From Mobula hypostoma (Eukaryota), in contig NC_086110.1 of assembly GCF_963921235.1 (NCBI RefSeq), forward strand, positions 13,764,001 through 13,828,000: a stretch of DNA of 64,000 bases, in the 5' to 3' direction. The translations under genes were made by a program, and so were the position numbers. Positions 1 to 64,000 of this stretch are shown here, piece by piece (position 1 is the stretch's first letter; every line of letters begins with the position of its first letter). The notes beneath the pieces were generated by a model, which was not told the DNA's origin, ran no database searches, and worked only from the letters and a program-made list of their open reading frames with translations.

Positions 1-689
1 GAGCAGAAGGATCTGGCGGTACATGTCCACAGATCTCTGAAAATTGTCTCACAGCTATAGAGCGTAGTTAAGAAATCTTATGGAGTGTTAGCTTTCATAA
101 GTCGAGGGATAAAGTTTAAGAGTCGCGGGGTAATGATGCAGGCCACGTTTGAGTACTCCATTAGGCCAGTCTTGGAGTACTGTGTCCAATTCTGGTCGCC
201 CTACTGCAGGAAGGATGTTGAAGCATTGGAAAGGGTACAGAGGAGATTTACCAGGATACCGTGTGGTTTATAGAGTATGCATTATGATCAGAGATAAAAG
301 AGCTAGTGCTTTACTCTCCAGATTAAAGAAGGATGAGAGGAGACGTGATGGAGGTATACAAGATATTAAGAGGAATTGATAGAGTGGAAGTCCAGCGCCT
401 CTTCCCCAGGGCACCACTGCTCAATACAAGAGGAAGTGGCTTTAAGATAAGGGGTGGAAAGTTCAAGGGGAATATTAGAGGAAGGTTTTTACTTAGAGAG
501 TTGTTGGTGCGTGGAATGCACTGCCTGAGTCAGTGGTAGAGGCAGATACACTAGTGAAATTTAAGAGACTACTAGACAGGTATATGGAGGAATTTAATGT
601 GGGGGGTTACATGGGAGGCAGGGTTTAAGGGTCGGCACAATTTTGTGGGCCGAAGGGCCTGTACTCTGCTGTACTGTTCTATGTTCTAT
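1..689 (+). mobile_element. CR1-clade LINE 3' fragment
   Basis: C-terminal ORF2 motifs (RPxLEYCVQFWSP, LERVQRRFTR) and a (gttctat)n tail near 676-689. Confidence 0.9.
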
Positions 690-701
690 AATATTTTATT
701 A

Positions 702-764
702 GTTTTCCTCAAGCAACTTCAGATTCATCTGATCCAATGATTTCCAGGAAGATAGCCGACTCTT
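702..764 (-). pseudogene. Possible late coiled-coil exon remnant of the LRRC36-like gene
   Basis: Reads KSRLSSWKSLDQMNLKLLEEN then TAA, against recalled LRRC36 ESLKQKLVRVLEEN. Colinear and abuts a CR1 3' tail. Short match. Confidence 0.25.
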
Positions 765-995
765 CTGCGAAGCATACTACAGAAATTCAAAGTTCAAAGA
801 AAATTTACTTTCAAAGTACGTATATGTCACCGTATAAAACCCTGACATTCATTGACTGGCAGGCATACTCAATAAATCCATGGAATAATAAAATTAACAT
901 GATCAATGAACCACTGCACCAAAGTGGACGTACAACCAGTTTGAAAGTCTACAAACTGAGCAAATGCAAAAGGAAAGACATAATAAGAAGTAAAT

Positions 996-1750
996 TGTCA
1001 TAAGGGGGCGCTGGTAGCGGACCTAATTGCAAGGCACAGACAATGACGTCCTGGGAACCAGACTTGGAGTGTCAAGAAGGCAAGGGAAGTCGGAATGAAA
1101 CGATGCTGGACATGGACACAGACCATGGACGAGACAAGGACACCGGACCTGGGCTAGCACTTGGACTGGGAGCGTAGGACTTGGGCGAGGAACTTGGAAC
1201 AAGGAGCCTGGACTAGGTCTCCGAGCCAGAGACTGGACAGGGACCCAGAACATGGGTCTTGACTCCGGCTCGGAATCAGGATCCAGGCGAGGTCTCGGGA
1301 CGAGGAACAGACGAGACACAAAAATAGTACAGGGAATATGAAACCTTGACATGGACTGGAGGAGGCTCCAGGACGAGGCTTGGACAAGGAGAGGTTCTTG
1401 AGCTTGACGAGAGACTCTAGGACTGGACGAGCAATTCCCAGTCAGGGCGAGGTACTCCAGCACTGGGCTGGGCGTGGAACTCCGGGTTCCGCTGGGCTTG
1501 GCTCTTGACCCTTGGACTGGACGAGGTACGCCTGGCGGGACGTGGCTCCAGGACCCGGCTTGGCTCGGCTCTTGGGTACTTGGCTGGACTCGGCCCTTGG
1601 ATTGGGCTTGGCTAGGCTCTTGGGTACTGGGCTGGGCTCGGCTCTTGGATACTTAGCTGGACTCGGCCCTTGGACAGTGCTTGGCTGGGCTCTTGGGTAC
1701 TTGGACTGGGCTTGGCTGGCTCTTAGGTACTTGACTAGGCTCTCGGGTAC
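996..1750 (-). mobile_element. Truncated LTR of the same family as 25787-28453
   Basis: Starts tgtcataagggggcgctgg, the reverse complement of the LTR end ccagcgccccc(g)ttatgaca, and shares the short internal repeats. Confidence 0.75.
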
Positions 1751-1754
1751 CATC

Positions 1755-4700
1755 GACAGTGGTGCTTGCTTACATCGATTTTCGCATAGCCTTTGACTCC
1801 AATTTACAGAGGTAAAATGATGAAGATCCTGAAAGCTTACCGAGTGCCAGACCATCTACTGAGAGCAATAGAGTCCAGCTATAACAAAACCATGGCGAAA
1901 GTTGTATCACCAGACGGAAAAACAGCAGTGTTTCAGCTCCTAGGTGGTGTGCTGCAAGGAGACAATATGGCACCCTACATCATTATAATCGTCCTTGACT
2001 ACGCTTTACGTCAAGCTACCGAAGATCATGACAAGCTTGGTTTTACCATAAAACCAGGAAGAGCCAAAAGGGTCAGACTAGTTACGCTCACAGGTCTGGA
2101 TTTTGCAGATGACATAGTCCTGCTCTCTGACCGGAAGGATGAAGCACAGCAGCTACTGATAAACGTGGAAATTGAGTGCAATAAAGTTGGAGTTCACCTA
2201 AACGCTAAAAAAGACAGAGTACATGGCGTTCAACTGCGACGAAGATACTGTCAAGACCGTAAAGAATGATACTATTAGGGAAGTCTTTGACGTCAAGTAC
2301 CTCGGGTCAAGAATGAGTCTTAACCACGCAAACTTTAAGTCAGTATTCCCCAAATTCCATCAGAACTTGGGCTTTGCGACGAGAGGGGAGAACGCGTTGG
2401 ACCTTGTTTACGCAAACATTCCCGACGCGTGCCCGGCGGAACCCCGCTCCCACTTCGGTTACTCAGAGCACATCTCTGTGAAGCCAGCCCCAGCATACAT
2501 ACCGCACGTTAGGCGCTCCAGACCAGCCCAGAAGCAGGTGAAAACCTGGCCAGCAGGAGCATTCTCTGCTCTTCAAGACTGCTTTGAGTACACTGACTGG
2601 CACATGTTCAGGGAGGCGGCAACCGATGGCGACTCTACCAGCTTAGAGGAGTACACGGCATCAGTGACTAGCTACATTAGCAATTGCATCGATAACGTCA
2701 CTGTGGCCAAAACCATCACTACACGCGCTATGCAGAAGCCATGGATGACCGCGGAGGTGCGTGTGCTGCTGAGGACACGTGACTCCGCCTTTAGAGCAGG
2801 GGCAAGGCCGCGCTAACAACATTGAGGGCCATACTGGTCCGGGCCATCAGAGAGGCAAAGCGTGCATACTCCTAGCGAATCCACAGCCACTTCCAGGACA
2901 GCAGCGACACGCGGCGCATGTGGAAGGGCATTCAGGACATCACTAACTACAAGACAACACCACCTGCCTGTGCTGGTGATGCCTCCCTCCCAGGTGCGTT
3001 GAACAACTTCTACGCCCGTTTTGAGGCGGAAAATAACGTGGCGGTAAGGAAGACCACCATTCCTCCAATTGACAAGGTGCTGTGTCTTACTGTGGCTGAT
3101 GTGAGGAGAACCCTGTGCAGGGTCAACCCACGGATGGCTGCTGGACCAGACAATATTCCTGGCAGAGTGCTTAGGGGATGCGCAGACCAGCTAGCAGAAT
3201 TCTCTCTGACATCTTCAACTTCTCCCTGAGCAGCGCCGTCGTTCCTCCGTGCTTCAGGGTAGCCACCATCGTCCCCGTGCAGAAGTCATCAGTGTCCTGC
3301 CGCAACGACTACCGTTCCGTTGCACTCACATCCATCATCATGAAGTGTTTCGAGAGGCTCGTCATGAGGCATAGCAAGACCCTGCTGCCCCCCTCACTGG
3401 ACCCCCTGCAGTTCGCGTACCGCCCCAACAGTTCAACAGACGACACCTGACCCTCACCCACCTGGACAAGAAAGACAAGTACGTTCAAATGCTGTTCATA
3501 GACTTCAGTTCAGCATTCAACACAATCATTCCTCAGAAACTGATTGGAAAGCTGAGCCTACTGGGCCTGAATTCTGCTCTCTACAATTGGATCCTAGACT
3601 TCCTGACTGGGAGACTCAGTCAGTCCGGTTTGGAAGCAGCACCTCCGACACCATCACACTGAGCACGGGGGCCTTCCAGGGCTGTGTGCTCAGTCCACTG
3701 CTGTTCACTATGCTGACCCACGACTGTGCTGCAACACACAGCCCGAAACACATCATCAAGTTTGCCGACGATACGACCGTGGTGGGTCTCATCAGAAAGA
3801 ACGATGAGTCAGCATACAGATAGGAGGTGCATCCGCTAACGGACTGGTGCAGAGCCAACAGCCTGTCTCTGGAATATGAAAAAAAAACAAATGAGATGGT
3901 TGTTGACTTAAGGAGGACACGAAGCGACCACTCTCCGCTGAACATCGGCGACTCCTCCATGGAGATTGTTAAGAGCGTCAAAGTTCTTGGTGTTCATGTG
4001 GCAGAGAATCTCACTTGGTCCCTCAATACGAGCTCCATAGCAAAGAAAGCCCAGCAGCGTTTCCGCTTTCTGTGTAGGTTGAGAAAAGACCATCTCCCAC
4101 CCCCCATCCTCACTACATTCTACAGAGGTTGTATTGAGAGCATCCTGAGCAGCTGCATCACTGCCTGGTTCGGAAATTGCACCATCTCGGATCGCAAGAC
4201 CCTGCAGCGGATAGTGAGGTCAGCTGAGAAGATCATCGGAGTCTCTTCTCACGCCATTACAGATATTTACACCGCACGCTGCATCTGTAAAACAAACAGT
4301 ATTATGAAGGACCCCACGCACCCCTCATACAAACTCTTCTCCCTCCTGCCACCTGGCAAAAGGCACTGAAGCATTCGGGGTCTCACAACAAGACTACGTA
4401 ACAGTTTCTAAACCCCAAGTCATCAGACTCCTCAATACCCAGAGCCTGGACTGACACCAACCTACTGCCTTCTACTTGTTTATTATTTATTGTAATGCCT
4501 GCACTGTTTTGTGCACTTTATGCAGTCCTGCGTAGGTCTGTAGTCTAGTGTAGTATTTGTGTTTTTTTTTTACGTAGCTCAGTGTAGTTTTTGTATCGTT
4601 TTATGTAGCACCATGGTCCTTAAAAACGTTGTCTCGTTTTTACTGTGCACTGTACCAGCAGGTGTGGTCAAAATAACAATAAAAAGTGACTTGACTTGAC

Positions 4701-5260
4701 TTGACTTGACTTAAGTTCGGAGAAGAACATAAAGATATGTAAGGCGCTGACGTGGAGGGCTACGAACGACATTAAGGAAATCTGGGAGTCGAACCAGAGC
4801 AGAGGGCTTACAAAGAGGATCTTAATCGCAGACATAAAGTTCATTCTCATGTACGGATGCGACACGTGGACACTCACCAAGACTATGCGAAAGTCTCCAG
4901 TTGGTTGATCTACCTGAATGCTCCGGAGTTGGCAACAGCATATGTCGAACATCGAGCTCTATGACGACCTACCGATGCTCACCACTAAAGTCGAGGCGGG
5001 AAGACTGGAACTAGCGGGGCACTGTCTTTGCCCCCTTGATCTATCTGCCAGCCTAGTCATCATATGGGAGCACACGCATTGCGTGGATTAACCCTGGGTG
5101 CTCTCCCAAGACTATGGCCAACACGCTGCCAGAAGACAGCGGCGCGGCTAATGTAGGTGAACTGAGCACACCGATGAGGGAAAGGGAGAAGTGGAGAGTC
5201 TGTCATCGTGACCGATGCCGGCCCCTTAGGCCTGCGTCGACGTGGTGGCAGTAGTAGTAC
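1755..5260 (+). mobile_element. RTE-clade LINE (RT region to 3' end), split by a nested Rex1/Babar element
   Basis: GVLQGD..APY, LDFADDIVLLS, KYLGSRM at 1755-2322. Resumes at 4713 (SSEKNIKI..ALTW) and ends in a gtagtagta tail. Confidence 0.85.
2323..4712 (+). mobile_element. Rex1/Babar-like non-LTR retrotransposon, 5'-truncated and degenerate
   Basis: RT motifs QGCVLSPLLF and IIKFADDTTVVGLI, C-terminal KKAQQR..FL..LRK, and a (gactt)n tail at 4687-4712. Confidence 0.88.
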
Positions 5261-6129
5261 GGTGGAGATACGTGCAGTGGAAGAGAGCCTGTTGAACAAA
5301 TGAGAATCAGTGGATACAATGGTTTTGCACTCCCGAAATGCTGTTTTTATAGATGTTGCATAAGAGTTTATGAGCGGGAATAAAGCAGTGGGAATGAGGA
5401 TAACGTACAGACATGCTTACAGAAAGAAAAAAAAGGAACAAACACATCTTTTTCTTCGTGATTGTAAGAGATCTGTGGAGTTTTGCAGAGATTACAGATG
5501 GTGTCCCATTTTTTCACAGCGTATGTTGCTGATATGGAGGAGGGAATTAAATGTAACATTTCCAAATTTGTGTTGTACACATAGTTGAGGGGTGAGGTCA
5601 GGGCAGTTCGTGAATTGTCATGAGGATGAAAAGAGGCTCCAATGACATTTTGACAATATGGATGTGTATGGCAACTATTAACAGGTTATCCAATTTGTTT
5701 CTAAAAGCAATGATAGATTCTGAATGATAATAGATTAAGAAAGGGGCAGGTGCATTGAGACCAATTTGACCTTTTACACTGTTTACTAAAAAGTTTCAAA
5801 TACAACAAGCATTTAGGAAGGCAAGTTATTCAATATGTTTCAATACGTACGTATAATGTCACAGAAAAGTATACAATATACATCCTGAAATTCCTTTTCT
5901 TCGCAAACATCCACGAAAACAGAGCAGTGCCCCAAAGAATGAATGACAGTTAAATGTTAGAACCACAAACCCTCCTGCAACTCCCGCCTGCCACACACGA
6001 ACAGCAGCAAGATAATACCACCTCTCCACCCTAAACAGCAAAAAGCATCGGCGCCCCACATCAAGCACCCAAGCATACAGAAAATCATCAATAAAGACAC
6101 AAAAGCAAAGACAAATACTACTCCTTTAT

Positions 6130-6257
6130 NNNNNNNNNNNNNNNNNNNNNNNNNNNNNNNNNNNNNNNNNNNNNNNNNNNNNNNNNNNNNNNNNNNNNNN
6201 NNNNNNNNNNNNNNNNNNNNNNNNNNNNNNNNNNNNNNNNNNNNNNNNNNNNNNNNN
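6130..6257. other. Assembly gap (128 N)
   Basis: Run of N in the sequence. Confidence 1.
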
Positions 6258-7132
6258 AACTTAATGTAATTCAGGTTTCCAGGACAAATAAATAGCTTCT
6301 GCAAAAATAAAGATTTGAAGTTTGGAAATAGTGATTTACAAACTAAATACAACTATAGCCTTGTTAAAATAAGTTGAATAATATTGATTGTTAAACATAA
6401 AGTAATCACAAACGTTGATGCAATATTCATATAAGTTATTCTTAGCTGATAAACCAAGCACATTTTATTGTATTTAACATACCGTAAAACAAAACAGATT
6501 ATGTAATCATCTGTATAATAAAGAAGGTTCTTTTATTCATATACCTTTCATCAATGTCATTCTGATACAGAATTTAGTAAAAACAAATGTTCTGTGAACG
6601 AGACTGTTCACAATTACATGGAAGCGTTTCTGTTGATGTGTTGTTGTAATTTTACCTATTTGTAATTTCACCAAAATTACAATCCGGGGCTCTGCAAAAA
6701 TCTGTGGAGAACATGGTCGTAGTCTGATATTGAGTTAGGCACAACTTTGTGGACCTAAGGGCTTATACTGTGCTGTAGGTTTTCAATGATTCTATGTTTA
6801 TTCACAGATAAATATTCATGCAATACCACAGTAAGCAATAGCACATTAGTATCCAAAAATGTTAGTTCCAGAAGGTGGCATTGAAAAGAGTAATAGTTTG
6901 TAAAATGTTGATTTTGAAGCAATATCAACGCTGTTGTGTAACAAGGACTTTTTACAAGGATATTATACCGCACCAGTAACCACAACACAGACCAAAAGCC
7001 AAATGCAAACCCAAAACATGTTATGCAATCGTTTCTATTTTGTGAAATATCGTAATATAGCACAATTTAATTTCACCAGCATGACAATCTAAATAAATCA
7101 TCATTAAGATCATTTGTATACATTGCACTTAC

Positions 7133-7251
7133 ATTGCAAGGATGTGCACAGAACTTGAAATATTTAATATTGAAACACTTGATATTTCATTTGTTCTGGT
7201 TACGAAAGAAACGAGTGAACCTTCTTTCATCCACCTCTCAGGCGATGCAAT
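7133..7251 (-). pseudogene. Possible internal exon of the LRRC36-like gene
   Basis: ctaac branch-like motif, acceptor tttttgtgaactag and donor aat|gtaagt. Reads IASPERWMKEGSLVSFV, similar to recalled human LRRC36 SPEKMTREGYQVSF, and is in colinear order. Confidence 0.35.
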
Positions 7252-7684
7252 CTAGTTCACAAAAAGTTAGAAAACAATTATCCTATTATTATTTATGTGT
7301 CTGTTTCCAAACAGTAAAACTCCAGTTTAAATCATCAATATATAGAGGGTATACTAATGGTCCCAAAATGAATCCTCTTGGACATCACCAACACCATTGT
7401 AAAAGTACCCTTCATCATATTTCGACATCTCTATTATAACTCATACTATGAAGATAATGTGATTAGGAATGTTAACTTAAATCTTTAGTTATATGCCACT
7501 ATGTTTTGTGACTAGACAGATTCATAAATTAAATGTATATATTACACAATGCATAATGATCGAAACACATTCCATTCCATTCCCTGAGTGCGCACTGGCA
7601 CTATTTAAACCAAAGGGAACATCATCAACACTTAATCTTTTCCAGTAGACAGTCAACATAAAAGCTTGAACAACACTACCGACA

Positions 7685-7870
7685 CAAAAACAGAAAATAG
7701 TGAAAATATTCAGCGGGTCAGGCACTGCCCGTAAAGAGAATAAATGGATTAGTTTCAGAACAATCATAATGTTTATGAAAATATAGATCTACCTGAGCAT
7801 TAACTCTGTTTCTCTGCCGTAGATACTGCCTGACCCCTGCTATATACTTCCACCAATTTACTGATTTGTT
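7685..7870. repeat. Short degenerate palindromic element built from a Penelope-type tail sequence
   Basis: Left arm tcagcgggtcaggcactgcccgtaaagag; right arm ctctgccgtagatactgcctgacccctgct. A similar structure lies at about 60450-60620. Confidence 0.5.
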
Positions 7871-8529
7871 TTACAGTGCTTCAACCCCAAAAGATTAAAT
7901 ATTAGCTTTCTTTGTCACATGTTCTTTGAAATTAGTAAAATGTGTCATTTGAGTCAAATCAATTCAGCGAACGTTCTGGTGGCTGCAGACTACAAGTGTC
8001 AGCATCCTTCCAGCCCCAACATAGCATGGCCACAATTTACTGCCCCTCACCATACATCTGACAGGAATATGGACAGAAACCGTATCACCCAAAGGACACC
8101 GACACATTCTCAGGGAGAACGTGGTAGGAATCGAATCTGATTCGCAATTACTGATGCTGTCAAACCAGCTAAAATATTACATTTTCGATCCCAACATCTG
8201 TATTTTTATGCTTTTCTAAAATACTTCAGGCGCTGGAAGCCTAAAGCGAAGAATTGTGGAAGCACACAACAGGTTGGTAAACTGAACGGAAGTGTTAGTG
8301 ATTCAGGTTGATGATCCTGACGGCCCCGTTTAATGATTCCACCGACACTGGGTCTAATTTCAATTGCCATTTCTAGCTTATTCTCAGTGCTATCATTACA
8401 GTTTTGTTTTTAACTCCAGAGGCAACAGCTTCAAGTTCCCCCGTATACACATTACCGAGGATTTCATTTGGTCTGCACATTCCGGCTCTGCTGTTAAAAA
8501 GAAGCACAACAGTACCTCTTTCACCTCAG

Positions 8530-8930
8530 ACGGTTGAAAACTTTGGCTGAGTCCCCAAATCTTAAGGACTTTCTACAGGGGAACAATTGAAAGCATCCTG
8601 GGTGGCTGCACCACTGCACAACACGGGAGCTGTACTTCCCTCAATCGCAGGGCTCTGCAAAGAGTGGTACAAACAGTCCAACGCATCTGTGGCTGTGACC
8701 TTCCCAGTCTTCAGGACATTTTTCGCGTAAAGGGCCCGAAGTATCATTGGGAACCCACGTCATCCCAATCACAAGCTGTTCTAGCTGCTACCCTCCGGGA
8801 AGCAGTACCACAACATTAAAACCAATACCAACAGGCTCTGGGACAGCTACTTCCACTAGGCTACCAGACCGATTAATTCACGCTATGTTAGCTGTTCTAT
8901 TGGACATCTTACTGTACTGTATGTACTGAA
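8530..8930 (+). mobile_element. Rex1/Babar-like 3' fragment
   Basis: Degenerate TFYRGTIESILxGC and CYPPGSST(T) region homologous to 4110-4420. Confidence 0.7.
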
Positions 8931-10939
8931 GGCACGGCGAAGTTAAGATGGCGCTAAACGTCGAGACCTTTGCTTGCATCTTCTGAAACTGCTCCATTTC
9001 TATCTTTGATACCTCTTTTTTCTTCACCACCCCCCCCCCCACCCCTTTTCTGAGTGTGCGGGTTTTTTTCAAGAACCAGATATGGAGTTACATTCTAACT
9101 TTGGTTCTTTCCGGAAATGGAACCCGTTCTCTGTGCCTCAAGACAGGCCGCTTTTTGATATCTCAAGGACGTTGCCTGGAAAACGAGCGTTCCTTCAGGG
9201 TTCCAGGATTTTGAGGGTCTGGGGATGTGATGATTCTAGGCCGGCGCCCGTGACTAAAGCATCACGGGAGAATACGGAACGTCGGAAACAGCGGTTAGCT
9301 GTCGGGGGTTGTGTGCCCGTAGAGTTGCGCCTTTTTTGTGCTGACTCTCCTGGAGCAGAGCTCGGAAAGAGCGACGCGAAGGACTCTTAACATCATAAAT
9401 CAGCCAGTTGTTTTTAATGTCTCCCCTCTCGCTGTGAAACGTGACTACTCTTTTTTCCCTTATTGGGAGGAGAGAGAGAGACAGCCTGTGGTATGTCGAA
9501 TTATCGGGTGAACGAGTAGTTTTGCGGTACTGCGAATCTGTATTATTATTAATGCTTTGCTGTACACTTGAGTGCTTGGTGGAGGGTGCTCACGATTTTT
9601 AATGGTTGGAGTTCAGGGAGGGTCATTGGTTTTCTGCTGCTTGTGTGTAGGAGGATGAGTTGTGGGGGCTTCCGGGTTCTAACGTTTTAACTGTCATTCA
9701 TCCTTCGCGGCACTCCTCAGTTCTCCTCGATGTCTGCAGAGAAAACAAAATTTCAGGATGTATATTATGGCCTTCTCTTGTGCCAAGATGAGTTCAATCT
9801 CAAGGTAGTAGACTAACATGTAATATTCGGTCTGCCTAGTCTGCAACATGATTGTATAAACATTGATTTCTCCTTGCAGTAAAAATAAAACCTCCCTCTC
9901 ACCTCTCCTCTGCTTCTATTCCCCACTCTGTCCTTTTACCTCTTCTCACCCGCCTATCACTCACCCTCCGCCCAACAGCCCGATTCACCTGCTCCCATTC
10001 CTCCTATGGGTCACTCTCCTCTCCTATTATATTCCATTTTATCCAGCCCTTTACCTTTCTGAAGCATTTAGTTTCTCCTAACACTTTGTGTTAGCCTTTT
10101 TCTCTTCCCGCACCTTCTTATTGTGGCGTCTACCCCTTCCTTTATAGTCCTGAAGAAGGGTTTCATCAGGAAACATCCACTGTTGATTCATTCCCACATT
10201 TGCTACCAGATTTGCTGAGTTCGCTCAGCATTTTCTGAGTGCAACTCGAGAGACTGCTGTGCATGAAAGTCGCAGGAGATCAGCAGTTTCTTAGCTACTC
10301 AAGCCAGCCATCTGGCATTAACAATCACTCCATGGTCAAAGTCAATGAAACCTCTTGACCATCTCTTCTACGCTTTCATTCACTGAGTTGCTACCATGAT
10401 TGGCTAATTAGGTATTTACATTAATGAGCAGATGTATCAGTGTACCTAAGAAATTGGTCACTAAGTGTATGACCTGCATTTGAGCTGCTGTTGTAAATTT
10501 TTTCATTGTACTTGTACTTCACAGTATCTGTGTATGTGAAAGTAAACTTGATGTCTACATTAATTGCTACATTTTTTTTAAAAATTGTTGCATTCAGAAA
10601 TTACACTGTATTATAAATTTCCTGGTCAGCGAGGCAACCAGGGACCGTAGGAAATTGAACCACGCAGTTTCAACAGAATGTGGGACCAGAAAGAATTGAA
10701 CAGAAACACAGGAACTTGACACTCAACAGCAAAGGGAACCCAGGAAAATTTTCCCGGTGAGGCAGACGTCAAATCATCAGGACTTTTCACAAGTCAGATT
10801 ATTGGAGTTTTAATGTAATTAAACTCAGATCAGCTGGTTACACACCAATCAATGCAACCTCAGTTTTAGGCAGTAATAAGTGAAGAAAATGGACAATGTG
10901 TTACAAGTTCAAATGTTTTATTAGACAACTTGATGTTAC

Positions 10940-11131
10940 CAGTTTCATCAAATTTGGTAACAGGCGTTTTACATACTGCCTATAATTCTCCTCAATCCTG
11001 GTAATTGGATTTAGTCGTGAATCTAGCTCAGTTAAATTGATCAAATGGTGCAAGCTAGAGATTTCTTTCAAAGATGGCACATTGTAAAAGTACAAGCATA
11101 ATTTTTCCAGTGATTGCAAATACTCCAAACT
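10940..11131 (-). pseudogene. LRRC36: LRRC36/CEP72-family leucine-rich-repeat exon (exon 3 equivalent), probably pseudogenic
   Basis: Acceptor ttttctccttgtgtag and donor ctg|gtaaca; 64 codons, SLEYLQSLEKLCLYFYNVPSLKEISSLHHLINLTELDSRLNPITRIEENYRQYVKRLLPNLMKL. Aligns without gaps to recalled human LRRC36/CEP72 (GIQYL..LYYNNIPSL..ELDLRLNP..DYR). The LRR consensus Asn is Tyr and DLRLNP is DSRLNP. LRRC36 versus CEP72 assignment needs BLAST. Confidence 0.8.
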
Positions 11132-11419
11132 CTACACAAGGAGAAAATACAAACAGTCATTCATGGAACAACTGAAACTTTTGAATGTAATATTAAATTG
11201 TCATATTTCTCACCAAGAATAATGTCAACATTTTAGAATCAACTATAACAAATTCTGAAACAAATCTATCCACGTGAATAGACTGAAGCAGGAGATTAAA
11301 ACGGTTTTTAATTGTAAGAACTGTTACAACAAGGTCAGATCAAGAAACCAAAAGGTACACAACAGTTGGCTATGAAGCCCACAAACGTAATCAACTTAAT
11401 CAACTTTGCTCTCTCTCAG

Positions 11420-12170
11420 GGTTTTGAGCACAGGTGAATATTTCTGATATGTTCCTTGAAGGTGGAATCATGGCGCACAGTTTCCTGAAAATGGAAACTC
11501 ATGTGGCTAAGGTAGTCAAGAAAGCTTTCGGTATGCTGGTCTTAATAAATCAGAGCATTGTCTACGGGAGTTGGGATGTAATGCTGAAATTGTGCAACGC
11601 ATTGGTAAGGCCACAATTGGAGTATTGTGTACAGTTCTGGTCACCGAATTATAGCAAAGATGTCAACAAAATTGAGAGAGTACAGATAAGGTTTATAAGA
11701 TTTACTAGAATGTTACCTGGGTTTCATCTCCTAAGTTACAGAGAAAGGTTGGACAAGTTGGGTCTTTATTCTTTGTAGCGTAGAAGGTTCACGGGGGTCT
11801 TGACAGAGGTACTTAAAATTATGAGGGGGATAGATAGAGTTGACGTGGATAGGTTTTTTCCTTTGAGAGTAGGGGAGATTCAAACAATAGGACATGAGTT
11901 GAGAGTTAAAGGGCAAAAGTTTAGGGTAACATGACGGGGAACTTCTTTACTCAGAGAGTGGCAGCTGTGTGGAACGAGCTTCCAGCAGAAGGGCTTCAGG
12001 CAGGTTCTATGTTGTCATTAAAAGTTAAATTGGATAGCTATATGGACAGGAAAGGAACGGAGGGTTATGGGCTGAGCGCAGTTCGGTGGGATGGGGTGAG
12101 AGTAAGCGTTCGGCACGGACTAGAAGGGCCGAGATGGCCTGTTTCCGTGCTGTAATTGTTATATGGTTCT
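11420..12170 (+). mobile_element. CR1 LINE 3' fragment in the LRRC36-like intron 2
   Basis: RPQLEYCVQFWSPNYSKD and NFFTQRV motifs; tail gtaattgttatatggttctat. Confidence 0.9.
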
Positions 12171-12605
12171 ATCGCAAAAATTTCAAAATACTCTGAGGAG
12201 TCATAGAGGGAATTAAAATAACTCAAAAAGGTTCAAATTATGCAAGAAAATGAAATAAAACAGCAGAGATGCTACAAATTATTTTACGGTTTTTAAGTGA
12301 ACGCAGCAAGGTCCTCTTAAAGCAGTTCGTTGCCATTAAAATCAGTAGGCTCACTGATCATGATTTATTCCTGGTATCTACCTGATCATTGCATCTGCCA
12401 ATGTCAGCTTGGCAAAATCCTGGGGAAAAAGGTGAATTCAGTAACTTTCATAAGAAAGGCACATACACTGAGAAATAGTAAATCAGAATGAAGATTAATA
12501 TCGTCGGCATTTGCTGTGAAATTAATTAACTTAGGAGAAGCAGTATGAAGCAACACCAGACAAATATACAAAAAAAATCAATTCGGGTACATATATACAC
12601 TGTAC

Positions 12606-12615
12606 GTGTGTGTCT

Positions 12616-12665
<50 letters not shown>

Positions 12666-12680
12666 GTGTGTGTATGTGTG
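12606..12680. repeat. (TG)n microsatellite
   Basis: Direct inspection. Confidence 0.95.
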
Positions 12681-12829
12681 TATATTGACTAAATTATAAA
12701 AGTTCAAAAACAGAAATAATAAAAACTGAGAGGCTTCCCTTCAAACACAAATAGAAAAATATAGAACACAACAAAACATATCAATAGATACCAATAAAGA
12801 TTTATTATCTCTAAAGATTGACAACAATA

Positions 12830-15660
12830 TTAAGATATATAGAATATAGAATATGGAACACAGAAAACAAAACATGAAATATAAAACAAAGAATAGTACA
12901 GCATACTTCAGGCCCTTCGGCCTACAATGTCGTGCCGACCCTTAAACCCTGCCTCCCATATAATTCCCCACCTTAAATTCCTCCATATACCAGTCTAGCA
13001 GTCTCTTAAATTTCACTAGTTTATCTGCCTCCACCACTGTCTCAGGCAGTGCATTCCACGCACCAACCTTCCTCTGATATACCGCTTCAAATTCCCACCC
13101 CTTACCTTAAAACCATGTACTCTTGTATTCAGCAGTGGTGCACTGGGGAAGAGGCGCTGGCTGTCCACTCTATCTATTCCTGTTAATATCTTGTATACCT
13201 CGAGCATGTCTCCTCTCTTCCTCCTTCTCTCCAAAGTGTAAAGCCCTTGCTCCCTTAATCTCTGATCATAATGCATTCTCTCTAAACCAGGCAGCATCCT
13301 GGTAAATCTCCTCTGTACCCGTTCCAATGCTTCCACATTCTTCCTATAGTGAGGCGACCAGAACTGCACACAGTACTCCAGTGTAGCCTAACCAGAGTTT
13401 TATAGAGCTGTATTATTACCTCGCCACTCTTAAAGTCTATCCCTTGACATATGAAAGCTAAATCCCATAGGCTTTCTTAACTAAACTATCTACCTGTGAG
13501 GCAACTTACAGGGATCTGTGGACATGTACCTCCAGATCCCTCTGCTCCTCCACACTACCAAGTATCCTGCCATTTACTTTGTACTCTGCCTTCCAGAGTG
13601 TACCACCTCACACTTCTCCGGGTTGAACTCCATCTGCCTCTTCTCAGCCCACGTCTGCATCCTATCAATATCTCTCTGGAATCTTCGACAATCCCCGACA
13701 GTATCCAAAACAGCACCAACCTTTGTGTCGTCTGCAAACTTGCCAACCCACCCTGCTACCCCCACATCCAGGTCGTTAATAAAAATCACGAAAAGTAGAG
13801 GTCCCAGAACCGATGCACGAATCATAACACTCCAATCCATATGTACTCCCTCCACCGCAACCTTCTGCTTTCTGCAGGCAAGCCAATTCTGAGTGCACCT
13901 GGCCAAACTTCTCTGGGTACCATGCCTGCTGAATATCTGATTAGCCTACCGCGTGGAACCTTGTCAAAAGCCTTACTAAAATTCATGTAATTCACATCCA
14001 CTGCTCTACCCTAATCTATATGCCTGGTCACTTCCTCAAAACTCTATCAGGGTTGTTAGACACCATCTGCCCTTCACAAAGCCATGCTAACTGTCCCTGA
14101 TCAGGCAATGATTCCCGAAATGCCCATAGATCTATATCTAAGAATCCTTTCCAAGAACTTTCCCACCACAGAAGTAAGGCTCACTGGCCTATAATTATCC
14201 GGACTATCCCTATAACCTTTGTTGAACAAAGAGACAGCTTTCGCCTCCTTCCAATCCTCCGGTACCATTCCAGTGTACAACGAGGATGGAAAGATCATAG
14301 CCACAGGCACTGCAATCTGTTCCCCCGCCTCGTGGAGCAGCCAGGGGAGTATTTCATCATGTTCCGGGGACTTATCCGTCCTATGTATTTTATCAACCCC
14401 AACACTTCCCCTCCGTTAATATCAACATGCTCCAGAACACCAACCACACTCATATTGTCCTGACCGTCATCCAGTTCCCTCTCATTGGTAAATACCGATG
14501 GGAAGTATTCATTGAGGAGCTCGCTCACTTCCACAGCTTTCAGGAACATCTTCCCATTTTTATCTCTAATCGGTCCTACCTTCACTCCTGTCATCCTTTT
14601 GTTCTTCACATAATTGAAGATTGCCTTGGGGTTTTCCTTTACCCTACTCACCAAGGCCTTTTCATGCCCCCTTCTTGCTCTCCTCAACTCCTTTCTTGCT
14701 ACCCTATATTCCTCAATAGACCCCTCTGACCCTTGATTCCTAACCCTCATGTATGTTGTCTTCTTCTACCTGACTAGATATTCCACCTCACTTGTCACCC
14801 ATGGTTCCATCACCCTACCATTCTTTATCTTCCTCACCGGGACAAATTTATCCCTAACATCCTGCAAGAGATCTTTGAACATCGACCACATGTCCATAGC
14901 ACATTTCCTTTCAAAAACATCATCCCAATTCACACCCGCAAGTTGTAGCCTTACAGTCTCATAATTTTCCCTTCCCCAATTAACAATGTTCCTGTCCCCT
15001 CTGATTCTGTCCTTTTTCATGACAATGCTAAAGGCCAGGGAGCCGTGGTCATTGTCCCTCAGATGCTCACCCACTGAGAGATCTGTGAACTGACTCGGTT
15101 AGATATGTAATACGAGATCTAGTATGACATTCACCCTTGTTGGCCTGTCAAATATTGTGACAGGAATCGGTCCTGCACATACTTAACAAACTCTGCCCCG
15201 TCTAAACCGTTGGAACTAATCAGGTGCCAATCAATATTAGGGATGTTGAAGTCACCCATGATAACAACCCTGTTATTTTTGCACCTTTCCAAAATCTACC
15301 TCCCAATCTGCTCTTCGGTATCTCTGCTGCTACCAGGGGCCCTATAGAATACCCCCAATAGAGTAACAGCTCCCTTCCTGTTCCTGACTTCCATCTATAC
15401 TGACTCAAAAGAGGATCTTGCTACATTACTCATACTTTCTGTAGCTGTAATAGCATCCCTGAGCAGTAATGCCACCCTTCCTCCTCTTTTATCCCCTCTT
15501 TCTCCCTTTTAAAGCACTAAAATCCAGGAATATTGAGAATCCATTCCTGTCCTGGTGCCAGCCAAGTCTCTGTAATGGCTACCACATTATAATCATGTAT
15601 GTATCCAAGCTCTCAGTTCATCACCTTTGCTCCTGATGCTTCTCGCATTGAAGTACACGC
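12830..15660 (-). mobile_element. Degenerate CR1 LINE (endonuclease to 3' end)
   Basis: [35 protein letters not shown] and QFWSPHYRK in minus-strand ORFs; tail at about 12830-12900. Confidence 0.9.
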
Positions 15661-15853
15661 ACTGCCGCCCTTCTACCTTCTCTATAAAATATTTCAGAAT
15701 ACTTTTAAAGATCCCTTAAAGTTTTAATACAGTGAATTATATTTATAAAGTTTACAAAGACGTGAAAGAAACAATACACATTGGATTTCAGAAATATATT
15801 CTTGGTAAAGTAGTAAAGGAGAGATGTATTTAAATTATTTGCTTTCTCCTTAG

Positions 15854-15962
15854 ATGAAGTGGGGTCTCTCACCGCCGGAATCCTACCTTGACAAAAATGC
15901 GTCTCTTGGCGATGCTTTTCTTAATTTCGAAATACTTGCCAAGAAATTCAATTGTCACTCTG
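15854..15962 (+). pseudogene. Inverted duplicate of the LRRC36-like exon 2, donor site deleted
   Basis: Same acceptor (gctttctccttag|ATGAAGTGG) and encodes SYLDKNASLGDAFLNF. The segment gaggtaagtcttctg present in the other copy is missing, removed between ctg microhomologies. Confidence 0.8.
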
Positions 15963-16324
15963 TGCTCCTAAGTAAGTAATCTCTTCCAGCTTTGTATCTG
16001 AACGTGAGTTATTCAGTATTCTAATCTCAAAGAAGATTACCTTAAGGTAAATGGAACAATGGCTATCCCAGTTGTGGCTCACATAAAACATATCCATATG
16101 CTACGAAGGGTAACTGGCTTCCCTTTGCCTCAATATATGGAAGCTTCCAACCTTCTAAGCTGTAGCTCTCCAATGGAACTGCTGGTTAACTATCAACATG
16201 ATACGCCCAAAGATTTAGAGGTTTCAGAGGAAACAATTTCCTTACATTATTTTATGCATATTTTGGGAATTAATATGATGCTATTAAGCAGACGTGATTG
16301 CAGATCCATGTAAAAGCACACTTC

Positions 16325-16920
16325 ACCCATATTTGTCTGAACGCATTAAACACCGGGATCAGCTGAGATTTACGTCAGGCTACTGTGGGAAGTAAGGGAG
16401 GAGATTGCTGAGCCTCTCGTGATGATCTTTGCATCATCAATAGGGGCAGGGGAAGTACCGGAAGTTTGAAGGGTTGCAAATGTTCCCTTGTTCAAGAAAG
16501 GGAGTAGAGATAACCAATGAAACTATAGATAAGTGAATCCTACTTCAGTAGTGGGCAAGTTCTTGTAGAATATCCTGAGAGGCAGGATGTAGGAGCATTT
16601 GGAAAGACGTACCTGATTAAGGATTGTCAGCATGGCTTTGTCTACGAGCGTGATTGAATCCTTTGAAGATGTAACAAAACAAATTGATGAAGGTTGAGTA
16701 GTGGATGTTGTGTGTATGTATTTCAGTAAGGCATTTAATAAGGTCCCCATGCGAGGCTCATTTAGAAAATATTGAGGCATGGGATCCAAGGAGACCTTGC
16801 TTTGAGGATCCAGAATTAGCTTGCCAACAGAGTCAAAGGGTTGTTGTAGATGTTTCGTATTCTGCATGGAGGGCGGTGACCAGTGGCGTTCCATGGGGAT
16901 TTGTCTGAGTCCACTCCTCT
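16325..16920 (+). mobile_element. CR1 RT fragment in the spacer of the inverted duplication
   Basis: Degenerate VPLFKKGSRDN, FSKAFNKVP and VTSGVPWG motifs. Confidence 0.8.
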
Positions 16921-17001
16921 TTGAGATTATAAACACTGAAAAACTCACTTTCAGATACGAAGTTGGAAGACATTACTTACTAAGGAGCACAGAAGACTTA
17001 C

Positions 17002-17111
17002 CTCCAGAATGACAATTGAATTTCTTGACAAGTATTTTGAAATTAAGCAAAGCATCGCTAAGAGACATTTTTCTACAGTAGTTTCCGGCCGTGAGAGAGA
17101 TTCCACTTCAT
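17002..17111 (-). pseudogene. LRRC36: LRRC36/CEP72-family exon 2 equivalent with internal deletions
   Basis: Acceptor ttatttgctttctccttag and donor ctggag|gtaagt; 110 nt. Begins (D)EVESLS and ends LSRNSIVILE; the middle SLSDALLNFK is in a shifted frame. About 18 nt shorter than the recalled 128-nt human exon. Confidence 0.78.
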
Positions 17112-17457
17112 CTAAGGAGAAAGCAAATAATTTAAAAGCATCTCTTCTTTATTACTTTACCAATGACATATTTCTGAAATCCAATGTGTATTGTTTCTTC
17201 CATGTCTTTGTAAACTTTATAAATACAATTTGGTGTATTAAAACATTGAAGAGGATCTTTAAATGTATTCTCAAATATTCCCTTGAGAAAATTGAAATGC
17301 AGATACTTTTGGAAAAATAAAAGACATCCATGAACAGTGTATATGTTGTTAATTTGCAAAGGAATTAACAATCAACCGTCAGGGTAAAAATATCTCTTAT
17401 ACAGAAAATGACGACAGGCCATGCATTGATTTCCGACACTCTACTGCCAGAATTTAA

Positions 17458-18036
17458 TGTAACATGCTGTAGGGTTTCACTGTTTATGTAATGGCTTCTC
17501 TGTAATGTTCCACTGCTGAGGTAATGGTTTCTCTGTAGCAACAATGTCCGGGTTATGATGAGAGATAACGGCGCATACTACCAATGAGTGGGATGTTGTT
17601 CTGTCTGCGTGTCTGGGAGCCGGGAATTCGCGGACTTTTGCCGGGGAGAGATGAGGAGTGAAAATGCGAATGGAGAGAGTTGGGAGATGTCGGACGGAGT
17701 GGACTTGGAGCGAGAGTCCGAAGGAGAGCGACGATCGGAGGAGGTCGCTGTTGGACGATCGGCCTTACCAGTGAACTCCAGCGTTGCGCATTAGACTGTT
17801 TCATGGGAATAGGCTCTTTTTTTTGTTGTTGTTGTTTTCTTTACTAACCATATAGTCAAATTAAGAATTATAAAGCTCAATCGTTTACGCATATTGTGTG
17901 CTGTTTGATATTTGTGGTACTGATTTGTAACAGGGGACGCGTCGCGCAGCATCCACACAAACGAGATTTCTTAAGTTTGGCCGGGCCGGGGGCTATCATC
18001 CCCTATATTAAGCCGCTAGCCGAAGCGAGAGTTACA
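17458..18036. mobile_element. Solo LTR (579 bp)
   Basis: TGTAAC...GTTACA termini and a perfect 5-bp TSD TTTAA (17453-17457 and 18037-18041). Confidence 0.9.
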
Positions 18037-19003
18037 TTTAAACTATGAGCTTGTGCCCTTAATTTCCCTGTTAGTCTCCAAGTTGCACATTCAGGCTTTC
18101 CACATCACTATCCCCTTTTTGGACATTCAGGAAGAAGTTATTTTCCTGGAACCAGGCCATAGCTTCTTCCACTCCGTTCTCGAGGCATTGATCGTGATGA
18201 GCTTCGCCACAGACTTGACAATGTAATTACTCATGTGTATTCACATGCAGTCACATACGTGCAAAATGTACAGAGTAGGCACAGCACGCGGCCCTGGGGG
18301 TCACCCATGTTGAGGATAATGGAAAGGATTATTACTATCCTTACGTCACCTCAGGCCAAGGGAAACGGCGTCGGGCAATGGAGGGGAGGAGCGGTTATAT
18401 ATCGTTTCTATCCAAAGGCTATTGGTTAGTAAGTTCAGCACCCAGTTGCACACTGCTGAATTTAGAACGAAGAGGATGTTCAAAGTACATTTATTATCAA
18501 AGTAAGTTGCAGGATGCAACCCTGAGATTTGTCTTCCCACAGACAGCAACGAAACAAAGAAACGCCATGGAAACTGTTCAAAAAAATTCAAACTCCAAAA
18601 TGTAAACGAAAATAACAGATCACACAAATAGCAAAGAAAGAACGAAAAACACAGAATATAAAACATCAAACCATAAGGCCATCAAAGCTAACCAGCAAAG
18701 TTCAGTTCAGTTCCATTTAGTGCTGTAGCTTTCATTGACTGCAGGCCGCTGAGACCGTCCATCGGGATCAGAATTCCACAAATAGCAATGTAAAAGGAGT
18801 AACCAAAAACACATCATTACATGAACTACAGAGTCCTGTGCACATACTGTGTCAATTAAACTTTGCACATAGCACCATGTGAGGAAAGGAGGGTTTAGCG
18901 GTGAAGAGAGAGAGGGGAATGGGTGGACGGAGTAGTGAGGAAGATGGGGAGATCTAAAGCAATATATTCCTCCAGCAGCAGTGAACGAGAGATGAACACC
19001 TAC

Positions 19004-19045
19004 TTGCCTTCCGCTCTCATCCTCCTGATACTTCCTCGGCACTTT
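19004..19045 (-). pseudogene. Possible exon-1 remnant of the LRRC36-like gene
   Basis: gccgaggaagtatcaggaggatgagagcggaaggcaa|gtaggt resembles the recalled LRRC36 N-terminus EEGIRR with a one-base loss. It has a good donor and is colinear with exons 2 and 3. Short and weak. Confidence 0.3.
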
Positions 19046-19589
19046 AAATCAGTGAGATCGGCAAGAAACAGGGTTAATCCTGGGCTCGCACCGTCTCCAG
19101 GCTGCTAAGCCTCCAAGCCGTGGACCATTTCCTCAAAACCTTACCCATTCTATTGGAAACAGCACAGCACCAGATCACTCGATCCGCCGAAAATCACATC
19201 GAAAAAATGTAAATTACAGGCTTCAATAGGAGCAGAGTCATATTTGAAAGAGGTGAAATAAGTGGCCTTGTGAACCGCCTGAAGCATTCGATTCTAATTG
19301 CTTTGTTCACGAGTACCATCTTCTTCCACATATCAATGTCTATGGGACAATAGTTTGACAGTCGAACGACAATTCATCTTCCTCTCACAAGGTCAAATTA
19401 AATATTGTCCTTGGTCTTATACACAGTATCCAGATCTAGTTTTGTATTGGAGTCATAGAGTGTTGCAAATAACTCCTCTGGTTATTCCTTCCAAAAGAAG
19501 GAATAACAATTATTTTCTTTTTCATTCAACTGGCTGATATTCTGTTCTGTCATCTCATACAGTCACTACACTGCACAGGTGAATTGATT

Positions 19590-21350
19590 ATGGGGAGCAA
19601 GGGCATGGGCAGACCAATTGAATAACTACTTTGGTTCTGTCTTCACTAAGGAGGACATAACTAATCATCCGGAAATAGTAGGGGACAGAGGGTCCAGTGA
19701 GATGGAGGAACTGGGGCAAATACATGTTAGAAGGGAAGTGGTAAATTGAAGGGATTAAAGGCAGATAAATCCCCAGGGTCAGATGGTCTGCATCCCAGAG
19801 TGCTTAACGAAGTAGCCCAAGAAATAGTGGATGCATTAGTGATAATTTTTCAAAACTCTTTAGGTTGTGGACTAGTTCCTGAGCATTGGAGGGTGGCTAA
19901 TGTAACCCCACTTTTTAAAAAAGGAGGGAGAGAGAAACCGGGGAACTATAGACCAGTTAGCCTAACATCGGTGGTGGGGAAAATGTTAGAGTCAGTTATC
20001 AAAGATGTGATAACAGCACATTTGGAAAGCGGTGAAATCATCGGACATAGTCAGCATGGATTTGTGAAAGGAAAATCATGTCTGATGAATCTCATAGAAT
20101 TTTATGAGGATGCAACTAGTAGAGTGGATAGGGGAGAACCAGTGGATGTGGTATATTTGGATTTTCAAAAGGCTTTTGGCAAGGTCCCACACAGGAGATT
20201 AGTGTGCAAACTTAATGAACATGGTATTGGGGGTAAGCTGTTGATGTGGATAGAGAATTGGTTGGCAGGCAGGAAGCAAAGAGTGGGAATAAACGGGACC
20301 TTTTCAGAATGTCAGGCAGTGACTAGTGGGGTACCGCAAGGCTCAGTGCTGGGACCCCAGTTGTTTAAAATATATATTAATGACTTAGATGAGGGAATTA
20401 AATGCAGCATCTCCAAGTTTGCGGATGACACGAAGCTGGGCGGCAGTGTTAGCTGTGAGGAGGATGCTAAGAGGATGCAGGGTGACTTGGATAGGTTAGG
20501 TGAGTGGGCAGATTCATGTCAGATGCAATTTAATGTGGATAAATGTGAGGTTATCCGCTTTGATGGCAAAAACAAGAAAATAGATTATTATCTGAATGGT
20601 GGCCGATTAGGAAAAGGAGAGGTGCAACGAGACCTGGGTGTCATTATACACCAGTCATTGAAAGTGGGCATGCAGGTACAGCAGGCGGTGAAAAAGGCGA
20701 ATGGTATGCTGGCATTCGTAGCAAGAGGATTCAAGTACAGGAGCAGGGAGGTACTACTACAGTTGTACAAGGTCGTGGTGAGACCACACTTGGAGTATTG
20801 TGTGCAATTTTGGTCCCCTAATCTGAGGAAAGACATCCTTGCCATAGAGGGAGTACAAAGAAGGTTCACCAGATTGATTCCTGGGATGGCAGGACTTTCA
20901 TATGATAAAAGACTGGATCAACTAGGCTTATACTCGTTGGGATTTAGAAGATTTATGGGGGATCTTATTGAAACGTATAAAATCCTAAAAGGATTGGACA
21001 GGCTAGATGCAAGAAGATTGTTCCTGATGTTGGGGAAGTGCAGAACGAGGGGTCACAGTTTGCGGATAAAGGGGAAGACTTTTAGGACCGAGATTAGGAA
21101 AAACTTCTTCACACAGGGAGTGGTAAATCTGTGAAATTCTCTGCCACAGGAAACAGTTGAGGCCAGTTCATTGGCTATATTTAAGAGGGAGTTAGATATG
21201 GCCCTTGAGGCTAAAGGGATCGGGGGTATGGAGGGAAGGTTGATACAGGGTTCTGAGTTGGATGATCAGCCATGATCATACTGAATGGCGGTGCAGGCTC
21301 GAAGGGCTGAATCGCCTACTCCTGTACCTTTATTCTATGTTTTTCTATGT
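19590..21350 (+). mobile_element. 5'-truncated CR1 LINE with an uninterrupted 462-codon RT ORF (19746-21134)
   Basis: PGNYRPVSLTS, YLDFQKAF, SGVPQGSVLGP and KFADDTK motifs; (ttctatgt)n tail. Confidence 0.95.
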
Positions 21351-21359
21351 TTTACACTC

Positions 21360-22545
21360 TTCAAGAAGGTTTAAAAGGCAGAAGAAAAGAAATTATAGAT
21401 TAGTCAGTCTGGCGTAAGTGGTGGGGAAGTTATTGAACCCGATTGTTAAGGATGTGGTTTCGGTGTACTTGGAGACACATCATAAAATAGGCCGTAGTTA
21501 GCATGGTTTCCTCAAAGGAAAATCTTTCCTGATGGATCGGGGGGAATTCTTTGAAACAATAACAAGCATGATAGACTAAAGAGTATTGGTTGAAATGTAC
21601 TTCGATTTTGAGATGGTGGCAAACATGAAGCTGCAGCCTACGAACCAATGGATTTACAAGAAAAAAATACGAGCATGGATAAGGCAGGGGCTGATTAGTC
21701 GAAGGTAAATTTTTGGAATAAAGGAAGTATTTTCTGCTTGACAGCGGGTGCTTCACAGAGGTCTGTGTTGGGCTGATTCTTTTTACATTATATGTCAATG
21801 ATTTGGATGATGCAATTGGTAGCTTTGATGCAAATATTCCAGACGATATGAAGATGGTGGAGAGCAGGTAGCTTTGAGGAAGTAGCGAGGCTATAGTAGG
21901 ACTTCGTCAGATTTGGAGAATGGGCAAAGTAGTGGTAGATGGAAAGCAATGTCGGGAGGTGTATGGTTATTTTCAGGTTGACTTTGTGATGAAGAAGGCA
22001 AATGAGATTTTCGCATTCATTTCAAGAGGACTAGAATATAAATGCAAGAATGTAATGTTAAGAATTTATCAAGCACAGGTGAGGCCTCACTTCGCATATT
22101 GTGATCAATTTTGGATCCCTAATCTTGAAAAGGATGTGCTGAAACTGGAGCGGGTTCAACTGAAACCTTTCAGATGGTGAAAGGCCTTGATAGTCTAGAT
22201 GTGGAGAAAATGTTTCCCATGGTGGAAGTGTCTAAGACCAGAGGACACAACCTCAGAAATGATGGGCGTATTTTTGAAAGGAGATGATTGGGAATGTCTT
22301 TAGCCGGAGAATTGCGAATCTGTGGAATTTGTTGCCTCAGGCAGCTGTGGAGACGACGTCTTTATGTCTGTTTAAGAGAGAAGTTGATAGATTCTTGATT
22401 GGTCATAGCATGAAGGGATACGAGGAAAGGCAGGAAATTGGGGATGAGTGGAAAATTGGATCACCCGTGATGAAATAGCAGAACAGATTCAATGGGCGAA
22501 ATGGCCTAATTCTGCTCCTACTTCTCATGGTCGTATGGTCTAATA
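21360..22545 (+). mobile_element. Older degenerate CR1 3' fragment
   Basis: Decayed RT and C-terminal motifs; tail cctaattctgctcctacttctcatggtcgtatggtc. Confidence 0.8.
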
Positions 22546-22916
22546 ATAGTACTAATGTTAGAGAAGTTGAGGTTTTAAATGTGATTGCAATCAAATTGAT
22601 TGCCTAAAATTGTAACTCCTGACAGCTAACTAAAATCGCCAATTTACATCACAACGCTAAAATCTACATCATCGCCCCGAACTTCGACTTCTATCCAAAT
22701 ACCTCCCTCTGCATTATTAGTTTTTTTTTTCATTTAGCGCTTTTTTTTAACTTGTTGGAAATTTTGCTATGAAATACGCTACACACAAGTTCATATGGAC
22801 TGTAAATAATGTAGAAGGAGTTCGTGGGAAAAATGCATTTCACATTTTGTTTTGTGTTTGTACAGTTGTCCAGGTTCATTCAGTGCAGATCTTCCTTTCA
22901 ATGTTTCCAGTCTAAT

Positions 22917-23210
22917 CTTGTTAGATAATACAGATGAGTCTGGCAGGAACGTTCACGATTCGTGAGATATCCAGTGAAAACAACTTTTCCCTGACAGGCT
23001 GTGCATCTCCAATGTGCTAGAAGCCTCATAAACTCCTTCTCATAAAAGTTCCGTTTATTACGGCTTTTATCCTGGTTAGAATTTCTGTATTATTTTGTAT
23101 CCAAAAGATTTCTGATTTATTTGGGTAAAAGGCTACCGTTTTATATTTGAGTTTCCGGGAATTTGGTGAGGTCCCTTTATCACGAATGATTTTCAGCGGA
23201 GTTTGAGGAA
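22917..23210 (-). pseudogene. Decayed C1-set exon of SIRP-like paralog B
   Basis: Aligns by eye along its length with 63331-63627 (ccgctgaaaatcattcgtg; gaggcttctagcac; tatctcacgaa). First Cys TGT is TAT, second Cys codon is deleted, there are frameshifts and stops, and the donor is caag|attaga instead of caag|gtaaga. Confidence 0.9.
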
Positions 23211-23300
23211 CTGCAACGTAATAAAACGCCAGATTGAATTTTCAGCTATTATTTCAACGCATGTGTTCTCTGTCGAACAGTGGTATGCTGCCACTCCCAA

Positions 23301-24477
23301 TCTATATACTACTAAAACTCCCATGCTCTGTTTGTCTGTTTGTGACCTCCAATTAGCGCAAACGTTAGATTACATCGGCACTATTTTTGGCTAAATCGAC
23401 TTAAATGCGCTATCTTACGGAATGCAGGCAAAGTTCAGGGTTATATATTCGTATAGAATTGCTCACTTGTCAAAATCAACAGCCCCGCTTTCACCCGACA
23501 GCCGATGTCAGCCATGACGGAAACCGCGACGCGACACCACGACGGATGCGCATGGCCAGCCTTAGCAGCAACTCACGGTGCTCACAGCAGCGACACCAAC
23601 CGGAGCAAAAGGGCAAGGCAGCTCTATCTCCAGCGGTCACATTCTGCTAATCACCACCAGCATGGGCAGGATTGGGACAGATCAAACTGAATGACATCAA
23701 TAAGAGATAATTAAATTTATTGTAATGACGTACTTCGAGACACCCATCAAACCCTTTGCTACAGTCAAAGGACAGCGGTGACTATAACACGTCCAATTAG
23801 GAGAGCGCCAACCACATCACAAGAAAAATCTGCATCCTGGAGGCTTTGGTGATACTGCTTCGTGTCTTCTATTCAGCATTAGGGTAAAAAAAAATATGCC
23901 GCGCGGAAAGAGAAGGGGGACATTATGGTTAAGAGATGACGCCAAACGTCGTCGGGAAGGGGCAAGGAGAGGAACAGAACGAGAATCGGATGAGGCCAGG
24001 GCAGTACGACTTTAATTTCAAAGAGTCAGGATAAAAAAGATGAGAGAATAAGAGACAGAAGAGGAGAGGCATGGTCGTCTCCAAAATGACAACAACTGGC
24101 ATAGAAGGAGGAGAGAGGAAGAGACAAAGAAGCTGAGAAATGCACGTCTCCAGGATCAGAGACAAAGAACAAACAGCAGAAAAGATGACGAGATGGGGGA
24201 TGAAAGCACTGCACGTCTACAGAATGACAACGAGAGGCACAAGGGTGGCAGATCAACCAGAAATAATGCCATCAAAAGCGTCCTTCGTTAACAGAGGCGG
24301 AGCTATATTTGCCTTGCTAAGCGTCGTTCTTCTTTAATAAACTGAGGTTTTCTGCTTCAATTTCCAAAGCAAAGCGATATCAATAGCATTCAGGAAAATG
24401 TAATGTTTATTCTGGTCACATCAGATTGCACTACCCTTCTCTCAAGCGGTGCCCCAATGGGTCGCCCCGTTGTCTAG
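23301..24477 (+). mobile_element. Non-autonomous Helitron (1177 bp)
   Basis: A|TCTATATAC start, subterminal GC hairpin (ggtgccccaatgggtcgcccc), CTAG|T end and no TSD. Carries a decayed MPRGKRR..ESDEARAVRL..EETEEERHGRLQ repeat ORF. The empty site is seen in the paralog at 63709/63710. Confidence 0.88.
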
Positions 24478-24659
24478 TTGCTATTATTGCTGTTTCAAAA
24501 CCACTGAGATTGTCCTTTAATACTTTGTTTCACGGGGCAAGTAAATATGACCCAGCCAATCACAAGGCAAAACACAAACAAGGAAAAACTTAGTGCTGAC
24601 TATAGGCGAGGAACGCGGGACTATTTGGAATGGACGAAGCAGATTTAGCGCATGTTGAC

Positions 24660-27600
24660 AGTAGCCCTTTATGTCTCCTTGCAACCGGCCATTTTTTCCA
24701 CTCCTCTGCCCTTTCAGAGGTTCATTTTGTAATGAAGCAAAATGAATGGCAGTGACTGGAGTTGAGGAGCAAAGGTTCACACAGTGTTCCATATCTGCCA
24801 GATAGAACTCGGTGTTCCCAGTTGAGTTTCCCTGAAAGAAGTATCCGAAGATTGTATTGAGGTCAATTCAGGTAATTTGGAATTTGAGAAGACCTACGGA
24901 TTGGTCCAAGATCGTTTCCGTTGGACACGAGTGAAGCCTGAATTTAAAAAGTACCTTATGTCGTGCATCCAATATATTCGGAGGAAGAAGCTGCCGACTA
25001 GAGTGTCTATCAGACGCTGCCACTATCCCATTTACAAAGAACAGAACGACTTAATTTAGGGTGTATGTAATCCTTCCATAGAGCTTAATTCCAGTAACAC
25101 TGCGAATGTCTTGGTCATCACCGACTAATACACCAGATATGGCTCAAACATTCTCCACTAAGGATCAGAGCATATCCATAGTTGCCAAAGTGTATAGGAT
25201 AAATTATTATTCATTATGGATGCACAGTGACCAGGGAAGGGATTTTAAGAGTCGGACCATATATGAGTTACTCAGTATGCTTCGAGTTATGAAGTCAAAG
25301 ACTACGCATGTCACCCCCAAGGTGATCCTCAGCCTGAAATATTCAACAGAACATTGCTAGACATGCTTGGGACTCTGGATGCCAGCAGAAAGAGAAAGTG
25401 GAGCCAACTAATTAGATATTTGATACACTGCTACAACTGGACACAAAATGAAAAAAAAAACTGGCTACTCCCCATACTATTCGATATTCGGGCAAGAAAC
25501 GAGGTTACCTATAGACATTTGCTCTGGAACCTCCGGGTTGGGGGGGTGGGGAAGAACTTTCTCCAGAACATGTATCTCAAGTATGTGTCTAACGTGAGGA
25601 AAGAAATGTAAAAATCACGTGAGCTAGCAGCAGTTTTGGTTAGCAAGCAAAAGCGCGGAAACCAGAAGAGATACGGTCAAGGATTCATGTTCTGTCAGTT
25701 GGTGCCTCGAGAAAGAGTTCTAATCATAAACTTGGTACTACAGCGGAAGCATATGTTTGCCAACCACTCGGTTTCTATGTCTTGCGTGTCAGGGTCCGGT
25801 CCGTCGATCCGTATTCCAGGTTTTCCGGTATTCCCTTGTCCTGTTGTGTTTCCAGTTTTCCCTTAATTGAGGCACATGATTCTCATTTTGGTCTGGCTAC
25901 ATAAATAGCTCCTGGGTTCAGCTTCATTTCCTGGACTGTTCCCTTCCGTTCCCTTCACTTTCCTCTTCCTCCTGAAGCCTTGACTGCAACCTTCGTCTGA
26001 AGCCTTTTCTTGCAATCATGCCTGCAAACTTTGCCTGAAGCCTTGCAAGCGTCCTCGCCTGTATCGCTTTCAAGTTCTACCGCCGGAGCTAGACCGGAGT
26101 TTTATTGTGTCTACATAAGGAATTGTCCATCGTTGTTTGGAACTGTCTCTGTATCCACGCCTTCAATAGGTAGGTCCGGCCGCTTGCCGCTACCTTGTGT
26201 TGAGAACCGTCTCTGTGTGCACGCCTTCGCTAGGTAGGTCCGGCCGTTTGCCGCTACCTTGTGTTGGGAACCTTCTTGTCGTGTTCAGCATTCTGTGTAT
26301 GAGCGCTAGGTGCTGTTCCCAAGGAGTGGTCCCAGCTCTGTCTTCTGTGTATGAGTCCAGGCCCTACGTCCTGTTCCCAAGGAGATGCCCTGGCTCATGT
26401 TCCATGTTCCTGTCTCTCAATTTCAAGGCTCCATGTTCCCATGCTCTAGACCAAGGCTGCGAGCTTCTAGTCCTCGTCCAAGGCTACGAGCGCCCAGTCC
26501 TCGTCCTAGGCTCTCGGGTTCCTGTCTCCCAAGACCACGGTTCTGTGCTTCCTGTTCTTCCAAACCCAAGTCAGGGCTTCGGGGTGTCGTCCTGTCCTTG
26601 TGCCTCGCCCAGCCCAGGAGTACCTCGCCCTGTCCAGGAAAGCCTCTAAGAATCCAAGTCTCGTCCAGTCCTGTAGCCACATCATGCCTTCGCCTAGTTC
26701 TGGAGTCCGAGCCCGAGTTAGGACCCAGGTTTTGCGTCCTTGTCCTGTCTCTGGCTCGGAGTCCATACCCAAGCCTCGAAGAACCCAAGCCTCGTCATGT
26801 CCTCGCCTAGTTCCGAGGTCCGAGCCGATTCAAGACCCAGGTCCTGGGTCCTTGTCAAGTCTCTGGCTCGGAGTCCAAGCCCAGGCTCCAGGTTCCAAAG
26901 TCCTTGTCCTGGTCCCACTTTCCTAGCCAAAGTCCTAGCCCAAGTCTATGTTTTTGTCCCAGCTCCTAGTCTGTGTCCTGTCATGTCCCTAACTCTAGTC
27001 CTAGTCCTGTTATGACGGAATAGCCCAGTCATACATATATCCAGCGACACAGGCACTATCGTGTTACTGTCGCCATCCTGAGTTCTCTCCTGTCGCATGA
27101 CCCCCCGCCCCGCCCCGCCCGCCCGTGTCGTCCATAGTCTAAGGAAGCCTTTTCGGTAGCCAAGAGCCTCCCATTGAGGAGAGGTGGTACTGTCATGGCC
27201 CGGTCTTTGAAGTCCGTTTTCCGGTTCAAGGTCCAGTTCATCGATCCGTATGCAAGGTTTTCCGGTTTCCCTTGTCCTTTTGTGTGCCTTAATTGAGACA
27301 TATTATTCTCATTTTCGGATGGCTACGTAAATAGCTCCTGGGTTCCGCTTCACTTGCTGGACTTTTCCCTTCCCTTCCCTTCACTTTCCTCTTCCTCCTG
27401 AAGCCTTGCCTGAAGCCTTTGCCTGCAACTTTGCCTGAAGCCTTGCCCTCGTCATCGCCTGTATCACTGTCAAGTTCTACAGACGGAGTAAGACCGAAGC
27501 CTTGCTGTGTCTTGATAAGGAACTCTCTATCGTTGTTTGGAACTGTATGTTTGTGTCCTGGCCTTCGCTAGGTAGTTCCGACCGTTTGCTGCTACCTTGA

Positions 27601-29295
27601 GTTGGGAACCGTCTCTGTGTCCACGTCTACGCTAGGTAGGTCCGGCCATTTGCCACTACATTGTGTTGCGAACCGTCTCTTCCTGTTCAGCATTCTGTTT
27701 ATGAGTCCCGGCCCTATGGCCTGTTCCCAAGCAGGGTCCCGGCTCTGTGTTCTGCATATGAGTCCCGTCCCTACGTCCTGTTCCCAAGGAGGGGTCCCGG
27801 ATCTGTGTTCCATGTTCCTGTCTCTCAAGTCCAAGGCTCCGTGTTCCCGTGCTCTCGACCTTGGCTCCAAGCGTCCAGTCCTCGTTCAAGGCTCCGAGGT
27901 TCCTGTCTCCCAAGACAATGGCTCTTGTGTTTCCTGTTCTCCGAGGACCAAGTCAAGGTTTCGCGGTCCCGTCCTGTCCTTGTGCCTCGCCCAGTCCAGG
28001 ATACCTCGTCCTGCCCAGGAAAACCTCGAAGAATTCAAGTCTCATCCAGTCCTGTAGCCACGTCATGTCCTGGCCTTTTTCTGGAGTCTGAGCCCGAGTC
28101 AAGACTCAGGTTTTGGGTTCCTGTCCAGTCTCTAGCTCGGAGTTCATACCCAAGCCTCGAAGAACTCAAGCTTCGTTATCTCCTCGCCTAGTTCCGGGGT
28201 CCGAGCCGAGGGAAGACCCAGGTCCTCAGTCCTTGTCCAGTCTCTGGCTCCGTGTCCAAGACCAGGCTCCTCGTTCCAAGTTCCTTGTCTAAGTCGCGCT
28301 TTCCTAGCCAAAGTTCTAGCCCAAGTCTGTGTTCCTGTCCCAGCTCCTAGTCTCTGCCCTGTCATGTCCCTAAATCTAGTCCCAGTTCTGTTCCAAGGAC
28401 TTCGGTGTCTGAGTCTTGCATTTGGATCCGCTCCCAGCGCCCCCGTTATGACATTGCCTGGTGGAAAGCCAGATGTCAAATTTGCTAGATTTCCTGGTGA
28501 AGCCCTAACATGGCAATCGTCTTGTCAATATTCTTCATTAGAACCATCTTTTACTCCAAGGGCAGGAATTGCATGTTAGCCCAGAGTCTGAAATGGAGCC
28601 CACACCAAGTAGAAAACTCTGCGCAGAAGGAGAATAGAAATGCAACAAACTGACAATAGTGTGATTTCAGAGGAAATTCATTAGAATATTGTGATACTAA
28701 TAATAAATAAAGACGCTCGCAGAATCCGCCAGAAGGGGAGACCCTGCTGTAAGATGTGATTTGAGAAGACGAATAGGCACATGAAAGAAATGTAAATATT
28801 TCTCAGTTCGCCAGTTCGTTTATAACCATCTTCCGGGGAAGTCCAGACTGTGGCTGCGGACATGGGTTCATCACCGAGTACTTAAAGTGAAGCACTCGAC
28901 TATCCAAAAAATGAGCTGGACGTTCATGTGCACACTTTGACTGGTTTAACTGTAATGGGCCCTTTACCTTTATTATTCTATTAACTTTTTTTTTAAGTTG
29001 AAATACCTGTAAATATGCTTCCGCTTTAATTTTATGCCGGTATAAGTTCTGTCAATTCCTGGTGAAAGATAAATGTGCGTGGGGCAGTAATGATACAGCA
29101 TTCACCGCAATTTTCGTTCCAATAGAACAATCCACCTTTCCATTTTAGTTGACCTCGGATTATACCGACTCTCGACATGTGTTGCTTATTGACTGTGGCC
29201 TTCGCACAGTTACTCATGCAAAACTGGGTCACGTGGTTGTTAGCCAGGGTCACTAACAAGCCTCGCTTGTTACGAGCATCAGTGAGAGCGTAACA
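24660..29295 (+). mobile_element. Degenerate Gypsy LTR retrotransposon (integrase region and 3' end), interrupted at 25787-28453
   Basis: EKTYGLVQDRFRW..SCIQ (H2C2 region), HSDQGRDF and HPQGDPQPEIFNRTLLDMLGTL. The frame continues across the insertion as SMSCVVESQM. Ends gtaaca at 29295. Outer limits approximate. Confidence 0.85.
25787..28453 (+). mobile_element. Non-autonomous LTR element: LTR (25787-27017), 173-bp internal region, LTR (27191-28453)
   Basis: TGTCA...TGACA termini, TSD TTGCG/TTGCC, two diverged direct repeats of about 1.25 kb each with an ataaata TATA-like box, and purine-rich gaggagaggtgg-tac just before the second LTR. Confidence 0.85.
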
Positions 29296-29389
29296 CCGAA
29301 AGTAACCTTTCACAAAATTCCCGCAATCTCGCGTTAGTCAAATTGCAAAGAGAGGAAAACCTTCTGCTTCCAGGATCAAAGGCACTAAT

Positions 29390-29770
29390 TAATACAGCAG
29401 CCGAGAGCCACTTTTATTTCCGACAATTTGCTGCTGACTTTTCACTTGACAACAAAACACTCCAAAGACTGCGACACTAACATTCAGGAGGGTAAATGTA
29501 CCCTTGTTATTCTTTACATTGAACTACTGTTTTCTGCTAACTGATTCTATAAATGCCCCCTCCCGGGTAAATGTACCCTTGTTATTCTTTACATTGAACT
29601 ACTGTTTTCTGCTAACTGATTCTATAAATGCCCCCTCCCAAACGGAACTTCAGCAATATTCTGTAGAACTGGAAATTTGGAGAACATGGATGCAGTCCCA
29701 CCGATTGCGACGTTTAAGATCAGAGGGATTACTCCACTTTGACTGAAGTTGCTTTTACGGTTGACAAATC
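29390..29770 (-). pseudogene. Decayed VJ-type Ig V exon of paralog B
   Basis: Reads ..QSGVIPLILNVAIGGTASMF(S)KFP.. then, after a frameshift, VWEGAFIESVSRKQ*FNVKNNKGTFTLLNVSVAVFGVFCCQVKSQQQIVGNKSGSRLL. First Cys is TCC, the DxGxYxC motif has decayed to VFGVFCC, and a J-like GNxSGSRLL follows. Acceptor reads cacttat, and there is an internal 75-bp tandem duplication. 3' boundary approximate. Confidence 0.8.
29490..29639. repeat. Perfect 75-bp tandem duplication inside the V pseudo-exon
   Basis: 29490-29564 is identical to 29565-29639. Confidence 0.97.
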
Positions 29771-29937
29771 ATAAGTGAGAAAAATGAAAACAGTTGCATA
29801 CACTGTACAAAGAATCAGTAGACGAAGTAGGAAGAAGAATGAAGAAAAGTCAAAGTGTAATTAATCTATAATCTAACTAGTGTATAATTTTATAAATTGT
29901 CTTAGCTCGGAAAAATTCGTACAATAATGAAGCGTAC

Positions 29938-29982
29938 CTTGTCAAAATACAGCGAAAAAAGTCACTCACTGAGCTGTTGCAT
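29938..29982 (-). pseudogene. Candidate leader exon of paralog B
   Basis: ATGCAACAGCTCAGTGAGTGACTTTTTTCGCTGTATTTTGACAAG|gtacgc. It is 45 nt with an in-frame TGA, and lies 167 nt upstream of the V exon, the layout expected for an Ig-type leader. Confidence 0.5.
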
Positions 29983-30184
29983 CTGTAAGTTTTAGCAAAT
30001 AAAACAAAGTGACGCTTTATGTTTAATAGAAGTTAAACATTGTAACATGTTTAATTGAACTCCAAAACCTACACACTAAAGTGCACTGACACTCTTTACG
30101 TGATAACCCGAATGTAATTACGTTACCCGACACAGCGCCTCCCCAACCCAACACGCAACCCCCCACCCCCATCCCCCCGCAAAG

Positions 30185-30665
30185 AGTCTACTTTCGGAAT
30201 GAGGTCACATTCAGTTTGGACGAGACATATCTTATGTTCCGCCAGGGTAACCTGCAACCTGATTACATGAACATCGATTTTTCGAACTTCCGGTAATGCT
30301 ACCTTTCTTCACCATTCCCGATTCTCACTTCCCTCTCTCGCCTTGTCTTCTTACCTGCCGATCACCTTCCTCGTCTGTTCTTCCCCTTTTTCTTTTTTTT
30401 TTCCATGGCCTTCCATCCTCTCCTACCAGATTACCCCATCTCCAGCCTTGTATCTCTTTCAATAATCAACTCCCCAGCACTTTAGCTCACCCCAGCTCCA
30501 GTGTTCACCTGTCACCTTGTGGCTCTTCCTCCGCTCCTCTCACCTTATTACTTGACTCCTCATATTTCCCCAATTCTGATGAAGGATGTCGGCACGAAAC
30601 GTCGATTGTGCTCTTTCTCTAGATGCTGCCTGGCCTGTTGAGTTCCTCCAGCATTTTGAGTGTGT
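30185..30665 (+). mobile_element. Penelope-like element 3' fragment
   Basis: End of the GIY-YIG ORF (gggtaacctgcaacctgattacatgaacatcgat) followed by the pyrimidine-rich tail shared with 39340-39750. Confidence 0.75.
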
Positions 30666-31303
30666 TGCGTTTCCTCTGTTTTAGCGAATAAGATACGTTG
30701 AAGCACGTTATTGGTCTTTAATCTTTTAGTGGTCCGACAGTAGGGAAGAACACCAATGAGGTTCCGGTGAAGTCATCGTTCAGAATGGTAGCTTAAATCA
30801 ACAGCTCCTCCCGCATATTTTGCCCCATGAGTCCATCAAATATAAGTTCTTTCGAAAATATCTGAATTGATAAGGGGAGCAAGAATGGGAAAAATTAATG
30901 GTTATTAAAAAAGCATCACTGCGGAGCCTATGGAAGAGAGAGGTGCAGCGCGCGGTGGCAAGTCTGACGCGGGGCCTTGTACAGCCGAAGGGACAAATAT
31001 GATAAGGCTTCTGGAAGAGATAAAGGAAGTCCAAAAAGATATAAAACAGCAACTCAATGAAATAAAGTCAGTGTTCGCCAACGTCAATCAGAAAATAGCG
31101 GTGGCAGAGACTCGAATTGAGAAGGTGAAAAATCACATGCAAAAAGTGGAACAGATAATAAGTAAGATGATAAAAATATTAAATCAACAGGAAAGTAAAT
31201 TGCTTGACCAGGAGGAAAGATCGCGTCAGAAAAATATCAGGATTTATAATATTCCCGAACGAGCGGAGGAATTATCGATGATGGACTTTGTAGAAAAGCG
31301 AGG

Positions 31304-32133
31304 TGTCATGTGTGACGCCATGCACAGCTACCGGATGGATGATGCTAATGAGAGAGATAACGGAAGACAATGGAGAAATATTCAAAATGCTAATAAGAGA
31401 GAAGAGAGAGATTAACGAGAAAGAAACACAATTCAGATATTGACAGACCGTTTGCTTTGAACCTGAACTGTTTGAAGTTTGATGGACAGGTGATACCCCA
31501 GCAGTGGGATAAAAAGAGCAGGTTTGCTAAGGCACAAGACACGACACGAGACCCTGGAAAGAGCAGTGTGCCCCTCCCCCACCCCCCCAAGTTGGTAGGA
31601 GTTTGCAGGACCGGTTCGCGGATATCAGTCAGAGGCTCACAGGGTGTAAAGGTACAATCGGTGGGAACCTGTAGTGTGTGTCCGCTCTTGCCTGGGTGCC
31701 GGGTTCACCGCGGAAGAATGATCGTATCCGGAACAGAGGGCTCACAGTCGATGATCACAGTGGGATCAGAAGACAGCAAAAGGTCTGCCCGAAACCAACT
31801 GCATCTCTCTCTCTCTCTCTCTCCCCGCCCCCCCCCCCCAACGGTACAACAACAGCGATTACTTCGAACGGCACTAGACTGAACTACACTCTGCTTCACT
31901 TAAGATTGATCATTTTACCCCTAGACTGCGATAGAGCTTGGTTGATTCCTATCAACCTATTTCTGAGCATATGTTTGTAGTATCATTGCTAACCTGTTAC
32001 ATTTATATCCTTGCTATTAGTGTACAGTATTACTTATTTCTTTAATAAAACTTTATTAATTCCTAGTAATCACAGACTCCAACGAGCGTTCCATTTCTGC
32101 TGGTTTGGCAAACCATTTACGGGGTACGTAACA
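31304..32133. mobile_element. Solo LTR (830 bp)
   Basis: TGTCA...GTAACA termini and a perfect 4-bp TSD GAGG (31300-31303 and 32134-32137). Confidence 0.85.
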
Positions 32134-33696
32134 GAGGATAAATGCGTGGCTGAGGGATTGGAGTAGGGGGCAGGGATTCAAGTTTTTGGATTATTGGGAC
32201 CTCTTTTGGTCCAGGTGTGACGTCTACAAAAAGGACGGGTTACACTTGAATCTTCGGGGGACCAATATCCTGGCGGGGAGATCTCCGAGGGCTACTGAGG
32301 TGACTCTAAACTAGAATGGATGGGGTGGGGCGGTGGGAATCAAATTAAAGAGACCAGGAGAGAGGAGGTTAGTTCACAAATAGAGAAAGCTAGTAGACAG
32401 TGTGTGGGGGAGGATAGGCAGGGGACAGAAATCAGGAGCACTCAGACCAAAGATGTAGGGGGCAAGGAAGAAAAAGATAACAAAGTTGTTTACTGCATTA
32501 AGGGTGAAAAGAGAGTCAGAGGTGGAGAGTTTCTTAAATGCATCTATTTTAATGCTAGGAGCATTTTAAGAAAGGTGGATGAGCTTAAAGCATGGAGTGA
32601 TACCTGGAAATATGATGTTGCAGCTATTAGTGAAACGTGGTTGCAGGAGGTGTGTGATTGGCAACTAAATATTCCAGGATTTCGTTGCTTCAGCTGTGAG
32701 AGAATTGGAGGGGTAAGAGGGGGAGGTGTTGCATTGCTTGTCAGAGAAAATATAATAGCGGTCCTCTGGCAGGATAGATTAGTGGACTCGTCCAGGGAGG
32801 CTATTTGGGTGGAATTGAGGAATAGGAAATGTATATTGACGCTTATAGGGGTGTATTATAGACCACCTAATGGGGACCAAGAACTGGAGGAGCAAATTTG
32901 TAAGGAGATAGCAAATATTTGTAGTAAGCACTTGTCAAATGTGTGGAAGATAGTCTTTTTTTGCAGCTATACATAGAGGCACCAACTACAGAAGGGGCAC
33001 TGTTGGATCTCCTGTTAGGGAATGAGATAGGGCAGGTGACGGAGCTATGTGTTGGGGAGCACTTCGGGTAGCAGTGATCACAATATCATTAGTTTCAATA
33101 TAATTATGGAGATGGATCGGACTGGATCCAGGGTTGAGATTTTTGATTGTAGAAAGGCTAACTTTGAGGAGGTGCGAAGGGATTTAGAAGGAGTGGATTG
33201 GGACAATTTATTTTATGGGAAGGATGTAATAGAGAAATGGAGGTAATTTAAAGGTTAAATTTTGAGGGTACAGGATCTTTATGTTCCTGTTAGGTTGAAA
33301 GGAAAGGTTAAAAGTTTGAGAGAGCCATGGTTTTCAAGGGATATAGGAAACTTGGTTCGGAAAAACAGGGGGATTTATAATAAATATAAGCAGCTTGGAG
33401 TTAATGAGGTGCTCGAGGAATATAAAGAATGTAAAAAGAATCTTAAGAAAGAAATTAGAAAAGCTAAAAGAAGATACAAAGCAGCTTTAGCAAGTAAGGT
33501 AAAAATAAATCCAAAGGGTTTCTACAGTTATAGAAATAGCAAAAGGATAGTGAGGGATAAAATTGGTCCCTTAGAGAATCAGAGTGGACGGTTATGGGCA
33601 GAGCCAAAAGAGATGGGGGAGATTTTGAACGATTTCTTTTCTTCGGTATTCACTAAGGAGAAGGATATTGAATTGTGTAAGCTAAAGGAAACAAGA

Positions 33697-36607
33697 AACC
33701 ATAGAAACCATAGAAACTACAGCACAGAAACAGGCCTTTTGGCCCTTCTTGGCTGTGCTGAACCATTTTCTGCCTAGTCCCACTGACCTACACAGGGACC
33801 ATATCCCTCCATACACCTCCCATCCATGTATCTGTCCAATTTATTCTTAAATGTTAAAAAAGAACCCGCATTTACCATCTCATCTGGCAGCTCATTCCAT
33901 ACTCCCACCACTCTCTGTGTGAAGAAGCCCCCCACCCCTCAATGTTCCTTTTGAACTTTTCTCCCCTCACCCTTAACCCATATCCTCTGGTTTTTTTCTC
34001 CTCTTGCCTCAGTGGAAAAAGCCTGCTTGCATTCATTCTATCTATACCCATCATAATTTTATATACCTCTATCAAATCTCCCCTCATTCTTCTACGCTCC
34101 AGGGAATAAAGTCCTAATCTATTCAACCTTTCTCTGTAACTGAGTTTCTCAAGTCACGGCAACATCCTTGTAAACCTTCTCTGCACTCTTTCAACCTTAT
34201 TTATATCATTCCTGTAATTTGGTGACCAAAACTGAACACAATACTCCAGATTCGGCCTCAACAATGCCTTATACAACCTCATCATAACATTCCAGCTATT
34301 ATACTCAATACTTTGATTAATAAAGGCCAATGTACCAGAAGCTCTCTTTACGACCCTATCTACCTGTGACGACACTTTTAGGGAATTTTGTATCTGTATT
34401 CCCAGATCCCTCTGTTCCACTGCACTCCTTAGTGCCTTACCATTAACCCTGTATGTTCTACCTTGGTTTGTCCTTCCAACGTGCAATACCTCACACTTGT
34501 CTGTATTAAACTCATTCTGCCATTTTTCAGCCCATTTTCCCAGCTGGTCCAAATCCCTCTGCAGGCTCTGAAAACTTTCCTCACTGTGTACTACACCTCA
34601 AATCTTTGTATCATCAGCAAATTTGCTGATCCAGTTTACCACATTATCATCCAGATCATTGATATAGATGACAAACAACAATGGACCCAGCACTGATCCC
34701 TGTAGCACACCACTAATCACAGGCCTCCACTCAGAAGCAATTCTCTACCATCACTCTTTGGCTTCTTCCATTGAGCCAATGTCTAATCCAATATACCACC
34801 TCTCCATGTATACCTAGCGACTGAATTTTCCTAACTAACCTTCCATGCGGGACCTTGTCAAAGGCCTTACTGAAATCCATGTAGACAATATCCAGTGCCT
34901 TCCTTTCATCCACTTTCCTGGTAACCTCCTCGAAAAAGTCCAATAGACTAGTCAAACATGACCTACCACGCACAAAGCCATGTTGACTCTCCCTAAAAAG
35001 TCTGTCTATCCAAATGCTTGTAGATTCTGTCCCTTAGTACTCCCTCTAATAACTTACCTACTACCGACGTTAAACTCACCGGCCTATAATTTCCCGGATT
35101 ACTTCTCGATCCTTTTTTAAACAACGGAACAACATGAGCCACTCTCCAATTCTCCGGCACCTCACCTGTAGACAGCGTCATTTTAAATATTTCTGCCAGG
35201 GCCCCCGCAATTTCAACACTAGTCTCCTTCAAGGTCCGAGGGAACACTCTGACAGGTCCCGGGGATTTATCCACTTTAATTTTCATCAAGACAGCAAGCA
35301 CCTCCTCCTTTTCAATCTGTACAGTCCATGATCTCACTACTTGATTCCCTCAATTCCATAGACTTCATCCCAGTTTCCTTAGTAAATACGGACACAAAAA
35401 ACCTATTTAAGATCTCCTCCATTTCCTTTGGTTCTGCGCATAACTGACCACTCTGATCTTCAAGAGGACCAATTTTATTCCTTACAATTCTTTTGCTCTT
35501 AATATGCCTGTAAAAGCTCTTTGGATTATCCTTCACTTCGCCTGCCAAGGCAACCTCATGTCTTCGTTTAGCCCTCCTGATTACTTTCTTAAGTATTTTC
35601 TTGCACTTCTTATACTCCTCAAGCACCTGATTTACTCCCTGTTTCCTATACATTTTATACAACTCCCTCTTCTTCTTCATCAGAGTTGCAATAACCCTTG
35701 AGAACCAAGGTTCCTTATTCCTATTCAATTTGCCTTTAATCCTGACAGGAACATACAAACTCTGCACTCTCAAAATTTCCCCTTTGAAGGCTTCCCACCT
35801 ACCAATCACATCTTTGCCAGAGAACAAGCTGTCCCAATCCAAGCTTTTTAGATCCTTTCTCATTTTTTCAAATTTGGCCGCCTTCCGGTTCAGAACCTCA
35901 ACCCTAGGACCAGATCTATCCTTGTCCATGATCAAATTGAAACTAATGGTGTTATGATCACTGGAACCGAAGTGCTTCCCTACACAGACTTCCGTCACTT
36001 GTCCTAACTCGTTTCCTAACAGGAGATCCAATATTGCATCCCCTCTACTTGGTCCCTCTATATATTGATTTAGAAAACTTTCCTGAACACATTTTACAAA
36101 CTCTAAACCATCTAGACCCCTAACAGTATGGAAGTCCCAATCAATGTATGGAAAATTAAAATCCCCTAACACCACAATTTTATGTTTCCTGCAGTTGCCT
36201 GCTATCTCTCTGCAGATTTGCTCTTCCAAGTCTCGTTGACTATTGGGTGGTCTGTAATACAATCCCACTAATGTGGCCATATCTTTCCTGTTTCCCAGTT
36301 CCACCCATAAGGACTCAGTAGACAAGCTCTCTAATCTGTCCTCCCTGAGCACTGCTGTAATATTTTCCCTAACAAGCAATGCTACTCCCCCACCTTTCAT
36401 TCCTCTGCCTCGATTACATCTGAAACATCGGAACCCTGGAATATTAAGCTGACAGTCCTGCCCCTCCTGTAGCCAAGTTTCACTAATTGCTATAACGTCA
36501 TAATTCCAAGTGTCAATCCACACCCTCAACTCATTCGCCTTCCCCACAGTACTCCTGGCATTGAAATATATACACCTCAGAAGATTTTTACCACCACTTA
36601 CAACCTT
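33697..36607 (-). mobile_element. CR1 LINE with a near-complete ORF2, nested in opposite orientation
   Basis: 411-codon APE endonuclease ORF (35312-36547: ISETWL, VVLGDFNFP, LDLLL, SDHN) followed by frameshifted RT ORFs; (tttctatgg)n tail at 33697. Confidence 0.93.
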
Positions 36608-37777
36608 TCATAAGGGTAGTTATGGAAAGTAAGACGATTATAGAAGAGGAAGTACTGGCGCTTTTAAGGAATATAGAAGTGAATAAGTCTCCGGGTCCGG
36701 ACGAAATATTCCCTACGACCTTGAGGGAAGTTAGTGTGAAAATAGTAGGGTCTCTGACAGAAATATTTCAAATATCATTAGAAACAGGGATGGTGCCTGA
36801 GGATTGGCGTATTGCTTATGTGGTTCCATTGTTTAAAAAGGGTTCTAAGAGTAAACCTAGCAATTATCGGCCGCTGAGTTTGACATCAGTGGGGGGTAAA
36901 TTGATGGAAAGTATTCCTAAAGTTGGTATATATAATTATCTGGATAGACAGGGTCTGATTAGGAACAGTCAACATGGATTTGTGCGTGGAAGGTCATGTT
37001 TGACAAATCTTATTGATTTTTTTGATGAGGTTACCATGAAAGTTGACGAGGGTAAAGCGGTGAATGTTATCTATATGGACTTCAGTAAGGCCTTTGACAA
37101 GGTTCCACACGGAAGTTTAGTTAGGAAGAGTCAATCATTAGGCATTAATATCGAAGTAGTAAAATGGATTCAGCAGTGGCTGGATGGGAGACACCAGAGA
37201 GTAGTGGTGGATAACTGTGTGTCAGACTGGAGGACGGTGTGCAGTGGTGTGCCTCAGGGATCTGTACTGGGTCCGATGTTGTTTGTCATATATATTAATG
37301 ATCTGGATGATGGGGTGGAAAAATGGATTAGTAAGTATGCACATGATACTAAGATAGGTGAAGTTGTGGATAATGAAGTAGGTTTTCAATGCTTGCAGAG
37401 ATATTTATAACAGTTAGAAGAGTGGGCTGAAAGATGGCAGTTGGAGTTTAATACTGAAAAATGTGAGGTGCTACATTTTGGTAGGACTAATCAAAATAGA
37501 ACATACATGGTAAATTGTAGTGCATTGAAGAATGCTGTAGAACAGAGGGATCTAGGAATAATGGTGCATAGTTCCCTGAAGGAGGAATCTCATGTGGATA
37601 GGTTGGTAAAGAAAGCATTTGGTATGCAGGCTTCTATTAATCAGAACATTGAGTATAGGATTTGGGATGTAATGTTGAAATAGTATAAGGCATCGGTAAG
37701 GCCAAATTTGGAGTATTGTGTGCACTTCTGGTCACCGAATTACAGAAAAGATGTCAATAAAATTGAAAGAGTACAGA

Positions 37778-39750
37778 AACAACAGGAATTCTGCAGATGC
37801 TGGAAATTCAAGCAACATACATCAAAGTTGCTGGTGAACGCAGCAGGCCAGGCAGCATCTGTAGGAAGAGGTGCAGTCGACGTTTCAGGCCGAGACCCTT
37901 CGTCAGGACTAACCGAAGGAAGAGTGAGTAAGGGATTTGAAAGTTGGAGGGGGAGGGGGAGATCCAAAATGATAGGAGAAGACAGGAGGGGGAGGGATAG
38001 AGCCGAGAGCTGGACAGGTGATAGGCAAAAGGGGATACGAGAGGATCATGCGACAGGAGGCCCGGGAAGAAAGACAAGGGGGGGGGGTGACCCAGAGGAT
38101 GGGCAAGAGGTATATTCAGAGGGACAGAGGGAGAAAAAGGAGAGTGAGAGAAAGAATGTGTGCATAAAAGTGAGTAACAGATGGGGTACGAGGGGGAGGT
38201 GGGGCCTTAGTGGAAGTTAGAGAACTTGATGTAACGCAAACAACAGGAATTCTGCAGATGCTGGAAATTCAAGCAACATACATCAAAGTTGCTGGTGAAC
38301 GCTGATGACTGCATTGGCGCTGCTTCCTGCACGCATGCAGAACTCGTTGACTTTATTAACTTTGCCTCCAACTTTCACCCTGCCCTCAAGTTTACCTGGT
38401 CCATTTCTGACACCTCCTTCCCCTTTCTAGATCCTTCTGTCTCTGTCTCTGGAGGCAGCTTATCCACTGATGTCTACTATAAGCCTACTGACTCTCACAG
38501 CTATCTGGACTATTCCTCTTCTCACCCTGTCTCTTGCAAAAACGCCATCCCCTTCTCGCAATTCCTTCGTCTCTGCCGCATCTGCTCTCAGGATGAGGCT
38601 TTTCATTCTAGGACGAGGGAGATGTCTTCCTTTTTTAAAGAAAGGGGCTTCCATTCCTCCACTATCAACTCTGCTCTTAAACGCATCTCCCCCATTTCAT
38701 GTACATCTGCTCTCACTCCATCCTCCCACCACCCCACCAGGAATAGCGTTTCCCTGGTCCTCACCTACCACCCCACCAGCCTCCGGGTCCAACATATTAT
38801 TCTCCGTAACTTCCGCCACCTCCAATGGGATCCCACCACTAAGCACATCTTTCCCTCCCCGCCTCTCTCTGCATTCCACAGGGATCGCCCCCTACACAAC
38901 TCCCTTGTCCATTCGTCCCCCCCATCCCTCCCCACTGATCTCCCTCCTGGCACTTATCCATGTAAGCGGAACAAGTGCTACACATGCCCTTACACTTCCT
39001 CCCTTACCACCATTCAGGGCCCCAAACAGTCCTTCCAGATGAGGCATCACTTCACCTGTGAGTCGACTGGGGTGATATACTGCGTCCGGTGCTCCCGATG
39101 TGGCCTTTTATATATTGGTGAGACTCGACGCAGACTGGGAGACCACTTTGCTGAACATCTACGCTCTGTCCGCCAGAGAAAGCAGGATCTCCCAGTGGCC
39201 ACACATTTTAATTCCACATCCCATTCCCATTCTGACATGTCTATCCACGGCCTCCTCTACTGTAAAGATGAAGCCACACTCAGGTTGGAGGAAAAACATC
39301 TTATATTCCGTCTGGGTAGCCTCCAACCTGATGGCATGAACATCGACTTCTCTAACTTCCGCTAAGGCCCCACCTCCCCCTCGTACTCCATCTGTTACTC
39401 ATTTTTATGCACACATTCTTTCTCTCACTCTCCTTTTTCTCCCTCTGTTCCTCTGAATATACCTCTTGCCCATCCTCTGGGTCACCCCCCCCCCTTGTCT
39501 TTCTTCCCGGACCTCCTGTCCCATGATCCTCTCGTATCCCCTTTTGCCTATCACCTGTCCAGCTCTCGGCTCTATCCCTCCCCCTCCTGTCTTCTCCTAT
39601 CATTTTGGATCTCCCCCTCCCCCTCCAACTTTCAAATCCCTCACTCACTCTTTTTTCAGTTAGTCCTGACGAAGGGTCTCGGCCTGAAACGTCGACTGCA
39701 CCTCTTCCTACAGATGCTGCCAGGCCTGCTGCGTTCACCAGCAACTTTGA
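37778..39750 (+). mobile_element. Penelope-like element with GIY-YIG endonuclease and inverted terminal arms
   Basis: Open frame to 39365 with RT C-terminus (DD..FLD..TDVYYKPTDSHSYL) and GVIYCVRCSRCGLLYIGETRRRL. Arm 37778-38232 is the reverse complement of 39340-39750. TSD TGAAAGAGTACAGA. Confidence 0.93.
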
Positions 39751-41029
39751 TGAAAGAGTACAGAGGAGGTTTACTAAAATGTTGCCTGTGTTTCATCTCC
39801 TAAGTTACAGAGAAAGGTTCAACAAGTTAGGTCTTTATTCTTTGGAGCGTAGAAGGCCGAGAGGGGACTTGATAGAGGTGTTTAAAATTATGAGGGGGAT
39901 TGATAGAGTTGACGTGGATAGGCTTTTTCCATTGAAAGAGGGGGAGATTCAAACAAGAGGACATGAGTTGAGAGTTAAAGGGCAAAAGTTTAGGAGTAAC
40001 AAGAGGGGGAACTTTTTCACGCAGGGCGTGGTAGCTGTGTGAAACGAGGTTCCAGCAGAAGTGGTTGAGGCAGGTTCGATGTTGACGTTTAAAGTTAAAT
40101 TGGATAGGTATATGGACAGGAAGGGAATGGAGGGTTTTGGACCGAGTGCAGGTCGGTGGGACTAGGTGAGAGTAGGAGTTCAGCACGGACTAGAAGGGCC
40201 GATATGGCCTGTTTCCGTGCGTAATTGTTATATGGAAAAATATGAAAATGTTATGAAAAGCTGCTGGATATTCCCCCGACTATGGAGATTGAAATGGAGC
40301 ATCGTTCGCTCGTCCCGCTGCCCTCCGGAGACAGAGAAAGTAAACCGCGCTCAGTAGTACTTAAATTCGTTCCATTCAAGAGCAAGGCGGAGATTCTGTG
40401 AAGGGCCTGGGATAAGAAGAGGGTTTTTTGGAACGGGAGGTTAATATGCTTCGATCATGATTACCTCCCGGTGGTCCTGCGGAAACGGAAGGAATATTCC
40501 GAAGCAAAACGAATATTAAAGCAAGAAAGGATTGAACTCCAAACCCCGTACCCTGCTAAACTGAGGGTATTTTACTAAGAGGAGATACGACTATACCAGA
40601 CGGAGGAAGTGGCGACTACAGACATGAACAATAGAGGACTGTCCGTTAGCGTGTTCAAACCAAGGAAAGTGTGGCAGAGCGGTTATCCCGATCTGCTTGG
40701 GAAATAGTAAGAGAACCTAGAAAGCAGGGGACGGAAGCAAGACGAGAGAAGGATATTAGGAAGAGACTGTCAGTTCTCCGAGGACACCGGTCACCTCCTC
40801 CAGAACAGCTATAAGGTTTGGTTAACTTTAGAAGTGCTGATAAACTAAACGGAAGCAAAAATAGACGGTGATACACCTATCTCGATAAATATGTATTATA
40901 ATGTGGATTTTATATTACTCAATTTTTTAAAAATTCATTCATTCATTCAGTCCTTTCTCCCCACCTAAATGAGAATATATACATGGGTGGAATACACAGG
41001 GAAATCATTTCTGTGTAATGGACATACAT

Positions 41030-42480
41030 AGCTTTAGCAACAAACAAAGTTTGCTGGTGAATGCAGCAGACCTGGCAGCATCTCTAGGAGGAGGTGCAGT
41101 CGACGTTTCAGGACGAGATTCTTCGTCAGGACTAACTGAAAAAAGAGCTAGTAAGGGATTTGAAAGTGGGAGGGAGAGGGGGAGATCCGAAATGACAGGA
41201 GAAGAGAGTAAGGGGAGGGTTGGAGCCAAGAGCTGGACAGTTGATTGGCAAAAGGGATAGGAGAGCATCATGAGATGGGAGGCCTAGGGAGAAAGAAAAG
41301 GAGAGGGGGAAGCCCAGAGGATGGGGAAGGAGTATAGTGAGAGGGACAGAGAGACGACACCGGTGCCAAGCTGTATCGGCCCGAGTGCCCTTCCCTTTGA
41401 CATCGGTGGGGTGGATAGCGGTACTTGCAGCATAGGCACTGCCGGTCTTCCACACAACCTTGTCCATGGCCTGCGCCCTGGAAAACTTCTAAGGCGCAAA
41501 TCCATTGTCTGATGAGACTAACGGATGTCTATTTATCTATTTATAGTGACATGGACAGAGGGAGAAAAAGGAGAAAGAAAAAAGAATATAATAAATAACG
41601 GACGTAGTACGAGGGGGAGGTGGGGCATTAACAGAAGTTAGAGAAGTCAATGTTCATGCCATCAGTTTGGAGGCTACCAGACGGAATTGTTCCTCCAACC
41701 TGAGTGTGGCTTCATCGTTACAGTAGAGGAGGCCGTGGATAGACATATCAGAATGGGAATGGGCCGAGGAATTAAAATGTGTGGACACTGGGAGATATTG
41801 ATTTCTCTGGCAGACAGGGCGTAGGTATTCAGCGAAACGCTCTCCCAGCATGCGTCGGGTGTCGCCAAGATATAGAAGGCCGCATCGAGAGCACCGGACG
41901 CAGTATATCACCCTAGCCGACTCACGGGTGAAGTGTCGCCTCACCTGGAAGGACTGTCTGGGGCCCTGAATGGTAGTGAGGGAGGAAGTGGAAAAGCCTG
42001 TGTAGCAGTTGTTCCGCTTACAGGGATAAGTGCCGAGAGGGAAATCGGTGGGGGGATCGAATAGTCAAGGGAGTCGCGTAGGGAGCGATCCTGCGGAAAG
42101 CCGAGAGACGGGAGAGGGAAAGATGTGCTTAGTGGTGGGATCCCGTTGGAGGTGGCAAAAGTTACGGAGAATTATTTGTTGGACCCGAAGGCTGGTGGGG
42201 TGGCAGGTGAGGACAAAGGGAACCGATTCCTAGTGGGATGGCGGGACGATGGGGTAGGAGCAGATGTGTGTGAAATGGGAGAGATGCGGTTGAGAACAGA
42301 GTTGATGGTGGAGGAAGGGCAGCCTCTTTCTTTAAAAATGGAGGACAGCTCCTTCGTCCTGGAATGAAAAGCCTCATCCTGAGAGCAGATGCGGCGGAGA
42401 CGGTGGAATTGCGAGAAGGGGATGGCATTTTTGCAAGAACAGGGTGAGAAGAGGCACAGTCCAGATAGCTGTGAGAGTAG
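41030..42480 (-). mobile_element. Second, older Penelope-like element
   Basis: RVIYCVRCSRCGLLYLGDTRR in ORF 41654-41944 and the same tail family. Interrupted by a SINE fragment at about 41355-41550. Confidence 0.85.
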
Positions 42481-42715
42481 ATACTACAGCGGGAGCCCTG
42501 AACTCATAGGTAGGAGGAGCTATGCCCCACGGCTAGACATTTCTTCTAGCTCAGCCCAGGGTCATCTAGAGACCCCAGCCTTGGAATAACACCTTCGTTA
42601 CTTTTTTTTTTAATTACTCGCGTTTATTGATTCTTATTTGTTCAGGGAGTAGATCGATTAAGTTATATTCTGCAAATTTCAATGATATACTAACAGATAA
42701 ATACACATGGCTAAG

Positions 42716-43586
42716 TGTTACGTAACTGGCAAGAATGAATATGAATCGAGTTAGGTTATATAAAAACAACTAAACATTTATTAAACACGGATAAACAATA
42801 AAACACAAACGAAAACCTTATCCGGAAGTTAACCGCTATGTAATATTCAACAAATCGTCACTCGGCACTGGTTCTTAGAGTGATAAATGCTAAAACAGTT
42901 CTTAAAGCGGTAAAGTCAAACACAGTTCTTAAAATGGTAAATTCGAAAGTCCAACAGATTTATACGTTCAATTGGGAGAGACTTCTCTGGAGAAGGATTT
43001 CTTCATAGACGCGACTTTCCCGCTGGTTCGGTCCAAAGGATTCACGAGGAAGGAAATAAAAGGCTTAAAACAAGTGACCTTAATTTCTAGAGCAAATCCT
43101 GCATGAACTACCCTGCGCTTTCGGCAGGAGTTATTTCCGATGCAGGTCGATACTTCTTCAACGAAGACACAAAAAGGTCGATCCTTTATTAAACTGCCGA
43201 ACATTCCCGAATTCTCTTAATCCTTCATATCCTGTACTTCGATGCAGTCTTCACTCTCCAATGTTACTGAAAAGGTACATTAACAAACCTAGCAGCGATT
43301 GCCAAACTGCTGGCTCAAACTTCTGTATCTTACATGAGAATTTAAAACTCCGTTTTAAATCAAAACTGCGTCATACTGCAATTACACAGCTGAGCGGAGT
43401 ATCTCATTGACGTTCTAACTGGAAAACTGAAAACTAAAATCTAACGGCGTCATCTGAGGTCTTCCCTTATATACCCGTGGTGAAAATGTCATCACGTGAC
43501 CTCACATCGGCGGGAAAATTAAATCAGGTGACCTCCAAAAGACCATTACATCATTTTCACAAGAAAATAACAAGATCTCCTTGACA
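42716..43586. mobile_element. Solo LTR inserted at the start of L1 ORF2
   Basis: TGTTA...TGACA termini and a degenerate TSD CTAAG/CGGAG. Removing it restores ATG GCT AAG GTC AAA GTG AAA TTC. Confidence 0.7.
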
Positions 43587-46099
43587 CGGAGGTCAAAGTG
43601 AAATTCATTTCTTTTAATGTTAATAAGCTGTTGAATCCAGTCAAGCGCAGTAAAGTTCTATCAAAGATGAAAATAGAACAATTCCATTCTGTATATTTAC
43701 AGGAAACTCACTTAAGAAATAATGAGCATGGAAAATTGAAGAGAATGGGCTTTACTAATTTAGTTTTCTCCTCATATACATCACTACATAGAAGAGGGGC
43801 TGCCATTGTCATCTCAAGCAAGTTAAATCTGGAAGAAGTATTCGAAATGGGAGATAAGGAGGACAGATATATTCTGGTAAGGGGGAATATAGATGGAAAT
43901 CCAGTTACTTTATTGAATATATATGCACCCCAGGAAGTGATATTACTTTCTTCAAGAAAATTACTAATATTATGGTAACGGAAACAGAAGGTCTCTTGAT
44001 GGGTGGGGGAGACTTAAATTTAGAATTACAAAGTTAAATTCTTCCAATAGAAAAACCTATGCAACAAAGTCCTTACATAAGAAAGTTAACACACTTTTTG
44101 AGGATATTGGTCTAATGATATATGGAGGGACCATTCCCTGACCAAAAGGATTACACTCATTATTCTGCCCTATTTCCATATATACAAGAATAGACTATTT
44201 CATAACATTTGGAAAAGATAGAGACAAAATAATCACCTGTGGAACTGGGACAATAGATGTAAGTGACCATTCACCGAAATATTTATCTGTTGATTTTGAC
44301 CTACAACCAAAGAATATTATTTGGAAACTAAATTCAAGTCTACTCAATGATCTTTATTACAAGGAACAAATTAAAAAAGAAATTGGTCTTTACTTAGAAC
44401 TCAATGATGATAATGGTGAGGTTTCACCTCCCATTCTATGGGATACTCTGAAGGCTGTCTTAACAGGGAAAATTATCGCGATATCTTCATATAAGGAAAA
44501 AAAAGAATAAAACATTAGAGGAATTACAAAATAAGCTGAAAGAACTAGAAAAAAAACAAATTGAGTTTGGCACAGGATACATTAGAGACAATCTTGAAAA
44601 ATCAGAATGAAATTAATAGTTTGGCTACACAAGAAATTAGAAAAAATAATGTTTCTAAAACAGAGACACTATGAAATTGGATCTAAATCTATGAATATAC
44701 TGGCGTGAAAAATTGGATCTAAATCTATGAATATACTGGCGTGAAAATTGAAAAAAAAAATAGCAGAAAATACGATTCATAGAATTAGGGATCCGAGAAC
44801 AAAAGTGATTTAAAAAAAAAGCGAACTGAAATTCAAGAAGCTTTTGAAATGTTTTAAATTTCTTGTGTAGCCAAACTATTAATTTCATTCTAATTTTTCA
44901 AGGTTGTCTCCAATGTATCCTGTGCCAAACTCAATTTGTGTTTTTTTTCCAGTTCTTTCAGCTTATTTTGTAATTCCTCTAATGTTTTATTCTTTATTTT
45001 TTTCTTATATGAAGATATCGCGATAATTTTCCCTCTTAAGACAGCCTTATATATTCCCTCTATATCCCAAAGTTCCAGTGGAAGCATAACCCAAATTGGC
45101 ATCTTCCTGGATTCTTTAGAAATACCCACTTTAAGTAAAGAACAAAACAAAACGATGACTGCTGACATAACTGAAGCTGAACTTCAAACTGCAATTAGTA
45201 GGCTTACATTAAGCAAGTCAACAGGACCTGATGATATACAGCAGAGTGGCATAAAGAGTTCAGGACTGAGTTAATTCCTGTTTCACTAGCCACACTGAAC
45301 TGGGCCCAAAGAGAGGCGCAAATGCCCCCCAGCTGGAAGGATGTAATAATCTCAGCTATACCGAAAGAAGGCAAGAAAAAAATGGAATGTAGGTCATTTA
45401 GATCAATATTTGTTCTTAATGTGGATTATACAATATTTACCTCCATCATGGCCAAACGATTAGAAGATTTTCTACCCACACTGATACACAAAGATCCAAC
45501 AGGTTTTACACAACGCCAAACACAAGACAATATACGAAAGACACTTCACATTATGGATCATATAAAGGAATGAAATTGAAGTAATAGTGATAAGCGTGGA
45601 CGCTGAAAAGGCATTTGATTCGGTTAAATGGAATTTTCTTTACATAGCTTTAAATATATTTGGTTAACAGGATACAATTATTATAACTATACAGACACTA
45701 TATGACAGTCCTACTGCCAGGATTAAAATCAATGGATATTTATCTAATAGTTTTACCCTAGAAAGGGGCAGGAGACAGGGTTGTGCATGGTCACCGCTAC
45801 TCTTTGCATTATATCTGGAAATATTAGCTCAACATGTCAGATAAAATGAAGATAGCAAGGGAATTAAAGGAACAGAACATAAATTGGCCTGTTGCGCGGA
45901 TGACATTTTGATCTACCTAGGGCAATCAACATACTGTTTATCTAAATTGATGCAATCCTTTGAAAAATATCAGGATCAACATCGATAAAACCCAAATACT
46001 TTCATTTAACTATTACCCACCAAGAGAAATTGAAAGTAGATATCCTTGGGCATGGCAAACGGAATCCGTCAAATATTTGGGCATCACTATGACAAAACA

Positions 46100-48200
46100 T
46101 GAAATAGTACAGCACAGTACATGCCCTTCGGCCGACCATAAAACCCTGCCCCCCATATAACGCCCCACCGTAAATTCCTCCATATAACTGTCTAATAGTC
46201 TCTTAAATTTCTCCAGCGTATCTGCCTCCACCACTGCCTCAGGCAGTGTATTCCACGCACCAATCACTCTCTGAGTAAAACACACGCCCTCGAATATCCC
46301 CCTTGAACTTCCCACCGCTTACCTTAAAGCCATGTCCTCTTGTATTGAGCAGTGGTCCCTGGAGAAGAGTTGCTGGCTGTCCACTCTGTCTATTCCTCTC
46401 AATATCTTGTATACCTCTACCATGTCTCCTCCCATCTTCCTTCCCTCTAAAGAGTAAAGCCCTAGCTCCCTTAATCTCTGATCAAAATGCATACTCTCTG
46501 AACCAGGCAGCATCCTGGTAAATCTCCTCTGTATCCGTTCCAATGTTTCCACATCCTTCCTACAGTGAGGCGAACAGAAATGGGCACAGTACTCCAAGTG
46601 TGGCCTAACCAGAGTTTTACAGAGCTGCATCATTACCTCGCGACTCTTAAACACTATCCCTCGACATGTGCAAGCTGACACCCCATAAGCTTTCTTTACT
46701 GCCCTATCTACCTGTGAGGTAACTTTCAGAGATCTGTGGACATTTACCCCAAGATCTCTCTGCTCTTGCACATTGCCAAGTATCCTGTCATTTACTTTGT
46801 ACTCTGCCTTGAACTCCACCTGCCACATCTCAGCCCACTTCTGCATCCTTTCAATGTTCCTCTGTAATCTTCGACAATCCTCTAAACTATCTACAACACC
46901 GCCAACCTTTGTGTTGTCTGCAAACTTGCCAACCCACCCTTCAAACCCCACATCCAGGTCATTAATGAAAATCATGAAAGGTAGAGGTCGCAGAACCGAT
47001 TCTTGTTTGACAGCGCTAGTCACAACCTCCAATCTGAATGTACTCCCTTCACCACGACACTCTAACTTCTGCAGCAAGACAATTCTGAATCCACCTGGTC
47101 AATCTGCCCTGAATCCCATGCCTTCTGACTTTGTGAATATGCCTACCATGTGGAATACCTTGTCAAATGCCTTACTAAAATCTATATAGATCACATCCAC
47201 TACACTACCCCGATCTATATGCCTGATCATCTCCTCAAAGAACTCTATCAGGCTTGTTAGACACGATTTTCCCTTCACAAAGCCATGCTGACTGTCCCTG
47301 ATCAGACAATGAATCTCTAAATGCCCATAGATCCTAGCTCTAAGAATTTTTCCAATAGCTGTCCCAGCACAGGTGTAAGGCTCACTGGTCTTTAATTACC
47401 CGGAATATCCCTACTACCTTTTTTGAACAAGGGGACAATATTCGCCTCCCTCCAGTCCTCCGGTGTCATTCCCGTAGACAACGAGGACATAAAGATCCTA
47501 GCCAGAGGCTCAGCAATCTCTTCCCTCGACTCGTGGAGCGGCCTGGGGAATATTCCGTCAGGCCCCGGGGATTTATCCGTCCTAATGTATTTTAATAACT
47601 CCAACACCTCCTCTCCCTTAATATCAACATGCTCCAAAACATCAACCTCACTCATATTGTCCTCACCGTCATCAAGTTCCCTCTCATTGGTGAATACGGA
47701 AGAGAAGTATTCATTGAGGACCTCTCTCACTTCCACAGCCTCCAGGCACATCTTCCCACATTTATCTCCAATCGGTCCTACCTTCATTCCTGTTATCCTT
47801 TGTTCTTCACATAATTGAAGAATGCCTTGGGGTTTTCCTTTACCCTACTGGCCAAGGCCTTTTCATGCCCCCTTCTTATTCTCCTCAGCTCCTTTTTTTC
47901 TACCCTATATTCCTCAATAGACCCATCAGATCCTTGCTTCCTAAACCTCATGTATGCTGCCTTCTTCCACCTGACTAGATCTTCCACTTCACTTGTCACC
48001 CATGGATTGTTCACGCTACTATTTTTTATCGTCCTCACTGGAACAAATTTATCCCTAGCATTCTGGAACAGATCTCTAAACATCGACCATATGTCCATAG
48101 TGCCTTTACCTGCAAAAACATCATCCCTATTCATACCCACCGATTCTAGCCTTACATCCTCATAATTTGCCCTTCCCCAATTAAAAACTTCCCTGTCCTC
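46100..48200 (-). mobile_element. CR1 LINE nested in L1 ORF2
   Basis: KFADNTKVGG, RPHLEYCAHF and VPLFKKGSRD motifs; tail at about 46100-46140. Confidence 0.9.
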
Positions 48201-50779
48201 TCAGATTCTCTCACTCAGAGATTTGTTATTTGGCAAAATCATCAGAATGCAATTATCAGGCTATATATATAAAAATAAGAAAGGTATAACAAGATTGAAC
48301 CTAATTCATTTTCCTGGTCTCAGTTCAAGGATTGAATCCATTAAAATGAATATACCGCCCAGACTACTATATCTCTTTCAAACGCTACAAATAGAGATGA
48401 ACAAAAATCGAACAAGATGATATCAATATATATATATATATAGCAAGGTAAACGGCCTAGGGTTCGTCTCAAAACTTTGCAATTAGCCAAAGGAAAGGGG
48501 GGATGGGGCCTACTTTCTCTTAGAGATTATTATTTTGCACCACAGTTGAGAGCCGTGATATGTTGGTTCAACTTATCCTATGACGCTGAATGGAAAACAT
48601 TGAAGAGAGGATACTTTCGATCCCCATACAAGCAATTTTGGTTGATAACAACCTACAAAGTTACATAAATAATATTGAAACCCGTGGGTGAAATGGACTC
48701 TTAAAATATAAGAAACTATTATAAAAGAATATAAACTAGAGAGAGACATTACAAATATTAAATGGTGTGCATATGACTCGGATTTTACGCCGAATTAACT
48801 GGATACTAGATTTAAGGACTGGACAGCTAAAGGAATAACAGCTATTTGCAATATAATGAAAGAAGGAACACTGTTCAGTTTTGAAATGTTCAACGAGAAA
48901 CACTTATTAGAAAAACAAGACTTTTACCGGTATTTACAGATGCGACAGTATGTTAATAGGACTTTTAAAAATGTAACCAAGGCAAGTACATGTCTGATAG
49001 AGCTATTTAGAAAAGCATATAACTCAGACAACGGTAGTAGAATAATTTCAAGCGTGTATAACGGTTTGTCAAATCTTAAAACACGTTCAACTTCATACAT
49101 TAAAACAAAATGGGAGAAGGAGGGAGGATAATAATATCTGAGGAAGACTGGACAATAATATGGAGGTATCAATGGAAGTATACCAGTTCACAGAAATGGA
49201 GGGAGTTCGGGTGGAAATACTTGATAAGATAGTTTATTACACCCTCTCAGAAATTCCATTATGACAGTAACCCCCCTGCTTGCTGGAGAGATTGTGGAAA
49301 TCAAAATGCAAGCCATTATCATATTTTCTGGGAATGCCCCGTTATCAAAGACTTTTGGACTGGGATACATATTGCCTTAAAAGACATCTTTAAATGTGAA
49401 ATAACCTTAGAGAGTAAGACCATATATTTTGGGTTTAAACCTCAAGAATGGTTGAAAAGTGATAAATATTTAATGAGTGTACTGCTGGTGGATGGTAAAA
49501 AGATCATCTCTAGGAAATGGTTACCACAGGACAGCCCAACTTTAAATGTGTGGATGGAAATTACAATGCACATTTACAAAGTGGAGAAGATAACAGCATC
49601 TGTTAATCATAAGTTGAAACAATTTTATTCATACTGGAAAAAATGCTTTAACTACATAACACCTCATAGGCCTGTTTTTATTCTCACAAGTCAATGAATA
49701 TGTTGTAAAAAAAAGATCACTCGCTACTCTGTACATAGTTTTATTCTTTCGATTGTTCTTTCTTTCCTCTCCTTTCTATAAGTGTATACCTCAGATAAGT
49801 ATTATGTGGAGATTGCGACAAATATGATTATATGACATATATGTACAGTGTCTGAAATACATCTTGTGGTAATGTTTGATGATGAAATGCAATAAAAAAA
49901 TAAGAAACCCGTGATGTCCGAATCAAAGATAATTCAAATTGAATCGATTTCTACTTGCTTGGATATGGTCTACTTCGTGCCATTTTGTGCCTGTTCATGT
50001 GAATATTCGAATGTCTTTAACGGTTGTGATCACATCAGCATTCTCTGGTAGCGCGTTCAAGTCAACAACCATTCTCTGTGTAAAATACTTGCCACGTAAA
50101 GTTCACTTAATTTTTCCTCTTTTATCTCAAGGCGACGCCCTCCAGTAACTTACACTAATATTCCCGAGCTATACTCACAGAAAGAATGACAAGGCTAACA
50201 TTATTAGGGAATCCCGTTTGACGAACGTATTAAGACACTGGTCAGGAGAAAAGAGTTCTGAATCTTCTACAGGGAACGGGCGCAAGTGCGCCCCTTCAGA
50301 ACTATAAGAGATATTCTGGTACACTTTAGGGCAATCTTGACAGCTCAAAGATGGCATGAAATAGGTTGTAAAATATATTACGAGGAAGTGAGGAAATAGC
50401 GACTCTGAAGGAACAGTGTGATCATTTTTGTGTGGAGCCACAGACGATGTCTGAGCTGCAGATTATTATTTCTCATCTGTATAACTGTGCTGAAAATCAT
50501 TGCAGCGAAGGAATTAAGGGGAATTCATAGCAATGATTTTCAAAAATCTATATGGGAAAAGAGGAGGAGTGGTGATGGGCCGGAGGATGGGCGGAATGAG
50601 GGGTGGGTACTTGCTGAGTGAGAATACAGTATGTTTCATGAGCCTGATCAAGTGTATTGGTCGACATTGTGGGATGGTAGGACAGGAATTGCGAGGACAA
50701 TTGTAGTGATATGACCACCGTCTTTTACCAGGATTGTGGTACCAGAACACTAGAGTGTGGATAATGTGCATTTATTTAA

Positions 50780-52200
50780 AAGTCCTGCAAGGATAAACCG
50801 AGAGTTACAGGTGTCAAACCTGACATCGGTGCTGGGAACGATAATGGGATGGATTCTGAGTCAAACAATCTCTCATAATTTGGAAAGGCGAGGACTGAAA
50901 AGGTAACAGTCAGCATGGATTTGTCATGGGCAATCTTATCTCACAAATTTAATTGAGTTGTTTTTGAGATGTGAGGAAGAAATTTGCTGAGGGCAGGCCA
51001 GTAGACTATACCTTCACTGAGATTTGCAATGCCCCGTATGGCAGACTAATTTAGAAAGCTGGATGACATGGGGCCCAGGGTTAGCAAGCCGACAGACCAC
51101 GAGAGCATCGAACTGGTTTAGTGTAACATCAGAAAGTGATAGTCTAAATTTGCTGTTCAAGAATGAAGGCCCCTAACTACTGATGTACTGAAGCGGATGG
51201 TTCAGGTTTCGGTACTGTTTGTCATCTAGTTCTGAAACACTTAAGGGGATAATACTGGTAACATCACTAATAACTTCAGAGAGGCAACGGAATTGCTGAT
51301 GTAGAAGAAAGTGAAAACTAACCAGGACAATGAACTGGGTTAGTAGTCCATCAAGTGCAGATATAATTTAACTTGGACAATCGAGAAAAGGTGCATTTTG
51401 GTTAGATAAACTAAAGCAGAAATTACACAATAAATTGTCCTGTGCGTTGAAGTAGAACACAGTGACTGAGGTTCTCACGTACAATGTTTTTTTGCAATTG
51501 GCGATGGAGGTGGACCAAAGATAAAGAAGGTGTTTGTCACACTTGACAAAACAGTTGGGGCAATGAGTGCACTGTCTGGAATGTACTGTTATTCTGTAGA
51601 TATCGGTAGTGAAACACTTAGACTATTCTATGCATTTCTGATCGCCCAGCAGTCCTTAACACAGTGAAGAATGGACTCACGAGTACGTTTGCAGGACAAC
51701 AAGCTGTTAGCTGTAGAGAGTGGCTGGAGTTATTCTTCCATGTGTACAACAGGTTGAGGGATGACCTGATAGAGGAATATGAATAGACGTGGGGCATAGG
51801 CATGCCTAGCTTACGGTCTTTCACCCAGGATTGTTTAGTCGAAAATGAGAATACATCAATTCAAGGTGTGATAGAAAACATTTAATGTGTCTAGGGAAAG
51901 TTTCTCAACAGATAGGAGCTTGATAAATGTAAAATGTACCAGAAGGTAGAGGTGGGTTAGGTAGAAATGTGTGAAATGAAATTGGATCGGTATGTTAGGT
52001 AATGTTGGGAGCAAAATGTTTGCAAGGGACAGAAATGGTCCTCTAGGAGATCAGAAGGATAATCTATGCATGGATCCAAAAGAGAACGGGGAGATCTTAA
52101 ATAGATTATTTGCATCTATATTTACTCGGGAGACGGACACAGGGTCCACAGAAGTGACACAAAGTGGCAATGAGGTTATGGTCTTGTACTTCTTCATTTA
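50780..52200 (+). mobile_element. Highly degenerate CR1 fragments
   Basis: Remnant cagtcagcatggatttgt and QNDLCMDPKE.GEILN..FASIFT motifs. Confidence 0.6.
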
Positions 52201-52409
52201 AATCTTTGAAAAGTGGGTCCAAGACCAAAGGGAACCTAACATGACTTATTACTGTAGGCTTCTTCTTCCCTTCTCTTATCTCCAGCTATCAAAGCAATTC
52301 TCGGTCCGATCCAACACGTTACCTTTAGTTCCCAGTGTTCTCATTTTACACATATGTCAAACATTTTCAAGAAATTCTCTTAAAATAGTTTTCACATCAG
52401 TAATAGAAG

Positions 52410-53180
52410 AGATTTTACAGAGTTGCTGGAAATCTAGAACAACACACACGAAGTTGCAGAGGAGCTTAGTAGGTGAAGAAACATCTATAGAAATGAATAA
52501 ACAGTCGATGTTTCGGGCCAAGACCCTTCATCGGCATTGGAAAGGAAGAGGGAAGATGCTAGAATACAAAGGTGGGGGAGTGAATGGAGGACTAATAAGA
52601 AGGTCATGGGTGAAGCCTGGTGAGTGGGGAGGAGGCGATGAAGTAAGAATCTGGGAGGTGATAGATGGAAAAAAAAAGTACTGTAGAAGACGGAATCTGA
52701 TAGAATAGGAAAGTAGACCATGGAAGAAAGGGAAGGAGGAAGGGCATCAATGGGAGGATATAGGCAAGTGAGAAGAAGAAGTGGGAGGCCAGAATGTAGA
52801 ACAGAAGAAGAGGGAAGGGAGAGAGAAAAATTAATGAAAGCAGAAATCAATGTTCATGCCATCAGGCTGGAGGCTACCGGAGTGAAAATGAGGCGTTGAT
52901 CCTACACCCTAAGAGAGGCTTTATAGTGTCATAAAAAGAAGCTGAAGACCAAAGCGTCGCGATGAGAATGGAGAAAGGAAGTAAAATGACTGGCCACCGG
53001 AATTTCTGCTTTTTTTTTTTGGATGCAGTGGAGGTGCTTGCAAAAGCGGTCCTTTAATTTATTTTGGGTTGCACCAACGGAGTGGAGGCGGCATCGAAAG
53101 CACCGGAGAGAGTAGACAACCATAATAGATTTGAAGATAAAAATTTTCCCTCACCAGGACAGACTGTTTAGGGCCCTGAC
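52410..53180 (-). mobile_element. Degenerate Penelope-like 3' fragment
   Basis: atgttcatgccatcaggctggaggctacc and PVASHF..FLHSHRD, homologous to 39200-39750. Confidence 0.7.
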
Positions 53181-56039
53181 TGGTCGTGACTAATTATATC
53201 TCTCAAGTATAATTTTCATGTTGTCTTGGCCTGACGGGCACATTTTTCTACCATGTAGATTTACATTTTTGATTCGAAACCAAATGCTGTCTTCACTCAG
53301 GGATCTGCTCATCTCAGTACAAGTTTGACAGCACTTCATAGTCATTTACAAAGCAAAGTCAGTCTAGAATCTACCTCAGTGTTGTAATTTATCACACAAA
53401 TAAAAAACCTATCTTCATAGGAAGGCCACTTCTGTTTTAAGAGTATGTTCAGAAATGTAGAAGAACTTTGACAAAATTCCGAATCGATTTCATTATTTTC
53501 TGATTCAAATGAAAACAATTCTCAATTCTTCTCCAGGTATTTGCTCATGACAGGCTAATAAATGTTCTCGGTGCGAAAAGGCCACTGTTCATTCCTCTCC
53601 ATCGATGCCACCTTCACGCTTGGACCGCTGTATAAATAAAATGTTTCTCTTGACGTTGATATTGTTATGAGTTTCTCTGTAGTTCTGTGAAGTACAACGA
53701 GCACCGCAATCGATATAGTCAAAGATTAAAACGTTAGAATTGTATTTTATTTGATGTTGTGGTGACGCTTCACATTATTCTCTTTGCAGAATGCTCAAGC
53801 CGTATAATTGAAACACGGATTTTGCAGAACATCATGACAAATTTTTAGTTGAGAGGAAAAGAGCTCGAAGTCGCTTATTTTAACTTTGAGCCATTGTCTG
53901 TAACATGAGCGTCGAGCTTAAAAATAAACGTCTGAAAATCGATTTTTGAACTGCATGCAAACTTCACCCACAAAAGGTTTCCATCATATCATTAGGCTCG
54001 TTCGTGCATTTCTATTTTCTGGTATTTGTAACTTCCTGTTGACCTGCGTGAAAACTTTGTTGCAGATCTTTAGCTGAAAGAAGAAATTGAATCGTAGTGT
54101 ATAGCACGGAAGAGGCTCATCTCGACCATTCGGAACGAAATATTTTTGAAACGTTATTTTCCCTTCCTCTATCATGGTACCACTGCCTCTGGAAACTTGT
54201 TCTATACATCTACACTCTGTCTGAAAACCCTGACATGCAGAGTTCTCCTTTAAATATTTCTTCTCTCAATTCAGAAGGATATCCTCCCGCTTTAGGTCCC
54301 CCAGCTTGGAAAATTGACTATCACCATGTCCGTAGCAATGATTTACCGATTTTCATAACGTTATAAGCCATACTGCTGTATTCCAGAGTGAATAGCCCAT
54401 TTCTGTACAATCCTTTCATGCCACTACAGCCTCCCCTTCAAAGCAATGTCCCGGTGTATCTCCACTGCAATCCTTTTAATTCTACCGCGTGCATTCTACC
54501 TTGTGGTGACCAGAAGAACAAGTAACGCTCCAAGTGCGGCCTAGCCAATGGTTGCAGATGCAATATAATGTCCCATCAATCGTCAAAACACTGTGAAGAG
54601 AGCAACTAGTCTAATGGCCCTCTTGTCTAATATCCTTATGTGTCGGCTTTTCAGGAGACTATCAATGTGATCCCTAAGGTCCCTCTGTACCTCAACGGTT
54701 CCATATACTGTATAATTCATGTCTTTGCCAATGGTCCAGTAAATTATAAACAGAAGAGATTCTGCAGATGCTGAAATCCAGAGTAATAAACACAAAATAC
54801 TCCAGGAACATAGCAGGTCTGACAGCATCAGTGCAGAGGAATTAACAGTTGTTTTTTTGGGCCGAGATCCTTGATTAGCCTGATTGCTTTTCTTACGGAG
54901 TTGAAAGCAACGTTCCCTCTAATTTTGCAGTAGCGTAGACCAACCGTTGCACTGAGCAGGAAATTTTTACACCGCCTCTATGAGGATTATGCACGGGCTG
55001 GCAGTTTATTAACAATGTGCTACCGCTTTGTACCAGTGTTGTAACTTGCAACACTGACAATGTAAGTACGTTGATGGTCTAAAGTATTTTACATTAAAGT
55101 TATCGTACGTTTATTATGCAGAAAAATTACGGATTATATTCATTGGCACATAAGTATATGGGTTTCAGATATGCATAAACATAGATTTCATAATCATATT
55201 AGCATAATTGCAAAAGTAGATTAACATTATGTAAAGGAAACTTCCAGCTGCGTGACAGCAAAGGCTATATGCGTGGGTGGAATTCGGTTACTGCGCGACT
55301 GCATGCTTGCACAGCTTAATGGGAACAGTGGTGGCAAGTGTATACAGACGACATCGAGAGGAGGCTGGTTTCCTAATGAACTGAACTGCGTCCGCAACCT
55401 TCTGTAATTTTCTTCTTGCTCTCGAGGGCTGTCTCCCGCTGTCAAAATTTTGAGTATTAGCATTGACTTGAAACCTACAAAGAGCTTTGAATTGTGTTAA
55501 GATTGAATATTGATGTACACAACCTTCACATTGTGATCATTTCAGACGACATTCTCTGTCTACGAAAAAAGATCATTTTCATATGGACACGTGAATAAAT
55601 TACTCGTACAGAGACGGATGTTATATTTTCCTTGGAATGAAAAAATGGTCATGCAGAAAAAGGTACCCAATGAATAAACAAAACAGCCCACTTTGTGTTC
55701 CATTCACAAAGTTTAATGAAGCTACAACCATTTCTTTGACAATGTCCATAAAACCTGAAACTTTTAATGACATTTGAATGAGGGCCAGAGTGGACCCATT
55801 GTCCTACTTCCTGCATGGCCTTATGCATACAAATTTGTAAATATATCACTGTTTCTGTATATGCCGTAGAGTTACCGGAAATCTTAGCCAACACGATAGG
55901 CAAATTCTATCTTCACAGTCGAACGCGATTAAATATTGCCTCAGCAGGTACTAACTTTATTCGCTGTTATTGTAAATAAGCTACACACTGTATTACCATA
56001 AAACTTTACAACTGATTTCAATACCCCTATTTATCCGTG

Positions 56040-56310
56040 TGGTACGTGGCCAAGTGGTTAGTGCGTTGGGTTCACGATCTGAAGGTCGTGGGTTCGATCC
56101 TCGGTCAATACACCACCAAATGCTCCAGTCCACCTAGCTGAAAATGAGTACCGGCAAATGCTGGGGCGTCCAGCAAAAGATAGACCGGCGTCCCCGCGTC
56201 CTATCCGGGTGGGAGTTTCGTACTCCCAGTCGCTTCACGCCACAGAAACCGGCATAAGCACCGGCCTGATAGGCCACAAGGCTCGGGACAGACTTTAATT
56301 TTAATTTTGA
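56040..56310 (+). mobile_element. tRNA-derived SINE with an RTE-like tail
   Basis: A box TGGCCAAGTGG, B box GGTTCGATCC; tail accggcctgataggccacaaggctcgggacagactttaatt. Confidence 0.8.
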
Positions 56311-57856
56311 TTTATTGGTTTCCCTGTGGGTTGGAGCACAATTCAGTGAATATTTACGAGATGTCAATCACTTATTTGCTGTTTTCCTCTTCTATTACAA
56401 TCGAGTGACTGAATTATTTGGCCTGAAATAATAAGAAGCTGCTCGACGAATTCAATATGCTAATACAATGTGTGTGAAGACAAGAGAATGGTCAACGTTC
56501 TCCGATCGCAACTCGGGATTAGAGGGTAGAGGTAAGATACTCAATATAATAACCGTAAGAAGGAGGTGCGCGACCGAAGCTGTCAGGTAATAGGTGGAAC
56601 CAAACTGTGGGCTGGAGTAGTGGAGTGGTTGCAAGCGGAGCGAGAATAGTTTTTTTTTATATAATTGGCGGATTCTACCTGAAATTACACAAACTTTGTC
56701 TCGCCAAATGGCGACGACTCTCTGGATGTCGTTTTTTTTACCGTCTGAGGAACGTTGAGGTAAAATCATTGGGATGTATTTAGTAGAAGTTGTTCCTTTT
56801 TCTTGAAATGATTGGGGACCAGAAGAGGAGATTGTGACTGATGATATCAGCCATTCTCACGTTGAATGGCCGGTCGCGCAGAAGAGAGAGACGGAATGGT
56901 GGAGTCTGCCTTATTCCCGATCCTATCCTTCAGTTCCCTACTTCTATTTTTTTTTTCAGTGGCAATTGGCTCCAATGAATCAGAAAAAATGTCGAAGTCT
57001 CTTTGATGTGTTTACTGTATATCTGCGTTCAAAGAATGTTTGTGTTGAAGTTTGCATGCTGGTGTGCTCATTGAACTGTGAAGCTGCAGAGCTGCGCAAG
57101 TCAGTTTGTCGGCAAAATTGCTTTACTCTGTGAAAATAATTCAAAATCTAGCATTCAGTGACTAATTGAATCAAACGATTGCAAAATATATTAGTGATGT
57201 ACTCATCAGTTATCAATTTTAGATTGCTACCGCTATACACAAGGTTTATGTCAATGTTCGTTCAAGATCTCCCTTTTTAATTTACATGGAATTTCAACGG
57301 CAAAAGCTTGTCTTGTCCCACAGAAGAATGAACGTTTTTTTTTCCTTACTTAGAATGAATTTTAGCAAAATCTAATTGGGAGAGTAGAGAAAACGTTGTA
57401 GAGATAGCTATGTTACTAAATGCTTGTCTAACTCACAATGCAAGCTCATTTTCGTGTTATTTCTGTCTGATTTCCGCGGCCTGATTTATCTACTGAGCTC
57501 ACAGGTGGTTGCTTCACTACAGTAAAAGTTTAACTTGAACTGGACCTTATTGCGAAAGGACATTACGAAATTGTGATGATATATCGCCAACGATATAATT
57601 GTTCTGCAAGCTGACGTATATGAACTAGAGCAGATTTTTCATTCTCTTTAAACTGACATTGCTGTTCTTCTTTTGTAATTGAAAACATGTTTATTGATTG
57701 GTTCAGAGAGAAATTTCGCCCATTTGTCACAATGTCCACTTCTCTTATTCTTAACTTTCAGTATTATTTCAGCCGTCGTTATTTAGTCTCCCTACAGAAG
57801 ATAAAGGGAAACAATCAGTTGGGAATGCATTCGTTCACAGTCCACAGAACCGAAGC

Positions 57857-58003
57857 CTATTTCGATTTTGAGCTTCTCGCTTCCTGTGAAAGCTTCACAT
57901 CTGCGTACACTGAATGTTTGCTGCCGTGCTTAAATGCCGATATTTCTTTGTTTGGAACCTGCAGGGCGGCATATGTCAACTTTTCATCACTGCCACGTCG
58001 AGT
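57857..58003 (-). CDS. Terminal cytoplasmic exon of gene A with ITIM and ITIM/ITSM-like motifs
   Basis: Acceptor tgaattatttccacag, phase 0. Reads TRRGSDEKLTYAALQVPNKEISAFKHGSKHSVYADVKLSQEARSSKSK* (TAG at 57857-57859). LTYAAL and SVYADV fit the (I/V/L/S)xYxx(L/V) consensus. Confidence 0.88.
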   Translation of the reverse strand, partial: TRRGSDEKLTYAALQVPNKEISAFKHGSKHSVYADVKLSQEARSSKSK

Positions 58004-59322
58004 CTGTGGAAATAATTCAATATCCAGTCTTTGTCAATTGTCCAGCAAAAAAGCGTAGCGATCGATTTTAAGATACAATTGTAATGTATTTAAACATTTT
58101 CATTTTCGGAATACTGCCATTTTACTGAAAGGGAGAAAACAGAAACCGCTGTTTCTTTGTTCTTCACTGCCATTTTGCCATGTTTTACATTATTGTATAA
58201 GGTATTATTTTACGAGATCCCCAGCTATGGGTAAGTACCTACACTGCTTTGGGGGCAGCCTCGAGGGAGTCGAAAGCTACGGGAGTAAACCTGGGCAGCA
58301 AATCCGGAGTGCAGCCCCGAATGTGGCTGGAAGTTATTGAGCATCCGTCCGGAAGCTCCTGCAGCCAAACTGTTGCCAAGCGTGCTGCTTCATAAGCTTT
58401 TCTTTGGAGGACACTGGTGAGGCCAAGAGGGAGATTCTGAAGAATGGAAATCTTAGGATCGCCATACCTTCTGTCATGGCTTGTGATGATATTCATCAAC
58501 AGCCATCAGGGCCATTGTCCTTCGAGACAAAGAGATGACCACCACCAACCACCATAAAGTCAACATTAGACCCTTCTGTTTTTATAGTTTAAAACTAGAT
58601 AGTTTAAGACTATAGTTTTATATTTTAATATTCTTTCCAAAAACAATGTTTCTTTTGTATCTCCCCGCCCCCAATCCCTTGGCTTTACCTTGGCATAGAC
58701 AACATGTTCGTCCTGGCGTCTAACCTGGTGATTTTTTTTTGTTTTCTCTCAGGTTTAGTGTAGCATAGGCAAGGTTATGTTCAACTGGCGCTATTCCGGT
58801 CTGTTACAAAGAGGTGGTTAACATTGTTAGTGGCAAGTCTAATGCAGTTCCAATTCCATTAAGAAAAATGAGTATGAAAGCGTAAACTTAAATAAGTTAA
58901 ATGCGAAATAATAACATTCCAGGATCAGTAAATGATATTGCGAGGTTTGTTGTTTCAGAAACGGTACGAAATGTGTTTTCCCTAGTGCTGAACTTCTCTA
59001 TGATCTTTCAAGATTGAAATTAATTTTCAAGCACCATTTTCAGTCTATTCTACGAGTAGGATGAGTTTCTCATCTATCGTCATCTTTTTCCTTCCGCATT
59101 TATTTCCCTTTTCCTCCTTTCCCTAACAGTTTACGCAGGGACAACTGTCACCTTTGTATTCTTCAGGCCCTACGGAGTATTGAAGCAGCGTTGTGCGGGT
59201 CAGTGGCTGTCTTGGGTTCTCATACACTGACAGACATGTCCATTCTGTGATCGTAACTTATCATAATATTCCTCTATCAAAATATCCCTCTCAGAAGCAA
59301 AAAGAAAAGCTGTATCACCTAC

Positions 59323-59366
59323 CGGTTCTCCGCACGGACTTGCTTCCTCAGAGGTTCTTTGAATAC
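59323..59366 (-). CDS. Short cytoplasmic exon of gene A
   Basis: Acceptor ttttgattccattag and donor ccg|gtaggt; 44 nt, phase 1-0. Reads (G)IQRTSEEASPCGEP and exactly bridges the phases of the TM exon and the terminal exon. Confidence 0.75.
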
Positions 59367-59412
59367 CTAATGGAATCAAAAGTACAACACTTTAAATAAT
59401 AGCTGTAGTGTT

Positions 59413-59724
59413 CGGGCACGTGGCTAAGTGGTTAAGGCGTTCGACTAGCGATCTGAAGGTCGTCAGTTCGAGCCCCAGCCGAGTCAGTGTGTTGTGTCCT
59501 TGAGCAAGGCACTTAATCACACAGTGCTCTGCGACGACACTGGTGCCAAGCTATATGGGTCCTAATGGCCTTCCCTTGGACAGCATCGGTGTCGTGGAGA
59601 GGGGAGACTTGCAGCATGGGCAACTGTCGGTCTTCCGTACAACCTTGCCCAGGCCTGCGCCCTGGAGAGTGAAGACTTTCCAGGCGCAGATCCATGATCT
59701 CGCAAGACTATCGGATGCCTTTAT
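59413..59724 (+). mobile_element. tRNA-derived SINE with a CORE-like central motif, in an intron of gene A
   Basis: A box TGGCTAAGTGG, B box AGTTCGAGCC, central gtgtccttgagcaaggcacttaa; TSD TAGTGTT (59406-59412 and 59725-59731). Confidence 0.85.
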
Positions 59725-60142
59725 TAGTGTTATAAAAGTTGAAGTTGTGCGTTGGATTGCAATCAAATTTCTTGCCTAAAGGTGCAACTCCTGACAGCTA
59801 TTCAAAATACTATGGTGCACACTGTGGCCATGAAATGTGTTGTGCATGACCTTTCATGAATGTGGTGGATATAGATTTTGATTGAAAGAGTAGAGTGGCG
59901 GTACTTGTGTAAAATCGCCGCACGAAGTCAGACTGAAAACCCCAAGCGTCTGAGAAACATAGGTACAGGGAATGATTGGATAACTTGAATGGGAATGTAA
60001 AAGTATTTTGTAATTTATAATAAGTATTGTCGAATGTGACTCGGATAATGCCTTGGAAATCTTGATTCTCTCATTAACATTTCTGTTTTCAATCTGTAGA
60101 GGTAATAAATGGAAATGCTTGCCAAATCATTCATGTTCTTAC

Positions 60143-60250
60143 CACGTTTTGCCTTTACTCCGATTCTTATCAAAATTATAATCAGAATTACAATTGCCAG
60201 TCCGCCCAACGCACCTCCGAGAATCAGGGGCTTATTGATGTTGTCTAGAT
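60143..60250 (-). CDS. Transmembrane exon of SIRP-like receptor gene A
   Basis: Acceptor tttcttcttttattaccag and donor cgtg|gtaaga; 108 nt, phase 1-1. Reads (D)LDNINKPLILGGALGGLAIVILIIILIRIGVKAKR: uncharged hydrophobic helix, GxxxG motif, basic stop-transfer residues. Confidence 0.9.
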
Positions 60251-61759
60251 CTGGTAATAAAAGAAGAAACTGTGAAACATACATAAATATATAGAGACCG
60301 TGAGACAAGGAAGTAGAACATTCTAATTGGTAATTCAGGCCTGAACAAATAAAGATTGCAAGAGGCACAATATGACACGAGTTTTAAGGTAATGATAGGA
60401 CTTATGGAGCGAACAGATCATCTTACATCATGGTTCTTTACAGCGCAACACACAAAAAAATGTTACAGGAATTCAGCAGGCAAGGCAGCATCTGTAAAGA
60501 AAAGTGGGCAACTTTTCGGTCGAGAACCTTTGGCAGGACTGGTGCTGCCTGGCCTGTTGAGATCCTCCAGCATTTAGTGTGGGTTGCTTGGAGTTACAGC
60601 ATCTACAGATATTCTCTCGTTTGAGTTTTGGTTCTTCACAGTGAGTACTTTTTATTTGGGTTAAGATATTTTTTTCTTATAAAGATGCCTTTGCAGATAG
60701 TTTGATCGCAGATTTGAACTTACATCGTTTCTATTTCTGAACTGTCACTCGAAAATTTTCTCAATAGATTCCATTGAAAAAACAAGAGAAAATGACATTT
60801 TACTTTCATAAAACATCACAAGATGCATTAATAGAATATTAAAAAGCACAATCCGAAAGATATATGAGGAGAAGAGTCTAGGTAATTGGTGAAAATTGGA
60901 GAGAAAAACGAAAAGGTTTAGAGTAAGTAATAAGACAAATACACTGGCAGAGAGATTTCCAGCTTTATGTGCGGAGGTAGCCAAAGGCGTAGAAATGCGC
61001 ACATAGTTAAAAAAAAATAACAGAATACGGAACAATAGACGAATTTATATATTATTTATAAATATTTGAAACATAAATATGATTTGACTATTTATAAACG
61101 TGACTAACTTCCAAATTAGTGCTCGATCCTGTCTCACTTTCCTGCACGGTTCAGATGCTTCGTTTCTCAACTGGTATGAAATATAAATATATGAGTCTCG
61201 GATATTTCCAATGAATACACATGCACAATATTAGAAAGGTAGAAATTACAAAGATTTACCAACTTCTCAATGAGGAAACCTCTCAGTACTGACTCTTATC
61301 AGGACAAGGAATCTACCTCCGGCTGAAGGAAATTGTCAATTCATATCCTCTACCGGAATCTTATCTACGTATTAGATCGTACTCTCAACTCACAGAGCCT
61401 TTTGAATAACCTTACATAAAATTGTTTGTTTTTTTTATTGTCACGGTGATATTACCGTACAGAAGGTAACATTCACATCCTTCCTGATCTTCTTATTACA
61501 TATTCTATTTCTCGCTTGAGATTTTATTTGGTGCAAGCATACTTTATGTTCTTTACACAAAATCTATCAAAGTAAAACATATTTTTCAAATCCTTTCACC
61601 CAAAGAACACCGCTTTATATAATTACAAAAAACTTTACTATCCGTTTTAACATTTTAAACTACTTTATTTTCATAAGCTATCTTCCTTTCCTTATTGTTC
61701 TCTTAGTGATTCTTTGTTGTTTTTTTTAAGTTTTCCCAATCTTCCAGATTCCCACTACT

Positions 61760-63165
61760 CGTGGTGACTTTGTACGTATGAGCTTTCAGTTTGATATCTT
61801 TTTTTATTTCCTTAGTTATCCGACGCTGGCTCTCCCCACCTGTACTCTCCTTGCTTTTAACTGGAATATACTGCTATTGAGCATCGTGAACAAACTCCTT
61901 GAAGTATTCTACTCTTCTTCAAACGTCCCACCAAGTAGCCTGTGCTCCCAGTCTACCCTAGCCAGCTCTTCCCTCATCGTTTTGTATTCTCCCTTGATCA
62001 GGCATAAGGCACTGTTTTTAGTTCGAAATATTGTGCCCTCCATTTGTAGAAGTAAAACAGTCTTTCTAAGAGGATCCCTCACTACAAGATTGGTCATTTT
62101 ACTTCTCTCATTCCGCAGGGCCATATCCAAGATTACATTTTCCTTTGTAGGTTCAGTAGCATGCTGTTGAAGAAAGCTATCACGTATAGATTCTTTGAAG
62201 TCCTCCTCAAGACTGCCTCGACCAACTTGATTGACGTAATCTATGTGCAAGTTAAAGTCCACGATACCTGCTGTTCCATACTTAATGCTTCAGTTATTTC
62301 TCGGTTTAATGCCTGTGCCACTGTAATGTTATTATTCGGTGGCATAAAGACAACTCCCACCATGGATTTTCCCCTTTACTATTCCTAATCTCTACTCAGA
62401 TGGAATCAACATTCCGAACCTCAGATCTTATATCATCTCTCACTATCGTCCTGACCTCATCCTTATTTAAGAGCACTTCCCCGCCTCCCTTACCTTCCTG
62501 CCTATCCTTCCGTATTACCTGATATCCTTGGATATTTATTTTTCAATCCTCTCCATTCTGAAACCAAGTTTCTGTATGGGCCACTAAATCATACGCCTTT
62601 ATACTGATTTGTGCCACAAGTTCACAGACCTTGCTACAGATACTGTGGATATTGAGGCAAACTGTCCTTAAAAGTGCCTTTAAAGTTTTGTGACCTTTGT
62701 CTCTTATGTACTTGACTTTTCTGCATTCCACCCTTAACTTTCACTTTTTTGTAACCTTTGCTTTTCTTTATCTTGATCCACACTTTTCTCTTTTACTTTA
62801 TCCATATTCCTCCAATCTGCTCCAATTTCCCCATGCTACTTGGTTTAAAAGCCCTATCCACAAACCTAGTTATGCGATTCACCAGGATCCAGGTTCCATC
62901 ACGGTTCAGGTGGAGCCTGTCCCAAAGGAACAGCTCACTCCTTCCCCAGTACTGGTGCCGGTTCCCCAGGATTCCCACACCTAATGTTGAGCTAAGCATT
63001 TAACTCTCTAATCTTATTAACCCTGTGCCGATTTGCGCTTGGCTCAGGTAGTAATCCAGAAATTACCACTTTTTGGTTCTGCTTTTTAAGTTAGTCCCTA
63101 GCATGCTCAAATTCCCTCTGTAGGACCTCTTTCCTCTTTCTACCTTTGTCGTTGACACCCACATT
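61760..63165 (-). mobile_element. Degenerate CR1 fragment (endonuclease region) in the C1-TM intron of gene A
   Basis: CLNIHSI..YDLVA.TETW, MDFNLHID and LFLWDRLHLN motifs. Confidence 0.8.
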
Positions 63166-63330
63166 TCCTTGCAGGTATAAGGCTGTAAATAATGTAAAAA
63201 CCGCACACACGTTAACTTTTCCCTTTTAAAAAAAAGAAATAGATTTCACATTTTCTTTCTTGTGTTTATATAGCTTTCTAGGCATATTCTCATTCAAGTT
63301 GGAGCTTGCTTTAAATGCTTCCAGTCTTAC

Positions 63331-63627
63331 CTTGTTCGATAATATAGCTGAAACTGGTAGGAATTTTGAGCGTTTCGTGAGATACCAGACAGGTGTAAAC
63401 CACTTTACCCTGAGCAGGCTGCACATCTTCCAAAGTACTGGAAGCCTCATACAATCCTTCTGAAGTCTCAGTTATTGACGGTTCCATTTTGGGTAGAATT
63501 TCCATATTATTTCTGCGCCAAAAGATGTCTAATTTCTTCGGATAAAATGCTGCAGTTTTACACATGAGCTTCCGGGTTTTCGGTGAAGTTTCTTCAACAC
63601 GAATGATTTTCAGCGGAGTTGGGGGAG
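63331..63627 (-). CDS. Ig C1-set domain exon of a SIRP-like receptor (gene A)
   Basis: Acceptor ttttattccgttgtag and donor caag|gtaaga; 297 nt, phase 1-1, open. Reads PPTPLKIIRVEETSPKTRKLMCKTAAFYPKKLDIFWRRNN...YTCLVSHETLKIPTSFSYIIEQ, with C1-set hallmarks C-x4-FYP-x6-W and YxCxVxHxxL. Confidence 0.92.
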
Positions 63628-63864
63628 CTACAACGGAATAAAACGCGACGTAGATTTTTTAGCTATTATCTGATCGTATACGTTCTCCGTCTCATGCTAC
63701 CACTCTCTATTGTTATCATTGCTGTAGTTTGAAATCGCCTGAATTTGTCATTTATTAATTGTTTCAGGGGGCGGATAAACATGACAAACCAGGTGTGTCG
63801 GTGACAGATGGGGAACGCACGCCTGTTTGGAATAAACGTAGCAGATTTAGTGGGTGTTAGGATT

Positions 63865-64000
63865 AAGCATATAACCATATAACAATTACAGCAAGGAAAC
63901 AGGCCATCTCGGCCCTTCTAGTCCGTGCCGCACTCTTACTCTCACCTAGTCCCACCGACCTGCGCTCAGCCCATAACCCTCCATTCCTTTCCTGTCCATA
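63865..64000 (-). mobile_element. CR1 3' tail running off the window end
   Basis: (aaccatat)n followed by aattacagcaaggaaacaggccatctcggcccttctagtccgtgccg, the reverse complement of the tail at about 12110-12160. Confidence 0.85.

Follow-up and report, generated by a model that had tools for sequence, protein, structure and literature searches.

A decayed, unprocessed duplicate of a germline-joined VJ-C1 receptor gene in the lesser devil ray Mobula hypostoma

Introduction

Teleost NITRs carry V domains with a built-in J-like G strand, do not rearrange, and lie in birth-and-death clusters that hold ITIM-bearing members and pseudogenes. NKp30 consists of a V domain only, NITRs are of the V or V-I type, and to our knowledge NITRs are without a C1-set domain. 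Unprocessed pseudogenes of immune clusters (KIR, LILR, Ig V) are tandem duplicates that keep their introns and gain stops, frameshifts, splice-site losses and transposon insertions.

NKp30/NCR3 and chicken PRARPs have been named as non-rearranging VJ receptors (PMC10751288). Elasmobranchs have UrIg and UrIg2, antigen-receptor-like VJ genes that do not rearrange (PMC12227049; PDB 9dmx); UrIg2 is single-copy and antigen-receptor-complex-linked, and besides its three unique C domains it has C2/C3 pairs that are duplicated, which brings the number of C domains in sharks to 9-11, whereas UrIg is MHC-linked with several C domains (PMC12227049). The origin of the SIRP family was placed in tetrapods by a 2026 survey (PMC13262535).

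Chondrichthyan genes with a germline-joined VJ-C1(-TM-ITIM) structure are present in RefSeq under automatic names such as "SIRP-alpha (PTPNS1)-like", "SIRP-beta-like", "NCR3LG1-like" and others. Examples are gene A of Mobula hypostoma (XP_062923620.1, here P0001), P0162 of M. birostris, the Mobula paralog P0164/P0163, and Hypanus XP_059849401.1. No prior description of a germline-joined VJ-C1 receptor family was found in the literature searched. Positions 22917-29982 of a 64-kb stretch of M. hypostoma DNA (the window) hold a decayed, nonfunctional duplicate, reduced to ruined V and C1 exons, of the adjacent gene A, which encodes an antibody-like surface receptor; the locus is an ordinary pseudogene, and the gene family is large, already annotated, and found in sharks and rays.

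Results

In outline, living relatives of the locus are built like SIRPs (SIRP-alpha, -beta and -gamma): an N-terminal V domain bearing a J-like strand comes first, then C1-set sequence, then a TM segment, and the tail has an ITIM. SIRPs are recognized by one V and two C1 domains and by specific sequence affinity, whereas the chondrichthyan VJ-C1 family has one C1. In a PDB search, the C1 domain of gene A matched SIRP-gamma at E=1.3e-8 and UrIg2 at E=2.9e-9, and Ig constant domains, MR1 alpha-3 and UrIg2 all ranked above SIRP-gamma, itself one C1-set match among many; no SIRP or NKp30 V was among the 60 matches listed for the V domain. Because of the one C1, the better non-SIRP C1 matches, the absence of a SIRP V among those listed and the tetrapod origin of SIRPs (PMC13262535), SIRP orthology is unsupported, and the resemblance to SIRP and NKp30 proposed in the first-pass annotation stands for architecture but not for V-domain matches. 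UrIg and UrIg2 combine a VJ domain with at least three C domains in single-copy, MHC- or antigen-receptor-complex-linked genes, whereas the gene A family is multigene, with one C1 and an ITIM tail. NKp30, NITRs and PRARPs are likened to it by architecture: none of them rearranges, and the V domain of each includes a J-like G strand; unlike NKp30 and NITRs, the chondrichthyan family has a C1-set domain. Nothing notable sets the window copy apart from KIR, LILR and Ig V pseudogenes, of which it is a typical example.

The intact C1 exon of gene A (63331-63627, minus strand) was used as the living reference paralog; it matched the Pfam C1-set at 37.3 bits (cutoff 21) and was 100% identical to P0001 residues 223-320. 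In P0001 the V domain is directly N-terminal of this C1, which places gene A's V exon beyond the window end, as had been predicted. When the V domain of P0001 was searched against the 64-kb window with tblastn, the pseudogene was the sole match. P0162, the ortholog from M. birostris, shows the L-VJ-C1-TM-ITIM architecture directly; of the properties by which SIRPs are known biochemically, CD47 binding and SHP-1/2 recruitment, its sequence shows only ITIM-like motifs, LAYATL and LTYAAL. At least six M. hypostoma family proteins (P0001, P0011, P0151, P0016, P0164, P0168) are encoded on gene A's 80.6-Mb chromosome and the window member is dead, in agreement with the proposed birth-and-death evolution of a multigene family. 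There are signs that family members may share exons: at 84.5% identity, the tail of P0168 matches the TM region of gene A. The pseudogene and gene A are in tandem, ~34 kb apart, both on the minus strand as had been reported for the V and C1 relics, and the pseudogene sits within the 55-kb last intron of gene A's RefSeq model.

The V pseudo-exon (29389-29758, minus strand) has V germline-joined to J, and its translation passes through three frames: KATSVKVE in the first, IPLILNVAIGGTASMFSKFPVLQNIAEV in the second, WEGAFIESVSRKQ and FNVKNNKGTFTLLNVSVAVFGVFCCQVKSQQQIVGNKSGSRLL in the third. After frame correction it was identical to the V domain of P0001 at 63/93 residues (68%), to Hypanus P0003 at 62%, to Narcine at 54% and to other Mobula paralogs at 35-40%; tblastn with gene A's V domain gave E=1e-18. 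A family V profile scored 54.1 bits (E=2e-15) on the composite, frameshift-repaired translation, and 40.7 bits (E=3e-11) once the three nearest relatives were omitted; among 200 shuffles the top score was 9 bits. The stop-free piece from the D to the G strand alone gave E=6.8e-10 among 3138 six-frame pieces. Pfam V-set (PF07686) had no match at E<=10 on the stop-free pieces, which are 42-44 aa long, and scored 28-56 bits on intact relatives against a cutoff of 26 (55.9 for P0017, 28.4 for gene A).

No gap separates the F from the G strand in the DNA (...GVFCCQVKSQQQIVGNKSGSRLL), and both lie in one stop-free piece, 29392-29523: CCQVKSQQQIVGNKSGSRLL. The J-like G strand reads VGNKSGSRLL (29395-29424, minus strand), a decayed version of the family's FGNGSGSQLIV motif (G-x-G-S/T-x-L-x-V) in which FGNG has turned into VGNK; the V exon with the J-like strand GNKSGSRLL was therefore found where it had been described.

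Lesions in the V exon were located against gene A's protein, since its V-exon DNA lies outside the window. From 5' to 3' on the minus strand, a nonsense TAA (29729-29731) replaces the Gln of VEQ in gene A, followed directly by a 1-nt deletion at ~29728 that shifts the frame; Cys1 is changed to Ser (TCC, 29679-29681); a net 10-nt deletion at 29640-29648, placed by protein-level alignment, takes out K, QK and one of the two Trp residues of the WW motif, shifting the frame a second time; and an exact 75-bp tandem duplication (29490-29639; two 75-bp units with 100% identity) adds one in-frame TAG per copy (29599-29601 and 29524-29526). In the alignment to gene A, Cys2 is retained (TGT, 29449-29451). 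The donor is apparently TT (29387-29388), from protein-level alignment only. DNA contigs matched the sequence with zero differences, and the contig k-mer depth of the 75-mer was ~2x in DNA run X1.

The C1 pseudo-exon (22917-23210, minus strand) is 294 nt long, compared with 297 nt in gene A. Its DNA identity to gene A's C1 exon is 76.8%, which bears out the reported homology; C1 exon plus flanking intron aligned by blastn at 74.6% over 460 bp (E=1.7e-75), tblastn of C1 gave E=7e-15, and 55/92 amino acids were identical after gene-A-guided framing. Pfam C1-set (PF07654) had no match on the C1 pieces, which are 31-61 aa long. Five indels are present (+4 at 23041-23044, -1 at ~23008, -1 at ~22994, -4 at ~22974 and -1 at ~22956), together with a stop, TAA, at 22921-22923. 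C1 Cys1 is TAT (23143-23145), and the Cys2 codon was removed by the 4-nt deletion at ~22974. Three of the four canonical cysteines are thus gone, and the earlier statement that only the second V cysteine survives proved exact. The donor is destroyed by GT to AT (22915-22916, minus strand; CAAG/GTAAG in gene A, CAAG/ATTAG here) and the acceptor CAG is intact, so that of the "several splice sites" said to be mutated the C1 donor alone is confirmed, the V donor being the apparent TT noted above. The exon identity equals that of the 5' intron flank (75.9%), as expected without coding constraint. The dN/dS between the two C1 exons was 0.45, not 1, from only 62 synonymous sites. This speaks against decay free of constraint throughout: selection probably still acted on the copy for some time, unless the ratio chiefly records constraint on gene A.

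That these matches are chance or low-complexity similarity, or an assembly artefact with no exon relics, has next to no probability. Such a reading can draw on the absence of Pfam matches in any stop-free piece and on the 75-bp repeat, which breaks short-read contigs, and is refuted by the blastn and tblastn E values for both exons, by a profile score of 54 bits against shuffles at or below 9, and by the zero-difference DNA contigs and doubled 75-mer depth.

A leader (signal-peptide) remnant was found directly upstream of the V exon and in frame with it, as the hydrophobic run SSFFFLLRLLILC at ~29806-29846 (minus strand), with no ATG in its frame after the stop at 29861-29863. Positions 29732-29846 aligned to Hypanus P0003 residues 110-148 with a score of 57, reached by 0/1000 shuffles. 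The ~45-nt segment between leader remnant and V exon (29759-29805, minus strand; VYATVFIFLTYDLS) has an equivalent that is read as coding in the Hypanus model P0003 (VNATVFNIHNYALS) and is absent from Mobula models; the segment could be either a mini-intron or an indel that keeps the frame. The leader-like exon previously placed with its end at 29982 (ATG 29989-29991) was rejected in favor of 29732-29846: it reads MQQLSE-stop, has no likeness to the family leaders MS[VL]DANVW.LALLAAFWP, and adjoins the edge of a high-copy repeat (k-mer depth 760-3900, compared with 14-18 in the flanks).

The V-C1 intron (23211-29388, minus strand) is ~6.2 kb and consists mostly of inserted repeats. It contains a retroelement integrase remnant (25106-25611, plus strand; Atlas score 0.93 to rve clusters) and imperfect direct repeats of 1.2 kb (25789-27011 and 27226-28392). 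A Pfam search of the remnant found no rve match, and of the Gypsy insertion named in the first-pass annotation a retroelement integrase remnant is supported and nothing more specific. After subtraction of the integrase remnant, the two 1.2-kb repeats and a 1.2-kb insertion, the residual intron is estimated at ~2 kb or less instead of the "few hundred bp" given before. Three short blocks of it (23214-23274, 24473-24551, 24610-24656) run collinear to the intron of gene A at 63631-63858. With introns homologous to gene A's retained, a tandem position and a common strand, the copy is of the unprocessed class.

TM and ITIM/ITSM exons were sought by tblastn and blastn in the 22.9 kb 3' of 22917 on the minus strand, with no significant match; identical TM and tail queries recovered gene A's own exons at 60251-57920. 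The "full architecture" ascribed to the relic is therefore upheld for a VJ-type V followed by a single C1, and its TM/ITIM part is undetectable in this copy. A partial duplication that was dead on arrival, in which only the 5' half (leader, V, C1) was copied and the locus never had TM and tail exons and never functioned, would account for this gap and for the fading of likeness to gene A's C1 3' flank after ~90 bp. An 87-bp block (22550-22636) is nevertheless collinear with 59722-59808, beyond gene A's TM exon, which suggests that the duplicated unit extended past the TM exon and that TM was later deleted; the dN/dS of 0.45 also hints at a constrained period, and the copy in a second ray species, described below, keeps many family-consensus residues. 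We consider such a partial duplication unlikely.

It is highly improbable that the locus functions as DNA or RNA, whether by donating sequence to adjacent V exons through gene conversion or by being transcribed as a regulatory pseudogene. Its position in gene A's 55-kb last intron means that it may be transcribed as pre-mRNA, and the P0168 tail would be compatible with sequence exchange in the family. Against this, its divergence is that of the flanking intron, its terminal branch is long and not homogenised (0.37, see below) with no sign of conversion with gene A, and RNA-like contigs were absent over 29200-29975, a result that is uninformative since same-species RNA-like runs were also without gene A's C1 exon.

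In the tree, the pseudogene fell within a clade of gene A, paralog 2 and the Hypanus gene (support 99/98), sister to the rest (88/93), with a terminal branch of 0.37 compared with 0.02-0.17 for living genes. AU tests rejected neither a grouping of the pseudogene with gene A (p=0.115) nor one with paralog 2 (p=0.059), and long-branch attraction toward the base is possible, so the timing of an old third lineage is not secure. The topology suggests that the pseudogene represents such a lineage, one that would have split early from the gene A/paralog-2 lineage, probably before the Mobula-Hypanus divergence, a placement that is not statistically secure.

Contigs from a second ray species (X5), mapped at 85% likeness, covered the V exon and flanks at ~85-92% identity with no gaps across either frameshift site; two variants were present and may represent paralogs and not a strict ortholog. 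They have CAA in place of TAA at 29729-29731, a single 75-bp unit (joint 29555->29630), and several positions with the residue of gene A (D, I, P, F and D, with Cys as well in one variant). V Cys1 is TGC in one of the two variants, the V Cys2 position is CGT, and the first position of the J-like strand is F. The X5 contigs may therefore carry an orthologous copy with the common frameshifts and without the 75-bp duplication or the TAA.

Discussion

About 15 lesions were mapped base by base, including stops, frameshifts, the 75-bp duplication, cysteine losses and the C1 donor change. Compared with the living family, the pseudogene is alike in V and C1 (60-68% amino-acid identity after frame correction), exon order, strand, C1 acceptor, J-like strand and the "PPTP" C1 start. 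It differs in being dead: it has no ATG, four stops (TAA, two TAG, TAA), two frame changes in V, five indels in C1, lost cysteines, AT as C1 donor and no TM or tail exons. With the start codon gone, V and C1 each broken, three of four disulfide cysteines lost, at least the C1 donor dead and no TM/tail exon, the copy cannot make such a protein. The report of a dead gene A paralog, in which a single C1 exon comes after a V exon of the germline-joined VJ type, is supported.

Very probably the locus is an unprocessed, intron-containing pseudogene, created when a member of the germline-joined VJ-C1 receptor cluster of devil rays was duplicated in tandem, and free of constraint in its later decay. 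Its ancestor would have encoded a type I membrane receptor made up of a signal peptide, a single V domain that includes its own J as G strand (G-x-G-S/T-x-L-x-V), one C1-set domain and a TM segment, followed in most members by an ITIM/ITSM tail. Judging from its motifs, the tail would recruit SH2 phosphatases, as that of SIRP-alpha does. After tandem duplication, decay would have been unconstrained, with the frameshifts already present in the common ancestor with the second ray species, and the TAA stop and 75-bp duplication gained later on the M. hypostoma line.

Tentatively, the relic may be the sole Mobula trace of a third, otherwise extinct lineage of the gene A subfamily, predating the split of gene A and paralog 2 and perhaps also that of Mobula and Hypanus. 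Set beside the second ray's less decayed copy, it would then record inactivation in ordered steps, with the common frameshifts preceding the stop, the loss of the cysteine and the 75-bp duplication. If this is true, the third-lineage relic documents birth-and-death turnover in a germline-joined VJ-C1 receptor family and bears on the form of pre-RAG antigen receptors.

The C1 pseudo-exon

The minus-strand relic, which comprises a V pseudo-exon at 29389-29758 and a C1 pseudo-exon at 22917-23210, is a real, well-supported and ordinary unprocessed pseudogene. By blastn within the window, 22831-23274 matched 63237-63691, which holds the C1 exon of the living paralog, gene A, in the same orientation (74.6% over 460 bp, E=1.7e-75). 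Global alignment delimited the C1 pseudo-exon as 22917-23210, 294 nt vs 297 nt in gene A, and identity to gene A was the same in the C1 exon (76.8%) as in the 5′ intron flank (75.9%). The acceptor is intact (gcag/TT). The lesions, all on the minus strand, are Cys1 TGT to TAT (23143-23145), an insertion of 4 nt (23041-23044), single-nucleotide deletions at ~23008, ~22994 and ~22956, a 4-nt deletion at ~22974 that removed the Cys2 codon, GAA to TAA (22921-22923), and a donor GT changed to AT (22915-22916). With gene A as the guide for framing, the relic shared 55 of 92 comparable C1 residues with it; dS was ~0.49 and dN ~0.23, giving a dN/dS of 0.45 from only 62 synonymous sites.

The V pseudo-exon

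The V pseudo-exon is read on the minus strand in three frames: KATSVKVE, ending at TAA; IPLILNVAIGGTASMFSKFPVLQNIAEV; and (V)WEGAFIESVSRKQ, followed by TAG and then by FNVKNNKGTFT, the 75-bp repeat and LLNVSVAVFGVFCCQVKSQQQIVGNKSGSRLL. Its lesions, like the leader region, were placed against protein sequences only. They consist of Gln to TAA (29729-29731, minus strand) with an adjoining 1-nt deletion, Cys1 to Ser (29679-29681, minus strand), a net loss of 10 nt within WW(K)EGQK, the additional TAG codon, a tandem duplication of 75 bp with identical copies (29490-29564 and 29565-29639), and loss of Tyr-Tyr and Asp from the D.G.YYC motif. The second V cysteine is kept (29449-29451, minus strand), and the first-pass annotation was exactly right that all other canonical cysteines have been lost.

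A V composite with X at the breaks was identical to the gene A V domain at 63/93 positions (68%), to that of the Hypanus relative P0003 at 62%, to Narcine at 54% and to other Mobula paralogs at only 35-40%. Pfam gave no match in the stop-free pieces of pseudo-V and pseudo-C1 because these are too short and decayed; a family V profile, built locally from 29 family V domains, was used instead. With this profile, the stop-free piece covering the D to G strands scored E=6.8e-10 among 3138 six-frame pieces of the window. The frame-repaired composite, which had been expected to match a V-type profile, did so here at 54.1 bits (40.7 bits without the three nearest relatives), with a match spanning profile positions 22-122; the best of 200 shuffles reached 9 bits. 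The F and G strands of the relic are contiguous in the DNA, and V and J are therefore germline-joined. The J motif G-x-G-S/T-x-L-x-V is recognizable but degraded (VGNKSGSRLL vs FGNGSGSQLIV in the family). The first-pass annotation of a V exon with a J-like strand and of a C1 exon is right.

Leader region and downstream exons

The leader-like exon proposed at 29944-29991 was rejected. Its ATG (29989-29991) reads MQQLSE-stop, unlike family leaders such as MSLDANVWCLALLAAFWPAAKVTS, and it adjoins a high-copy repeat, with k-mer depth in DNA contigs rising from ~18 to 760-3900 from 29975 on. In two species, the DNA contigs gave this short repeat (29975-30100) a depth of 760-3900, with flanks at 14-18, and the repeat also occurs in RNA-like contigs. 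The segment that does match a family leader region is 29732-29846, directly upstream of V and in the same frame as KATSVKVE, which aligned to residues 110-148 of Hypanus P0003 with a score of 57 (reached by 0/1000 shuffles) and carries a hydrophobic run, SSFFFLLRLLILC, at the position of VW.LALLAAFWP in the family. No ATG was found in the frame of this run. The ~45 nt between the run and KATS are also present in the Hypanus model, where they are read as coding, and are absent from the Mobula models; in the relic this segment of 42-45 nt may be a mini-intron.

Downstream of 22917, neither the ten family proteins nor the seven TM/tail queries used, nor sensitive blastn, gave any significant sign of TM or ITIM exons. 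The relic lacks the TM-ITIM part of the family architecture. An 87-bp block at 22550-22636 is collinear with gene A 59722-59808, past the TM exon (78% identical, same orientation), a weak hint from sequence that the relic's TM exon may have been deleted rather than never copied. This block carries an internal palindrome (59752-59770 vs 22595-22577, reversed), and two readings fit it, a conserved element of the intron and a small mobile element.

The V-C1 interval and repeats

The V-C1 interval of the relic is 6.2 kb and contains three short blocks collinear with 63631-63858 of the gene A intron; an insertion of 1.2 kb breaks up their series. The Gypsy insertion that had been described here was recovered only as a retroelement integrase remnant at 25106-25611(+), which an Atlas feature search matched to rve clusters with a score of 0.93 and 170 features in common; it had no rve match in Pfam. 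GC-rich repeats at 25789-27011 and 27226-28392 are 80% identical and contain internal tandem units of 57-64 bp, with another copy at 996-1292. For the Helitron insertion that had also been described, no Rep/helicase ORF was found, and the repeats at 25.8-28.4 kb had no Pfam match. Across 25789-28453 the 1.2-kb repeat stands twice in tandem, has a GC content of 54% with strong AT skew, also contains 19-27-bp tandem units, and holds long P/S/R-rich ORFs with no Pfam match; its copy at 996-1292 is partial and reverse.

A LINE family with a reverse-transcriptase remnant (RVT_1 at 13577-13906 (-), 34 bits) includes the sequence at 63869-64000 (93% identical to 12041-12172), compatible with the label CR1. 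Copies in the window, 82-93% identical, lie at 12883-15011, 46094-48212 and 63869-64000, and one fragment begins 240 bp upstream of the gene A C1 exon. Positions 6130-6257 are a run of 128 N, an assembly gap or masked.

Gene A and its family

In protein searches, the RefSeq protein P0001 of Mobula hypostoma (XP_062923620.1, 'natural cytotoxicity triggering receptor 3 ligand 1-like', encoded on an 80.6-Mb chromosome of GCA_963921235.1) was 100% identical to the intact C1 exon of gene A, about 63332-63628(-). Its V domain lies immediately N-terminal of the C1 domain (...SMFCKYPILQDTAEVSWWKEGQKAFIEPNSRNKFNVKKGRGTFTLLNVSYSDVGVYYCQVKSQQQIFGNGSGSQLIVL-TPPTPLK...), which bears out the prediction of a gene A V exon beyond the window end. 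The same V-C1 layout was found in Callorhinchus, Scyliorhinus, Heterodontus, Amblyraja, Narcine, Pristis, Hemitrygon, Hypanus and both Mobula species, under the automatic names SIRP-alpha/PTPNS1-like, SIRP-beta-like, NCR3LG1-like, TCR-beta-like and PD-L1-like. Intact family V domains matched Pfam V-set at 55.9 bits (P0017) to 28.4 bits (gene A) with a cutoff of 26, and the C1 of gene A matched C1-set at 37.3 bits vs a cutoff of 21. In M. birostris, the ortholog P0162 (95% identity to gene A) has the whole set of leader, VJ, C1, TM and tail, the last with the motifs LAYATL, VVYAKT and LTYAAL.

With family protein and TM/tail queries, the TM and tail exons of gene A were located at 60251-60141, 59367-59305, ~58800-58683 (two frames) and 58015-57920. 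The tail of P0162 aligned to the exon at 58683-58800 (-) as 58800-58735 and 58745-58683, one in each frame. The P0001 model bypasses the ITIM-type tail exons 59367-57920, which P0162 uses, and links the TM exon (60141-60251 (-)) to a final exon, 5206-5289 (-), with a 100% match to residues 357-384, placing the relic inside a 55-kb intron. The first ~100 residues of P0001 match plus-strand dispersed repeats at 39237-39452 and 30198-30326. Both ends of this RefSeq model are probably mis-joined, as is the link across the relic. Both P0168 (M. hypostoma) and Hypanus P0003 read through the TM-exon donor (60024-60236 (-)); compared with the sequence that follows the TM exon in gene A (...GVKAKRGKNMNDLT...), their tails are 84.5% and 67% identical, respectively. 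This common tail suggests a conserved alternative short-tail isoform or paralogs sharing exons.

Placement of the relic and order of decay

In a maximum likelihood tree of V+C1, the relic fell within a clade supported at 99/98 together with gene A of M. hypostoma and M. birostris, the second Mobula paralog P0164/P0163 (80% identical to gene A, with a short tail) and Hypanus P0003. It was sister to all other clade members (88/93), with Narcine outside, on a terminal branch of 0.37 vs 0.02-0.17 for its clade mates, several times longer. AU tests rejected neither its placement with gene A (p=0.115) nor that with the second Mobula paralog (p=0.059), so that an old third lineage is favoured but not proven.

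Contigs from X1, a DNA run of the same species, reproduced 29200-30100 with zero differences, and the 75-mer unit stood at ~2x flanking depth; the 75-bp duplication is thus real in the reads. Contigs from X5, a run of a second ray species that could represent paralogs rather than the strict ortholog, were 85-92% identical and covered the exon and both flanks. They omit one 75-bp unit (joint 29555->29630), show no gaps across either frameshift site of the V relic, and have CAA where the M. hypostoma relic has TAA. X5 residues agree with gene A in changes of N to D, V to I, L to P, V to F (J motif), V to D (D.G.Y.C motif) and, in 1/2 variants, Ser to Cys; Arg stands at the second canonical V cysteine. 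On the simplest reading, the relic's gene was frameshifted already in the common ancestor, and the stop and duplication are later M. hypostoma events. Same-species RNA-like runs yielded no contig over the relic or over the gene A C1 exon, and hence give no verdict on transcription of the relic.

Relation to known receptors and significance

The living VJ-C1-ITIM family resembles SIRP-alpha in architecture (Ig V, then C1, TM and ITIM), and its motifs suggest that it may work as SIRP-alpha does, but by sequence it has no specific SIRP link. Among the PDB matches listed, the best for C1 were Ig constant domains, MR1 alpha-3 and UrIg2 (9dmx), with SIRP-gamma lower, and the best for V were I-set domains, Ig light-chain V and amphioxus IgVJ-C2. 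UrIg and UrIg2, each a single gene in which several C domains follow a VJ encoded in one exon (PMC12227049), form a different family. A literature search found no description of the VJ-C1-ITIM family, only UrIg/UrIg2 and MHC papers on different genes.

Tandem clusters of immune receptors can be expected to hold unprocessed pseudogenes, and the relic alone is of little weight; RefSeq proteins from M. hypostoma and a sister species already display the architecture that it had been credited with revealing. The relic does show that gene A was probably mis-joined across it in RefSeq, and taken with the X5 contigs it is a natural experiment, on a small scale, in how decay events followed one another. 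The relic adds a dead member to the shark-and-ray VJ-C1-ITIM census and supports birth-and-death evolution. The bearing on the origin of rearranging antigen receptors belongs to the family itself rather than to the relic.

Follow-up and report, generated by a model that had tools for sequence, protein, structure and literature searches.

A Mobula hypostoma gene of a SIRP-alpha-like shark and ray receptor family with a probably eroded cytoplasmic tail

Gene structure at the locus

The region 57857-63627 on the minus strand of the window (the whole stretch of M. hypostoma DNA analysed, 64,000 nt) is the 3' half of a genuine M. hypostoma immune surface-receptor gene, XP_062923620.1 (P0001). The initial annotation had placed four exons here, and translation confirmed all of them: AG acceptors precede all four exons, GT donors follow the first three, and with phases of 1-1, 1-1, 1-0 and 0-stop they splice in frame into 197 codons and a stop. 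The gene is not hidden, as had been proposed, since it is already present in RefSeq, although without its ITIM exons. The RefSeq model includes the V, C1 and transmembrane (TM) exons, has a transposon-derived N-terminus and exchanges the ITIM exons for an exon at 5206-5289 of the window, 55 kb off.

The first of the four exons (63331-63627, 297 nt, phase 1-1) encodes a C1-set Ig domain, as initially assigned (Pfam PF07654, 3.3e-9, 37.4 bits, cut-off 21), and matches residues 223-320 of P0001 at 100% identity. It contains FYPKKLDIFW and YTCLVSH, corresponding to the FYP...W...YxCxVxH signature, and its matches among solved structures were Ig CL/CH, MR1 alpha-3, UrIg2 and SIRP-gamma. The TM exon (60143-60250, 108 nt, phase 1-1) is identical to residues 321-357 of P0001 and comprises a connecting peptide, a predicted helix with the sequence GGALGG, and a KAKRG stop-transfer. 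Its TM segment, PLILGGALGGLAIVILIIILI, has no charged residues and includes the GxxxG motif that had been noted. A short cytoplasmic exon follows (exon 3, 59323-59366, 44 nt, phase 1-0, IQRTSEEASPCGEP), which is also present in paralogues and in P0158, the RefSeq orthologue of the giant manta, M. birostris. The last coding exon (exon 4, 57857-58003, 147 nt, phase 0-stop) carries LTYAAL (57962-57979) and SVYADV (57896-57913), with tyrosines 22 residues apart as reported, and ends with a stop codon at 57857-57859. In the paralogues, the aligned sequence reads KLTYAALQ...HTLYADV. An AATAAA sequence at 57690-57695, approximately 165 nt past the stop, is a candidate polyadenylation signal.

Spliced contigs were available from run X1, presumed to be RNA, which is from the sister species and whose contigs are 95-98% alike to the window. 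One 364-nt contig bears the joints 63331|60250, 60143|59366 and 59323|58800, each with GT..AG borders in the minus-strand sense, a second halts at 63627 and extends 65 nt onward, and another spans 57815-58005, the region of exon 4. The M. hypostoma runs X2-X4 covered only repeats and no receptor exons. Given the 100% match of the C1 exon to a RefSeq protein and the use of three of the predicted splice sites (the acceptor at 63627, 63331|60250 and 60143|59366), the exon chain is not a chance reading. The first two of the proposed junctions were thus recovered, but the third, 59323|58003, was absent among the spliced X1 contigs, and the sole joint observed from exon 3 leads to 58800 instead.

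Each of the four exons is therefore real but the chain was incomplete, as a fifth coding exon, exon 3b (58689-58800, minus strand), had been overlooked between the third and the fourth. This exon encodes TGIAPVEHNLAYATLNL... and contains the motif LAYATL at 58756-58773; its other frame reads ...DEHVVYAK. Its splice sites are intact in M. hypostoma (AG acceptor and AAG|GTAAAG donor), and it is conserved in the family alignment. The M. birostris orthologue P0158 has the order exon 3, 3b, 4 and reads ...GEP|TGIAPFEHNLAYATLNVRENKKDHQVRRQDEHVVYAK|TRRG..., in exact agreement with the tail reconstructed using the X1 variants. The correct order of the tail is exon 3, then 3b, then 4, and the last exon of the RefSeq model bypasses the genuine ITIM exons.

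The leader and a germline-joined VJ-type V exon would lie just past the edge of the window; they are known here from the RefSeq protein, the DNA having been read within the 64 kb. In the RefSeq proteins P0001 and P0158, the leader, V, C1 and TM are all open, for M. hypostoma and M. birostris alike. The structure model of P0001 is a confident V plus C1 plus TM helix, with a mean pLDDT of 79.7.

Two further features were observed at the locus, a dead paralogue copy 34 kb downstream of the receptor gene and a second, decayed version of the last exon. The high-copy repeat in the intron contains no tRNA gene according to ARAGORN.

A receptor family of cartilaginous fish

Relatives of the gene were found exclusively in sharks, rays and chimaeras, under inconsistent automatic RefSeq names ('PTPNS1-like', 'NCR3LG1-like' and others). 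P0001 is 94% identical to its M. birostris orthologue, 75-83% identical to P0159 and P0003, and 47-59% identical to proteins of other rays. A search with the family profile returned 45 matches at E<=1e-8, all chondrichthyan, and no bony-vertebrate relative at that threshold. The proposed restriction to cartilaginous fish accordingly stood as far as the searches reached. No study of the family was found in the literature, though the family extends across chimaeras, sharks and rays, which agrees with its earlier description as possibly uncharacterised.

The members share a domain order of leader, V domain that carries a J-like motif (FGNGSGSQLIVL), a single C1-set domain, uncharged TM helix and tail. 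P0001 belongs to this multigene family by its full-length high-scoring match and the same domain order, and it has, like all 19 aligned members, one V and one C1 domain ahead of the TM. In the usual tail, four tyrosines form two pairs, conserved in P0016, P0154, P0169 and P0152. The ancestral tail probably consisted of the pairs xxYAxLN...xxYxxx and KLTYAALQ...xxYADV, each with a spacing of approximately 22-24 residues.

The ITIM pattern (S/I/V/L)xYxx(I/V/L) fits LAYATL of exon 3b as well as LTYAAL and SVYADV of exon 4. With such motifs following an uncharged TM helix, the proposal of an inhibitory-type tail was upheld, and the family would be classed, from its motifs, as inhibitory receptors. 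By analogy, the phosphorylated tyrosine pairs would bind the tandem SH2 domains of SHP-1/SHP-2 and so damp cell activation. J-like V-C1 receptors are of interest as non-rearranging relatives of the antigen receptors, and here they are joined to a SIRP-alpha-like tail.

The exon 3b frameshift and the likely product

The receptor had been described as intact, and this was not supported: the family-conserved exon 3b carries a +1 frameshift in the M. hypostoma genome. The exon measures 112 nt in the window and 111 nt in X1, which omits position 58734 and has T>C at 58733. The additional base lies in an A9 homopolymer (58732-58740), which is one base longer than in the sister species, where the exon stays in frame, and leads to a TAG at 58720-58722, 31 nt before the end of exon 3b. 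The extra A thus ends the frame after LAYATLNLRENKKKSPG, and LTYAAL and SVYADV could be translated only if exon 3b were skipped or the A9 were not real. With exon 3b included, the protein ends past the first ITIM and the two motifs of exon 4 would fall in the 3' UTR.

Support for the A9 was sought in M. hypostoma reads. In Logan contigs of the DNA runs X5-X8, which possibly come from the same sample as was used for the assembly, 10-11 of the 11 sampled words of 58680-58810 were present. The RNA-like run X9 had 8 of the 11, where spliced RNA would be expected to give approximately 8.9 with A9 and approximately 6.4 with A8.

The tail is most plausibly coded by three exons, 3, 3b and 4, and the one-base A-run insertion in exon 3b probably leaves it with one inhibitory motif. 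The main product would then most likely be V-C1-TM-...LAYATLNLRENKKKSPG of approximately 296 aa, with its one ITIM close to the membrane. The usual rule for nonsense-mediated decay is a distance of 50-55 nt and, with the stop 31 nt ahead of the last exon junction, the mRNA should escape. With one ITIM on each chain, a receptor recruits tandem-SH2 phosphatases weakly unless it forms dimers. Taken together, the three-exon tail, the A-run insertion and a one-ITIM main product of this length form the explanation that we lean towards.

The two-ITIM protein of the initial annotation would arise only by skipping of exon 3b. Since this exon sits between phase-0 junctions, its removal keeps exon 4 in frame, giving a receptor of approximately 318 aa with LTYAAL and SVYADV, and exon 4 is indeed open in M. 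hypostoma with both motifs intact, which would not be required of a 3' UTR. However, divergence between the two Mobula species is only approximately 3%, and the openness of exon 4 could be due to chance. The single joint observed out of exon 3 ends at 58800, exon 3b has intact splice sites and is included in the orthologue and paralogue models, and its words are found in X9 at the count given above. It is therefore unlikely that the skipped form is the main product in M. hypostoma.

It is also rather improbable that the gene is decaying into a pseudogene and persists as a transcribed remnant of a birth-and-death cluster, without any function still under selection. Tail-truncating lesions did arise separately in both Mobula species, the manta copy having its own nonsense change with a stop before the fourth tyrosine, and the locus includes the dead paralogue 34 kb downstream and the decayed last-exon copy. 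In addition, 7 of the approximately 10 substitutions in the C1 exon between the two species are nonsynonymous, at a rate similar to intronic divergence. The other family orthologue pairs, however, are equally divergent (91-96% identity), indicating that fast change is a trait of the family. Against decay, both Mobula species retain an open leader, V, C1 and TM, and the lineage is likewise open in P0003 of Hypanus sabinus. The X1 contigs show splicing and expression of the gene in manta, and every reading leaves at least one canonical ITIM.

It is very doubtful that the additional A represents a mistake of the assembly or an uncommon allele, with the true gene encoding a full SIRP-alpha-like tail of four tyrosines (LAYATL, VVYAKT, LTYAAL, SVYADV): homopolymer length is the commonest assembly error, and with one A removed the conserved frame returns exactly while the rest of the gene is intact, but the words across the run were recovered from all four DNA runs and largely from X9, these DNA runs being from the likely source sample and so compatible with a heterozygous or individual-specific allele.

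The M. hypostoma locus is an ordinary member of the SIRP-alpha-like shark and ray family, with an eroded tail. The loss of the fourth tyrosine in the manta orthologue could represent decay of the gene lineage rather than tuning. The same tail truncated differently in two sister species provides a concrete case of variation in signalling strength within such families.

Comparison with SIRP-alpha and other V-C1 receptors

The assignment as SIRP-like was supported by the sequence pattern of the family tail and by overall resemblance, but not by the ectodomain. SIRP-alpha recruits SHP-1/SHP-2 through its ITIMs, and the SIRP ectodomain has one V-set and two C1-set domains (PMC12975943). The family matches SIRP-alpha in an N-terminal V whose end is J-like and which precedes a C1-set domain, in an uncharged TM and in a two-pair tyrosine tail. 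The peptide DITYADLNLPKGKKPAPQAAEPNNHTEYASIQTS, the sequence of an SHP-2-binding SIRP-alpha peptide (PMC5589908), aligned across both tyrosines with the family tails with one gap (z of 3.1-9.5 against shuffles). By language-model features (Atlas), the nearest named look-alikes of the paralogue P0016 were SIRP-alpha clusters (0.97 and 0.96), and SIRP-alpha (2wng) was the third-best solved structure by family profile (7e-24). RefSeq also calls many of the paralogues 'PTPNS1-like', PTPNS1 being SIRP-alpha (SHPS-1, CD172a). A protein search with the tail alone found ray family members and no SIRP. The family differs in having one C1 domain where SIRP has two, so that the V plus two C1 arrangement of a SIRP is lacking, and the M. 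hypostoma copy differs further in that its tail is cut by the frameshift after the first tyrosine.

Identity to V-C1 proteins in structure-based alignments was approximately 14-25%. As all V-C1 families score alike (1e-14 to 1e-16), fold searches do not decide the family, and in them SIRP was not separable from IgL, B7-H6, butyrophilins and tapasin-related protein. The top Swiss-Prot fold match was NCR3LG1/B7-H6 (8.7e-15), which is also the RefSeq name of the gene and which shares a V plus C1-like ectodomain. This match, however, is inseparable from those to butyrophilins, tapasin-related protein and SIRP-alpha, all at approximately 1e-14, and the name is automatic and varies among the paralogues.

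The best solved structure for the family profile was UrIg2 (9dmx), at 6e-30 summed over three C domains and with 48 bits for V-C1. UrIg and UrIg2 of elasmobranchs share with the family a VJ exon that does not rearrange, and have C1-type domains after it. In nurse-shark UrIg2 the VJ domain is accompanied by nine C1-type domains, its description has no occurrence of the term ITIM, and UrIg and UrIg2 are both expressed most strongly in liver, UrIg2 also in gill (PMC12227049). Membership of this group, considered because 9dmx was the top profile match, was rejected as the receptor has a single C1 and an ITIM tail.

PRARP (putative remnants of an antigen receptor precursor) has the same overall architecture. 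Fu et al. (J Immunol, 2019) reportedly found PRARP in bony fish, amphibians, reptiles and birds, and it is said to consist of a non-rearranging VJ exon, a single C1, a TM and an ITIM-bearing tail. The reported distribution of PRARP is in bony vertebrates, whereas the present family is chondrichthyan only at E<=1e-8. There is a slim chance that the family is the cartilaginous-fish form of the SIRP and/or PRARP stock, a non-rearranging VJ plus single-C1 receptor already equipped with the double tyrosine-pair tail. If so, the SHP-recruiting module would predate the split of cartilaginous and bony vertebrates, with the number of ITIMs tuned copy by copy through frameshift, nonsense change and exon duplication, and three stages of this process would be visible together at the locus, in the frameshift of exon 3b, the decayed additional copy of exon 4 and the dead paralogue.

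Exon structure and public model of the gene

The four exons of the initial annotation were matched exactly, in coordinates and phases, on the minus strand: the C1 exon (63331-63627, 297 nt, phase 1-1), the TM exon (60143-60250, 108 nt, phase 1-1), exon 3 (59323-59366, 44 nt, phase 1-0) and exon 4 (57857-58003, 147 nt, phase 0-stop). AG precedes all four and GT follows the first three, and their splicing in frame yields 197 residues and a stop. As had been claimed, the C1 exon encodes a C1-set domain (PF07654; 37.4 bits, cut-off 21); its matches among solved structures were Ig constant domains, MR1 alpha-3, UrIg2 and SIRP-gamma. The TM segment, PLILGGALGGLAIVILIIILI, carries no charge and contains GxxxG, and the tyrosines of LTYAAL and SVYADV are separated by 22 residues, both as first described. 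The domain order, the uncharged TM segment and the canonical ITIM sequences were established directly, as was splicing of the gene in the sister species.

For splicing, contigs from four runs (X1-X4) were aligned to 57750-63700, those of X1 being 95-98% alike to the window. One 364-nt X1 contig carried the joints 63331|60250, 60143|59366 and 59323|58800, all GT..AG on the minus strand, and a second ended exactly at 63627, followed by 65 nt off the stretch that presumably correspond to the V exon. The predicted junctions 63331/60250 and 60143/59366 and the C1 acceptor at 63627 are therefore used, whereas in place of the predicted 59323/58003 exon 3 was joined to 58800. The four-exon model accordingly needs a fifth exon, 3b (58689-58800, minus strand), which is bounded by an AG acceptor and an AAG|GTAAAG donor. 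The GT..AG joints indicate that X1, guessed to be RNA, represents processed transcripts. P0158, the M. birostris (giant manta) RefSeq orthologue (94% identical), has the tail ...GEP|TGIAPFEHNLAYATLNVRENKKDHQVRRQDEHVVYAK|TRRGSDEKLTYAALQFPNKEVSAFKHGS, which is letter for letter the product of the window sequence with the X1 differences applied; X1 is therefore manta-like RNA.

In an exhaustive protein search, the C1 exon matched at 100% to the Mobula hypostoma protein XP_062923620.1 (P0001), named 'natural cytotoxicity triggering receptor 3 ligand 1-like' in RefSeq and located on an 80.6-Mb chromosome. P0001 covers the part past the window edge, comprising a leader (MSVDANVWRLALLAAFWPAAKA) followed by a V domain ending in YYCQVKSQQQIFGNGSGSQLIVL, a germline-joined J-like motif that continues straight into PPTPLK of the C1 exon. 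Read through P0001 only, leader and V were lesion-free, and the disabling lesions that the initial annotation had named as refuting its reading were not found in this protein. The model is poor at both termini. Its N-terminus (...SLQPDGMNIDFS) is similar to Penelope-like element ends scattered over the window (39237-39353, 30198-30284, 52837-52878 and 41640-41678), and from the TM exon it skips to a last coding exon at 5206-5289 (minus strand, encoding GSLPLHVSPPYYYCHHVDAGLRGRHRSR), 55 kb downstream and beyond a dead paralogue. The ITIM exons are therefore missing from the public model, and in this limited sense the gene was 'hidden'.

Read-through of the TM exon donor into the intron (60015-60142, minus strand) encodes GKNMNDLASISIYYLYRLKTEMLMRESRFPRHYPSHIRQYLL, and the same peptide, ~75% identical, closes the RefSeq models for a paralogue (P0163) and a Hypanus sabinus member (P0003). 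A conserved isoform that retains the intron and lacks ITIMs may be responsible; alternatively, the likeness may simply reflect slow intron divergence.

Tail exons and their truncation

In the alignment of full-length family members (A1), full tails were present in P0016, P0154, P0169 and P0152; outside A1, P0017, encoded as an isoform by the P0152 gene, also has a full tail. Their exon 3b unit reads xxYAxLN...(I/V)Y(S/P)QT and their exon 4 unit KLTYAALQ...(L/V)YA(D/E)V, a full tail of four tyrosines in two pairs. The window gene possesses all family tail exons. A further copy of exon 4, now decayed, lies in tandem ~720 nt downstream of the stop (~56995-57135, minus strand); its tyrosine codons are now Cys and Asn (LTCAAL ... 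SLNADI), and its acceptor region TTGAATTATTT(C/T)CACAG, conserved as TTGAATTATTTTCACAG, is still recognisable.

Exon 3b measures 112 nt in the window against 111 nt in X1 (58734 left out, 58733 T>C). An A9 run at 58732-58740 alters the reading frame in the window, such that the exon reads TGIAPVEHNLAYATLNLRENKKKSPG and then TAG at 58720-58722, with its second motif, DEHVVYAK, in another frame. This puts in question the earlier description of the receptor as intact. The TAG lies 31 nt upstream of the 3' end of exon 3b, a distance at which the usual 50-55 nt rule predicts escape of the mRNA from nonsense-mediated decay. A word search over 58680-58810 (11 sampled words per run) recovered 10-11 of 11 words in the M. 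hypostoma DNA runs X5-X8, which are from the likely source sample, and 8 of 11 in the M. hypostoma RNA-like run X9. The estimated expectation for spliced RNA was ~8.9 of 11 with A9 and ~6.4 of 11 with A8, and the X9 count leans slightly towards A9. In the manta copy (P0158, X1 contig), T>A at 57919 creates a stop ahead of SVYADV, the fourth tyrosine motif, and P0158 ends in ...KHGS. The same tail is therefore truncated differently in the two sister species.

The SIRP-alpha tail docks SHP-1/SHP-2 (PMC12975943). By analogy, Src-family kinases would phosphorylate the tail tyrosines, to which SHP-1/SHP-2 would then dock. The main product in this genome would retain LAYATL alone, so that signalling would be weak or need dimerisation, and the distal tyrosine pair would come into use only on exon 3b skipping.

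Pseudogenisation of the window gene is a live rival, favoured by the two independent tail truncations and by the dead paralogue as neighbour. The C1 exon differs between M. hypostoma and M. birostris by ~10 substitutions, 7 of them amino-acid changing, and intronic pieces differ by 2.5-3.2%, so that the rate is near neutral. However, other orthologue pairs in the family are equally divergent (91-96% identity); rapid change therefore characterises the family and is no sign of death.

Dead paralogue and repeats

The dead paralogue, of the same family, lies at 22917-29982. Its C1 exon (22915-23208, minus strand), at 40% identity, contains in-frame stops and lacks both cysteines, and its V exon (29368-29726, minus strand) contains stops and an internal tandem duplication (~29500-29680); a GC-rich repeat block (~26000-28500) lies between them. 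The paralogue aside, 1-57000 is nearly all decayed retroelements, with reverse-transcriptase ORFs at 19746-21134 (+), 35312-36547 (-) and 36622-37410 (+) and a Penelope-like ORF at 38289-39365 (+). The 128 N near 6100 are an assembly gap or masked run. Intronic repeats at 59342-59739 and 60536-60734 reached depths of 10^4 to 10^5 in contigs of all four runs X1-X4 and are therefore probably abundant, transcribed SINE-like elements; the former has a tRNA-like end, but no tRNA was called by ARAGORN.

The family and its resemblance to known systems

Relatives were found in rays, sharks and chimaeras (Mobula, Hypanus, Hemitrygon, Narcine, Pristis, Leucoraja, Heterodontus, Heptranchias, Hemiscyllium, Chiloscyllium, Stegostoma, Scyliorhinus, Mustelus, Carcharodon and Callorhinchus), all chondrichthyan. 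The family profile search, which reaches only proteins with short words in common with the query, gave 45 matches at E<=1e-8 (weakest 5e-31), every one chondrichthyan, and the proposed cartilaginous-fish family is borne out. At least eight RefSeq family proteins map to the 80.6-Mb M. hypostoma chromosome that carries the window gene. Automatic names range over PTPNS1-like, SIRP-beta-like, NCR3LG1-like, Ig lambda-like, tapasin-related, TCR-beta-like, PD-L1-like, CD276 and MHC class II-like, an inconsistency expected where a family has no curated entry. The window gene is real, and within this unstudied, already machine-annotated family it is an ordinary member.

Against solved structures, the family profile matched UrIg2 (6e-30 as the sum for three C domains), SIRP-alpha 2wng (7e-24), Ig light chains (~1e-19 to 1e-23) and SIRP-gamma (1e-19). 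Both Ig domains were confident in the AlphaFold model, which matched light chains, B7-H6, butyrophilins, tapasin-related protein and SIRP-alpha to a similar degree; the predicted fold identifies 'V + C1' and nothing finer. By protein language-model features, the clusters nearest to the paralogue P0016 were SIRP-alpha (0.97 and 0.96). In bony vertebrates, PRARP (Fu et al. 2019) reportedly has the same VJ-C1-TM-ITIM layout as this family.

A SIRP-alpha tail peptide (PMC5589908) aligned from ITYADL to TEYAS with the family tyrosine pairs, over both tyrosines and with a single one-residue gap (z 3.1-9.5 against shuffled tails). Common descent and convergence on the geometry required by tandem SH2 domains both fit this sequence match. 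The SIRP ectodomain has two C1 domains (PMC12975943) as opposed to one in the window family, which counts against SIRP membership. In UrIg and UrIg2, several C1 domains but no ITIM are described (PMC12227049), whereas the window family combines one C1 domain with an ITIM tail.
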